From NCBI GenBank assembly GCA_964035545.1, contig OZ037773.1, forward strand, positions 2,261,751 to 2,325,750: DNA of 64,000 nucleotides, written 5' to 3'. This document shows, in pieces, positions 1 to 64,000 of the stretch. The notes below the pieces were generated by a model. It saw nothing but the letters and a program-made list of their open reading frames with translations, did not search any database and had not been told where the DNA came from. Source of the stretch: Bugula neritina. Taxonomy: Eukaryota; Animalia; Bryozoa. Made by a program: the position numbers and the translations under genes. Within the stretch, counting starts at the first letter, position 1. Every line of letters begins with the position of its first letter.

Positions 1-146
1 GGAGAATACATTATACCCAAATTCTGATTTAATTACAAATTCTTGAAATATTTTGCACTTCTTTTAAATACATAAAAACATGAGCTATAGAAATAGAATC
101 CAATACCACTGCTTACTGTTGAAGAAAATAGCGTATTATAGCTCTC

Positions 147-1524
147 TGATAGCATGTAGTGTATATAGTGTACAGTATGTAGTTTATAGTATGTAGTGTA
201 TAGTGATAGTATGTAGTGTATAGTAATAGCATGTAGTGTATAGTGATAGCATGTAGTGTATAGTGATAGCATGTAGTGTGTAGTGATAGTATGTAGTGTA
301 TAGTGTATAGTATGTAGTGTATAGTGATAGCATGAAGTGCATAGTGTATAGTATGTAATGTATAGTGATAGCATGTAGTATATAGCATGTAGTGTATAGT
401 GATAGCATGTAGTGTATAGTGATAGCATGCAGTGTATAGCATGTAGTGTATAGTGTATAGCATGTAGTGTATAGTGTGTAGTGTATAGTGGTAGCATGTA
501 GTGTATAGTGATAGCATGTAGTATATAGCATGTAGTGTATAGTGATAGCATGTAGTGTATAGTGATAGCATGCAGTGTATAGCATGTAGTGTATAGTGAT
601 AGCATGTAGTGTATAGTAATAGTATGTAGTGTATAGTAATAGCATGTAGTGTATAGTGTGTAGTGTATAGTGGTAGCATGTAGTGTATAGTGATAGCATG
701 TAGTATATAGCATGTAGTGTATAGTGATAGCATGTAGTGTATAGTGATAGCATGCAGTGTATAGCATGTAGTGTATAGTGATAGCATGTAGTGTATAGTA
801 TGTAGTGTATAGTGTATAGCATGTAGTGTATAGTGTATAGCATGTAGTGTATAGTGATAGCATGTAGTGTATAGTGATAGCATGCAGTGTATAGCATGTA
901 GTGTATAGTGTATAGCATGTAGTGTATAGTGTGTAGTGTATAGTGGTAGCATGTAGTGTATAGTGATAGCATGTAGTATATAGCATGTAGTGTATAGTGA
1001 TAGCATGTAGTGTATAGTGATAGCATGCAGTGTATAGCATGTAGTGTATAGTGATAGCATGTAGTGTATAGTATGTAGTGTATAGTGTATAGCATGTAGT
1101 GTATAGTGTATAGCATGTAGTGTTTAGTGATAGCATGTAGTGTATAGTGATAGCATGTAGTGTATAGTGATAGCATGTAGTGTATAGTGATAGCATGTAG
1201 TATATAGCATGTAGTGTATAGTGATAGCATGTAGTGTATAGTGATAGCATGCAGTGTATAGCATGTAGTGTATAGTGATAGCATGTAGTGTATAGTATGT
1301 AGTGTATAGTGTATAGCATGTAGTGTATAGTGTATAGCATGTAGTGTATAGTGATAGCATGTAGTGTATAGTGATAGCATGTAGTGTATAGTGTATAGCA
1401 TGTAGTGTATAGTGATAGCATGTAGTGTATAGTTTATAGCATGTAGTGTATAGTGATAGCATGTAGTGTATAGTGATAGCATGTAGTGTATAGTAATAGC
1501 ATGTAGTGTATAGTATGTAGTGTA
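147..1524. repeat. Intronic minisatellite, about 20-bp unit AGTGTATAGTGATAGCATGT with 7-bp AGTGTAT subunits
   Basis: Direct tandem array. The long minus-strand ORFs (YTTCYHYTLHAI repeats) are translations of this repeat. Confidence 0.95.
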
Positions 1525-1532
1525 TGTTGCAG

Positions 1533-4500
1533 GTCTGGGCATATCATTAGTCAGATCAGCAAGTGCGGCAGCGCTGCCCTTCTACTTCCAAAATGAGTTT
1601 GTGAAGTTTGCCATGGCGTCTGTGATGATCGGATTCACCATTGGGATGTCAGCTTTACCTCTCGTCTGTAATTATATATTCTCAATGGACGACTTTCCAA
1701 AGACTATGTTGGACGTATCAAAAATCATGTTTCTACATTTACTGTGTGGCCTAATCTTCTTACCAATTTCTATACAAAATCAAGAAGCAAAAGGAATTAA
1801 AATGCAGAATCTGACAAAGTCTGAAGTATATCAAGGAGTTGTTCTTCCATTAGTCAAGATAATCAAAAGTTTCAAGGTATGCATACATTTTATGGGCCTT
1901 TTTACTGGAATGACCAACTATTCACAGGTCAGGTTTCAAGTGTCATACAAGCATTTCTTGGCCATACCCGAGGTCTGCATGGTTTGCAAAAGTTAGCCAG
2001 TCTTTTAAGTATTATATCCAATGTAATCACTATTTTAAATTGAACTTCAATTCTCTTTAGTTTAGTTAATTAGTTTTGTATAAATTGCTAGTAAAACCCT
2101 AAATATGAAATGGCGGGATTTGTTGAACTATGCACTTAATAGTAACTATATATGCTCTAAAATATTAGCTATATATACACCTAATAGCAACTACAGTATG
2201 TACATCTAATATGCATTTATTAACAACTATATATACGACTAATAGTAACTAATGTATATAATATTATGTACTAATAGTTAAGCTGTGGCATAGGCAGTGT
2301 GTAAAACACTATAATACTAATGTATGCAGCTGAGAGATTACTTGGTTTAGACTAGTTAAAACTACAGCCTCTGCAGCTCTGGTTTCAGAGCTGAGAGAGG
2401 ATAAATAAGGTCAAACCCTCCTACACATTCACTCAATGTACCAAAACCTTCGCAACTAGAGCGTAAAGAATCTCCTTAAGTAGTAGCAAGTACTAGTGTC
2501 AAATCATACACCACAGGAATGTAATTGGTAAAATGAGTATATACTGACAATCAATCTTTGAGTGACTAAAATTAACATTCATTTACATCTACAATAGCAA
2601 GAGCTCTACTTTTGAATTGCAAATTGAAATAGTAGCAGAAATCGAATTGGCTTGAGTAAACTGTATATATTATAATGTATTGTTATTATTGTTTCATGTT
2701 TTTATTGTATTATTCCATGTTTTTCAGGTGTGGTCATATTTGCTGGCTGCCTTACTCAGACGGTTTGCCTTGACGGCTTTCTTCACTCTAATAACCAACT
2801 ATTTAATGATACAACAGAGACTGTCGGGTCAAGAAGTAGCCCAATTCCGCATGACCTTGGGCTGTATGTCAGTAGTAGGGGTGGTAGCTATGTGCATCAC
2901 ACAGAATGAGAAATTTAACCGACTTATACCTCATGCTATTGGACCATTTATCTGTGGAGTGGTGATGATGTCCATCACACTAGCTGAAAATGATGTAAGT
3001 GGGCGGATTTACATAATATAGAATAAGAGAAGATAACTCTGTGGTGTATTCTTTAGGTTACAGCCTGAAAAGTTTGATAACTTCAATTATAATTATTCTA
3101 TTAACCAACCGTTTATTAAAAACAAGATGTATAAAATATGTTGCTAATTACCAGAGCTGGAAGTAATAAATTTAATATAGCTTGGTCTAGTAATAAAATT
3201 GAATCAATTTACTTCATTTTATAAATTATGATAACAGAGTAAAGTTTGTCATGGGTTTATAAAGCTATACATTACCTGAAACTTATATGTTAATTAGTAT
3301 CTGCATGTGCCAAGAGTATGATATAAATTATTTGGTACTGCAGTAGAATATATTAAAATCTGTTCACATTAAAATGAAAATTTGAGAAGAGCACACATAC
3401 CAAAACTGCAGTCATCACAAAAATGAACCAACACATAAAAATAGCAAAGTTCTTAACATGGACAATTTAGAGTTCATGTTAAATATTTTATTGAGCACTT
3501 GCTGAAACTAGAACAAGTTTTTAAAGAAATACGTTTGTGTGTAGTTTTTAAACTGGTCAGCTAGTCAAAGTACCCTATTTTGAAAAATGTCTGGTTTTTG
3601 CATATTTCTGAAAACCAAACCAAAAGTATGTTATTGGCTATTGGTTATGGTTGTTTCTAAAATATCTTGATGCCAATAGGATGTTTGTTCTTCAGAACTA
3701 ATATTTTATTCTGACTGTTGATGGTGACAAGTTGTGACAGGTGATATGTCACACGTCTGCTGTCTGTTATTGATGTCACCAACAGCATGGTTCAGTCACC
3801 AACAGATACTACTCTTCAAAAAATAGACCACTTAAGGCTTCCAATTATTTAAAGTTCTTTCAGCCCGTTACCTACAGAGCCATTGTTGATACTGTTTCCT
3901 GTTTGTAGATATCCCTTTCAATGCTGATGGCACTGTTTGGTTTAGCGTTTGGAAGCCTACTGGGAAATACTACTCCGGCAATAAGCACACTGGTTTCAGA
4001 GGAGGAAGTTAAGCTGGTTCTAATGTTGGAGTGTATCATGGATGGTTTGGGGAGTATTGGTGGCTCCCCCTCCACCAGTAAGTAACCATATGCTATGTTA
4101 CTGTATGCTAAACTATACTAGGCTATAATGTTACACGCACTGCACTGCACTGCACTGCACTGCACTGCACTGCACTGCACTGCACTGCACTGCACTGCAC
4201 TGCACTGCACTGCACTGCACTGCACTGCACTGCACTGCACTGCACTGCACTGCACTGCACTGCACTGCACTGCACTGCACTGCACTGCACTGCACTGCAC
4301 TGCACTGCACTACACTACACTGCTCTACACTGCACTGCGCTGCACTGCGCTGCACTACACTACACTACTCTACACTACACTACACTACACTACACTGCAC
4401 TGCACTTCTCTACACTGCACTGCACTGCATTGCACTGCACTGCACCGCACCGCACTGCATTCAATACATTGCCCCAAATCATATTAAAGTGAAAGTTTGT

Positions 4501-5243
4501 GGAAAGCGGCTGCACTTTGAGTCTTTATACATGGTTATAGTGGTAACTTTAAATATTATATTTTGATATTATTCTGTATAAAGATATGACAACAGAAAAA
4601 CAAAAGTCAAAGTATGATACCTAAGTGTAAAATGTTTTTGAAGTAAAGTATTTGTTTGCACGGTTAGATAATAATTAACGCTTTAATTATTTCGCGTTGT
4701 AGAAATACTTATTTCTACAATACATACAGGCTATTAAAATAGGTTACCAACAGTAAGCTTGAATAATATTTAGGATGATGTGATGAAGTTTTAAAGTAGC
4801 AAAGGACAAATTGATCTTTCATTTGTTGAAACTACTTAAATCTTCGAACTGATATTTTTATTCCGAACCTTGTCCAAGAATCGAGCATATTTAGTTTTTT
4901 TCATTTTAAATGAAGGTTTCACTTCTACATATTATTGTACAATCTAACTATTGCATTCATGTTCATTCTACGTTCTGTAGGCTACATTCAGGAGGAGATA
5001 AATCTGAACACAGGACTATACTTTGCTGGCGCTTTCTGCATGCTCAGCGGCCTAATCATGCTTTTATTAACGGCTTGTAAGATAAGAGAGGATAAATCTC
5101 AGGAAGACTATAATGAAGAAGAGAGGACAACTCAAACAATCATACGAATTAAACCATATGATCATAGCCAATCAAAGTTTTCAGTTAAACAAGTGAATGT
5201 GGAGTTGCTGCCCCTGTTATCATCCGACATGGCTTCTCCTTGA
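1533..5243 (+). CDS. MFS transporter, monocarboxylate transporter (SLC16)-like, 3' exons: 1533-1876, 2728-2994, 3909-4077, 4981-5243; 5' end lies outside the window
   Basis: GT-AG introns with matching phases (0,0,1). Multiple hydrophobic TM segments. The C-terminal pattern LFGLAFG...GLGSIGGSP..SYIQEE..LNTGLYFAGAFCMLSG resembles MCT TM10-12. Confidence 0.7.
4134..4460. repeat. (TGCAC)n pentanucleotide microsatellite, degenerating to TACAC
   Basis: Direct tandem repeat in an intron. Confidence 0.97.
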
Positions 5244-5659
5244 TTTAAATAACAAGCCCCTAGACATTCTTGTGAATCTGCAACTAAGAGTGTAATCCTC
5301 TATTAGATTTGGTGCTATATATAGAAACATAACAATGCAAAAACAGTAATTTTCATCTTTTGTGTAGTGTTAAAATATTGACGTTTTCAGCCATATTGCT
5401 CGTGGCATTAAAGTGTTTATGCCTTGACTACTGTGCAATTCTTCCGTCTCATTTACATATATGACTTAGTATAGTGAATGTGGCACATCTTTTAGACTGA
5501 AGTGTAAAAATAAAAGATAAAATGTCCATATAAATATAATGAAAATAGTAATTTGTTTTAGTTTTTTATTGAGATCATTTGTGAAGGTCTACAGCAAGTG
5601 TTATGAATATTGTTTACTGTATGTTATGTAACTTATAAAAACTCACAAAAGTTTATACA

Positions 5660-5864
5660 TAGTCACTATCTCCGTGAGATACCCCCCCCCCCCCGGCTAA
5701 TAGAAAAGGGTTTTTAAAATGAGCTAAGGACTTATTCAGATGAGGCACAGGAACAATTATGACTGGATGCTCTTCCTAACATCACCAACGACCTTTACTG
5801 GGGTTTGAACTTATGACATCGTGTTTACTAAGCAAACGATCTAACCCTTAGATCACAGCTGCTC
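5660..5864 (-). mobile_element. tRNA-derived SINE, copy 1
   Basis: About 200-bp dispersed repeat. The minus strand begins GAGCAGCTGTGATCTAAGGGTTAG (A-box-like), then AGTTCAAACCCC (B-box-like), then a body shared with the other copies (GGTGATGTTAGGAAGAGCATCCAGTC). Confidence 0.75.
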
Positions 5865-7911
5865 TCTATTTTATGTAACTCACAAGCTATATGGCAAATC
5901 ACACAAAAAGTTGCATACAAATTTTGTTCATGCAGCAGTTGACAGTTAGGTTGGTTAGTCTTACATGACATGTATACATTCTTCTCAACCTATGCTGCAC
6001 TATGTCACCCCTAACTCGGGGCTGCTTCTAGCGTTGTTCTGATTATAAAAACAATGCATCTTAACATAGTTAGTCTTGTATCTCACATTCAAGCCAGCAT
6101 AAACTCATAGTTTAAGAACTCTGCATTGAAACCCTTTTCTTAGTTTTTACTGTCAAGATCTCAACTGCTATAGAAGATGTGGATGCATTCGTTCATTGCT
6201 TTTGTTATATTGAGTCACCTGTTAACCAACCGTATATATAAATACGACTTTGGACACTTTCGGTTTATTAAGCAGATCAGTAGCTTATTTATTCATGCAT
6301 GCATATGCATGAATTTCAAAACGGACAATGAGTTGACTAGCATTGTAAACTACAGACATATATTCAGTGCACAGATAATAAATATTGAGACTGCAAGATC
6401 AGCTCAAAATTTTCTGCAGTTAAATGTATTTAAGTTTAGCTAAATGATTGAAGTGTATAACATGACTGTCACTTATAGATTCAATATAGTACATACTACA
6501 TAGTCACGGGGCTATGGCATGGCAATACGACACTGCAAGTTATGGTGTATCCGTATTCGTATGTTATATCCTAGGACCTAGATAGTTCACATCAATATGT
6601 TTCTGAATTATTTTTTATATGCATCAATCATGATTGTTGTATATGGAAATGTATCATTTTTTCAAGTTTTAGAAATATAAGATAGCTATATTATTATGAT
6701 AATTATAAACAATAAAAGTAGCGCTAGGATCTTTTCATGTCAGAGTTGTGTTTTCCATTTTAGTAACGATGTGAGTGGTAGATTAATAGGTTGTGCTGTT
6801 ATAGATGTCGTACAGATTATACTTATTTACGATAGAAATACATTTTTTCGTTAGTGGCGGTTATCTTGATCGTGCTAGGACAATTTTATAATCATTATGA
6901 TTATCATTATGATGTTCATACTTTAACTTATACTTAATCTTATAGCTATACTAGTAGTACTAGTAGTAGTAGCACTCTGCGTACTAGTTACTCTATAGTC
7001 TATACTCTAAGTCTATAGCTATAGGCATAACTAAACTTAAAATAATAATTCTCTCAATCTCAATCTGTCTTACTAATAGTAATAGTAATACTTATACTAA
7101 TAGTAATAGTAATACTAATACTAATACTAATACTAATAGTAATACTAAATCTAATAGTAATACTAATACTAATAGTAATACTATTATTTCTTTATTATTA
7201 GCATTAGTATTTAATTTAAATTTACTTTAAGTTTAACTTAGTCTTATAATAATATTAATTGTTAAAAATAAATGAATAATTTAAATTAATAGTATAAGAA
7301 TGATGCTCAATGTCAGATTCATATTCATATATTGATATTCTTTTAATTTAGTAATTTACTAATTATCACAATATTATATTTATAATTATTATTATAAGTA
7401 TAACTTTATATTTTGTTATTAATATTATGCTTGTGACACTGATAATTATTCATTATAACAACTTATAAGTTATATAATTATATAAACTTATAGTTATTGC
7501 AATAATATTAAATTATCTTAACTACTTATTATAATTATAATAATATTAATTAATATAATTATAGTTCATTAATTCAAATTTTTATAAACATAATAATTAT
7601 TACTATTAGCCTATCATGATCATCATCATCATCCATTATGATTATGATTTTAATTACCATCATGACTAGAATTAGCCTTAAGTCTACCGGCTATGAAATA
7701 CAAAACAGTTACAGTGATTTTACTTCAAGTAATAAGGTTAAATCACTTAACTTAACCTTTCAAACAAAATGATAACAAATTAATTTGATTTTGAAACATT
7801 CGAATTATAACTTACAAATAAAATAAACTATAAGCTACATTTGAATATATCAATTTTTAACTTCGTATGTGAAGTTAACCTCAGCTGTATTGTTGTATTT
7901 GAAGACTTGCC

Positions 7912-10900
7912 ATGACTAAAGCAGGCTCATCTACAAGTAAGCTATTGTCTTCTGAGTTGCTGTGTGTCTTTTGTAATGAATCTGAAGATGAAAGGCGTTA
8001 TGGTAAATTCATATCAAAGGATGGCATAGCTGCTCACAACTTCTGTCTTGTAAGTCTCAATTCTAAATCGGATGACTATCAACTCCTTTTCACTTTCATA
8101 CATAAACTTTTGCACAATTCTTACGAAAAGTTTTTTAAATTCCAAGGACTCCAACACTATGAACTCCCTGAAATAGAGGAGAGTAAGATGATTTTGTGAG
8201 TTGAATTTTGTCTTTGAATGATATTGTTTGCTTTAATATCATTAAGTTCAACCGTTCAGTAGATACTTTTATGGGTAGCTTAAGTGCAACTAGCTTGCCT
8301 CTTTTTCATGAACTGCTGTGTTGTTTTATCTTAGCAGATGAAGTTTGGTTTTCAAGTTTGTAATTTTTAATTTAGATTTTTGTGTTTGCTTTGGTTGAAA
8401 TTTATTTACCACTCGTTTAACCCTTGAAGCATGTACCTTCTTTCATTTGTTTGCCAATACAATTTTCAGCTTTTCTCAAGTGGTTTGGCACAAGAAGGAG
8501 CGGATAATGAAGGCTTAGATGGTTTTCTAATAGAAGATATACTGAAAGAGTGTAAACGTTGCAATAAGCTGGTAAACTTGCAGTCTGTTGAAAATTATGT
8601 TCTTTCAGAAAAAATTGAAAATTATGTACTTCAAAAATTTTCTTATAAGAAATGATTAGTTTTATTCTATAATATATCCCCAATATTAAACAATATATCA
8701 CCATTGAGTATGCTTGCCTGCAATAGTTGCTTGCTTTTTGTCGGAGTTTAACCAAAATGTTAGCGGTTTTTTGTGTTAGTTGATATTATTATGTTAATTA
8801 TCAGTCCTATTGCATTTTTTTTTCAGAAATGCTCATTTTGTAAGGTGAAAGGGGGATCCATTGGTTGTGGAAATTCATATTGCAAAAAGTCATATCACTA
8901 TGGTTGTGGTAAAGATAATGGTGCAATGTTTACATATCACGGTAATTACAGGTAATCTTATGGTAGTTATTTGTTCCTTAGCAAAACTATATGTATGTAT
9001 CTACATGATTAGTAGCTAGAGTGGCTCAAACAGTGGAAAAACAATGCATAAGTGGAGGAAAATTGTCAACAACAATTTCTCTAAATCAATTTTAGTTCAA
9101 CAAAAACTTCAACCAAAAAAGGATGCACTCATGTGTTGAGTAGTACTGCACCAAATAAGTCGATGATAAAATAACCATTTTAGGAATAAATTTGAGATCC
9201 TTGAGTTAACTAACTATTTTAAAGTGTCATATTATAGAACTTTAGATAAGGTGTACATAAGTATAATATATGTTCAACAGAATGAGTAATGTTGTCTCTA
9301 AAATGCTGTACCAGATATTGTGTACACAGTTTCCGGACTAGTTGTGTACGGGGCTGATTGCAGCCTCCCCATATACTCTGTAGTTCCTACTGTAAGAAAC
9401 ACAGCTTGGTTCAAGAAGATCTACCAGCCGAGGAAAGAAAGACACTCAAACCTGTCGACACTTGTTATATCTGCTATGAGAATTTGAATACAACGATTTC
9501 TCCGACTACTATACTCGCCCCCTGCTGTGAGTATGAGTCTAGAGGTCAATAGGGCATGGTATTTGCTAAATTATTTAATTGTTGAAATGAAAATAGCTTA
9601 GTCTAAATTGGGAAATTCGTGTTTATTAGGTTTCGGAAATTTACATTATATGTTTTGTTGAAGCAAGTTTTTCTACAAGAACAACGGGCACACTTGTACA
9701 GTGTTTGGATTAGAAAGAGCCATTTTGATCTAGGTTCTTAGCTGTAAATTACATTCAACTGTAATCTAGCTACTATTAGTGAAGGCTGCACTGTTAAGTT
9801 TGAGTAGCTTCTACTGTATTTTTGTACAAGTGATACACATGTAGACTCTGGCGCCCTGCATGTTGTTCTGTATCTCCCAGGTACGAGAGCGTGGTACCAC
9901 AGACAGTGTATCGAAGACATGGCTTACTCAGCCGGCCTACACTACTTTAAATGCCCTCTATGTAATAACGTAGATGAGTGGCAGGCAGAAATGTTACGTA
10001 TTGGCATATATATACCCGACAGGTATGTCTGTCTGTGTGTCTGTAATACTGAATACTCAATATACATCTGCGTCATTTCTTTCTTATCAGTTCAAGAATG
10101 TTTGCTGTTACTACCATTCTATCTCTCAAAGTTTTCCTTTTATTTCATTCATTTATAGAAAGTTTTTTAAAACATGTTTCTATAAATTTGGATTTAAAGG
10201 AAACCAAGTCATATAAATATTTTATTTTAGTTTTTTTGTAGCATTTTTGCAGACAAACAAATCTCTATATTCTCATATCTCCTAGCTGTGTGTCTACCTA
10301 TTACTGTATTACTGATATAGAGATATTACTGTATTACTGATATAGAGATGCATCATGGGAACTAGTGCCAGGGGCATACAACTCTTTGCTACAGCCAAAT
10401 TTAGAATGCGTTGCTGATGTGTGCATCTGCCCTCAAGGTCGTTCAGAGGACGAGACTGATGGGTCAGTGTTGTACCTCTAACCATGTTATATACTTATTC
10501 TAAATCTAATTGGAGTTGCCATCCCTCAAATCTCGACTATATTCACATACGCTGGTTATGCTAGTACTTATTCTGTCACCCACATCTGAGTATCTTCATG
10601 CAGTTGACTTGGTTTTAACTGGTTAAGATACTATAGTGTTTGACAATTTAGTTTTTCTAAACTGAGCAAATTTCATAAATTTGAGATATAAAGGCAAAAT
10701 TGAGGCATGATAATTTTACCTGTACTATTATTATGGTAGAATATTCTGTTATCAGTGACTGGAAGTTGTCCTTCCACACTAAATGTAAAATAGAAGTGAT
10801 TCTGTATGAATTATAGTTATATACTACCCTTACATTAGTAATAAGCATTATATGTGAAGTTGTCTCCTCTAATAGTATAACATATTGTATGCAGGGAGTG

Positions 10901-13900
10901 GGAGCTAATCATGTGTGAAACTTGCGGCTGTCAAGCTGTACACACACAGTGTGGTAAATTGAAGAGGAAGGACAAGGAGTGGCTGTGTAGCATGTGCAGG
11001 GGAACCACTTCTGGTAAGTTATCCCTCTCCCTTTTTATATGTATCATTTGATCCAAGGCTAAGGTGTGATAACCTCTGGACAGCTGAAAAAAGTCGGTAT
11101 CTGTAAAGGAGCAGCTAGCTTAAGGACCTTGTAATAGCAATGCCCTTCTTGCTTTGGTCATATCAAGAGATTAAACAATTCCATGGCTCTACTCCTAAGG
11201 CACAGCTGTGTTTTGTGGAGTGTTTAAGTTTGTGTATCAAATGATTACATTACTTAGAAGAAAATCATAGCTAGTAAGTAGTAAGATGTGTAAACACTCA
11301 TTCGGCATTGTGATCTTGTAGTCTGTATTTCTTTTCAGTTTTTATTTTAGTCTGTGGGAACCACAACATTTACACGTACAACTTGAAAAATATAAATATC
11401 TGTTATGTACAAAATAAGTGATTTAAATTTTAAAACATAGTATTTGATGTTTCTCTCTTGTTTGAAGTTGCTTTCTCACAGTTTGTGTTCAGTCAAATAA
11501 TTTGCCAGTCTGAGTATTAGATTATGGGCCGTGTTTGAGTTGACTTTGGGCTTGTGTACTCCTACTACTATGCTTGTTTTACTCTTTGCTATGGAGATAG
11601 TCTGGTCTAAGCTGCGCCCCACAATACTGTGCGGTTGGGCACTGAGGCAACAATATTTCTTGTTCTCCAAGACTATACCTGAAAACAAGAGAAAACAACT
11701 ACTAAATAGTTTTAGTTGAATGCAATGTAATATCATTACCTATAATATAATATTATGCAGTTTGTTGTAACAACACACACATATTAATGTTTTGCTTCTA
11801 GTTATACACACAAGAGCACGCACATACCACGCACATTGTAAGCAGTAGAGTAGAGTCTATATGATGATATTAAAATCCTGCAAAATCTTCCACTATCCAC
11901 TAATTAGAAACTCAAATACTCTTGAAAAGTATTTTTACAAGATAATTGGAAAATTATTCCATCATACTTATTGTAGCTGAGGTGGTTCTTATAGTACATA
12001 GGATTGCAATAATTAAAACAGGCCTGTTAAATATTTTAATCTTTTAACATTCTGGAAATTGTATAAATTAACTATAAGTAGGAAATTGAAGTAAAAATGT
12101 TGCGAAAAGATCTTTAAATTTTTGTAACTCTAATGATGTAAATGTCCAATAAGATTATACAAATTCACCCAATCACAGACTTGCTCAGTGCCTTTGTTCA
12201 CCAAGTAGTCAACAAAAATACCAATTAAACAGCGACTAATCAACTGACTACCAGCTTACTCTGAAAATCTCACTGACATTTAGTTAGAGATTTCATATCA
12301 GCCTCAACACTGTTCTATCTAGTACCTTCTTCATATATCTTTGTTGGATCTACGAAGGCCTTGCACAGTCTACTTATTTCTTCCTTTGTCATGTTCTGAC
12401 CAACACTGCACCACTTTACTCCTTCCAGACTATATATACCTGCGCTTGATATTACTCCGCTACCTGAAATAGTGCAGTTGTGAACTTTTGTGGCATATAG
12501 TTTATAGGTCTATATATATAATATATAGTATATATAATGTAAGTTCTAGTCAGTAGTAGTAGTAGTGGTAGAGGTAGTGGTAGTAGTAGTAGTAGTAATT
12601 GTAACACTATTACTACTACTAGTAGTGATGGTAACTGTAACACTACTACTACTAGTAGTGATGGTAACTGTAACACTATTACTATTAGTAGTGATGGTAA
12701 CTGTAACACTATTACTACTAGTAGTGGTGGTAACTGTAACACTATTACTACTAGTAGTGGTGGTAACTGTAACACTATTACTACTAGTAGTGGTGGTAAC
12801 TGTAACACTATTACTACTAGTAGTGGTGGTAACTGTAACACTATCACTACTAGTAGTGGTGGTAACTGTAACACTATTACTACTAGTAGTGGTGGTAACT
12901 GTAACACTATTACTACTAGTAGTGATGGTAACTGTAACACTATTACTACTAGTAGTGATGGTAACTGTAACACTATTACTACTACTATTAGTGATGGTAA
13001 CTGTAACACTATCACTACTAGTAATAAGAGTGTTTCGAAACACCCACATCGCCAGCTATCCGCACTTACTTATTAATACATTCTCCACAAATTCCCTCCA
13101 AGATGAAGGTTGCTTCTGTTCGGTGGATATTGTCTGTATGTGTTGGCGATATCGCTCTGCTCGTCTAGAAGGATGTGACATCATTTCTTCTGTTAGTCAT
13201 CACATCAGAGCGTTACCATCTGTTCTGACTTTGGGCAGGTTCTGCTGTGTCAATGTGAAGATTTGTTGTTCTCAAATAGTAAATGTACACTAAACCAACA
13301 CTGCCTCCCTGCCTTGCTCGTTCTACTACAATACACGTGTTGATTATTGCATACTCGAAATTCTATTGAATTTTTATAAACTAATTAAAATGCTGTTGTT
13401 TCGAGGCGGTCTACTCAAATTTTGTTTGTTTTGCTGACGTAATCTTAGGCAGCATACAAATCATAGCTCTTTTGTATCCTTTCATGTTCCCTACACTGTT
13501 TGTCTAAGGCATACAGCAGTAACTATGTTCAATATTTATATTGTGTTATACTTTCCCATTATTTTCTCCAAACACTAAACAGTGCATAGGAGTAAAAAGA
13601 GTGTAGCCGTCAAACTAGCAATCCATATTTTCTCATTCATATAATCAGAGCTAAAAGTTGGGAATTTAAAATCAAATCTTACCATTTCTAGTACTATTAA
13701 ATCAATATTTTGATGGCCTACAGATTTGTAACTTAGAAAAAGCTATATAATATAATAATAATATTAATAGACTAATAATTTTACCTTTTATTTGATGGAA
13801 CTAGGTGGTTGGTGTTGCATCATCAGACCTCCAGCTTATCACTGGCATGATGGAACGTGATATGCTTTACAAATCTAATTGACTGCTTCAAGTGTTTGCA

Positions 13901-16250
13901 TAACAAAGGTGTGTTTAAAGTTTGGTATTGGGTAAACAAGCACCCACTTTCCTTGATTGTTTGGATCTACCGGTCAAGTGTGATGGAAATAATTGCCTGT
14001 TTAGTATTGCTGTTTAACTTACAGGAAATAATCTACTTTAACACGCTCTACTTGAACTTAGGCATGATTTCAAGTTATTAAAATAAATATTTTTGTTCTG
14101 TTTAAATGGTTTTAATGGACTGTTTGTAGTTAGAGATTTGTCCAATCAATATCAACTGCAATTCTGCCACTGTAGACAGCTGACCCCATGGGAGTGGGTA
14201 CGTCTGCACTATTTAGTTGAACCTCACGCAAGTTTATAGTCACTATCCCTGATGGAAGGGGTTTATTGTTGAATAGGACTAAGGACTTATTTAGATGAGG
14301 CATAGGAGCACTTATGACTGCATGCTCTTCCTAACATCACCAAAAACCTTTGCCAGGCTCAAACCCATGACTTCATGCTTACTAAGAAAATGCTCTAAAG
14401 TCTAACCCGTAGACCACGGCTGCTCCTTTAGCACATCAGTTAGTGGCAGTTAATTTAGCAGCTTATATGTTGCTACACTCTGGGCAGTCTGCAAAACCTT
14501 TCCTTGCTCTGTATAGCAGCAAACAAATGTCAAATTATTTGAAATACAAGCACACTAGCTTCACATTTATAATATTGTTCTAATGTGGGTTGTGTGTTAC
14601 GTGGCAAGTAAATATTATAAGGTAAAGCGTTAATTAAGATGCTTCATTAAAAACAGTAAAAAATTTGTTTTTAAATTTGAAGGTGATTTTTGCACTCTCA
14701 TTTATGAGCTCTTGCATTCCAGCGGTAAAAATTGATGGTGATTTTAGCCCATGTTGGCCATCATTGTGAAATAATACATCCATTGTGGAATTATCTACTT
14801 TTATTTAGAGTTATTAGGACACATAGTAGCTCTACCTTTCCTTTCTACACATATTCATTTATTTTACGGCAATACGTCTGCTCGGGTATATTGGCAGACG
14901 CAGAATTGTTGATGTTTCAAATATTCTGTTCTGAAAAATGAACTCAAAGTTTGTAAATTTAAGAGATGATAGAAAAACATGCAAGAAAAGATACAAAAAT
15001 ATTTTGATAGTAACTGTTGATATAAATAAGTACATTACATAGGCTCATGACCTTTTAGTATCACTAAAGTACGACTCAAGTTTGACTTAAAGGATTGCTC
15101 TATCTTGTCTAATAAATGGCCATTTAGGTCAAACACACATAATATTGTGTTTTTCTAAGCATGCATTGACAAAAAGCATTTGACCAAAGGTAGAAAAAGT
15201 TAGTTGAGGTTGAGGGTGTAGATTGGTAACAGCCAAAACGCCGATTTTGAAATGAACTGGGAAATGTGACGTAACAGCGCCAGCATTCCTGCTGGTCACG
15301 TGACTATACAAATGAATAACTATAGAAATATGACTGTGAGATGTAATCTTTCAGCTCGTAATTTGTATATTTATAGAAGTGCAAATGTGAATTATCTCAA
15401 TCTATAGTTTTTTGACATTTTAAATAACATGTATGTGATAACATTAGGCCATATTTTGCTTGTAAACATTAGAAAAAAGCATTGCAAAAACATGCATTCT
15501 TTAGGATGAATGCCCGCGATCGATCTAAACTAGGTCAGATTGTGCAATATTACGGGCGCATCAAAGCTGACCTACATAGCGCACTGTAACTGCTTGAGCG
15601 TTATTGGTTGATGTTGTGCCCAGCAACCTTGAATACTAGCGTTATAGTTAGCACGTGCAGCATAGTTACTGGCGTTCATACGTCACGTATTAGGCTATTC
15701 TTTTTCATGACTGAAAATTTTACCTCCCTCAAAATTGGAATTTTGAAAAGCTGTTTTCTAGGCACATATCCCTTTGCAAAGCCACAATTGTTTGCATACA
15801 CATTAGATTATAGTTCATAATTATAATGTGATTGTAATAAACTAAGATTGAGCAATCCTTTAAACACACTACTTGAAGGTAACTGCTATGGTTTTTAGGT
15901 TCTTCCAAAGAGAATGAAGTACCACCTGAGCCCCAAACGCTTAAATCTGAAAACAAAAGACAGAGCAGCAGTTCAAATTCCATTCCTCCAAAAAAAACTA
16001 AACCCTCAAAAAGGTACAGAATGGTGTGAATCACATGAAATCATTGTTTTGGTGAGCTGATTCTGTTGGCTTTATACTAAATTTGTTTGTTTGCAGCAGT
16101 AGTAAAAAGAAGGCACTGGCAAAGGGTGTGAAGACCTTAGATAACTACTTCACAGTCACAAAACGGTCCAGCACTGGTCTCTCAGTCAGCAGCGACTCTC
16201 AGTTCAACTCAAGATTTCAGGTAGTCCAGGTGTTCCTTGGTGTTGTGTGA
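7912..16250 (+). CDS. PHF7/G2E3-like (pineapple-eye-like) multi-PHD/RING protein; exons 7912-8049, 8470-8571, 8827-8951, 9384-9526, 9881-10022, 10346-10462, 10895-11013, 15899-16013, 16097-16250 (last two exons and stop tentative)
   Basis: Phase-consistent GT-AG splicing. Family motifs: CVFC..HNFCLLFSSGL, GFLIEDILKE, CSFC..GGSIGC, PCC..WYHRQCI..AYSAGLHYFKCPLCNN, GIYIPDRDASWEL, CETCG..VHTQC..WLCSMC. No HECT domain seen. Confidence 0.88.
11476..13184 (-). CDS. Profilin family protein (151 aa), nested antisense in intron 7 of the PHF7/G2E3-like gene; exons 13184-13070, 12463-12326, 11678-11476
   Basis: The spliced product reads SWREFVENVLI..GVISSAGIYSLEGVKW..MTKEEI..AF.DP..IYEEGIVLENKKY..IAKSKTSIVVGVH..RLANYL, the profilin pattern. 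Canonical phase-1 introns. Confidence 0.88.
12549..13025. repeat. 33-bp minisatellite (GTAACTGTAACACTATTACTACTAGTAGTGGTG) preceded by (TAG)n
   Basis: About 13 tandem copies filling most of profilin intron 1. Explains the three low-complexity ORFs here. Confidence 0.95.
14236..14426 (-). mobile_element. tRNA-derived SINE, copy 2
   Basis: Same family as 5660-5864. Confidence 0.75.
15091..15859. mobile_element. Non-autonomous DNA transposon with TTAA target duplication (Kolobok-like termini)
   Basis: TTAA|AGGATTGCTCTATCTT ... AAGATTGAGCAATCCT|TTAA: a 16-bp TIR with one mismatch and no transposase ORF. Confidence 0.8.
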
Positions 16251-17663
16251 CAGATACGGAGGCTGACATTTCAGTTCCAGTATTTGCAAAAAATTGATAT
16301 TATAAGTAATGAAATTGGTAGTGTCAATAAAAATGTGTTTTTATTTTACTAGTATGTTAGTTATACTTGGAAAGTTAGTGAAATCATGCCAAAATTCTTT
16401 ATTATTAGGATGGTTAAAAAGAAGAGAGAAAATAACTCCAAAAGAGAACGCTGCAGCATTAATTATCACTACTATTAGAAACACACTCATACTATAGAGA
16501 AAAGACAACCCTAGAAGTTCATTTTTTAAAGAGAATGGCTTGGCATACCATAGACTTCTGCAGCTTTAATATTGTGACTTGTAGTCTAATTTATTCCTCC
16601 AACCGAATTGGATTTCACTGAAACCCATTTACTTGTTTATTCATATGTAATATGGATCTTATTTATGTATAATCTTAATATCTAACATCTACTGTGTTAT
16701 AATAATGGTACTACCTCCAGAATTATGTAAATGACTGATAGCTATAGTTATATTTAGGACTTGTAAATGTATAAGTTTCAGCTTCTAGTTGAGTCACCAT
16801 TTAAGTATATTGTGCTATTATATATGTTTTATATGTAAGATATGTGGTTAAATATATTTACTAAAAAATATGCCAACTTCTACACATGATACATGCAAAT
16901 TCCCATACATGTAATAATTTATAACAAAAATTGGTGAATTATTTTACGTTTGAGTTTCCAATAAAATCTATTCCACTAATCTTATTATGTTTTATTCACT
17001 TCTTTGATAGAGCCGGCATATAAATTTTGTCGGAAGAGTTGTGTTTATGTGTAGCCTAAGTTCTGGGATATGTTGAGAACAGTTTCATCTAGAACGTATA
17101 ATATACTTATTCGTTTATTTATTGCTTATGGTATTCAGGCAGCAATCATTTGACTTGTGTGAGTCCAAGCCACATTCTAGATTTTACTCACTTAACTTCA
17201 ACAAATATTTTACAAACCGAAGTGTTATGTAGTAATTAGCTCTAGGCCTGTGACCCTTCAAAAAGTTGTAGCCTGCCTGATTAAAGTATCTTTAGATATG
17301 CACAATTTAAAGATATAAAATATAATAAGCAATAAAGTTCATAGCAAAACTCACATTGACTGGCGATAACAATGACGGTAGCAATTTAGTTCAAGTGTCC
17401 AGTCAGAAAATAAGTAGAAGATAGAAATTACCTGCCCAAAAAGAAAATCTGCTGTATCACAACCATGATTGATGTCGGTGTATAGCTATATTGAGTGACT
17501 TTACCTTGTATCAATTTCAAATTTTGGTGATTAGTTTGCTTATGTTCGGCATCTATTATGAGGGTCTGCTAAGTTTTCACAAAATAAGTCATACTATATT
17601 GATGGTAAGTTATTGACTACATCATATCTAACACAAGAAGCCCCTAAAAGCTCATGCAAGCTA

Positions 17664-17864
17664 ATAGTCACTATACATGTGAGAGACCTCTGGTGGAAAT
17701 TAGGGATTTTCAGTAAATCGGGCTAAGGACTTATCCATATGTGGCCCATGAGCAATTATGACTGGATGCTCTTCCTAACATCACCAATGGCCTTTACTGG
17801 GGATCAAACCCATGACTACGGATTTATTAGATAGACGCTCTAAGACCTAGACCACAGCTGTTCC
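17664..17864 (-). mobile_element. tRNA-derived SINE, copy 3
   Basis: Same family as 5660-5864. A partial fourth copy lies at about 25850-25970. Confidence 0.75.
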
Positions 17865-18547
17865 TTTCAAGATAACCCCTAGTGCTCTATAGAACTTAGT
17901 CTTTATTAACCATGCAATATATGATATTCTAGAGAAAAGGGTATCAAATGGAATCTCTGTATTTGCAATAACCGCCATGCTCCCTGTCTTTCCAATTCTC
18001 TTGTTGTGAAGTCAGTGGCTTAAAGACATAGAAGGGCAACATGCAGCACCAATTATTGCGTGTGTTATTTATAGAATATAGATTATTAACAGAATTGCCT
18101 ACTGGTACAAGTGAAAGTACCCTCATTTTGAGCTTCGTCATGACAGGCTTTTTAAGGCTGGGGTATGATACGACATTATTCAACAGATATAGCTGATCTT
18201 TTTTGTACAAGCGTGATAATATCTTTTAACTGGTGTATAAATTACTTGTTTATCAATAATTATATATGCAGGGTTTGCTTACTATTTATTATGTGTTGTT
18301 TATTATCAGATAAAATTTCAATTTTTAATTTAAGTAGGTTTGTGGTTTTTCAGTCTTATTTTTAAGCCATCGTCGCATAGCAATTAACCCAGTGCCATTC
18401 ATTTTATAACAACTTTAGTTGCATTTAAAATATCTGCTTGGGAGTTGACTTTTGTGAAAAATATACAAATAAGACAGGATGGTATTTGATTGTAATAATA
18501 ATTTATTTGACAGGACCATGGCGTATTTATTCAAAATTATATTAAAA

Positions 18548-18618
18548 TCTTTAGAGAAGTATTCAAGGAAAAAACTCAGAAAATCTGTTTAGTTTAATCC
18601 AATCATTAGCTCTTAGAA
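18548..18618 (-). promoter_or_regulatory. SECIS element, type II, in the 3' UTR of the selenoprotein gene
   Basis: Minus strand: AUGAU-UGGAUUAAACU-AAA-CAGA UUU UCUG-AGUUUUUUCCU-UGAA. It has the AUGA/GA core, an 11-nt helix II arm (GGA/UCC, AAACU/AGUUU), unpaired AAA and an apical mini-stem. AATAAA follows at about 18502-18507. Confidence 0.85.
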
Positions 18619-18971
18619 TAAAAATATAATAATGACATGGTTCAAAGTCAAACATAAAAATATACTTTCATAAATCATTTAGCCCAAATACATGGGTGAA
18701 CAACAAAATAAATAAAAACAATATCGCAGGCAGCCTAGACATCTGCAAACAGCATTGTATGAATTTACTATCCTTTGGTAAGTTCATGTCCCAACAACAA
18801 AAGTAACAAAGTTTTCAAGATCTTAGAATTCTTGCACCCACGTGTGGCGACTGAAAGCATCAATATTGAAAGGTAACACACAGACAGTAGAATAATGTTT
18901 TTTTATGATAGTAAACCCTTATACAGCTGTGTTTGCAGATATATGGCACATAACATTTGTGGTTGTTATTT

Positions 18972-21900
18972 TTAGAGGATAATGCAGCCTCTGTCAATTT
19001 CTGTGACAACTTCAGGTTTTTTTGCTCCTTTGGAAACTTCAATAATTTCTTCTAAGACCTATAACAATTCATTTTATAGTGAATAGTTCAGTTTCTCATG
19101 TCTTCGATAATAAGAGTTGTGCCCACAATAAAAGCACACCAGTTAACCCAAATAATATAGAAACTAATATTAAGAAATCCCATACACATTTCATTTATGC
19201 AGCATTAAAATACTCATGTAAACTTTGAATTTTCAAGTCAGTTCAATGACTAAGCTGTGTGTTACAGCAGCTACTGTAGGAATGGCATGCAATGAAAGTC
19301 AGCAATACTATTAGTTTTATAATACCAGGATTTCAGAGTCGACTAGAAAGAAGCAATCAGAAATCTCAAATTAATTCAAAACATGTGACCTGGCACCACA
19401 AAACAAGGGATGTATATAAAATGTTGAAAACCTAGTTATTACTATGGATTGATAGAGCAGACTTTTTCAAACATTATGCACTTTATTTGAAGTCTCTAGC
19501 ATAAATAGAACTCGAGATATCAGTATTTAAAAACTTTAACGTTTCTAGAATTTCTAAATTACTGTTTCGAGAAAATCGCGTTTAAAGTTGGCAACTCTAG
19601 AATAAGTTGAGAATTATTTGTTTACAATTTACAAGCCTTAGCAACGGGTCTTTGTATAATAGGAATAGTGACAAATTTGGTATCAAAATAATTGTGAAAG
19701 TTTGGGCTTTCTGTTAAACTAAATTTTATGTTGCCTCAACATAAAATTAGGTCAAATATGGCCACCAAACTTTTTGTCAAATTTATTTGTCAATTTGCTT
19801 TTTACTTTCTTTAATGATTGAAAGGTTCAACAATTCCAGCAAAGAAGAGGATGTCTCAGCAAATTGTGAGTTGAGATATTTAAATTAGGCATCCAAGTCA
19901 GCAGAAAGTCATATAAAACAAAATGGCAGCTGCTTCCTGTTATACATTGAATATCTTCCTCTCCTCTAATATATTGTGTAATATATCGAACTGCAGCTAT
20001 TGAGCTGTGCTGTTTCATAGTTATTGCTTAATGAGTAGAACACTTATGAGAAAATCATTTGACTATTATGAGATCATTCGAGATTCATTCATAAATATTT
20101 TTATAATCTCTAATGGCAACTAAATTTAGTAATTGATGTTGAAAATATAAACATAAAATCAGCGATTAGAACTTTTGAGTTTTATTAGGCATTAATATTC
20201 ACATTTAAAACATCAAATACATTATTTTAAAAAAATAATTAAATGCAGTAACAAATCCAGCCTGGATACAACCATTATGCTTGAATTAACTCTAATCAAG
20301 AAAAGAAAATTAGGTAGCTTCTACGGTTTTTGCAAAAAGGGCACTTTTCATCTTTCTACTTCCTTGGTCTTCATAATACGAGTTTACAGAGTATGGACAC
20401 ATAACATCATGTATGTGGCAAAAAGCTTCATCTATATCATCAGCTGATTTTCTAGCAATTATAGATGCTGCTACTTGCCATCCATTCTGCCAATCTACCC
20501 ATCTATTGTCTATTCCAGAGCTGCAAGTACAATGTTGACTTTTTTAAATAACAAAAGAAAACGGTAGCTTGATTAGAAATTATACGCAGTCATATTATAA
20601 AAATTTAGTTGGTTAAACACTCTTGTGGTACTATTATGGCAGCAGTTAATTGTCATCCTGCATTATATCAATATTTAAATTTATTGAATTAAACAGAACA
20701 ATTTAAATTAAAAAAATTGTTGCAAATTTTCAAGCACATCATTAAAAGACTGCAAACCTGTTTATGAATGAAATAAGCAGAAGCCATAACCTTGCAAGCC
20801 AAAATTCAGAGTGTCTACATTAGAAGTGTTAGATTGATAGGTAGTAGAGTTGTGTAGGTATAAGTCTTCACTCTAATGCTCTCATAAGTCCACTTTCTAG
20901 AATGTACAGAATATCGTATTATTCTATATTAACATAGTATTATCAGTAAAATTACACATTATGCACTTGAATATCTAGCCTATCTGCAATTGGCAATTTT
21001 GAAGCAATGTCTTTCGATAACTATTAACCACTCAGGCATTTAATTGAGTAAAAAAGCTAGCTAAATGCAACTGAATATATTAAAGACATTTACTATAAAA
21101 TCAATTTGAATTCAATAAATTACTTCAAAATATGAATAAACTTTTGCTCATCCTTTATAATGAAATTAAAAAGTTTAGACTATTTATGCATTCAGTTAGT
21201 GTTACTACTCACTAAATAATACTACAAGTAACTTACTGAAGAACTAAGTCAGTCAACTATAGAATCACCATGAACTCGCATTAATATTTCATCATTATAC
21301 TCATTTACATTTAATCACATTTACCATTTCAATTTGGTTATAGGTGATGCTTTTATCAATATAAATAGGATTACCAATAGAGTTTTGACAGTAACTGTAA
21401 GCCTGCATAATGTGATAAAGATTTTATCATTATATTTTAAATCAAACTTTGAGCTAATTTAAAAATCACAAAAGTAAACGGTAGTTTGACTAGTAGGCCT
21501 AATGTTAATACTAATAGTAATAGTAATAGCAATCAGTAACTGTATTCACAAAATCTAAGACAGAGACTAAAAGTTACTAAGAATAAGTCCAATTTAAATT
21601 TAAATATCAACTACAGAATAAATCAATAAATATAATACTATCAGTATAAATATCAAGTTTTAAGACCGAAGGCGAAACTCAGAGTCAGACTCAAATAGTG
21701 AAGTTATAATTATTAATTAATATTATTACTTATAGTTATAGTTATACTATTAATAGTAATGAGCTACATTTGGTTTTACTGCCAAATACCAGTATCAGTA
21801 AATCATGAATGATATTCATTATGATTATCATTATGATTAACCGTACCTCAAACTGTGAGTCATAGTGAGAGTCATTTAAATAGTTACTAGTAGTAGTATA

Positions 21901-24618
21901 GAATAGGAATAGACATACTCCAGTCCTAGGGCTAGTGATAGTATGAATATTAATAAATTGATAACTACAAATAATCCTGGCAACAATTCTAAGTTAGTAG
22001 CGTAAAGGATGGTTTTGAGTATAATTACCTGCATTGTTTAAATTTTCAAGCTTGAACGCTAAAGATAAAGATTAAGTTTAGCATTTATCACCAAAGGGCA
22101 AAACAGCTCAGTAACTTAAAAGCTAACTTTGGATGGAGCACGATGAAAAACTAAAACTAGCCTGCGATTTCAAATACGATGCTTTTGAGAATGCGAATAA
22201 AGAGGTGTAAACTAAATTCAGTTGACAAAAAATAAATTTGCAAGATCTCACGCTATGAAAATGACTAAAATTGTCTTCTTTCTTTATTTGATAGCTTCGC
22301 AATTTTTTCATTATTTAAAAAATTGAATGCCTTAGTTACCAACTTTAAATGCAATTTTGGAGCTGAAGGAATCATCAAATGCTTGCGAAAGTATGATTTT
22401 TGAAATCCTTGGATTTTTTTGTATTAGAAAAGTTCAAAACCTAAAAACTGGAAATTAATTTCAAATTTAAGTATTTCCAAATTAAACCTTCATTTACTAC
22501 ACTTTATAAACGCCGCCACATCCCCGGTTTTGTCGCGACTGGTCACACATGTTTCACAAAATTTATTATAAAATGAAATTGTTTGAGTATATAACCTTCA
22601 ACTTGTTTGTAGATGATAGCTAAAATATATATGAATATCTTAATACTGTATAAATGAAGTGTCATGAACTTTTTGATAACGACTTGCTGTTTTGGAAAAA
22701 CCTTTTCTGATATCCATACCTTTGTGTCATCAGGAAACTGACCAGTAGCTAGCTTGGAAAATATGGTGACACTGTTGACCTCTATTTCGTACGATGCTGA
22801 AAAACAAATATTTTTAAATTTTCCAACAGTTTGTTTAACCAATTGCTAATATTTTAATCAATGCACGAGTTTAAATATTATCACTCCAAACTACATATCA
22901 GTCTTGAAGCAAAGGATTAGAAAATAGACCACCTTATGAAAGGTAGAACCAATGTAGGCAATGTTTTTAAATTTTTATATGCACCTTAGAAAGTGTTTGT
23001 GTACAACACTGTATTTATATTGCAACAGACAAACATTATTAATATACTAAGTTTTAATTGATAACTTAGCTATCAGTGATTCAATCAAGCCAAAGCCTAT
23101 CAAAATGGCAACAAAATCTGCTGATGCTGAATTGAAAAATTAATCCATGCACATGCAGCAGAAAAAATCAATTAATTAACATAATTGCTAACTTCGTGTC
23201 ATAATAATAAGGGAACGCTTGAAAAAGAAATTTTAGCATAAAGTAAATTTCTTTGCTCCTAGTAACTGAAAGTACATAATGCACTTTTAAAAAATATTAA
23301 TTTAGCAAAAAGTTTATCTGTGTTTCTAATATCAAAATAAAGTCAGGATGTTACATGGGAGAGGGTTACTAACTTAAATACACGAGTGATTAAAGCATGG
23401 TAAAGTGATGAGCCTATCTAGTTAAAGAACGCCAATGATCAGCAACAAATGGATTGAAAATGTTTAAAAATATAAACCTGAGCGGCCGGCCTTCAAGGAA
23501 ACTTGGGCGTCCTGCACAGCACGTACAATTCTATCTTTGAGCGCTCTCGCTCGAGGCTCATAACCTCATTCGGAGCTACAAATAAAATTTTGCATTTTTG
23601 CAAGCAAATTGAAATTATATATTTGAAAAATCAAATCATTTGGCAAGCAAATATCAATAAACTTTAGAGTTAGGGTAACACTTACAACTAACATTTTAAG
23701 TAGACTAACCATAAGGCTTAAAGTTAAAGACGAATACTGTCACGATGACCATGGGACTAGATCACTCTGATTGTATTGTAATACTCAAAGTGAAAATCAT
23801 AGTCAGTGTCACCCTTACTTAAAGTTTTACAGTCAACAGTCATCAATATGGGTGACTTGTCAATATTTCGAAGGCCCATTAGTTCGAAAATCTATTGGTC
23901 CGAATGAAGTTGTTTAATAAAAAAAATCTGTTATATTTTTATTGTGTAGGTCTGTATTGTGCTTAATATGGTTCAGATTTATACTTCAAACTCCTGAAAA
24001 TGGCCTGCTGTGTGTGTGTGTGTGCGTGAGTACTAGGAAAATATTCTCTAAGTCTATTAGTATTACTCAAATTGAAATACTATTAGTATTAGTATTAGAC
24101 TTCCTCTTACTCCTAACTCTTAGTATTAGTATAACTATAACTATAAGTATTACAATTATAATTACTATTAGTATAACTATTACTAAACTATAACTAATAC
24201 TATTACTAATAGTAATACTAATAGTAATAGTAATACTAATACTAATAGTAATAGTAATACTAATGGCAATACTATTAGTATTACTAATAGTATTACTTAG
24301 TTTTTTTATATGAGGCACACCCCTTCTTCCCTCTAGGGAGGTCCAGTGTGGAAATAACATCGACAGGTATCGACAGGTAATACTAATAGTAATACTAATA
24401 AACAAATACAATACAATAACAATTTCAATACTCATTATTCGAAGTCAAAAGACATACTCATACTCATAATCATAGTCATACTCATACTGATACTCATAGT
24501 CATACTGATACTCATACTCACTTACTGTCATAGTGAATGTGATAGTCATAGTATTTTTGAAAACTAAAAAAACTTACCAGTGTTCGATGACAACGCTTAC
24601 TTGTGAGTTATCACCCAT
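18972..24618 (-). CDS. MIEN1: Rdx-family selenoprotein, MIEN1/SELENOW2-like, 100 aa; exons 24618-24578, 23575-23478, 22796-22720, 19058-18972; Sec TGA at 23568-23566
   Basis: The spliced protein is MGDNSQVSVVIEHCSEUGYEPRARALKDRIVRAVQDAQVSLKAGRSASYEIEVNSVTIFSKLATGQFPDDTKVLEEIIEVSKGAKKPEVVTEIDRGCIIL. It has CxxU, the Rdx motif YEIEVN..IFSKL..G.FP and the CaaX end CIIL. Intron phases 2,1,0 all fit. Confidence 0.9.
19384..22547. mobile_element. Old inverted-repeat (DNA transposon-like) element or pair of ends inside selenoprotein intron 3
   Basis: TGTGACCTGGCACCACAAAACAAGGGATGT matches the reverse complement of the right end, TGTGACCAGTCGCGACAAAACCGGGGATGT. A second inverted match TTTAAAGTTGG(C/T)AACT occurs at about 19581 and 22334. 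Confidence 0.55.
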
Positions 24619-24929
24619 CCTGATACTAGCTTAATCTAAAAAAAGTTTAACAATATATTTAATGTCAAAATACTTATATTAAGTAATATTAAATTTATTA
24701 ATAATATTGAGCTCCTTACCTTCGGTAAAAGTTGAAGTGGTTTCACTTTTCGATTGTTGCGTAAGAATATATGACTCGTTGAATATTGTGTAGCCTAATT
24801 TGTTAAACGTAATTTGCATCTGTTTCTAAATGATAACCAACGATGATTATAAAATTTTATAAAAGCAGGCAATAATATTAGCCTCTAATTCCTTCGATTC
24901 GATGTGACGGAGTATTACTACAATATCGC

Positions 24930-25081
24930 TAGAAGCAGCACCGAGTTTTGAAAAAGTAACTAAGTACAGTATTTGTATTGTATTGTATCAATACCAAGTA
25001 TTTGTATTTAGATAGTTTTTTGACTCTTAAATCGAACTCTCCCAACTATTACACTCAAAGACCGCTAACTCGGTGCTTCTA
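24930..25081. mobile_element. Short MITE, copy 1
   Basis: TAGAAGCAGCACCGAGTT ... AACTCGGTGCTTCTA inverted termini. A related copy lies at 28204. Confidence 0.65.
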
Positions 25082-26395
25082 ATACACATGCAATTTGAAC
25101 CCTTGGCAGTACTATTTTACGATGTTATTTAAGGGCGAAAACTACAGATGTCTATGTCAACAAACCGATATCCTCTTCAAAATTATAATAATATTATTAT
25201 TATAAACTTTTATATTATTGTTCTACACAGTCACATGTAGTTGTACTGTGTACGGTCAGTTACTGATGGTGATTACATACATTTTGATATAAAACATAGT
25301 GATAGTTAGTGAGTTATTGCAATAATGGTGTTTGTCTGCTATAGGTGATCAGTAGGAGTATAACTATAAGTATAACTATAACTATAAGTATAAGTATAAC
25401 TATAAGTATTAGATTTACTTTTACTTTTAGTTTTACTTTTACTTTTAGTAACACTATTACTAACTATAATAGAGTAATACTAATAGTAGCATAAGTAGTA
25501 GTATACTAGTAAGTAGTTGTAGTATAGTTAGTGTTACTGTTATACACTTACAGCAGACTATTTATTACTAAATTAGTGTTGCAATTGTTGTCTGAATGTG
25601 AAGTAGTCTAATTCTAATTTGTTTGGAAATTCAATAATAAATAGTAACATCATTATGATCATATTGATATTTATTAGGATCATGAGGTTAGGAGATGGCA
25701 TCATAATCATATTTATACTATTAATATTGATGTTCAATAGCATGCTGTACACTTGACAGTAGATAAAGCTCAGTCTAACATGGGTTTATAGTTGTTTTAC
25801 CTGTGAAAACCTCTAATGGAAAGGTGTTTTTTTCAAGCTTTTCATTATTGTAGCAAAGAAGTAATTATGACTGAATGCTCTTTCTAACACTTCCAATGGC
25901 CTTTACTGGGATTAAAATAACTGACATTGTGTTTACTAAGCCAGCACTCACACCCCTAGATCTTAACCACTATACTGTAAATGATTGTTTTAATTCAAGG
26001 CTAGGAACATTTATGCCCTATGCCATGGCCTCTATAACTATGAGGGATTGTTTTTGTTAAAATTCAGAGTCACTGTGAGGGTGATAACTCGCTGTCACAC
26101 TGACTTAATATAGTTACAAACTGACCATACTAGCAAGTCAATTGTTTTTTTATAACAATTTCTGGTTTATGAGTAAGGGATTCAAACACAGTCCATACCG
26201 ACCCAACGGTTGGTTTTCTGTTTAGCTTGGAATTTTCAAATATTTCATAACTTAATAACTTATCACTCTGTTATTTTTGTTACAATCAGTCCAAAATAAA
26301 AGTTTGATGCTTTAGTATTAGAAAATAGTGAATAAATTGGTGAAAGCTACCATGATTTGCAAGATAGTTTGATTTGCAGGTTGCCATTTTCAATT

Positions 26396-29300
26396 ATGAC
26401 GGCACCCTATATCTCTGTGATAAAGCTTGCCATCTTCATCAGCGCATCATCTTTGGTTTGCTGTCTACCTCAGAGTGGTAAACATTATTTAACCCCCCAG
26501 GATGATCCCCCAGATCTACGGTATCCTCAGCATGTTCACTTATCTCTTGGAGGCAAGATTCCTTATCCTATATTCATAGACTAGTCGGCACTTATTTCTA
26601 ATTTTATTAGTTTCATTAAAATTTCCCGCGATTTGAAGTTTTTTTACAGCGCATTATTGACAACAAATGATTATTCTTTTAATTTTTGTGTTGGAAAAGT
26701 TATTGGAGGAAATACAGCCTTGTAACTCAATAGTTACCTTTTAGGTGTGGAATTTGGTTCCATGATACTCATAAGTTAGCAGTTGAAAGCAAGGCTATTT
26801 TGTTAGATGTGCTTTGCTATTCAAACATTATGCTTGCACCTTAGTTTTGTCTACATGTATCAACTACATATATAATGACTATAATTGCTTTTACTTTAAA
26901 CTATACTTGCATAAACTGTAAGGCTAGTTTAATTGTAATTCCTGGATATGTTGTACAAACACAGTTGTTGAGACTGAGATGGTGGTAACCTGGACAACGT
27001 TTCAGGAAACACCTGGTGCTGCAGAATACAGTTTACCAATGTCACCACAGAAGATTACTGTTCCATCTACCGTTACTATATTCATTGATGGCGGAGACGA
27101 ACACAGGAAATACTATATCCACCGAGCTCATATGACCGATTTGAAGCCCTCCCAAGTTTACAGTAAGCGCTCCATGTTCTTTCTTCTAAGTTATCCTATT
27201 CTAGCGAGTAATGCGTCAAAACAAAATACTTCATTTCCTTTTATAATTTTGAGATGAAAACTCAGATAATGATTATGTTTTTATTTATACATAATGTAAG
27301 TAAGGTGTTTTGGTAAAGTTTGCAAGCCTGTGGCTCTATTTTCTTATCAACATAGTTTATGGATTGTATAAGAAAAAGTTATAGAAACACTTTCATATTT
27401 TTCTTTTGATTTACATTCATATTCTGTTTTCTTCTTGATGAAGTGTAAAACTCTACTTGATATTTTATAATAATATTTACTGAGCTTGAATTTATCAGGT
27501 TACAGAGTTGGGGATGAAAATGGCGGCTGGTCTCCATTGTTCTCTTTCCGTGCCACGCCATTTGGTCCCAACTGGTCACCGGTTGTGGCCGTCTACGGTG
27601 ACTTGGGCAACAGAAATGGCCGATCTATTGGTAGACTTCAAACAGAGGCTCAATACGGGACAATCAATGCTGTATTTCATATTGGTATGTGCTTGCTTTA
27701 TATAATTTTAGTCAGATAGATTCCCATATTATGGTTATGGTGTATTAGTAATAGTTTTAAATCATGCAAATAGTAGCATATCAAATTTTAAAATATACAT
27801 AAAGCTATGAAATTGTGTAGTTTTTGTATCCTGCATAGTAAACGGACTTTCTTATTTTTGCTTTCAGGTGACTTTGCTTATGACATGCACGAAGTAAGTA
27901 TAACTAAAGTTTGCCATAGATTTGATAGATATATTCCACCCCCCCCACTCTTTGTGTTGATACACACTTTCTTTGGCTCCTTTTATAGGACAATGGTAGA
28001 GTTGGAGATGATTTTATGGCTCAGATAGAGAGTATTGCTGGCTATGTGCCATATATGACAGCGGTGGGCAATCATGAAAACCCTTACAACTTTAGTAATT
28101 ATAGAAACAGGTTCTCCATGCCTGGTGGGGACGGTGAGGGACTGTTCTATAGGTAAGTGTTATGGATATTTCGCTATCTGTGTGTCTATAGATAGAATAT
28201 GACTAGAAGCAGCACCGAGTTGGGATGACTGAGTGCAGTATTAGTATACACATCGGTGTCTCAACTCCAAACTGGGGTCCTTTGAACCACCGCACTCAGT
28301 GACCACCAACTTAGTGCTGCTTTAAGCAGTTTTTGTTTAGCTCTAGATTGTAACATGTGTGTGTTTTTGTACTAATGTATCGAAAACTCTTGTTAATTGT
28401 AAACAGGGAGGGAGTTTTAGTTTTTACAGAAGTCTGCATGTTTACTTCAGGCTCATCTAGTTAGACTACCAGATGCTAACCTGTGGCACAACTGTATAAC
28501 CTTTCTTACTTATGAGTCACTGTGTTATTATGCTCATGTGATTTACTATTTTACAATCTGTGTGAACAAAGGTCAAGTTGTAACACATTCCATGTGAGTA
28601 TCAGTATAGCTACTTGTAATATCTCTTATCTAATGTATGCTGCTTAGGCAGTGTCCAAATAAATAGTGTTTACACGCTGTGTGTGACTTTTGCAGCTTTG
28701 ATTATGGTCCAGCACACATTGTAATGTTCAGCTCTGAGTTCTACTTCTTTCTTAATCAGGGGATAGAGCTCATTGCAAAACAGAAGTTATGGTTAATGAA
28801 AGATTTTGAAGTAAGTATAGTGTTTTAACTCACTTTGAATAAGTGATTTCATGAAAGAAAATTCTAGAAACCTTATGCTATATTATTCATAAACACGCAC
28901 AACAAAAATTCTTCTTCGAAACAGCAGCTGCAGTTTGAAATAATTTCAAGTTTTTATGATTTTATATTAAAAATATCCCATTTTTCTTGCTGCCTGAAAA
29001 AGTGTTTGCTGTTTTTACTAGCTGCTGTATATTCATAATGACCACATAACTTCTCCTCAATGCACTGTCAGGGAATGCAGAAATTAACTGCGTTCCTGAT
29101 GTTGCTGACGATTGAACTGCACGCCATTGCAAGCTAAACTCTAAAGGCAGCTTGATATATGGATATAGTAGAGAGTTTTTGCCATTGAATGTTTTTGCTT
29201 GTCAGATAAACATTTTTGTTGGCTGTATTATAATTTATGCCGTTTCCTTTTCAGCCAAAACACTATTTCAACATGATAATAGTTATATAATTATTATCTG

Positions 29301-32300
29301 TATACCAATTATACCTATGTACGTGTATTCACACAACCATGGCTACTGATGGAACAAATAATATTACTATTTCACTCAACATTTACTTAACTTTAGCACT
29401 TTGATTAGAATTTTTGAGTAGAAGGGCATATATTTAAAGTTAGGAATAAATAATATTGGTGTTTATTTCTGAAATGGATAATACGATTCAGTTAGCCCAG
29501 TAATGATATGCTCACATTATTGATTGACCTTTGACCTTTTTGTCAGTACTCTGCACAGGATTATATTATTGGTGTGTTTTATTGCATCCTGATTCAATTT
29601 CTCATTGGCTCACTGCTGTGTTTAGGCAGCCAATAAGAACAGAGCTGAGCGTCCATGGCTAATAGTACAATCTCACAGGCCAATGTACTGCTCCAACAAT
29701 GATGATGACGATTGCTCCCATTTCGAAGGAATTGTAAGTTTCGTTTACTATTGGTTGGTTGTTGGTGCTGTGCTAATTCACAAGTAGATGTCACATGATT
29801 AGTTGGTAGTAACTGTATGCATGTAACCGGTAACTCCTATATATAATCAGTTATATATTTTTGTCCTTTTCAATAACATTTTTTAAATGTATAATTTACA
29901 GCTGATAATAACTTTTACTATCAATTTTACATGAAAAAAACTTTTTTAGAAATTAAAATTTTAATCTATGCATTTGCAATTGATTTTGAAATTAGTGCAT
30001 CCATAAAATTCATAGTCATTTATTTGGGTTTTGTGTTATGGTTTGGAGAGAATAATGTGTCTTTAGTGGGTGGTGCTAGCAGAGTGGTTTGAGTTCCCTG
30101 CTTTACCATACCAACTCCCTACACTAATTGAGTTTTGCAAATACTTACTTACTATGTTCATACTTACATCCTTACCAACATACTCTTGTATACATACATA
30201 CATACATACATACATACATACATACATACATACATACATACATACATACATACATACATACATACATACATACATACATGCATACATACATGTATGCATG
30301 CATGCATGCATACATGCATACATGCATACATGTATGCATGTATGCATGTATGTATGTATGTATGTGTGTATGTATGTATGTATGTATGTATGTATGTATG
30401 TATGTATGCATACATACATACATACATATCTATATACATACATACATATCTATATAAATACACACATGCACACACATACGCACAGACACATACATACATA
30501 CATACATACATACACACATCCACGTATACATACATACATACACACATACACACATGCACGTATACATACATACACACGACCATACTCAATTCTCACTTAG
30601 ATCTACCTGGTAAAACATCGTATATCTACTGTATCCACAAGTGATTTAGTAACTCTGTGTGTTGCAGCTGAGATATGCCTTAGAAGACACGCTGTATGAG
30701 GCCGGAGTGGACATGTATATTTCTGCCCATGAGCACTCCTATGAGCGGGCCTGGCCTATCTATGACAGAAAGGTATTCCATGTCTGCTGTGTTTATATGT
30801 TAGGAAAGGGGATTTTCTCCTCATGTAGATATGTACGTAGTCTATGATGTAGCATATACTCTCAGTCTATGATGTAGCATGTGCTCTCAGTCTATGATGT
30901 AGCATGCACTCTCAGTCTATGACGTAGCATATACTCTCAGTCTATGATGTAGCATGTGCTCTCAGTCTATGATGTAACATATACTCTCAGTCTATGATGT
31001 AGCATGTGCTCTCAGTCTATGATGTAGCATATACTCTCAGTCTTTTATGTAGCATATACTCTCAGTACTACAATCAGTATGTTTCAAGCTTCTAAATTTG
31101 AGTTTGAAAGTTCTTTGTCTCTCGGCTGCCGATTGCTGTCTAACAGACATAATAGACACAATATCGGATATATGAGGTGCATCCAGAATTGCAATTTTTA
31201 ATATTATGTCAATTTGTCCCCTCTCTAAAAGGCAACATGTTTTATATGGTGTAAAATCTTCATTTTAGCTATTTAATAATTTTATAGAAATAGAATTTAT
31301 AAATTTGTACTCACATTGTAGATATGTAATGGGAGTTATGACCACCCGTACACGGACCCCAGTGCACCTGTTCATATTATAACTGGATCAGCTGTAAGTC
31401 AACCACTTGCTAGCACTTGACCTCTCTGTGTATCACTTTCCGGTATATTTATGACTTTCCATATCTACAATGTAGTGTATTGTTTGTTGCAAAGGGCATG
31501 CAAAGCGGCCATGATGCATTTGAACCAGAAGTGCCATTTTGGAGTGCGTACCGCACACAGAACTATGGGTACAGTCGTCTACATATAACCAACGCTACAC
31601 ATATGCTTGTGGAATGGGTAGGTGTTGCGATTGTACACGTTCAGGGAAGAGTAACTCCTAGCCAATTCTCTCTTTCAATGCAAAGTTGTAAACAATAAGT
31701 GAAGTATAATTACTTCTCTAATAATTAGTTATAGATTGGCCCATTCTAGTGGAAAGCTCCATTTTGGTTTTTTTGAACAGTGATTCTGTTTTTTATGAGT
31801 TTAGTTTTATGAGAGACTAAAACTAAAATAATCTTTCTTTTTTCCCCTCTAGTTAGAGTATTATAATGTTAAATCATTCAACTGTAGCTCATTTAGAATG
31901 AATTCTGTATGTATTATTGCAGTATATATTCACAAAAGAAAGATTTTAGTTTGACTCTCTTTTATGCTCAAAGGTGCATCTTTCATATGCCATCAGTTTG
32001 TGTCCATACTCATTTTTCATTGAACCATTTTGCATTTAACAACGTATTACATTGCAGGATTATATAATAAATTTTTTTCTTTATTAAATTACAAAATAAC
32101 TGGTCACCTTGTATCGCTGCTATGATGCTCATTTTAGTCAAGCCCCCTACCTCTTCCCCTAACAACTAAGTTAGGTATCTTGAAAATTTTTCATTTCATT
32201 TTTAGCTCTTTAGACAATTTTGGTTATTAAAGTCACTGCGACCTAATTTTTTAGTATATATTTAACGAAACTGTTTGAACCAAAAACAGTAAATATAATG

Positions 32301-32757
32301 ATAGAAACCACAAAAGCCATTAAAGCACTCCCAAGAGTTATCTTTCCTCTGTTTTCACGATGATTTGAACTTAACATCTTGTACATGTATGTATGTTGCT
32401 AATTATAAACTTTACTAGAACCTTCTCAACAATTTCTCACCATTTCTGTACGCTGATACTATTTAGATGAGAAGCAGGTATTGGCTGTTATAGCTGTCAG
32501 GACTATATATATAACAAGTCACAGACATGCAGAATATTATTTCCAGTTACAATATAAACAGTTTAGACATAAACTTGTATGACTGGGTGATGACAACAAC
32601 TCTCTTCAACATGAGCAGATCATTCTAGTGTAAGCTGTCCTCCTTTCAGGTTGACGATGAGCAGGATGGTAAAGTAACAGACTCAATCTGGGTTATAAAG
32701 AATAAACACGGAGCTGGCACTTATGGTTGTCACCTCAAAGAGGAGAAACGCTGGTAA
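26396..32757 (+). CDS. ACP7: Purple acid phosphatase-like, acid phosphatase type 7; exons 26396-26552, 26965-27162, 27499-27684, 27868-27893, 27989-28152, 28696-28810, 29626-29733, 30668-30772, 31322-31393, 31495-31617, 32650-32757
   Basis: Hydrophobic N-terminus and PQHVHLS..EMVVTW. All metal motifs are present: GDLG, GDFAY, GNHE, SHRPMY, AHEHSYER. Also PVHIITGSAG and YGYSRL. Phases are consistent if intron 1 is GC-AG. Confidence 0.93.
28204..28324. mobile_element. Short MITE, copy 2
   Basis: TAGAAGCAGCACCGAGTTGG ... CCAACTTAGTGCTGCTTTA, with an internal inverted match ACTGAGTGC/GCACTCAGT. Confidence 0.7.
30190..30575. repeat. Compound (TACA)n-(TGCA)n-(TGTA)n-(TACA)n microsatellite
   Basis: Direct observation. 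Accounts for all ORFs at 30063-30644. Confidence 0.95.
30838..31066. repeat. 25-bp minisatellite AGTCTATGATGTAGCATATACTCTC, about 9 copies
   Basis: Tandem array. A related degenerate array lies at about 38620-38720. Confidence 0.92.
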
Positions 32758-33829
32758 TCTTCCCCAACTACTGCTGTTTCATATTGAGCTAAGATGGTGC
32801 TTATAATTCATTGAAGAAACTTTTAACTTAATTTTGTCATTATGAAACTGGACTCAATCATCTAGTCTATTAGTAATAGTCAAAAGTCAAACTGCAATAA
32901 ATTAGTGTCAGTACAGTTATATTTCTCAAGTGTCAACTATAATATAGTGCCCGTATATAGTATGTGTGTAGAATATAATATATAATAATATATATTATAA
33001 TATAGTTGCATACTTTATATTACTATTTTATTTCACTAATGAACATCTAGTATTTTGTTTTTTTGTGCTTATCAAAACTTGAAAGTTTACAAGTCTTCAT
33101 AAGCCATAACCCAGACGTACTCGTGCTGCTTCCCAATTATATATTTTTACTGATGTGCGCTACATAAAATGAATTATCTGTTGATATTTTATGCAAGAGG
33201 TGGCTTCTATAATTTATATACATATATCTCATTTGTGTTTGTAATATGTATGATTTTGATATGAATTTATGAATAATAAGTATGTTGTTTATATCATGTA
33301 CAACTTGAGCTGTACTATAGTATATTATAATCTATATTACTATATTATGTCTTGCTATTTTATACAGTGTTGTGTAATATTACTGAGCTATGCTATACTA
33401 TAATATATTACTTAATTATAACACATAATGTTACTGTGTCATAATATGATAGTCACTCTGCTATATATACTGTATTATATGATATTACTGCACCTATCAG
33501 AGCATACTATATTGGTGCTACATACTATACTATCAGTACTGTTAGTATAGTAGTTAGTAGCTTGTCATAATATAGATCTAATTTCCTGCTGGATAGTCAG
33601 TAGCACTTGCTCTGTAATTAATATGCACTTGAAATCTGCCAGCATTTCGATACCCAGTCTGTTTTGTTGCTTGACCTTGACACTTGTAACAAAATCAATA
33701 TTGAAAATTTCTGTAAGATGTAAAATTTTAATTAAATGAGTTAGGTACATAAATTTAAAGTATTTCATCAGTAAAAGCAGTCAGCTTGTTTGTGTTCTGG
33801 AGTGAGACTGTATGTGAGAAACTAGTCTG

Positions 33830-34765
33830 ATGGAGAATAGCAGCGTTCTGTGCGGTGACATCACTGACTTTTGTGTAGACTCTACTAGATCCGCAGTGTT
33901 TTTATCTTTTAACAGTTTTAGTGTTATATTCAACATCATCAATTTGGTTTTCCTGAAGAAGTTAGACAAATCCAAAAGAAACGCATCATTTTGGATAATA
34001 GTGAACATCGGTATCTGTGACGTCGTGACTTGCTCCTCCTTTTTTCTGGCAGTCAGCTGTGAATTGAACAGACAAATCATAACTTTACCAGCGGTTGGTG
34101 CCCGAACCTTTCAAGTTATAGTGATTACATTTGGCTTCGTCTCAATTGTTGCTAGAAATTTTGTATTGGCGACTGGCAGCTATGAGCGACACGTCTCCAT
34201 CTGTCAGCCTTATCAAGTGAACTCTAACAAAGTAGTTAGCAATATGAAACTCTTCTTGGCCATTGTTTGGATATTTACCTTTGCTCTTATGACTATCACT
34301 ATTACCACTGATACCACTGAGTATTGCTTTGGTGAGTTTGGAGCTATCCCAAATGACTCCAATCCACAGACTAGTGTTGCGTTTGTTGGATCCATTACAA
34401 CAGCTTTTGTAATCTCTGTCATCTGCTTATCTAAGGCTTGGAGAGAGTTGAAGAGAATGCAGTCCAGAAGTACAGTTCCAGGACAAGATGATCTGATAGT
34501 GAAGAGATCTGCCCAGTATATTATAATAATCTTCATCACTCTTTACTTGTCCTACATTCCAACAGCCATATCCTTAGTTTGTAATAACCTTAATGATATT
34601 TTAAAAGGCTTAGGATATTTGGCCAGATGGATTTCTTTCTATTACATTACAATTTTTAGCATTCTTAATGTTGTAATATATTTCATCATGACCCCAGGCT
34701 ACCGTATTCATGTGATGAATTTACTCATGTTGAAGACTCCAACAGTCCGTCAAATTGAATCTTAG
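33830..34765 (+). CDS. Intronless rhodopsin-class (family A) 7TM GPCR, orphan/chemoreceptor-like, 311 aa
   Basis: Seven hydrophobic segments, with TM1 N, TM2 NIGICD, YERHVSICQP (DRY equivalent), TM4 W, TM6 SYIP and TM7 LNVVIY. Confidence 0.88.
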   Translation: MENSSVLCGDITDFCVDSTRSAVFLSFNSFSVIFNIINLVFLKKLDKSKRNASFWIIVNIGICDVVTCSSFFLAVSCELNRQIITLPAVGARTFQVIVITFGFVSIVARNFVLATGSYERHVSICQPYQVNSNKVVSNMKLFLAIVWIFTFALMTITITTDTTEYCFGEFGAIPNDSNPQTSVAFVGSITTAFVISVICLSKAWRELKRMQSRSTVPGQDDLIVKRSAQYIIIIFITLYLSYIPTAISLVCNNLNDILKGLGYLARWISFYYITIFSILNVVIYFIMTPGYRIHVMNLLMLKTPTVRQIES

Positions 34766-36664
34766 ATCATTACTATATAACAAGTTGTTGTAGTAGTTTT
34801 GTTAAACAATGTTCATGCTTGCTACAAATTGTAACCATTATTGTTTGATGTTGCTATGACAACATGATAAATAATATATTTTGTTATGATATTTAAAAAA
34901 CCTGCCATGAAAAAGATATGTTGTGTAGAGTAATGCTTTGAATAAATGTTAAATGTATTCTGTATTCCTATTAAATTGTGAACAAAATTTGCAAAGGAAA
35001 GAAGTGTAGGAGTTAGCGGAACAGGAAGTTAGTGGTCTGAGTCCTCACACCTGTTATGTTCGAAAGAGTATCCACTCATAATTTCTCCTGCATGTGCAGC
35101 ATGTAAAAAATTTCTTAGCAGGCTTTAAATTAAAACCTTTTCATTAGATGTTTTCACGATGAACACTATAAACTTATATAATTATGAGATTTTCCAGGCT
35201 TCATATATACACTTGCATATATGTATAAATATAATATGGAAGCAATCAGTATAATATTATCAGCTCTGTGTAATGCATAGATAACTTTCCAACCAAAATG
35301 CACTGTTTTCAAAACAAAAAATGAATATGCAATTGATAACTCTATAGTCTATACCAATAATCCCTGTGCGTGTGTAGCCCCTATACGCCTCATAAAGAGG
35401 ATAACTTGTAAAAAGGTTGATAACGATCTTTAAACTACCAATCTATGCAACTAAGACGCTCTTTAAATATTCAACAGCTACCGCAAGGTTTAAGTTGCAG
35501 ACAAATTGGCAATCAACAATATTTTGGGGAAAATAAAACTACTTGAATAGCAAGTCTCACGAGTATTTTGTAAGATTCAAATAATTATTTATGTTTCATC
35601 TTTATATTATATATACTGGTACTTACTAGCTAATTAGCTAATTTTTTCACTTCATTTTTTATTCAATAAAAGCCAAGTTTATTTTGTATCAAACAGATTA
35701 TATAACGGCTTCCATGTGGGTTCAAGCCATTATGATCACTTTGTTCTCACCTAGACCATGTAGTTAAGTGAATGGTTAGTTTGAAACACCATGCCGATTA
35801 GTTGTTACTCACTAGCTTGGTACATCATACTTCACTATATATACTAATAGTAAGCAGCAGCTTTGGAACTCAAATTCTTTGAGTTGAATAGTAGATATGG
35901 TGAGATTCATAACTAAAGCTGCACAGAAAAGCTAACTGTATTAGGAGTTCTACAATTAATATAATATTTGTGCGCATACTACATAATTTAATTTTTGTTA
36001 GGAGAAGGCTGATGCTATAGCTTTCAACTGGTCCACTACTCCAGTCTAGCCAAGGTTCATCGTGGTAATCCTGAATAAATAAATTTGTTTAAGCTTTGAA
36101 TTTTCTAGAGTCTAGACAAGCATTATCTACAGATTATTGGTGTAAGTTATGAAGCCTATCATATCTACTATTCAACTCACTTTTATAATAACTCTATTTT
36201 TGCAATGGTGTGACTGCAGGTAAAATTTGAACATACTTGCAATGAGCTCCAAAGCTGCTGCATTATTTTATAACATATTTTAATGAACCATTTGGCAGAT
36301 TTCAATAATAGTGGTAAAATTTGAACAGTAGCTATGAGTTGCTAAGGTGCCACCCATTCGTGTTCATTATAGACAACAGCAACTGAACAAATTGCACCAG
36401 GAGTCTGCTTCAACATAACTATTTTGATTTGTGAAGTCTGGGATGGACAATTCCTGGAATGCAGGTTAAGCATGATAGAAAATTGTACTTTTTATTCAGT
36501 TGTTTATGTATACACTATACTTTACATAGTTTATATACATTTTAAATAGAACATGTTGATGAGTGAGTGCATTGCAAACTTTATAGAGCCCAATATATAT
36601 TTAGAAGGTTTATCAATAATTTATTATTCAAAGGTTTGAACAACTCTACAAGTAAACATTTAAA

Positions 36665-36687
36665 GTGGCCCTGAAAAGGCCCGTTGG
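36665..36687 (-). terminator. Replication-dependent histone mRNA 3' stem-loop (one stem mismatch)
   Basis: Minus strand CCAAC-GGGCCT-TTTC-AGGGCC-AC, preceded by the same 3' UTR that follows the H2B stop in the array copies (TAATCTC..CAGCTCCACTAACCCC). Confidence 0.85.
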
Positions 36688-36689
36688 GG

Positions 36690-38060
36690 TTAGTAGTGGA
36701 GCTTGGAGAGATTACTAAAAGGTTGTCATAGACTAGAATGCAAGATTTCTTTGTCCACATATCGACTGAGAAGTAGTTGCAGCAAAGTATTTTGTCTTTG
36801 CTTTACCTGTATAAAAAAATATTATACGTTAACAAATGGAACTGTTGTTAACATGGGTATTTTAATTAATTGTAGTAGCTACAGATTAGAAATAAGCTTA
36901 TTTTGCAATCAAGAAACAAAATTATCTTTCATAATTGTTGCCTACCTCATGAGTTGCTCGACTTTGTAACTGTGAAGCCAGTTGGGTTAATATTTTGTCA
37001 CTAAGGGTAAACCTTTCGCCACACTCCATAGCTGCAGTCTTCAATGCCCTTAGAAGTATCTTGTCCTCGGCTCTAAAAGTATACCATCCCCATATTGCAT
37101 GATTTATATTCTTCAACTTCAACAATGCATGTAAATGTAAAGTGCCACTGAAAGTACTGTGATAAAACTGTGGGTTTGAATGTAGCTAGTTGCTTTGCAT
37201 GCTATAGTTATGAAGAACAGGTCGAGAAATTGAGTATAAATTACGGTAGCTTTATTGTGTAGAATAATATAGTAGGTCTGCATCCAGCGAGCTCCAGTAG
37301 TAGACTGAACTACACTGGAACTCGCTGGCTTTTATATACAAGCAGAACAAAGACATTCCTTTGTTGCAGAAATGCCAACGTTTCAAATTTCAACAGAGTA
37401 AAATATCTTAGCTCTCTTCCAAAGCTCTTTTCTAGTGGCCTATAGGTTCATTTTAAGTTAGAAAGTAAGCTTCTGCACTAATATGCAATTTCAACGATTT
37501 TCAGCTTGACTATTAAAAGGGGTACTTTTTTCAGCAAAGGTATAAACAAAACTTCAGTACAGGGCGTCAACTTTATAACATTAAGTTTATACAATAGAGA
37601 AATTACCTTGTCCACGGTGCTATGACTGGTTGGCTTAGGAGAGGTAAAGGTGGTGTGAGCTCCTTGGGGTCTGTACGGAGAGTAATGACCTCTGTAAATA
37701 GCGTCAAAAAGTAAAGATTATGCACAGTTTACAAGTTGAAAAGAGAAATTTAGCAGCATATAGGCTGAAGAAGTGCAATCTGAAACTTGCATTTACAGGA
37801 GTACAGCCGGTCACACATTACACTTGATTGGCCAATTTTATAGAGTTGAGTATGAGCCAACATGATACACTCTACTTAAACAAACATTGGCTTGGGTATA
37901 TTACAATATGGAAAACAATATTCTACACTCAAAACTTACCATTACTGAGAGATGAATGACAGTCTTTAGTGTCATCATCACCTTCCTCATTCAGCAGACT
38001 CGGAGGGGGGTCCAAGTGATGGTAATAGGCAGGTCTCAGACCCTTGCGAGGCCCAGCACG
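36690..38060 (-). pseudogene. Intron-containing fragments of an unidentified host gene (weakly caspase p10-like) lying between the H2B 5' end and the H2B 3' UTR
   Basis: Exon-like blocks with splice sites: ending 37940, 37691-37607, about 37125-36946, and starting 36806. Homologous pieces recur in the array. Confidence 0.45.
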
Positions 38061-38129
38061 TCCAGACATTCGAGCTGCTGTAGCCTTTCCTGCTTTCTTG
38101 GCACCTTTGGAGCTAACTTTAAGAGGCAT
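38060..38129 (-). pseudogene. H2B: Histone H2B N-terminal fragment (first 23 codons or so)
   Basis: MPLKVSSKGAKKAGKATAARMSG matches invertebrate H2B tails. Similarity stops before the histone fold. Confidence 0.8.
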
Positions 38130-38224
38130 GCTGTTCAGTTAGTGATAATGTTGAATGCTTGTTCTCGATGTAGTGACTGCAACAGTAGTTTGATGCTAAA
38201 TGATGTCCAGATCTTAGGGCACTC

Positions 38225-38345
38225 TGTATTTATATGTATCAACAGTAGTTAGAAATTATCCAATCAGATAGCAGTTGTGTAAGCTGCCGCCTTAGTGTGC
38301 CCTAATGTTTACATTGAAAACAATTATTTGTCATAGACCAATGAA
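38225..38345 (-). promoter_or_regulatory. Histone-type promoter
   Basis: TATAAA at 38234-38229, about 100 bp above the H2B ATG. CCAAT boxes at 38260-38264 and 38338-38342. Confidence 0.6.
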
Positions 38346-41300
38346 ACTCCTAGAACACTCTAATTTGCATATCTTATACGATATAGCCACGTCAAACTGT
38401 TGGGGAAATAGGTAGGCAACTTCGAGTTGAATTCCAATAAGTTACTCTAAAGTCTAAACTTTGAAATAATATTTTTCTTTTCAACCATTATATTGACATA
38501 ATGTAGATTTTGACTCAAGTTTGTATATAACATCATTTACAATACTTCTAAAAATATTCTGAAAGTATTACATCACACAAACAATTGCATACTTACAGTA
38601 TAATATGCTTTCATTCTAAAATGCAGCATACACTCTCAGTATATGATGTAGCATATGCTCTCAGTCTATAATGCAGCATACACTCTCAGTCTATTATATA
38701 GCATAATATGCTCTCAGTGTATCATCACGGGCTTTCCATGGATCCGTCTCAGCTAGATCGATCTGAAAAATGTGCTCAGATCAATCAATTTTCCATGACG
38801 ATGTAAGATCAATCTTGCGTAGTTGTCTCAAATGTATGGGTGTTGGTTTTGTATGACTTACTAAAAATAAACTAAAATATAAAACTTCATACTTGGTCTT
38901 TTAGATTAAAAATGTATATTATAATTGCACATTTCATTCCTTTGTCGTAGACAGTTTAGTATCTGATTTGTTACAATGTCTGCGCTTTAAAAAAAATCTT
39001 TGAAAATTACAAAAGCTTCATAGGGCATCACCTCAAAAAAAGAAAACCTTGCCTAGATCTGCTAATGGTGATTTAATTGGTGCACTTTGTGATTGTGCTT
39101 GCAATATAATTAGAGGAAATGTTCCTTTGACTTCAAAGCAGTTCAATAATCTTAGGATGCATCATTAAGTAATTAAAAGCTCTCACTAATAAGTCGAGTG
39201 TCAAAAATAAGCAAAAAATCATTCAAAAAGGTGGACTTATTGGATTGCTGTTGAAGCCTCTAGCTAAGATCTTGATGGGTGGACTTTTAAGTTGACATCA
39301 TAAAAAAGTATTACTTAATTGATCCATCAAAATATGAAATGCTTAAATCAGCTGCTAGTGCTGGAAATGAAAAGCGACAAAATAATTTTGACATATCTAC
39401 GCATCCAAATATTAAAAATGTAAAAGATATAGATCAAAAAATGGAAGAAACAGTAAATAAATCAGATTTGACAGTTTCTGAAAAGGTTGAAAAATACAAT
39501 GCACTACTAGAGAAATATATCAGAAACTTTAGGAATGCTCTTGAAACCTCAAAACCTATTCCCGTCACTTGGATCCCCCGCTGAGTCAGCTGAATGAGGA
39601 AGGTAATGATGACACTAAAGACTGTCATTCATCTCTTAATAATGGTGAGTTCTGAGTGTATAAGAAAATTGTTTTCTGTATTGTAATATACCCAAGCCAA
39701 TGTTTGTTTAAGTAGAGTGTATCATGTTGGCTCAACTCAAACTCAACTCTATAAAATTGGCCGATGAAGTGTAATGTGTGACCAGAATTCAATTATCAAT
39801 AAACAGGTGTACTCCTGTAAATGCAAGTTTCAGATTGCACTTCTTCAACCTATGCTGCTAAATTTCTCTTTTCAACTTGTAAATTCTGCATAATCTTTAC
39901 TTGCTGACGTTATTTACAGAGGTTATTACTCTTCGTACAGACCCCAAGGAGCTCCCACCACCTTTACCTTAATTTCCAAGTCAACCAGTCATAGCACCGT
40001 GGACAAGGTAATTCCTCTATTGTATTCCTCTAAATAACAAATCTAGGGTGCATGGAACAAGTAGGGGAATTATGAGGCGCAACAACAAAGTCATGACTTA
40101 TAATCAAACTAGGGCTGGTCTTAGTTTTTTTCTATGCTAAGTGAAAAATACATAGTTACTACTTTTCCACTTGATATGTAGATATCGTGCTGTTATCCCA
40201 AATATTGTGTATATATTTTGATGTATAACAATGACTCGTATATTATTATTTTTTTTATTTTTAAATATTTTTTTACTCTTACAATTATGGTGTTTTTACA
40301 AATGTATGGGTGTTGGTTTTGTATGACTTACTAAAAATAAACTAAAATATAAAACTTCATACTTGGTCTTTTAGATTAAAAATGTATATTATAATTGCAC
40401 ACTTCATTCCTTTGTCATAGACAGTTTAGTATCCGATTTGTTACAATGTCCGCGCTTTAAAAAAAATCTTTAAAAATTACAAAAGCTTCATAGGGCATCA
40501 CCTCAAAAAAAGAAAACCTTGCCTAGATCTGCTAATGGTGATTTAATTGGTGCACTTTGTGATTGTGCTTGCAAAATATTTAGAGGAAATGTTCCTTTGA
40601 CTTCAAAGCAGTTCAATAATCTTAGGAAGCATCATTAAGTAATTAAAAGCTCTCACTAATAAGTCGAGTGTCAAAAATAAACAAAAAATCATTCAAAAAG
40701 GTGGATTTATTGGATTGCTGTTGAAGCCTCTTGCTAAGATCTTGATGGGTGGACTTTTAAGTTGACATCATAAAAAAGTATTACTTAATTGATCCATCAA
40801 AATATGAAATGCCTACATCAGCTGCTAGTGCTGGAAATGAAAAGCGACAAAATAATTCTGACATGTCTGCGCATCCAAATATTAAAAATGTAAAAGATAT
40901 ATATCGAAAAATGGAAGAAACACTAAATAAATCAGATTTGACAGATTTTGAAAAGGTTGAAAAATACAATGCACTACTAGAGAGATATATCAGAGACTTT
41001 AGGAATGCTATTGAAACCTCGAAACCTAAAACAATCCTTGGTGAACCTGCTTTAAAAACTATAGATTTAAATAGTACCACAGAAAACAAAAGCAATAATC
41101 AGTTTCAATCTTTTGGAGAATCACTTGACAGTATTCCTATATCATACCGTCAAAAAGCTCGTAAATTGGTGAGTTTCTTGAAAAAAAAACAACTCATTTT
41201 CTGTTAATCAAGACAATGAACTGCTTTAAAAAAAATCACGTATTAAGAGGTTCAAATGTTAATCAATTAATCAATGATGCAGTACGAAACAAAAAACCAA

Positions 41301-41522
41301 TAACAAGCAATGCATTATTTACACAGTTTGTAGAAAATTTGAATGCAGAAGGATACCCAGCTAAACAGATATTGTCCAAGAGCCATGTCCAAAACCCTCC
41401 AATAACATCTAACATAGATCTTATTCCAAAACTGACAGAAGCAAGCCTCAAAGGCGTTTAGCCCCATATAAATATTCGTCTCAAACAGTAGATGACATAC
41501 TGAAAAACTGGCTTTCTTAAAA

Positions 41523-42470
41523 ATGACCAAAAAATGCAAAGCAAAAACCTCTAGCACATTGAACAATTTTTATTTCAATCCACAAGAAATTGGAAGCTTA
41601 GGTGAAAAGCGTGTATTTTCCAAACGTTTGGCTCAGAATGGATATAAATATAAATCTAGAACAATTTCAAAATGGTTGCAATCTCAAGAAGCTTATACTC
41701 TTCCCAAGCCTGTTGGGCAAAAATTTATTTGAAGATCTACATTAGCTAATGGATTAAATGATCAGTTCCAAGCTGATCTGATTGACATGCAAAAACATAG
41801 AAATTCAAATTCTAATCATGGTTATATCCTAACTGTTGTAAATGTGTTTTCAAAGTTTTCATAGGCTAAGCCGTTAAAGTCAAAATCTGGACAAGAGGTC
41901 GCTCAAAAATTGAAAGACATATTTACTTTACGCAAATGTAGGGTGCTGCAAACAGACAAAGGAAAAGAACTTTATAATACAAAGGTCAAGACTTTATTAA
42001 CAAAGTTTGATATATTACACTTTTCATCGGAAAATGACGACATAAAGGAGGCAGTTGTAGAGAGGTTTAATAGAACTCTTCAAACTAGATTATATCGATG
42101 GTTTACCAAAACCCAGGAGCATAACTGGACTAATGTCATCGAACACATTGTTGATATATATAACAATACCGTCCCCTCATCAACAAAATTTTCACCAGCA
42201 AACATTTATAGGGAAAATGAAGAAGATGTTTGGCTTAATTTGTATGGAAACTTGAAAGCGCCTAGTCTTTTGAATGCAAGGCTAAAAACTAATGGCATTT
42301 TTAGAATAAGCAAGTACAAACATGTTTTTAGTAATGGATATATAAAAAATTGGTCTATAGAAAGTTTTATTGTCAGTCAAGTTTTAGAAACTTATCCTGT
42401 AACTTATTGTCTTAAAGATCAACAAAACGAATTAATTCATGGTTGATACTATGAAGATGAGCTTCAAAAA
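41523..42470 (+). pseudogene. Polinton rve integrase, disrupted (other copies at 46319-47268, 51947-52907, 54713-55092, 57336-57590)
   Basis: FYFNP..GSLGG, QFQADLIDM, LQTDKGKE, VVERFNRTL, RISKYK..F..GY..NWS.E.F, YEDELQKV. In-frame stops. Confidence 0.9.
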
Positions 42471-42716
42471 GTTATGCACCAGCACAAAGAAATATCTCAT
42501 AAAGCCATGAAGATCATGAATGAAAAGCATCCAGCCTAACACACTACAACAGGCTATCCACCATAACAAGCCGAGAGATACAGACTGCTGTGAAGCTAGT
42601 TTTGCCGAAAGATTTGGCTAAACACGCTGTGTAGGAGGGCGCACAAAGGTTGTAACTAAATACACCATCCCCAAGTAATCTCACCCAGCTCCACTAACCC
42701 CGCTGGGCCTTTTCAG
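42470..42716 (+). pseudogene. H2B: Histone H2B C-terminal half plus 3' UTR and half stem-loop
   Basis: Translates to H..K.IS.KAMKIMN / [37 protein letters not shown] / TKVVTKYT.PK*, followed by GGGCCTTTTCAG. Confidence 0.88.
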
Positions 42717-42844
42717 TAGATTGAATTTAGTTGTCAAAACTATATGTCTGTTTTGTTATTTGATATTCAATCATGTTTTATAGAACATATAATATCATTG
42801 ACTATTTAACATCTGTTTACAAACCAGGGATGATGGTTAACAAA

Positions 42845-44990
42845 GCATGATAAAATTCAATTTGTAATTACAAGAAGCAACGAAATGAAGTGTATCAGAA
42901 TTAAACATTTAAAATTTTTTGACATCATAAATTTTATAGCTCCATGGTTTTCACGTGCAAATTTTATCAAAGCATACAATTGTAGTATGAAGAAAAGCTT
43001 TTTCCCATATGAATATGTCATATCATTAGAAAAGCTCAATGAAAATTCTCTGCCTGCACATGAAGCTTTCTACAGTAGTCTAACTCAATCAAATATCACA
43101 GCAGCAGACTATCAGAATTGTAACCAGGTTTGGCAAAACAAAAACATGCTCACAATGAAAGATTGTTTGATTTGTTACAACAATCTTGATGTATTACCAT
43201 TTTTAGAGGCAGTTGAAAAACAACGCATGGTTTATCGTGAAAAAGGCATTGATATGTTCAAGGATGAAATTAGTGTTCCATCTTTAGCTACTAAATGATT
43301 ATTTCATGAACCAAATACTAAAAACCTTTTTATTCCATTGATTGGCAGAAAAGATGCAGACTTGTATAAAACTATACGGAATAATATTATTGGGGGTCCA
43401 AGTATTGTTTTCCACAGCTATCATGATGCTGACAAAACTTCCATTTGTAACAATTCATTTGATAGTAAGTCAAAAGTTTGTAAAAATGTGTTTGGATTTG
43501 ATGCCAATGCTTTGTATTTGTATTGTGCTACGCAAGAACTTCCAACAGGTTTAACTATTAGAAGAGGTAAAGAAAATACCTTTCCTCCAAAGTTTTGTGA
43601 CTATTTTGGGAGACCGAGTGTTGAATTGCTGGAGTACTGCTCCTACTTGAATGGTGTATTTATTCAACATAAATATAACAAGGGTGAACAAAAAGTTAGG
43701 CAGCACAGGCTCCCAGTAGATGGTTATTGCAAGAAATTGAAAACAGTTTTTCAGTTACATGGTTGTCTATTTCATGGACATAAGTGTGTAAAAACAAAAG
43801 AGGTAGTATTTAATCCCATCAATGGAAAATCAATGACATCATTGTACCAAGACACTAAAATAAAAGAATCCTATATCCGTGCATTAGGTTATAGACTTGA
43901 GGTGATATATGAATGCCAATGGGAAAGTTATAAAAAGTTTTCAAAACCTTGTAAAAATTTTTTAGCTTTGTTTCTCTCTAGAGAAATGGAGGAAAATAAA
44001 CCAATGACTGAAAAAGATATCCTTAATGCAGTTGAAAACAATTTATTTTATGGTTTTGTAGAATGTGAATTATATGTTCCTGACAGTGTGAAATCTAAGT
44101 TTTCTGAAATGACACGAATTTTTAAATATGCAAGTTTAAGCAGATCTGACTTGTCAGAGGATATGCTAAAATATGCTGTACACTATGACATGTTGAAACA
44201 GGCTCAAGACACTTATTGGTAGTTACTATGGCAAAAAGATGTTGGTACTTACTCCGCTTCTTAGGTGGTATTTATCACATGGACTATGTGTTTCTAATAT
44301 TTATCAGGTTGTTCAATTTAAACAGCATAAATGCTTTGTGGAATTTGGAGAGTCTGTATGTCAAATGAGACAAAATGCTGACAAAGACTCTTCCATGAAA
44401 ATTCTTGCTGAAACTTCGAAGTTTTACGGTAATGTAATATATGGTGCAACTATAACAAATAAAGAGCGTATTACTGATGTAAAATTTGTTTCTAATTTAA
44501 ATGCTGCTGAAAAGCTTGTGAGTAGTAAACATTTTATGTCTATAGAAGAGCTTGATGATAAAGTTTTAAAGCTGTGGGCAAGATACTTGTAAGGGCATTG
44601 AAGAGTGCTGCTATAGAGTGTGGTGAAAGTTTCACAATGGGTGACAAAACATTAATCCAACTGGCTAATTCACAGTTACAAGGTCAAGAAAGCAATTATT
44701 GCTCTGAATTCAAAAACCTATTTTTGTTTTGGAGATGAGGGTAATAAACTTAGAACAAAAGGAATAATGAAACGATGTAATGACATAAAAAAGAATTTTT
44801 AAATGTGCTAAATAACAAATCTAGGGTGCATGGAACAATAGGGAAATTATGAGGCGCAACAACAAAGTCATGACTTATAATCAAACTAGGGCTGGTCCTA
44901 ATTTTTTCTATGCTAAGCGAAAAGTACATAGTTACATGGTTACATAGTTACATAGTACATGGAGTTACTACTTTTCCACTCAATATGTAG
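42845..44990 (+). pseudogene. Protein-primed family B DNA polymerase (Polinton pPolB), disrupted; partial copies at 40030-40180, 53670-54260, 55600-56195, 59650-60075
   Basis: FFDIINFIAP, K.FFPYEY, IIGGPSIVF, FDANALY, an inserted nuclease-like segment (LPVDGY..QLHGCLFHGH..YECQW), KFYGNVIYG and C-terminal TYNQTRAG..FFYAKRKV..GVTTFPL. The YxDTDS region is absent. Confidence 0.88.
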
Positions 44991-45252
44991 ATATCATACT
45001 GTTATCCCAAACATTGTGTATATAATTTGATGTATAACAATGAATCGTATAGTATTATTTTTTATTTTTAAATATTTTTTTGCTCTTACAATTATGGTGT
45101 TTTTACAAATGTATGGGTGTTGGTTTTGTATGACTTACTGAAAATAAGCTAAAATATAAAACTTCATACTTGGTCTTTTAAATTAAAAATGTATATTATA
45201 ATTGCACACTTCTTTCCTTTGTCATAGACAGTTTAGTATCCAATTTTTTACA

Positions 45253-45555
45253 ATGTCTCTGCACTTTAAAAGAAACCTTTCAAAATTACAAAAGCTTCAT
45301 AAAAAAACCTTGCTTAAATCTGCTAATGGTGATTTAATTGGTGCGCTTCGTGATTGTGCTTGCAATATAATTAGAGAAAATGTTCTTTTGAATTCAAAGC
45401 AGCTCAATAATCTTAGGATGCATCATAAACAATTAAAAGCTCTCACTAATAAGTCAAGTGTCAAAAATAAACAAAAAGTCATTCAAAAAAGTGGATTTAT
45501 TGGATTGCTGTTGAAGCCTCTTGCTAAGATCTTGATGGGTGGACTTTCAAGTTGA
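45253..45555 (+). CDS. Small basic Polinton-associated protein ending in QKGG-F plus an amphipathic helix (open copies here and at 58795-59115)
   Basis: DLIGALCDCACNII.GNVPL..KQ...QKGGFIGLLLKPLAKIL, a pattern recalled from animal Polintons. In this copy QKGG reads QKSG. Confidence 0.55.
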   Translation: MSLHFKRNLSKLQKLHKKTLLKSANGDLIGALRDCACNIIRENVLLNSKQLNNLRMHHKQLKALTNKSSVKNKQKVIQKSGFIGLLLKPLAKILMGGLSS

Positions 45556-45559
45556 CATC

Positions 45560-46300
45560 ATAAAAAAGTATTACTTAATTGATCCATCAAAATATGAAAT
45601 GCTTAAATCAGCTGCTAGTGCTGGAAATGAAAAGCGACAAAATAATTCTGACATGTCTGCGCATCCAAATACTAAAAATGTAAAAGATATAGATCAAAAA
45701 ATGGAAGAAACACGAAATAAATCAGATTTGACAGATTCTGAAAAGGTTGAAAAAGACAATGCACTACTAGAGAAATATATCAGAAACTTTAGGAATGCTC
45801 TTGAAACCTCAAAACCTGAAATAATCCTTGGTGAACCTGCTTCAAAAACTATAGATTTAAATAATACCACAGAAAACAAAAGCAATAATCAGTTTCAATC
45901 TTTTGAAGATTCACTTGACAGTATTCCTATACCATACCATCAAAAAGCTCGTAAATTGGTGAATTTCTTGAAAAACAACAACTCATTTTCTGTTAATCAA
46001 GATACTGAACTGTTTTACAAAAATCAAGTATCAAGAGGTTCAAATGTTAATCAATTAATCAATTAATCAATGATGCAGTATGAAATAGAAAACCAATAAC
46101 AAGCAATGCATTATTTACACAGTTTGTAGAAAATTTGAATGCAGAAGGATACCCAGCTAAACAGATATTGTCCAAGAGCCATGTCCAAAACCCTCCAATA
46201 ACATCTAAGATAAATCTTATTCCAAAACTGAAAAAAGCAAGCCTCAAAGGCGTTTAGCCCCATATAAATATTCGTCTCAAACAGTAGATGACATACTGAA
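45560..46300 (+). pseudogene. Conserved Polinton uncharacterised ORF between the small basic ORF and the integrase (six copies, all broken or truncated)
   Basis: IDQKMEE.LNKSDLTD.EKVEKYNALLEKY, SIP..Y.QKARKLV.FLK and GSNVNQLINDAVRNKK. Confidence 0.6.
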
Positions 46301-47267
46301 AAACTGGCTTTCATAAAAATGACCAAAAAATGCAAAGCCAAAACCCCTAGCACATTGAACAACTTTTATTTCAATCCACGAGAAGTTGGAAGCTTAGGTG
46401 GAAAGCGTGTATTTTCCAAGCGTTTGGCTCAAAATGGATATAAATATAAATCTAGAACAATTTCAAAATGGTTGTAATCTCAAGAAGCTTATACTCTTCG
46501 CAAGCCTGTTGGGCAAAACATTATGCGAAGATCTACATTAGCTAATGGAATAAATGATCAGTTCCAGGCTGATCTGATTGACATGCAAAAACATAAAAAT
46601 TCAAATTCTAATCATGGTTATACCCTAACTGTTGTACATGTGTTTTCAAAGTTTTCATGGACTAAGCCGTTAAAGTCAAAATCTGGAAAAGAGGTCGCTC
46701 GAAAATTGAAAGAAATATTTGCTTTACGCAAATGTAGGGTGCTGCAAACAGACAAAGGAAAAGAACTTTATAATACAAAGGTCAAGACTTTATTAACAAA
46801 GTTTGATATATTAAACTTTTCATCGGAAAATGACGATATAAAGCGGGCAGTTGTAGAGAGGTTTAACAGAACTCTTCAAACTAGATTATATCGATGGTTT
46901 ACCAAATCCCAGGAGCATAACTGGACTAATGTCATCGAACACATCGTTGATATATATAACAATACCGTCCCCTCATCAACAAAATTTTTACCAGCAAACA
47001 TTTATAGGGAAAATGAAGAAGATGTTTGGCTTAATTTGTATGGAAACTTGAAAGCGCCTAGTCTTTTGAATGCAAGGCTAAAAACTAATGACATTTTTAG
47101 AATAAGCAAGTACAAACATGTTTTCAGTAATGGATATATAGAAAATTGGTCTATAGAAAGTTTTATTGTCAGTCAAGTTTTTTGAAACTGATCCTGTAAC
47201 TTATTGTCTCAAAGATCAACAAAACGAATTAATTCATGGTTGATACTATGAAGATGAGCTGCAAAAA

Positions 47268-47496
47268 GTTATGCACCCGCACAAAGATATATCTCTTAAA
47301 GCCATGAAGATCATGAATGAAAGGCATCCAGCCTAACACACTACAACAGGCTATCCACAATAACAAGCCGAGAGATACAGACTGCTGTGAAGCTCATTTT
47401 GCCGCAAGATTTGGCTAAACACGCTGTGTAGGAGGGCACAAAGGTTGTAACTAAATACACCAGCCCCAAGTAATCTTACCCAGCTCCACTAACCCC
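47268..47496 (+). pseudogene. H2B: Histone H2B C-terminal half, copy 2
   Basis: [38 protein letters not shown]. Confidence 0.88.
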
Positions 47497-49688
47497 ATTG
47501 ATGAAAATGATTGAGGATGGAGTAATTGTTAAAATTGATAAACCTACTCCATGGGTGGCACACCTATGGTAGTAGTTCCTAAACTTGGCCAAAACAAGGT
47601 GAGAATTTGCACAGATTCTACCGAGGTAAACAAGCATATTTTGAGAGAGTTCCATCTCATGGCAACAGTAGATAGCAGCTTAGCTCAATTAGGACAAAGA
47701 CAAATTTTTTCTAAGATCGATGCAAACAGTGGATTTTGGCAAATTCCTTTAAGCAAAGAATCTAGCAAACTAACAACATTTCTGACTCATTCTGGACGAT
47801 ATCGCTATTTGCGACTGCCTCAAGGCCCATGCAGTGCTCCAGAGATTTTTGTTGCTGAAATGAACAATATTTTGAAGGATGTTGATGGTGTGGTTATACA
47901 TATAGATGACATACTGGTTTTTGGTGAGAGCAAGGAGCAACATGACACAAGATTGCAAATAGTGTTAGAAAAACTTGAAGCTTCAAGCATTACGCTCAAT
48001 AAAGACAAATGTAAATTTGGAGTGGCATCTGTTAATTTTCTTGGTTATGTCATAGATCAGTCTGGTAACTTCAGTACGAAGTTTTCTTGGAATGGCCAAC
48101 CAGCATGCTAAGTTTTCCGAGGAATTAGCTGCTGTGAGTGAACCAATTAGAATGCTGTTGAAGAAAGATGTTCCATGGCACTGGTCCAGCAAACAAGAAA
48201 ACTCCTTCAAGACGATAAAAGAAATATTTCAAAATGCACCATTTTTAGCAGTCTATGATGTAGACAAAGACACCATAATCACAACAGATGCTAGCAATGC
48301 AGGTCTAGGAGCAACACTCTGTCAAAATCAACAGGATGTCTCTCGGCGCTTGAAATCTCCTGCAAGTCGATCTTTAACAGTGACCGAAAAGCGTTATGCA
48401 GCCATAGAAAAAGAAAGTTTAGCAGTCTGTTGGGCTATGGGAAAGTTTTCTCCACATATACTAGGTATGACGAATGTGGTTATTGAAACTGATCACCGTC
48501 CACTAGTTACTTTGTTTGGGAATATCTTTCTAGACAGGCTTCCACCAAGAATTCAAGGGTTTAAACTTAGACTTCAAAGATTTCAGTATACTATCAGACA
48601 TGTGAGGGGGTCTAAGAATGTTGCAACTGATGCTCTCTCCAGGTATAACACTGCTGAAGTAAACGAGATTGATGCAGCAAGAGAAATGGAAATTGAACTT
48701 TGTATTGATAACATCTATCAACATGGATCTAATAGTAGGTTGGAGCAGCTTCGTTTAGAACAGCATGAAGATGAAATACTGTCCAAAGTAATCAAATTAG
48801 TAGAGAATGGATGGCCAGGGTATTTGTCCACTGAAGATGTCCTTCTGAAGCCCTATTTTGAAAGAAGATCCATTTAACAATAAACAAAGGATTCTTGACA
48901 CTTGGCAATCGTTTGATAATACCGTTAGCTCAAAGAGAACACGTGTTGCAAGATTTACATAGAGGACACTTGGGCATTACAAAATGTCAAACACAGGCTA
49001 GAGATAGCGTGTGGTGGCCTTCTATGTCAAAGGCTATTGAGGCTATGATCAGCAATTGTGCTGAATGCAAAATCCATGCAGCTAAAATTACAGAGCCATT
49101 ACGTCCTTCTGCAACTCCAGATAAACCTTGGCAACACCTTAGCACTGATTTGTTGTTTTATAACGGCCAAGTATATCTTCTGGTTATTGATATTTATTCA
49201 AGGTAACCTGAACTTGCCTTGCTGGGAAACTCTGACTTTTCTTCAAGTAAAGTAATAACACACCTAAAATCTATTTTTCCACGACATGGCATACCTGAAA
49301 TACTATTGTCAGATAACGGCCATCAATATGCAAGTGCAGAATTTAAACATTTTTCTGTCGAGTATGGATTTACCCATGTGACTAGCAGCCCACATTATCA
49401 CAGAGCGAATGGAGCAGCTGAGCGAGGAGTAAGGACCATCAAAAGCATGCTTGCAAAAGAGAAAGATCCTTATTTGCCTTTGTTAGCCTATAGATCCTCA
49501 CCGCAGTATAGCTCATACTCTCCAACAGAATTGTTAATGGGTAGAAAATTGAGATCCACTGTACCCATCCATCCGGATAAGCTTAAACCTGAACTCCCTG
49601 ACCATGACTTATTCAAAAAGAGCAACAATCAGTATAAAGAGAAAATGGAAGAAAATCATGACAAAAATCCTAAAGTGCGCCCTCTTGG
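47497..49688 (+). mobile_element. Ty3/Gypsy pol fragment (RT, RNase H, integrase), disrupted, no LTRs seen
   Basis: PMVVVPK, KIDANSGFWQIPL, RLPQG..SAPE, HIDDILV, TDASNAGLGA, ETDHRPL, LHRGHLG..C..C, SDNG, AERGV. Confidence 0.93.
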
Positions 49689-50360
49689 GAGGTGAAACTT
49701 CCTAATGCGTATTCTGCAGAACAAATATCAGCCAAGTATGAGTCTATTCCACAGGCAGGTGCTCTTACCGCCTGGCCACATTTGCAAGACTTAGCAAAAA
49801 ACATAGTCAAGGGACAAGACATTTAAGTAGGGCTACTCATTGGAGGCAATTGCCCATTAACCTTCAAACCTAGCGAGGTACTAGTCGGAAACGACGCAGA
49901 CGATGAACCATTTGGCGTACGTACTGGCCTAGGGTGGGTTATCATGGGTAGTCTAGATACAAATAACACACATGATGACAATTCAGGCAACAAAACAACA
50001 ATAGTCAATAAAACCGTAACTCATTCACTCAAGAAAGCTAAAACATCAGTATCTTTCAAATGCCAAACTGAAACATCAAAACAAATAAATAAAATAATTA
50101 ATTTATTGGCTCAAGATTTCAAGGAATGTGTAACAGACAAAGAAGCGGCTTCTGTAGAAGACAGAGCATTTTTGTCTCATGAAACAAAAAACAAAGATCG
50201 TTGATGATCATGTCACCATGCCTTTACCTTACAAACACAAACCACCGCTAGATAACAGTTTTAAAACAGCAAAAAACCATTTCAACTCACTGCTGAGAAA
50301 GTTCTCTAAGAACCAAGACTTGGAAAACCAGTACAAAGAGTTTATGGAAGACTAAAAACC
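49689..50360 (+). mobile_element. BEL/Pao retrotransposon fragment (region between protease and RT), copy 1
   Basis: WPHLQDL, VGLLIG.NCP, EPFGVRTGLGWVIMG, SVEDRAFL, MPLPYK. Confidence 0.8.
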
Positions 50361-52906
50361 CCATGTTGACGGAAGTTACATTTGTTAACGTATAGTATTT
50401 TTTTATGCAGATAAAGCAAAGACAAAATACTTTGCTGCAACTAATTTTTAGTGCATATTTGGAAGAAGAAGTCATCAGTGCTTGAAAATAATGGGACCTA
50501 CTGACTTGGGTAAAAATAATATATATTTTAGTAATACTACCATGCATGTATATAACATAAAGACAGGGATGGAGTTATTACTTTTCCACTCAATATGTAG
50601 ATATCGTGCCGTTATCCCAAATATTGTGTATATATTTTGATGTATAACAATGAATCATATATTATTATTTTTTATTTTTAAATATTTTTTGCTCTTACAA
50701 TTATGGTGTTTTTACAAATGTATGGGTGTTGGTTTTGTATAACTTACTAAAAATAAACTAAAATATAAAACTTCATACCTGGTCTTGTAGGTTAAAAATG
50801 TATGTTATAATTGCACACTTCTTTCCTTTGTCATAGACAGTTTAGTATCCAATTTTTCACAATGTCTCTGCGCTTTAAAAGAAATCTTTCAAACTTACAA
50901 AAGCTTTATAGGGCATCACCTCAAAAAAAGAAAACCTTGCTTAAATCGGCTAATGGTGATTTAATTGGTGCACTTTGTGATTGTGCTTGCAATATAATTT
51001 GAGGAAATGTTCTTTTGAATTCAAAGCAGTTCAATAATCTTAGGATGCATCATTAAGTAATTAAAAGCTCTCACTAATAAGTCGAGTGTCAAAAATGAAC
51101 AAAAAATCATTCAAAAAGGCGGATTTATTAGATTGCTGTTGAAGCCTCTTGCTAAGATCTTGATGGGTGGACTTTTAAGTTGACATCATAAAAAAGTATG
51201 ACTTAATTGATCCATCAAAATATGAAATGCTTAAATCAGCTGCTAGTGCTGGAAATGAAAAGCGACAAAATAGTTCTGACATGTCTGTGCATCCAAATAT
51301 TAAAAATGTAAAAGAGATAGATCAAAAAATGGAAGAAACACTAAATAAATCAGATTTGACAGATTTTGAAAAGGTTGAAAAATACAATGCACTACTAGAG
51401 AAATATATCAGAAACTTTAGGAATGCTCTTGAAACCTCAAAACCTGAAATAATCCTTGGTGAACCTGCTTCAAAAACTATAGACTTAAATAATACCACAG
51501 AAAACAAAAGCAATAATCAGTTTCAATCTCTTGAAGAATCACTTGACAGTATTCCTATATCATGCCGCCAAAAAGCTCGTTAATTGGTGAATTTCTTGAA
51601 AAACAACAGCTCATTTTCTGTTAATCAAGACAAGGAACTGCTTTAAGAAAATCACGTATTAAGAGGTTCAAATGTTAATCAATTAATCAATTAATCAATG
51701 ATGCAGTACAAAACAAAAAACCAATAACAAGCAATGCATTATCTACACAGTTTGTAGAAAATTTGAAAGCAGAAGGATACCCAGCTAAACAGATATTGTC
51801 CAAGAGCCATGTCCAAAACCCTCCAATAACATCTAAGATAAATCTTATTCCAAAACTGACAGAAGCAAGCCTCAAAGGCGTTTAGCCCCATATAAATATT
51901 CGTCTCAAACAGTAGATGACATACTGAAAAACTGGCTTTCTTAAAAATGACCAAAAAATGCAAAGCCAAAACCCCTAGCACATTGGACAATTCTTATTTC
52001 AATCTACGAGAAGTTGGAAGCTTAGGTGGAAAGTGTGGATTTTTCAATCGTTTGGCTCAGAATTCTGAGCCAATGGATATAAATATAAATCTAGAACAAT
52101 TTCAAAATGGTTGCAATCTCAAGAAGCTTATACTCTTCGCAAGCCTGTTAGGCAAAAACTTATTCGAATATCTACATTAGCTAATGGAATAAATGATCAG
52201 TTCCAAGCTGATCTGATTGACATGCAAAAACATAAAAATTCAAATTCTAATCATGGTTATATCCTAACTGTTGTAAATGTGTTTTCAAAGTTTTCATAGG
52301 CTAAGCCGTTAAAGTCAAAATCTGGACAAGAGGTCGCTCAAAAATTGAAAGACATATTTACTTTACGCAAATGTAGGGTGCTGCAAACAGACAAAGGAAA
52401 AGAACTTTATAATACAAAGGTCAAGACTTCATTAACAAAGTTTGATATATTACACTTTTCATTGGAAAATGACGACATAAAGGAGGCAGTTGTAGAGAGG
52501 TTTAATAGAACTCTTCAAACTAGATTATATCGATGGTTTACCAAAACCCAGGAGCATAACTAGACTAATGTCATCGAACACATTGTTGATTTATATAACA
52601 ATACCGTCCCCTCATCAACAAAATTTTCACCAGCAAACATTTATAAGGAAAATGAAGAAGATGTTTGGCTTAATTTGTATGGAAACTTGAAAGCGCCTAG
52701 TCTTTTGAATGCAAGGCTAAAAACTAATGACATTTTTAGAATAAGCAAGTACAAACATGTTTTCAGTAATGGATATATAGAAAATTGGTCTATAGAAAGT
52801 TTTATTGTCAGTCAAGTTTTTTGAAACTGATCCTGTAACTTATTGTCTCAAAGATCAACAAAACGAATTAATTCATGGTTGGTACTATGAAGATGAGCTG
52901 CAAAAA

Positions 52907-53152
52907 GTTATGCACCCGCACAAAGAAATATCTGTTAAAGCCATGAAGATCATGAATGAAAAGCATCCAGCCTAACACACTACAACAGGCTATCCACCAT
53001 AACAAGCCAAGAGATACAGACTGCTGTGAAGCTAGTTTTGCCAAAAGATTTGGCTAAACACGCTGTGTAGGAGGGCGCACAAAGGTTGTAACTAAATACA
53101 CCATCCCTAAGTAATCTTACCCAGCTCCACTAACCCCGCTGGGCCTTTTCAG
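52907..53152 (+). pseudogene. H2B: Histone H2B C-terminal half, copy 3
   Basis: Same sequence and the same lesions as 42470-42716. Confidence 0.85.
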
Positions 53153-56100
53153 TAAATTGAATTTAGTTGTCAAAACTATATGTCTGTTTTGTTATTTGAT
53201 ATTCAATCATGTTTTATAGCACATAATGAATCATTGACTATTTAATATTTTAAATTCATTTATTTATTTGCGATTGTATTGTAACACCCTATAAGACTTA
53301 CCAGATCAGTATTATGGCATAGTTTGTTTTAAATTTCAAAATAGAGAGCTGTTTGTCAACTTAAAATAGCTAAAATAATGTTAATAATCATTTCTTATAG
53401 TTTGGTTTATGCATGGAAGTTTTAATATTTATTACTTGAAGAGTTGTTTTTAGCTTTCTATTACTGGCCACAGTACAAAGCCTATAGTTAGTAGTGAAAC
53501 CTATTTTTCAATTTTCTGCACCTTTTATTGCTAGACTAAGTTACAAAGTATTGTAACGGGCGTTACAGAATTATAGACTGCACATACATGCTGGACTTCG
53601 CAAGGAAAGAAAGAAGTATTAAATTCATTCCCCAAATCTGTTTACAAACCAGGGATGATAGTTAACAAAGCATGATAAAATTTAATTTTCAATTAAAAGA
53701 AACCACGCAATGGAGTGTATCAGAACTAAACATTTAAAAGTTCTTGACATCATAAATTTCATAGCTCCATGGTTTTCATGTGCAAATTTTATCAAAGCAT
53801 ACAATTGTAGTATGAAGAAAGGCTTTTGCCCACATGAATATGTCATATCATTAGAAAAGCTCAATGAAAATTCTCTGCCTGCACATGAAGCTTTCTACAG
53901 TAGTCTAACTCAATCAAATATCACAGCAGCAGACTATCAGAATTGTAAACAGGTTTGGCAAAACAAAAACATGCTCACAATGAAAGATTATTTGATTTGT
54001 TACAACATTCCTGATGTATTACCATTTTAGAGGCAGTTGAAAAACAACGCATAGTTTATCGTGAAAAAGGCATTGATATATACAAGGATGGAATTAGTGT
54101 TCCATCTTTAGCTACTAAACGGTTATTTAATGAATCAAAGACTAAAAACTTTTCTATTCCGTTGATTGGCAGAAAAAATGCATACTTGTATAAAACTATA
54201 CGGAATAATATTATTAGGGGTCCAAGTATTGTTTTCCACAGGTATCATGAAGCTGACAAACAGCATGCTACATAAAAACAGCTCAAAAGGTGCCAAAAAA
54301 AACAAGAAAGAAAGGAGAAAAAAACTTTTAGATTAAAAATGTTTATTATAATTGCACACTTCATTCCTTTGTCATAGACAGTTAAGTATCCAATTTTTCA
54401 CAATGACTCTGCGCTTTAAAAGAAACCTTTCAAAATTACAAAAGCTTCATAGGGCATCACCTCAAAAAAAGAAAACCTTGCTTAAATCTGCTAATGGTGA
54501 TTTAATTGGTGCACTTTGTGATTGTGCTTGCAATATAATTAGAGGAAATGTTCTTTTGACTTCAAAGCAGTTCAATAATCTTAGGATGCATCATTAAGTA
54601 ATTAAAAGCTCTCACTAATAAGTCGAGTGTCAAAAATAAACAAAAAATCATTCAAAAAGGTGGATTTATTGGATTGCTGTTGAAGCCTCTTGCTAAGATC
54701 TTGATGGGTGGACATTTTCCAAACGTTTGGCTCAGAATGGGTATAAATATAAATCTAGAACAATTTCAAAATGGTTGCAATCTCAAGAAGCTTATACTCT
54801 TCGCAAGCCTGTTAGGCAAAAATTTATTCGAAGATCTACACTAGCTAATAGAATAAATGATCAGTTCCAAGCTGATCTGATTGACATGCAAAAACATAAA
54901 AATTCAAATTCTAATCATGGTTATATCCTAACTGTTGTAAATGTGTTTTCAAAGTTTTCATGGGCTAAGCCGTTAAAGTCAAAATCTGGACACGAGGTAG
55001 ATCAAAAATTGAAAGAAATATTTGCTTTACGCAAACGTAGGGTGCTGCAAACAAACAAAGGAAAAGAATTTTAAAAATACAAAAGTCAAGACAGTAAATT
55101 GAATTTAGTTGTCAAAACTATATGTCTGTTTTGTTATTTGATATTCAATCATGTTTTATGGCACATAATATATCATTGACTATTTAATATTTTAAATTAA
55201 TTATTTATTTGCGATTGTATTGTAACACCCTATAAGACTTACAAGATCAGTATTATGGTGTAGTTTGTTTTAAATTTCAAAATAGAGAGCTGTTTGTCAA
55301 CTTAAAATAGCTAAAAAAATGTTAATAATCATTTCTTATAGTTTGGTCTATGGAAGTTTTAATATTCATTACTTGAAGAGTTGTTTTTGGCTTTCTATTA
55401 CTGACCATGCAGTACAAAGCCTAGTTAGTAGTGAAATTTATCTTTCAATTTTCTGCACTTTTTATTGCTAGACCAAGTTACAAAGTATTGTGACAGGTGT
55501 TACAGAATAGACTGCACATACATGCTGGACTTCGCAAAGAAAGAAAGAAGTATTAAATTCATTCCCCAAATCTGTTTACAAACCAGGGATGATAGTTAAC
55601 AAAGCATGATAAAATTCAATTTGTGATTAAAAGAAGCAACGCAATGAAGTGTATCAAAACTAAACATTTAAGATTTTTTGACATCATAAATTTTATAGCT
55701 CCATGGTTTTCATGTGCAAATTTTATCAAAGCATACAATTGTAGTATGAAGAAAGGCTTTTTCCCATATGAATATGTCATATCATTAGAGAAGCTCAAGG
55801 AAAATTCTCTGCCTGCACATGAAGCTTTCTACAGTAGTCTAACTCAATCAAATATCACAGCAGCAGACTATCAGAATTGTAAACAGGTTTGGCAAAACAA
55901 AAACATGCTCACAATGAAAGATTATTTGATTTGTTACAACAATCCCGATGTGTTAACATTTTTAGAGGCAGTTGAAAAACAAAGCATGGTTTATCGTGAA
56001 AAAGGCATTGATATGTTCAAGGATGAAATTAGTGTTCCATCTTTAGCTACTAAACGGTTATTTAATGAATCAAATACTAAAAACTTTTCTATTCCGTTGA

Positions 56101-56195
56101 TTGGCAGAAAAGATGCAGACTTGTATAAAACTATACAGAATAATATTATTAGGGGTCCAAGTCCTGTTTTCTACAGGTAACATGAAGCTGACAAA

Positions 56196-56312
56196 CAGCA
56201 TGCTACAGAAAAATAACTCGAAAGGTGCCAAAAAAGACCAGAAAAAAAGGAGAAAAAAACCGAAACCGTACACAGCGCTTACCTTTAAAACATTCTAAAA
56301 AAAGTCCACCTC
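56196..56312 (+). pseudogene. H2B: Histone H2B N-terminal fragment (shorter copy at 54260-54325)
   Basis: AACAGC-ATG context shared with 38129. Reads M...NSKGAKKDQKKRRKK, then after a frameshift SAYL*NILKKVH, resembling H2B YSIYIYKVLKQVHP. Confidence 0.7.
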
Positions 56313-57589
56313 AGAAAAAAGAAAACCTTGCTTACATCAGCTAATGGCGATTTAATTGGTGCACTTTGTGATTGTGCTTGCAATATAATTAGAGAAAATG
56401 TTCTTTTGAATTCAAAGCAGTTCAATAATCTTAGGATGCATCATAAACAATTAAAAGCTCTCACTAATAAGTCGAGTGTCAAAAATAAACAAAAAATCAT
56501 TCAAAAAGGTGGATTTATTGGATTGCTGTTGAAGCCTCTTGCTAAGATCTTGATGGGTGGACTTTTAAGTTGACATCATAAAAAAGTATTACTTAATTGA
56601 TCCATCAAAATATGAAATGCTTAAATCAGCTGCTAGTGCTGGAAATGAAAAGCGACAAAATAGTTCTGACATGTCTGCGCATCCAAATATTAAAAATGTA
56701 AAAGATATAGATCAAAAAATGAAAGAAACACTAAATAAATCAGATTTGACAGATTTTGAAAAGGTTGAAAAATACAATGCCCTACTAGAGAAATATATCA
56801 GAAACTTTAGGAATGCTCTTGAAACCTCAAAACCTGAAACAATCCTTGGTGAACCTGCTTCAAAAACTATAGACTTAGTAATACCACAGAAAACAAAAGC
56901 AATAATCAGTTTCAATCTTTTGAAGAATCACTTGACAGTATTTCTATATCATACCGTCAAAAAGCTCGTTAATTGGTGAATTTCTTGAAAAACAACAACT
57001 CATTTTCTGTTAATCAAGATAACAAACTGCTTTACAAAAATCAAGTAATAAGAGGCTCAAATGTTAATCAATTAATCAATTAATCAATGATGCAGTACGA
57101 AACAAAAAACCAATAACAAGCAATGCATTAATTACACAGTTTGTAGAAAATTTGAATGCAGAAGGATACCCAGCTTAACAGATATTGTCCAAGAGCCATG
57201 TCCAAAACCCTCCAATAACATCTAAGATAAATCTTATTCCAAAACTAAAAAAAGCAAACCTCAAAGGCGTTTAGCCCTATATAAATATTCGTCTCAAACA
57301 GTAGATGACATACTGAAAAACTGGCTTTCCTAAAAATGACCAAAAAATGCAAAGCCAAAACCCCTAGCACATTGAACAATTTTTATTTCAATCCACAAGA
57401 AGTTGGAAGCTTAGGTGGAAAACGTGTATTTTCGAAACGTTTGGCTCAGAATGGATATAAATATAAATCTAGAACAATTTCAAAATGGTTGCAATCTCAA
57501 GAAGCTTATACTCTCCGCAAGCCTGTTAGGCAAAAATTTATTCGAAGATCTACATTAGCTAATGGAATAAATAATCAGTTCCAAGCTGA

Positions 57590-58293
57590 CCTAATCATCA
57601 AAGGATATAGCTGTAATAAGGAGGTGAAACTTCCTAATGCGTATTCTGCAGAACAAATATCAGCCAAGTATGGGTCTATTCCACAGGCAGGTGCTCTTAC
57701 CGCCTGGCCACATTTACAAGACTTAGCAAAAAACATAGTCAAGGGACAAAACATTTCAGTAGGGCTACTCATTGGAAGCAATTGCCCATTAGCCTTCAAA
57801 CCTAGCGAGGTACTAGTCGGAAATGACACAGACGATGAACCATTTGGCGTACGTACTGGCCTAGGGTGGGTTATCATGGGTAGTCTAAATACAAATAACA
57901 CACAAGATGACAATTCAGGCAACAAAACAACAATAGTCAATAAAACCGTAACTCATTCACTCAAGAAAGCTAAAACATCAGTATCTTTCAAATGCCAAAC
58001 TGAAACATCAAAACAAATAAATAAAATAATTAATTTATTGGCTCAAGATTTCAAGGAATGTGTAACAGACAAGGAAGCCGCTTCTGTAGAAGACAGAGCA
58101 TTTTTGTCTCTCATGAAACAAAAAACAAAGATCATTGATGATCATGTCACCATGCCTTTACCTTACAAACACAAACCACCGCTAGATAACAGTTTTAAAA
58201 CAGCAAAAAACCGTTTCAACTCACTGCTGAGAAAGTTCTCTGAGTCCAAGACTTGGAAAACCAGTACAAAGAGTTTATGGAAGACTAAAAACC
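57590..58293 (+). mobile_element. BEL/Pao fragment, copy 2, fused in frame to the Polinton integrase N-terminus
   Basis: ORF 57336-58328 switches from QFQADLI to IKGYSCNKEVKLPNAY...WPHL...LLIGSNCP. Confidence 0.8.
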
Positions 58294-60080
58294 CCATGTT
58301 GACAACAGTTACATTTGTTAACGTATAGTATTTTTTTATGCAGATAAAGCAAAGACAAAATACTTTGCTGCAACTAATTTTTAGTGCATATTTGGAAGAA
58401 GAAGTCACCAGTGCTTGAAAATAATGGGACCTACTGACTTGGGTAAAAATAATATATATTTTAGTAATACTACCATGCATGTATATAACATAAAGACAGG
58501 GATGGAGTTACTACTTTTCCACTCGATATGTAGATATCTTGCTGTTATCCCAAATATAGTGTATATATTTTGATGTATAACAATGAATCATATATTATTA
58601 TTTTTTATTTTTAAATATTTTTTGCTCTTACAATTATGGTGTTTTTACAAATGTATGGGTGTTGGTTTTGTATAACTTACTAAAAATAAACTAAAATATA
58701 AAACTTCATACCTGGTCTTATAGGTTAAAAATGCATGTTATAATTGCACACTTCTTTCCTTTGTCATAGACAGTTTAGTATCCAATTTTTCACAATGTCT
58801 CTGCGCTTTAAAAGAAATCTTTCAAACTTACAAAAGCTTTATAGGGCATCACCTCAAAAAAAGAAAACCTTGCCTAGATCTGCTAATGGTGATTTAATTG
58901 GTGCACTTTGTGATTGTGCTTGCAATATAATTAGAGGAAATGTTCCTTTGACTTCAAAGCAGTTCAATAATTTTAGGATGCATTATAAAGAAATAAAAAC
59001 TCTCACTAATAAGTCGAGTGTCAAAAATAAACAAAAAATCATTCAAAAAGGTGGATGTATTGGATTGCTGTTGAAACCTCTTGCTAAGATCTTGATGGGT
59101 AGACTTTTAAGTTGACATCATAAAAAACTATTACTTAATTGATCCATCAAAATATGAAATGCTTAAACCAGCTGCTAGTGCTGGAAATGAAAAGCGACAA
59201 AATAATTCTGATATGTCTGCGCATCCAAATATTAAAAATGTAAAAGATATAGATCAAAAAATGGAAGAAACACTAAATAAATCAGATTTGACAGACTTTG
59301 AAAAGGTTGAAAAATACAATGCACTACTAGAGAAATATATCGGAAACTTTGGGAATGCTCTTGAAACCTCAAAACCTGAAACAATCCTTTGTGAAGCTGC
59401 TTCAAAAACTATAGATTTAAATAATACCACAGAAAACAAAAGCAATAATCAGTTTCAATCTTTTGAAGAATCACTTGACAGTATTCCTATATCATACCGT
59501 TAAAAAGCTCGTAAATTGGTGGATTTCTTGAAAAACAACAACTCATTTTCTGTTAAACAAGATAACGAACTGCTTTACAAAAATCAAGTATTAAGAGGTT
59601 CAAATGTTAATCAATTAATTAATGATGCAGTACGAAACAAAAAAATAGAAATAGAAAAGCTTGATGATGAATTTTTAAAGCTGTGGGCAAGATGCTTGCA
59701 AGGGCATTGAAGAGTGCTGCTATAGAGTGTGGCGAAAGTTTCACTCTGAGTGACAATACATTAATCCAACTGGCTAATTCACAGTTACAAGGTCGAGAAA
59801 GCAATTATTGCTCTGAATTCAAAAACCTATTTTTGTTTTGGAGATGAGGGTAACAAACTTAGTACAAAAAGAATAATGAAACGATGTAATGACATAAAAA
59901 AGAATTTTTAAATGTGCTAAATAACAAATCTAGAATGCATGGAACAAATAGGGGAATTATGAGGCGCAACAACAAAGTCATGACTTATAATCAAACTAGG
60001 GCTGGTCCTAATTTTTTCTATGCTAAGCAAAAAGTAACTAGTAATGGAGTTACTACTTTCCCACTCGATATGTAGATATT

Positions 60081-60499
60081 ATGCTGCAAAACAAACAAGA
60101 AGCAAAGATTGTTATTGTTGGATTAGCTAGTCACACAGCAAAAAACAGCTCATACCTCTACTCTCCATTCAAATTTGAAAATTATGATGTGTCCTCAGTA
60201 AACCTAACTGTAAATAGTCATAATGTACTAAACACTCCTTTGCAACTTAATTTTGGGAAAGATATCTATGTGCGTATCATAACCTCATGTCAGTATGTGA
60301 TAAGAGCTTCATGAATGAGGGCAACAATATATCTGTGGAAGAATTTAGAGAAAGTGTCTGCTTATTTGCTTTTGATAATACTCCTGATCAGTGTCATGGT
60401 GAAAGAATTTACTTGATTCTAACGTTTCGTAAGCCAACTGAAGAAACAATTAGCGTATTAGTGTACACAGAAACAGATGATCTGATTGAGATTGATTAA
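60081..60499 (+). pseudogene. Polinton double-jelly-roll capsid-type protein, C-terminal fragment
   Basis: IVIVGL..NSSY..SPFKFE..LTVN..PLQLNF..YVR, LFAFDNTPD and VLVYTE..LIEID, with a frameshift. Confidence 0.75.
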
Positions 60500-60529
60500 G
60501 ACTTGAGTAGCAACAAGAGCTTCAACATC

Positions 60530-61005
60530 ATGAACACTCTTCAATTGTTGGAAGTTTTGAGCAAAGACCAATTTTTGACAAAAATATTTCAATATGTTCT
60601 CCCATTAGACAAATTTATGCAGACCAAGTTTTCTTTCTCTTCATCAATTATATTCACCTATGATACTTCAGAAAAGTCAGGAAGCCACTGGGTGGCAGTG
60701 TTTATATCCGAAAAAGGAAAAATAAAATATTTTGATTCATCTGGCATTAAGCCTATTACAAAAGAACTATTGTCTAAAATTTGCTCTTTATTAAACTTAT
60801 GCCTCGTTTCAATTTAATCAGATTTCAAAGCAAATCTTTTGCTTGTGGACAATACTGTTTAATATTTTTGATGCTTCGAGCTAGAGGATTTTCTTTTATT
60901 CAGAATTTGTTGTTAGAATGCTCTACACCACATGAGAAAGATCACATATTAAACATGTTTATTAATAAATTGACAGGGTTTAACCTAGATGCTCACAAAA
61001 TGTAA
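60530..61005 (+). pseudogene. Adenain-like cysteine protease of Polinton, frameshifted
   Basis: GSHWVAV, YFDSSG and FQS...CGQYC give the H/D/C catalytic motifs. Confidence 0.85.
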
Positions 61006-62534
61006 TTAAAGCACCACATATTGCATGCATGAAATTTTTTTGTAAAATTTTCTTAATAAATATTTTTAACCTTACAGTATATACTACTATTGATTGAACC
61101 AAATTTATCGTCTAGCACAGTAATTATTCAAGCGTAAAGAAAAAAATTATTATATAATTAATTACCCCAGCCGCGAGTAAAATGATATCTCGGTGCGAGT
61201 AATGGGGAATATAACACAAGGATGGGGGTCCCAAATCCTCCACATATACTACTCTTAACAACGGTTTTGTCAAGTTTACGTCCAGCATATGAAAGAGAAA
61301 GCAAGGGTACAACACTGTCCAAGTACACCATATTGTTCACACAGGTTATTTGAAGGGACTTGGGAGAAGCTAAAACCACAATATGATAGATAGAACTCAC
61401 TTTTGCTACATATCTACATATGTGTGCAGCAGCTTATTGTTGACGATGAGTAGGAACTTATATGCTATACACTCTATAAAGCGAAAGGCAGCATGACTAA
61501 TCAATCCATCTGGCTTAATCAACATATTTATAGCTGGTACAGTATGGGTAACGAGGGGGGGGCACAACGGTCATAGGGGTACAAAAAGCCGGCCAAATTG
61601 TGAGAGAACTTATTGACTTAGAATTATAATTCTTTTTAATAAAAAGATATTGACATAATTATTCAGCCTTTGCAGTTACAACACTTGCGAAACATACGTG
61701 TTGAAAAGGCGAGTAAAAAATTGTTTTTACCTACTTTTTGTAATTTTTTAGAATGTCGTTAAAACTTTATAACTTTTTATACTCAAAGGCAAGAAGCCTA
61801 TATTTTACTAATATTGTTGCCATTGTTTGTCTCTACATTGCTTAACTAGTATAACAGCAAACACTGAAATAAATTTTCTTTGAGGCACATTTATTTTCAA
61901 TTAGGCCACACAGGGCACAATGGGCCACTTATTGCACCCTGATCACTGTTATTAGTTTTTTTCCCCAAAAAGTTGGTTGAAATGTTACTAAAATTTATAA
62001 ATATAGCCATTTCTGATATTTCTGTAAAATATCAAAGACATCACGGTAAGACTACAAAACTACAAGTTGAAGCTTCCCTAATATATACATCTGATGAGGT
62101 TAAAGCTTTGCCATTTTATACATAATACAAAACACTCTGCTGTTGCTACTAGTAGATAGTCATGATAATCATTATATATTACACCACTGAGGGAATATAC
62201 ATGTATTTGACTGAAATAAATTGTGATTTGCTCATTTGCTCCCCCCTCTCCCTTCCGTACTCCAGTCACAAACCTGATCAGCCATGCATGCATCTTAGCT
62301 ACAGTTCATAGAAAAAAGTTCACTCGAAATGTTGTAGTAAATGTTACTAAAGTTATTTTTTAGTAAAAGTTCCTCTGAAGTGAAAATAACAGAATATTTT
62401 TAGTTCTAAACAGTAATGATAATGGCACTGCAGAACTAAGAGACGTGCGTTTGATTTTGCCTTCCTCTGCTATCCGTAGTTGCACAAACTGTACAACTAA
62501 AACATGAATTTTATATATAATATACCAAACGACA

Positions 62535-63135
62535 AGCTCCCTGGCAACCACCAGTAACACTATGAAAACATGCAATTGCAAGTGTCTACTCTCTAATATC
62601 ATATACCAGGCCACCATAACATCACTAAACAGCTCAAACACATACATCGGACTATGTGAAACTAACTTTAAAAAGCGCCTATACAATCACTCCTGCTCTT
62701 TCAAGCATAAAAGATACAGAAATGCCACAGAGTTGAGTAAGCATATATGGACAAAGGCACCAGCTACACAATCAACTGGAAGATTATTAGTCATGCGCCC
62801 AGCTATAACCCCAACTCTAAACGTTGCATGCTATGCACTTTAGAAAAATATTATATTATATGCAAACCCAGCCTATGTACATTAAATAAAAGATCTGCGT
62901 TAAAATCAACATGCAGGCATAGCTCTAAGTTTTACTTAAACCGGTTCAAATATATAAGCTTTGTTTAATAATAATGCCTATTTTTCCTTTTAATACTTTA
63001 GCTATATTTTAAATCCATACAATTTTTACATTCCAATTCTGTTGTTTCACTATTTTATACATCACCCTGACGAGTGGCAGTAATTTCATGCTACGAAACA
63101 AATTTGTAGGTGATATAATTGATTTTAAATAAAAG
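62535..63135 (+). mobile_element. Penelope-like element 3' remnant (GIY-YIG endonuclease and pLTR region)
   Basis: [52 protein letters not shown]. Frameshifted and followed by a hammerhead motif. Confidence 0.85.
63061..63114 (+). ncRNA. Type I hammerhead ribozyme
   Basis: AUCACC-CUGACGA-GUGGCA(GUAAUUUCA)UGCUAC-GAAA-CAAAUUUG-UA-GGUGAU: stems I and II pair, the core is intact, stem III is palindromic and the cleavage triplet is GUA. Confidence 0.88.
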
Positions 63136-63161
63136 ATCTTAGTCAATTACAACCTTCATAC

Positions 63162-64000
<839 letters not shown>

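Follow-up and report, generated by a model that had tools for sequence, protein, structure and literature searches.

The closest described relatives of the locus reported here are chimeric genes of the type of Drosophila Sdic, a fusion gene that was formed at the DNA level and was later tandemly amplified. Like those genes, a locus that we have analyzed in the bryozoan Bugula neritina has two parents joined by genomic rearrangement with the introns of one of them kept, takes its promoter and N-terminus from one parent and its body from the other, and was later amplified into a small array in which sequence constraint is relaxed. It differs from genes of the Sdic type in that the recipient is a histone gene, which contributes a regulatory shell that includes a histone-type promoter and the stem-loop/HDE, and in that the donor is itself a regulator of histone genes; also, the chimera is known here from genomic sequence alone.

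The recipient side invites comparison with replication-dependent H2B genes. Introns put into histone genes move their 3′ ends toward polyadenylation. The chimera has in common with replication-dependent H2B genes, and with a local family of H2B variants, the octamer/CCAAT/TATA promoter, the 5′UTR, the first 23 codons, the 3′UTR, the position of the stem-loop and the HDE core. However, it is devoid of the histone fold and carries three donor-derived GT/AG introns, whereas the H2B coding region is intronless. It also departs from both kinds of gene in having a mismatched stem-loop in the studied copy and an HDE located 3–5 nt farther from the stem.

On the donor side, the PAH repeats of human GON4L bind CRAMP1, the SANT/Myb domains of GON4L/YARP and FLASH, which are located in histone locus bodies, bind the C-terminus of NPAT, and Drosophila Mute is a repressor of histone genes (PMC7432317; PMC12979687). 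The 137 C-terminal residues of the chimera derive from a GON4L orthologue and stand at the position of the C-terminal SANT/Myb domain of GON4L/YARP/Mute. In contrast to GON4L, the chimera has neither the YY1-binding region nor the two PAH repeats, and its product would have 160 residues instead of ca. 2,000. We consider it probable (roughly 0.6), from the comparisons described below, that the locus belongs to a lineage-specific chimeric protein-coding gene present in five tandemly dispersed copies.

Structure of the chimeric locus

The window, i.e., the whole stretch of 64,000 nucleotides that was analyzed, corresponds to C9:2261751-2325750 in a 216-Mb assembly (ca. 33% G+C) with nine large contigs. 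It contains spliced genes and retroelements, and the canonical histone quartets are found elsewhere on C9 and on C5. On the minus strand of positions 36665-38345, an H2B-type promoter, a 5′UTR and 23 tail codons are followed by an in-frame switch to foreign sequence with three GT/AG introns and then by the H2B 3′UTR and stem-loop (Table 1). Exon-by-exon translation gave an intact hybrid frame (483 nt, 160 codons) over four exons of 190, 85, 127 and 81 nt that codes for a basic H2B tail of 23 residues and the 137 C-terminal residues of GON4L. The blocks are bordered by GT/AG sites with pyrimidine tracts, and the exon phases are compatible (1, then 2, then 0).

The original prediction, made from the letters of this DNA, had described the CCAAT/TATA promoter, the ATG with about 23 H2B tail codons and the in-frame switch, and all of them were found at or near the places that it gave. 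The GT donor that ends exon 1 and the open exon 2 were likewise as predicted, and the further exon-like blocks mentioned there are two, exons 3 and 4. It had also noted that the frame of the last exon does not meet the H2B stop, and doubted on this account that a functional protein could be made. The old TAA is indeed missed, but the last exon carries the TGA of the donor, so the reading frame is complete. The doubt itself is not supported, given the intact frame of 160 codons, the splice sites kept in five copies and the presence of the fusion in a sister species. No disabling mutation (stop, frameshift or lost splice site) was detected in the studied copy or in its four sisters. Pfam searches with each single-exon translation of the chimera gave no match to the histone fold (PF00125), to PAH repeats or to a SANT/Myb domain.

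Intron 2 can be matched to the donor intron at its ends only. It contains a dispersed repeat (query positions 1078-1296) that has at least 25 matching sites on other contigs.

Table 1. Coordinates of the chimeric locus and of an associated fragment (positions in the window).
Feature	Position	Strand	Remarks
H2B-variant-derived 5′ block (promoter, 5′UTR, codons 1-23)	38061..38537	-	homology to single H2B-variant loci
Octamer ATGCAAAT	38370-38363	-	promoter element
Inverted CCAAT boxes	38342-38338 and 38264-38260	-	promoter elements
TATA element TATAAATA	38234-38227	-	promoter
Start ATG	38129	-	opens 23 H2B tail codons running to 38061
Exon 1, 190 nt	37940..38129	-	codons 1-23 H2B, 24-63 GON4L; translation and in-frame donor alignment
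In-frame H2B/GON4L junction	38061/38060	-	inside exon 1; residues ...ARMSG/RAGPRK...
Exon 1 end, phase 1, before GTAAGT	37940	-	donor site kept in 5/5 copies
Intron 1, GON4L-derived	37692..37939	-	74% identity to donor intron; GT/AG in all copies
Exon 2, 85 nt; its end (...PVIAPWT) opens the putative SANT-like region	37607..37691	-	
Intron 2	37073..37606	-	only its ends match donor intron
Dispersed repeat in intron 2, ca. 215 bp	37155-37373	-	donor intron without repeat
Exon 3, 127 nt	36946..37072	-	putative helices I-II of C-terminal three-helix region
Intron 3, GON4L-derived	36807..36945	-	81% identity to donor intron
Exon 4, 81 nt, closes with the TGA of the donor (36728-36726)	36726..36806	-	
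3′ junction ...TTAG/TAATCTC	ca. 36715	-	insert/H2B boundary
H2B-variant-derived 3′ block	36350..36716	-	alignment with H2B-variant loci
Former H2B stop TAA	36714-36712	-	out of frame, now within 3′UTR
Histone stem-loop GGGCCTTTTCAGGGCC	36667..36682	-	G·G mismatch at third pair
HDE-like element TAGAGTTGTTC	36638..36648	-	core AGAGTTGTTC common with canonical H2B genes
AATAAA, candidate poly(A) signal	36620..36625	-	41 nt downstream of stem
Inverted partial copy, broken (part of exon 1, intron 1, exon 2 with in-frame TAA)	39555..40025	+	within repeated element

The shell comes from one H2B-variant gene

Comparison of each segment with the H2B genes of the genome and with the donor, as the original prediction had proposed, resolved the locus into an H2B-variant shell and a GON4L insert whose source is on contig C4. 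The 5′ shell with its promoter is ca. 94% identical to the five H2B-variant genes L006-L010, located on this contig as well, a likeness that ends exactly after ATGTCTGGA. The similarity to H2B returns at the H2B stop codon and spans the 3′UTR, the stem-loop and the downstream flank. When the sister copies are compared instead of single H2B-variant loci, the homology extends farther than the two blocks given in Table 1. Judged by the H2B-variant genes, what is missing between the blocks is exactly the histone-fold codons 24-124, so that both pieces of the shell come from a single H2B-variant gene. This removes the chance juxtaposition of pieces from different paralogues, an outcome that had been named beforehand as a possible refutation.

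The H2B-variant genes code for an H2B of 124 residues and form a divergent family whose identity to the canonical H2B of this genome is 70%. They are arrayed at C9:2.19-2.43 Mb, an array from which other histone types are absent. The protein of a neighboring member scored 49.5 bits on the Pfam Histone model, and one neighboring member is a pseudogene. Transposable elements and rearrangements are abundant in the region. An exact look-up of a neighboring GPCR-like ORF for annotated context returned no record, and the snoRNA-like Rfam matches in the region were weak and far below threshold.

The 5′ shells of the chimeras form a sister group to those of the five variant genes. The shells differ by 6–10% from the variant genes, compared to a divergence of 17–26% between insert and donor, and this approximately two-fold gap may most simply reflect constraint on the promoter, gene conversion within the array or both.

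The insert is the 3′ end of a GON4L orthologue

A search of the whole genome gave a single other locus (C4:17595072-17596553) whose collinearity with the insert begins at the 5′ junction and ends a few bases beyond the stop. It is 75–83% identical to the insert, introns included, and the exon borders, the frame and the stop all match. The insert corresponds to the last four coding exons, with their introns, of the GON4L/YARP/Mute orthologue located there. The collinear homology that includes the introns, together with the same exon borders, indicates a transfer at the DNA level and not a retroposition. The locus thus shows the marks of a chimeric gene formed at the DNA level, since both parents are identified, the junction is in frame and parental introns are retained. 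As judged from these alignments, a DNA-level rearrangement swapped codons 24-124 of an H2B-variant gene for the 3′ end of GON4L, from the middle of an exon to a point past the stop.

The donor gene carries two PAH repeats upstream of the breakpoint. Apart from it, the genome has a single gene with PAH repeats, which is located on C3, has three of them and is Sin3-like. When the donor exon for the second PAH repeat was used in an HMMER search of all libraries, it led to a “GON-4-like protein” of Priapulus (XP_014666206.1), whose architecture is two PAH repeats plus a C-terminal Myb_DNA-binding_7 domain. When this protein was searched back against the whole genome, it matched only the two PAH exons at the C4 locus. 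By this line of sequence relationships, the chimera descends from a GON4L orthologue.

The C-terminal region and the SANT/Myb position

At the end of the donor, a WTR motif is followed by 42 and then 25 residues, so that its tryptophan stands 70 residues before the C-terminus. The corresponding residue of Priapulus GON4L (W665) is located 67 residues from the end and is the first of the Pfam Myb_DNA-binding_7 domain. The motif WTRxED...IxxRLxxLLxLL agrees in position with the SANT region of Priapulus GON4L, and by eye a correspondence can be followed over WTRx[ED]D and [IV]xxR[FL]xxLLxLL, with about seven extra residues midway, in the region of the putative helix II. Exon 3, which would contribute two of the helices, retains 69% amino-acid identity to donor exon 3 and is near-invariant in four of the five copies.

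Statistical searches were negative throughout. Comparison of the exon pieces with the SANT region of Priapulus GON4L gave no significant match by BLASTP, by hhalign or by an ungapped BLOSUM scan calibrated on 2,000 shuffles. Donor exon 3 had no match in a phmmer search of the PDB, and exon 3 yielded nothing informative in the ESM Atlas. A whole-genome scan with PF21227 (Myb_DNA-binding_7) had its sole match at C1:20830901, probably the C-terminus of FLASH, and matched neither donor nor chimera. Since the exon-wise tests were all negative, the captured C-terminal part is a putative SANT domain, a strong candidate by position and motif and not a demonstrated member.

Copies of the chimera and conservation of the frame

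The search for further copies that had been suggested at the outset found four more at full length on C9 (L002-L005), giving with the studied one five copies that are 93–96% identical. They could be a non-functional by-product, i.e., a chimeric unprocessed pseudogene, produced by illegitimate recombination within an H2B-variant array that is prone to duplication and rich in transposons, and then copied passively, its frames being open merely because the copies are young and few. We regard this as the less likely explanation, although part of the evidence favors it. Among the copies the pooled pN/pS was 0.73 (P = 0.23) and dN was about equal to the divergence of the introns (K 0.02–0.04), which counts in favor of pseudogenes. 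Broken pieces of the chimera are also found nearby, and a neighboring H2B-variant gene is itself a pseudogene, as mentioned above. One such piece is the inverted fragment at 39555-40025 (86% identical to query positions 422-862); others are dead fragments resembling exon 3, at 44577-44696 and 59689-59805 and at five other places on C9. We considered whether the exon-3-like fragments, which are located in repeat arrays, were processed copies without introns, which would prove splicing, and rejected this; they carry the acceptor of intron 2 and are therefore genomic fragments.

Against passive copying stands the preservation of the coding structure. In 5/5 copies the four exons have unchanged lengths, the eight splice dinucleotides and the two split codons are all kept, and the frame is open. 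The indels among the copies are all in introns (nine, and none in exons; P = 0.027), and the only coding indels, a gain of 3 nt with respect to the donor and a loss of 9 nt in the sister species, are multiples of three and in frame. In neutral simulations the stem remained free of stops with a probability of 0.14–0.22, and all five copies did so with P = 0.01–0.045. The joint neutral expectation is of the order of 1e-3, this being a rough product of the indel test, the simulation and the frame argument and not a formal test. A word search with the H2B-variant tail gave no candidates for an annotated or transcript-derived product of 160 residues.

The fusion in a sister species and its age

The fusion is also present in a sister species, on a Logan contig (L022, from SRR4020078) in which the promoter and the H2B tail are joined to the same GON4L sequence. 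This partial copy extends through intron 1 and exon 2, both with their splice sites, and the 9-nt in-frame deletion is located at its junction. It is genomic sequence, with the intron retained, and was the sole relative found; two metagenome scans detected no further chimera loci of the sister species, which is the source of SRR4020078 and of JGI 3300002729, and a word search with the open frame of exon 3 found only the GON4L exon of the sister species. Changes were polarized with the GON4L locus of the sister species, represented by two JGI contigs (L024, L025) and one Logan contig (L023) at 79–90% identity.

On the GON4L branches omega was 0.08 and 0.28. The stem of the chimeras accumulated 13 synonymous and 25 non-synonymous changes, and its omega of ca. 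0.58 does not lie significantly under 1 (P = 0.085), again a point in favor of passive copying. The stem is significantly relaxed in comparison to GON4L (Fisher P = 0.021). On the other hand, between the species the codons that exons 1 and 2 took from GON4L have a pN/pS of ca. 0.31 (P = 0.0006–0.07, depending on the copy), a deficit of non-synonymous changes that speaks against a pseudogene.

The pS of the stem (0.139) is slightly above that of the two species branches (0.117 and 0.128), which dates the capture to about the species split or before it. A nascent chimeric gene had been one of the two outcomes proposed; the locus is chimeric, with foreign spliced sequence in an H2B shell, but with a stem pS of ca. 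0.14 and an origin at or before the split it is not nascent. This age also weighs against the pseudogene explanation, since neither the five copies nor the partial copy of the sister species has acquired a stop, a frameshift or a lost splice site in that time. The interpretation that we favor, short of proof, is that the reading frame has been maintained under relaxed selection.

Histone 3′-end signals

All the H2B and H2B-variant genes examined, pseudogenes included, have the stem-loop GGCCCTTTTCAGGGCC (-9.9 kcal/mol), and in all of them AAGAGTTGTTC or a close variant begins 13–15 nt past the stem. The original prediction held that the chimera retains the H2B 3′UTR and stem-loop. Both are present, but the stem-loop is damaged, since in four of the five chimeras, the studied copy included, position 3 of the stem is a G, and the third pair becomes a G·G mismatch. 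In these chimeras the canonical structure has an energy of -6.2 kcal/mol, or of -3.5 in L002; L005 is the single copy with a perfect stem-loop. With the Rfam model Histone3 (RF00032, gathering score 34) the studied copy obtained 19.2 bits, compared to 30.7 for L005, 37.7 for an H2B-variant gene and 32.7–38.4 for the intact H2B genes of the genome. The spacer between stem and HDE has 18 nt in the mismatched chimeras, the studied copy included, except for 13 in L004, versus 13–15 nt in intact genes. The loss of the stem-loop in 4/5 copies and the altered spacer are further points for the pseudogene explanation, and the stem-loop of the chimeras appears to be drifting. None of the copies has lost the HDE core AGAGTTGTTC. 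A change from GAAGAG to GTAGAG in the HDE was considered as decay specific to the chimeras and rejected, as an outlying H2B-variant gene at C9:2199k shares it. A genome search for U7 snRNA (RF00066) as the pairing partner of the HDE did not find it.

The AATAAA located past the stem is common to the variants and the chimeras, and is absent downstream of the canonical H2B gene examined. From the presence of introns and the damaged stem-loop of 4/5 copies we infer an mRNA that would be mostly polyadenylated, plausibly at this AATAAA rather than cleaved by the SLBP/U7 route. The non-polyadenylated regulatory RNA that had been put forward as one possible product thus finds no support, with the stem-loop damaged in most copies and an AATAAA behind it. 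More generally, a regulatory RNA gene, transcribed with histone timing, cleaved at the stem-loop and acting as RNA, e.g., by titrating SLBP or U7, would agree with the histone promoter kept at ca. 94% identity, the HDE core in all copies and the perfect stem-loop of L005, but is very improbable, because the key stem-loop is mutated in four copies including the studied one, the kept frame, splice sites and in-frame indels have no explanation under an RNA-only role, and synonymous sites evolve faster than non-synonymous ones between the species.

Possible function and significance

Taking these lines of evidence together, a functional gene is more likely than a family of passively copied pseudogenes. 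Such a gene would be transcribed from the H2B-type promoter, its transcript would be spliced at the introns inherited from GON4L, and its mRNA would end mostly by polyadenylation. The predicted product is a small nuclear protein whose C-terminal part stands where vertebrate GON4L and FLASH have the SANT/Myb domain that binds NPAT and targets them to histone locus bodies. Given this position, the most likely role would be that of a PAH-less mini-GON4L that binds a GON4L partner at histone genes or competes for it. A more specific possibility, attractive but speculative, and one that we consider unlikely as it stands, is that the hybrid could be a feedback regulator of the histone locus, entering histone locus bodies and tuning the histone output of the lineage; the mini-protein, produced from an H2B promoter and consisting of the NPAT-binding tail of GON4L and a basic H2B tail alone, would then compete for NPAT with full-length GON4L/Mute, the repressor, and with FLASH, the 3′-processing factor.

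New genes are known to arise as chimeras through genomic rearrangement. It is unusual for a histone gene to be the recipient chassis, and what was captured stems from a protein that itself acts at histone genes. If unexpressed, the family would be a well-dated dead-on-arrival fusion in a duplication-prone array. The five copies are in addition a natural series on the fate of histone 3′-end signals after introns enter the transcript, with one perfect stem-loop and four mismatched ones. A product that is made and that binds the NPAT orthologue would amount to a natural separation-of-function fragment of GON4L, a SANT tail without the PAH repeats, and would then have a bearing on the assembly and regulation of histone locus bodies beyond flies and vertebrates.

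H2B-variant genes and chimera remnants

A divergent family of H2B-variant genes is found on the contig (C9) carrying the chimera, i.e., the minus-strand hybrid gene in which an H2B-variant shell surrounds the 3′ end of GON4L. Its members (loci L006-L010 and L018-L020) are spread over G000:C9:2199504-2426922, and comprise at least four intact and at least two broken genes. Their 124-residue proteins are 70% identical to canonical H2B, and the genes have a perfect histone stem-loop and an HDE, with AATAAA downstream. Genes for H2A, H3 and H4 are absent from this array. Older fragments of chimera exon 3 (51-61% protein-level identity) were also detected, in the window and elsewhere on C9, still joined to the intron-2 acceptor, and they occupy one constant position inside a repeated element.

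Features inside and around the window
Feature	Location	Strand	Remark
Decayed H2B-fold fragments	window 42524-42649, 47318-47470, 52960-53085	+	sole representatives of the H2B-variant genes inside the window
Older chimera exon-3 fragments	window 44577-44696, 59689-59805	+	51-61% protein-level identity
Further chimera exon-3 fragments	C9:2395645, 2446985, 2448505, 2453812, 2454263		outside the window
LTR-retroelement-like reverse transcriptase/RNase H/integrase block	window 47551-49695	+	by ORF inspection
Large element, several repeats	window ~38840-60800	+	by ORF inspection
Intronless ORF, 311 codons	window 33830-34765	+	~2 kb from the chimera 3′ end

Repeats and neighboring sequences

Inspection of the ORFs of the large element showed that a short ORF beginning MLKSAASAGNEKRQ, polymerase-like ORFs and integrase-like ORFs recur in it with frameshifts. 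Intron 2 of the chimera contains a dispersed repeat of ~215 bp (window 37155-37373), with at least 25 copies on other contigs (80–94% identity), that is not present in the intron of the donor GON4L gene. On both strands, a palindromic hairpin at L002:548-628, in another chimera copy, matched several models of miRNA precursors (mir-2024, mir-4782), far under their gathering scores; it is probably a MITE-like inverted repeat. The product of the 311-codon ORF looks like a multi-pass membrane receptor; exact look-up returned no record for it.

The only match in the genome to Pfam Myb_DNA-binding_7 (PF21227), the family of the C-terminal SANT/Myb domain of GON4L, was located at G000:C1:20830901-20830987 (L014:4901-4987). 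It is a terminal exon, ending in AVSHRYRNLVKY followed by the stop, and possibly represents the C-terminus of the FLASH/CASP8AP2 orthologue.

The fusion point

The copy of the same fusion in the sister species (L022, a Logan contig of SRR4020078) lacks nine nucleotides, CGTGCTGGG, located at the fusion point (window 38060-38052). At this point the H2B sequence ATGTCTGGA resembles ATGCCGGA of the donor, and therefore the H2B/GON4L junction may have formed, or slipped later, at this short similarity.

Follow-up and report, generated by a model that had tools for sequence, protein, structure and literature searches.

The window, the whole 64,000-nucleotide stretch of Bugula neritina DNA analysed here, contains between positions 38830 and 61005 a patchwork of about 30 segments on the + strand, 9.8 kb of which is non-redundant. 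Homology confirmed the view of the initial annotation that fragments of unrelated sources are joined together: Polinton DNA accounts for 70% of the 22-kb stretch, Gypsy-type pol for 10%, BEL/Pao for 6% and histone H2B for 4%, while the remaining share consists of non-coding host-type pieces. The right end was set at the stop codon of a protease-like ORF, and Polinton homology may run further. Rfam searches over 33000–64000 returned microsatellite matches only.

The Polinton segments, all on the + strand, include intergenic DNA with ORF104 and the first 84 codons of ORF242 (38830–39557, by homology to the relative L001); a pPolB C-terminus followed by ORF104, ORF242 and an integrase cut before its chromodomain, with stops and frameshifts (40028–42477); the middle of pPolB (42830–44575, corresponding to about residues 592–1175 of L001 pPolB); two runs of pPolB end, ORF104, ORF242 and integrase (44691–47275 and 50571–52914); and a pPolB end with the 3′ third of the capsid-like gene and the protease-like ORF (59801–61005). 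ORF104 and ORF242 are named after ORF length in L001. Profile matches were to DNA_pol_B_2 and rve, and identity to L001 is 35–68% for pPolB, ORF104, ORF242, integrase, a 444-aa capsid-like ORF and the 171-aa protease-like ORF. Derivation from a Polinton is thus apparent from homology to pPolB, integrase, capsid and protease of one element family. As in Polinton/Maverick elements, the pPolB, chromodomain integrase, capsid-like and protease-like genes follow the order of L001, where they lie on one strand; the patchwork, however, holds only broken internal pieces. The integrase is 85–89% identical to the intact integrase P0121, and an intact 361-aa integrase exists. An intact Polinton has terminal inverted repeats (TIRs) and a 6-bp target duplication. 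Here every pPolB and integrase copy is truncated or carries stops, comparison with relatives revealed in the window neither a TIR nor a piece of an ATPase or minor capsid gene, and self-comparison found no inverted match within the patchwork or between its two ends. A scan of viral contigs with P0001 gave no match.

The single-copy Gypsy-type fragment (47497–49686, +) is an internal part of pol, without LTR, that covers reverse transcriptase (RT), RNase H and integrase; RVT_1, RT_RNaseH, Integrase_H2C2 and rve follow one another in an order that we take to be that of Gypsy. The BEL/Pao fragment (49688–50352, +) derives from just upstream of the RT and recurs as a slightly longer copy at 57589–58285. 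It matches P0155 at 54%, and P0155 in turn aligns to P0156, which carries Peptidase_A17 and DUF5641. The closest donor contigs among the matches listed are 2–4% distant for Gypsy and 7–8% for Polinton and BEL; the age order, with Gypsy latest, refers to these contigs rather than to the full donor family.

The 3′ half of an H2B gene with its 3′ UTR, cut inside the stem-loop, lies at 42478–42716 (+; copies at 47276–47496 and 52915–53152) and matches H2B chains in PDB with E ~2e-19. The 5′ half, recognised by eye only, extends up to the VHP codons (56193–56309, +), where it joins Polinton ORF104 at a 4-nt overlap. A short copy of the 5′ piece occupies 54258–54325 (+); as queries against PDB the 5′ pieces were too short to give a match. 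Among the host pieces, b (39558–40020, +) is an exon/intron fragment that ends about 20 nt into the intron and is 86% identical to its counterpart in a sister locus. Piece c (44576–44690; second copy 59683–59800) stands in place of about 130 pPolB codons; its + orientation is known solely via the sister locus, to which it is 81% identical. Piece d (50353–50570, +; second copy 58286–58503) spans an intron end, an exon and an intron start and is partly shared with the sister locus at 84–87%. Pieces f and g (53153–53656, +, a guessed orientation) comprise intron-like, AT-rich DNA together with an ORF that resembles an exon; they have a copy at 55092–55595 and a shortened one at 42717–42829. Piece g had no relative among 1.84 billion representatives, its Atlas matches staying below 0.8, and a search of genome and viral contigs with a 25-nt motif from piece b gave 0 matches. 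For pieces b, c, d and g and for 60950–62520, 80 related loci yielded no blastn match, and these loci together with the ORFs of nine of them yielded no credible translated match.

The structure reaches outside 38830–61005, as an inverted sister locus, here HX, occupies 36640–38260 on the − strand. A 25-bp minisatellite without strand assignment (38598–38722, also at 30839–31066) separates the HX arm from the patchwork arm. HX comprises an H2B-like start (ATG at 38129), pieces b, c and d with GT-AG introns, an H2B stop region, a 3′ UTR and, as its 3′ frame, a candidate histone stem-loop (36640–36687, −). The stem-loop matched Histone3 only in a 401-base search, with E 0.01 and 19.2 bits, under the gathering score of 34. 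With about 20 N-terminal histone codons only, HX has neither a complete histone fold nor a Pfam match; TATA/CCAAT-like motifs are visible upstream by eye. HX combines pieces also present in the patchwork into an older chimera, with an H2B start at one end and a putative H2B 3′ stem-loop at the other. Its family has at least three members, and one of these seems to be spliced in a probable RNA run. The pieces of HX are co-oriented like those of the patchwork, and HX reads as a sense, spliced unit. Because b, c, d and H2B occur together in HX, they may stem from one donor family.

In the patchwork, all oriented or identified pieces are sense on the + strand, as are 22 of the 25 ORFs of at least 100 aa. 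Self-comparison gave 66 same-strand matches and 0 inverted ones and also revealed the shuffled re-duplication of the mosaic, so that both of these earlier observations hold. Of the 22,176 bp, 12,409 are redundant (56%, local duplication), which leaves about 20 distinct joins rather than dozens of independent events. It had been argued that the distinct donors agree in strand despite the duplication. They do, and three mobile-element families (Polinton, Gypsy and BEL/Pao) are co-oriented, but after correction only 3–4 donors are independent, with a one-orientation chance of 1/8–1/16 (p 0.125–0.06). Counted per fragment (6–7 fragments), the chance is 1/64–1/128 (p down to 0.008). The strand bias is therefore weaker than claimed, given the duplication, the likely native co-orientation of Polinton genes and the apparent origin of several host pieces from one family.

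We inspected 21 joins; at about 13 of them the donor sequence could be followed onward, as judged by eye and from loose ends of run contigs. These readable joins have overlaps of 0–4 nt, and two have short local duplications. The patchwork was said to lack LTRs, TIRs and target duplications at its joins; no LTR or TIR was indeed seen, but a 4-nt overlap is present where the H2B halves meet Polinton DNA. Neither poly(A) nor a flanking LTR pair was found at the joins. The copies diverge by 4–8% through ordinary substitutions and show neutral decay: two counts of non-synonymous against synonymous codons gave 21:5 and 22:4, and the changes are spread evenly over codon positions. Their divergence is star-like (233 singletons vs 32 shared splits, several of them incompatible). 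PMC8277862 gives a median overlap of 2 bp for DNA gap-filling capture and PMC5131818 one of 6 bp for LTR retroposition; the joins are closer to the former. Small overlaps and retained intron ends together favour template switching at the DNA level, followed by a duplication burst.

Our leading, still tentative, explanation is that Polinton, Gypsy, BEL and H2B-family DNA was combined into a dead patchwork, likely by repeated DNA-level template switching at an H2B-derived locus and likely with one local duplication burst. The switching would have taken place during break repair or replication. A Polinton segment would first have been patched into an H2B-type gene, as the break in either half of H2B falls at the VHP codons; the BEL piece and short segments from the chimeric family with the H2B frame would have followed, and the Gypsy piece would have come last. 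Multiplication of the copies in direct orientation would then have multiplied the apparent strand bias. On this view the single orientation would mostly have been passed on by a small number of donors, with chance adding to it; the locus would not code for a functional protein, and small RNAs, if produced at all, would arise incidentally. DNA template switching normally yields some inversions, yet no piece is inverted among 3–4 donors or 6–7 fragments (p 0.125 to 0.008), and co-orientation extends to the Gypsy piece, a later addition, and to the older HX. Inherited orientation is also at odds with the Polinton relatives: among the four long enough to hold pPolB, it is co-oriented only in L001 and reversed in L004–L006.

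Some features would fit an RNA template better. The identified pieces all lie within transcribed regions and include neither TIRs nor LTRs; the H2B 3′ piece stops inside the mRNA-terminal stem-loop. A reverse transcriptase may have jumped among sense RNAs (Polinton, Gypsy, BEL, histone and unspliced HX), the chimeric cDNA being integrated or recombined; co-orientation without inversions would then be built into the mechanism. Donor-like contigs are present in the probable RNA runs X7 and X11, and Gypsy and BEL, both represented here, are the families linked with co-oriented viral fragments in Aedes aegypti (10.1101/127498). Multi-parent chimeras through LTR template switching are on record, and those described in PMC5131818 likewise join partial pieces to internal LTR-element sequence; they are, however, intron-less and LTR-flanked, with overlaps above those seen here. 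The intron ends of b and d are retained in the patchwork but absent from a joined form in the probable RNA run X11, so that the RNA templates would need to be pre-mRNA. Lacking LTRs and poly(A) and keeping intron ends, the patchwork lacks the marks of an LTR-mediated retrocopy chimera, and we regard the RNA route as possible but doubtful.

Comparison with contigs from sequencing runs, over 45100–50600 only, bears on two further explanations. Bins of the H2B 3′ piece without cover in X3, X7 and X11 were not counted as evidence. At each join, donor contigs in 2–3 of 4 runs continue as plain integrase-chromodomain, Gypsy or BEL sequence, which implies longer donors elsewhere without this cargo. 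These contigs, like the intact integrase, speak against a mobile carrier, such as a defective Polinton concatemer or a Helitron-like element, that arrived with the pieces already aboard; an intact carrier of this kind, named in the initial annotation as a possible refutation, did not emerge from these contigs. Helitron-type capture elements have 5′ TC and 3′ hairpin-CTRR ends and dispersed copies sharing those ends. No such end or TIR was recognised by eye in the patchwork, and pieces b, c, d and g went unmatched in the related loci. Captured-fragment carriers do form multi-member families with spliced forms, as the HX family does, and a Polinton concatemer would cover the 70% Polinton share while leaving the Gypsy, BEL and host patches unexplained. 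On balance a carrier is very unlikely. Pack-TIR gap-filling (PMC8277862) shares internal breakpoints, overlaps of about 2 bp, intron-bearing fillers and chimeric transcripts with the patchwork, but usually involves one filler in one TIR element rather than some 20 joins and several donors. An assembly artefact, with repeats collapsed or mis-joined, would accord with the best run containing just 0.35 of the sampled words and, among the matches listed, with no record spanning the whole stretch or bridging the Gypsy or BEL joins. We consider it highly improbable, since the diverged copies show about twice as many transitions as transversions and few homopolymer indels, several joins recur in 2–3 diverged copies, and an X1 contig crosses the integrase–H2B join, extending 133 nt to one side and 221 nt to the other. 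An X1 joint also fits the join at 54714 (side 30, one below threshold).

The initial annotation had proposed a unistrand piRNA cluster, and selection may have kept antisense additions to a minus-strand precursor antisense to all donors. Three co-oriented element families, longer donors elsewhere and serial addition of pieces are in line with this, as is the absence of inverted self-matches at a donor-level p of 0.06–0.125. Published work reports 32-fold Polinton and fivefold BEL enrichment in oyster class 2 clusters (PMC6128900), PIWI1 and PIWI2 in bryozoans (PMC11114477) and prediction of Drosophila unistrand clusters from strand bias alone (PMC10643416). However, the host pieces, H2B among them, share this orientation and would yield RNA antisense to host sequence, which selection for anti-TE piRNAs does not predict; in planarian antisense-LTR clusters, antisense genic sequence is depleted according to 10.64898/2026.01.28.702291. 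The sole promoter-like feature seen is that of the sense-reading HX, and none of six pairs showed significant strand asymmetry among the 233 private substitutions, at low power. Flamenco and flam-like clusters, as described in PMC10643416 and PMC10495008, share strong one-strand element bias and serial additions, but span 227–1,085 kb, include full-length insertions and owe their bias to Gypsy only. The patchwork covers 22 kb rather than more than 100 kb, consists of internal fragments without element ends, is 56% self-duplicated and is mostly Polinton rather than dominated by LTR/Gypsy elements. The Aedes clusters, as described in 10.1101/127498, combine fragments of viral origin with Ty3/gypsy and Pao/BEL sequence in the same orientation, but have RNA-virus donors, dense LTR elements over large regions and demonstrated antisense piRNAs; here the virus-like donor is a DNA element, it is accompanied by host histone pieces, and any RNA output is putative. 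That Aedes histone mRNAs feed ping-pong (PMC5416884) is background rather than evidence for the patchwork. A selected piRNA cluster thus appears rather unlikely.

A literature search, with most subscription papers outside its coverage, found no description of a patchwork of Polinton, histone and LTR fragments, nor of Polintons in Bugula-type genomes. How piRNA source loci gain sequence is an open question in the field, notably for DNA elements such as Polintons, which cannot be trapped by LTR insertion. Its exclusively internal fragments, which would have entered a histone-gene frame at different times yet in a single orientation, would make this locus a direct test case for acquisition, at which RNA capture, antisense selection and plain repair debris could be separated. 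Speculatively, and with low probability, bryozoan H2B-framed units might take up sense fragments of active elements, including Polintons, by way of reverse-transcribed RNA, multiply them in place and act as a small-RNA memory. If true, piRNA source loci would have a way of acquiring sequence that requires no transposon insertion. If the patchwork is debris, it would still be a clear case of serial patch repair making spliced chimeric units from a histone gene.

Self-comparison resolved 38830–60086 into blocks present in up to seven copies at 87–97% identity and in shuffled order. Within 38830–61005 (+), all 66 self-matches are same-strand and none is inverted, and 12,409 of the 22,176 bp are redundant. 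A segment map, compiled from the self-comparison, Polinton gene comparison and join inspection, comprises 30 segments: 70% Polinton, 10% Gypsy, 6% BEL, 4% histone H2B and 10% other host-type pieces (b, c, d, f and g); searches for the source of f and g gave no identified relative. The single-orientation patchwork of unrelated sources, re-duplicated in shuffled order, that the initial annotation described was thus confirmed. The patchwork is real, and its anatomy is unusual. Eight-mer slippage duplications at 44920–44960, 46047, 51675 and 57064 mark subsets of copies.

An assembly artefact, a concern raised at the outset, is not what we see. Across 12 aligned copy pairs, transitions are about twice as frequent as transversions and single-base homopolymer indels are few. 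In four public sequencing runs, compared with 45100–50600 only, a contig of run X1 spans the integrase–H2B join, and a joint in X1 corresponds to the join at 54714; this support is modest, since X1 contains only 0.35 of the sampled words and is possibly related to the source sample. No bridging contig for the Gypsy and BEL joins was present among the run records listed for this interval.

Points where run contigs depart from the window coincide with patchwork joins: 47275 for the integrase (X3 continues into a chromodomain, and X7 ends at 47285), 47496 and 49686 for Gypsy, and 49688 and 50351–2 for BEL, the last four in X1, X3 and X7. Moreover, a protein collection holds an intact 361-aa integrase of the same Polinton family, on contigs of at most 11.7 kb. 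Therefore, rather than an intact Polinton already carrying every piece as cargo, which would have overturned the original proposal, the sampled joins point to integrase, Gypsy and BEL donors that lack this cargo there. Among the records listed, the closest donor contigs differ by 7.3–7.4% (integrase), 6.8–8.4% (BEL) and 2.2–4.3% (Gypsy), and the latter proximity suggests that Gypsy was added last; Gypsy also cuts a BEL piece whose second copy begins ~100 nt earlier. X3 and X11 carry internally deleted Gypsy relatives (48415–49285 and 48973–49325), suggestive of non-autonomous copies elsewhere.

The copies are dead and recently multiplied. Changed codons are non-synonymous in 21 of 26 and 22 of 26 cases in integrase copy pairs, with changes spread evenly across codon positions, and pPolB copies behave likewise. 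Measured against the intact protein over integrase residues 45–275, all three long copies have 16 differences in common, a further 10 occur in two copies, and each copy has 5–10 of its own. In multi-copy alignments, singleton sites number 233 and shared splits 32, several of the latter being incompatible with one another, a star-like pattern that may reflect a short duplication burst or gene conversion some 1–2% ago.

How was the patchwork assembled? We inspected 21 joins, about 13 of which have a continuation readable by eye. Overlaps at these are 0–4 nt, with short local duplications at two joins. The VHP codons are the breakpoint shared by both H2B halves, which overlap Polinton DNA by 4 and 2 nt; a Polinton segment patched into an H2B-type gene would look like this. 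Our leading, though tentative, reading is repair-built debris at an H2B-derived locus. RNA-templated assembly, which we consider somewhat less probable, would fit the lack of inversions and of any TIR or LTR recognized in the patchwork (none had been visible at the joins initially either), as well as an H2B piece that stops inside the stem-loop. However, pieces b and d retain intron ends that are absent from the X11 form. Together with the 0–4 nt overlaps, this places the patchwork nearer to DNA gap-filling capture (PMC8277862, with a median overlap of 2 bp) than to the retroposition of spliced mRNA by LTR elements (PMC5131818, where the median is 6 bp).

The initial annotation emphasized that distinct donors all agree in strand. 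They do, but the agreement carries less weight than supposed. In the related Polinton locus L001, pPolB, ORF104, ORF242, integrase, capsid-like and protease-like genes lie on one strand, in the order of the unbroken stretches of the patchwork, so that Polinton likely represents a single independent orientation choice. Gene order was examined in nine of 80 related loci, four of them long enough for pPolB; L004–L006 share the ORF104-to-protease block with L001, with pPolB in a different place and on the opposite strand. Deletions and direct duplications preserve orientation. Full co-orientation has a chance probability of 0.125–0.0625 for the 3–4 independent donors or 0.016–0.008 for 6–7 fragments, in a window itself picked for this appearance. 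We regard the strand bias as suggestive rather than decisive.

The unistrand piRNA cluster first proposed, taken as shaped by selection, ranks in our assessment slightly below the RNA route, and both stand close behind the leading reading. In favour of a piRNA role, Polinton and BEL sequences abound in oyster class 2 clusters (PMC6128900), Aedes clusters contain co-oriented viral and LTR fragments (10.1101/127498) and bryozoans possess PIWI genes (PMC11114477). On the other hand, host pieces are co-oriented here too, whereas planarian antisense-LTR clusters are reported to be depleted in antisense genic sequence, with sense Polinton pieces occurring in a second class of planarian loci (10.64898/2026.01.28.702291). 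Flam-like loci also differ in being far larger, Gypsy-driven and endowed with full-length insertions (PMC10643416, PMC10495008). No strand asymmetry was found among private substitutions.

The window (~33% G+C) otherwise carries ordinary host genes on the plus strand up to 34.8 kb. Within 1514–34765, transporter-like (1.5–5.2 kb), PHD-finger-like (7.9–10.2 kb) and purple-acid-phosphatase-like (26.9–31.7 kb) genes were named by eye, and an intron-less receptor gene (33830–34762) by a 7tm_1 profile match. The receptor has 21 relatives; all seven named ones are from Bugula neritina (43–72% identity), which makes a bryozoan of Bugula type the probable host, and the gene belongs to a Bugula-expanded family. 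Beyond the patchwork, the unassigned 1.5 kb at 61005–62500 has AATAAA ~50 nt past the stop of the protease-like ORF. A Penelope-like 3′ fragment (62508–63140, +) follows, with a GIY-YIG ORF, a type I hammerhead-like motif (63061–63114, E 0.04, below gathering) and an end at a TA microsatellite.

Five patchwork pieces recur inverted within 36671–38135 at 79–87% identity, in a sister unit, HX (36640–38260, −). In minus-strand order, HX shows, by eye, TATA-like and CCAAT-like motifs and then an ATG (38129) that begins ~20 H2B-like codons. Exons with GT-AG introns come next, and after them the stop region of H2B, its 3′ UTR and a histone stem-loop, which matches Histone3 below the gathering score (E 0.01). 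Behind its H2B tail lies an MSGR...KGL stretch that we take, weakly, to resemble an H4 start. Codon changes in the shared exon (six non-synonymous, three synonymous) reveal no apparent protein constraint in this small sample. In X11, which we guess to be RNA, the last b exon directly abuts a d exon at 50409, and the departure at 50470 resembles the ending of HX; since the sequence is not identical to either window copy, there is likely a third member of the family, in spliced form. The spacer between the diverging arms (38260–38830), a candidate shared promoter, contains sequences that to the eye resemble CCAAT and octamer motifs. It also includes a 25-bp minisatellite that recurs in an intron at 30839–31066.

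Thus, next to the patchwork lies an older chimera, similarly built, framed by H2B and read in sense, whose co-orientation is explicable without antisense selection. The H2B frame is the part for which the literature searched yielded no published description; the patchwork is otherwise akin to known co-oriented fragment loci.
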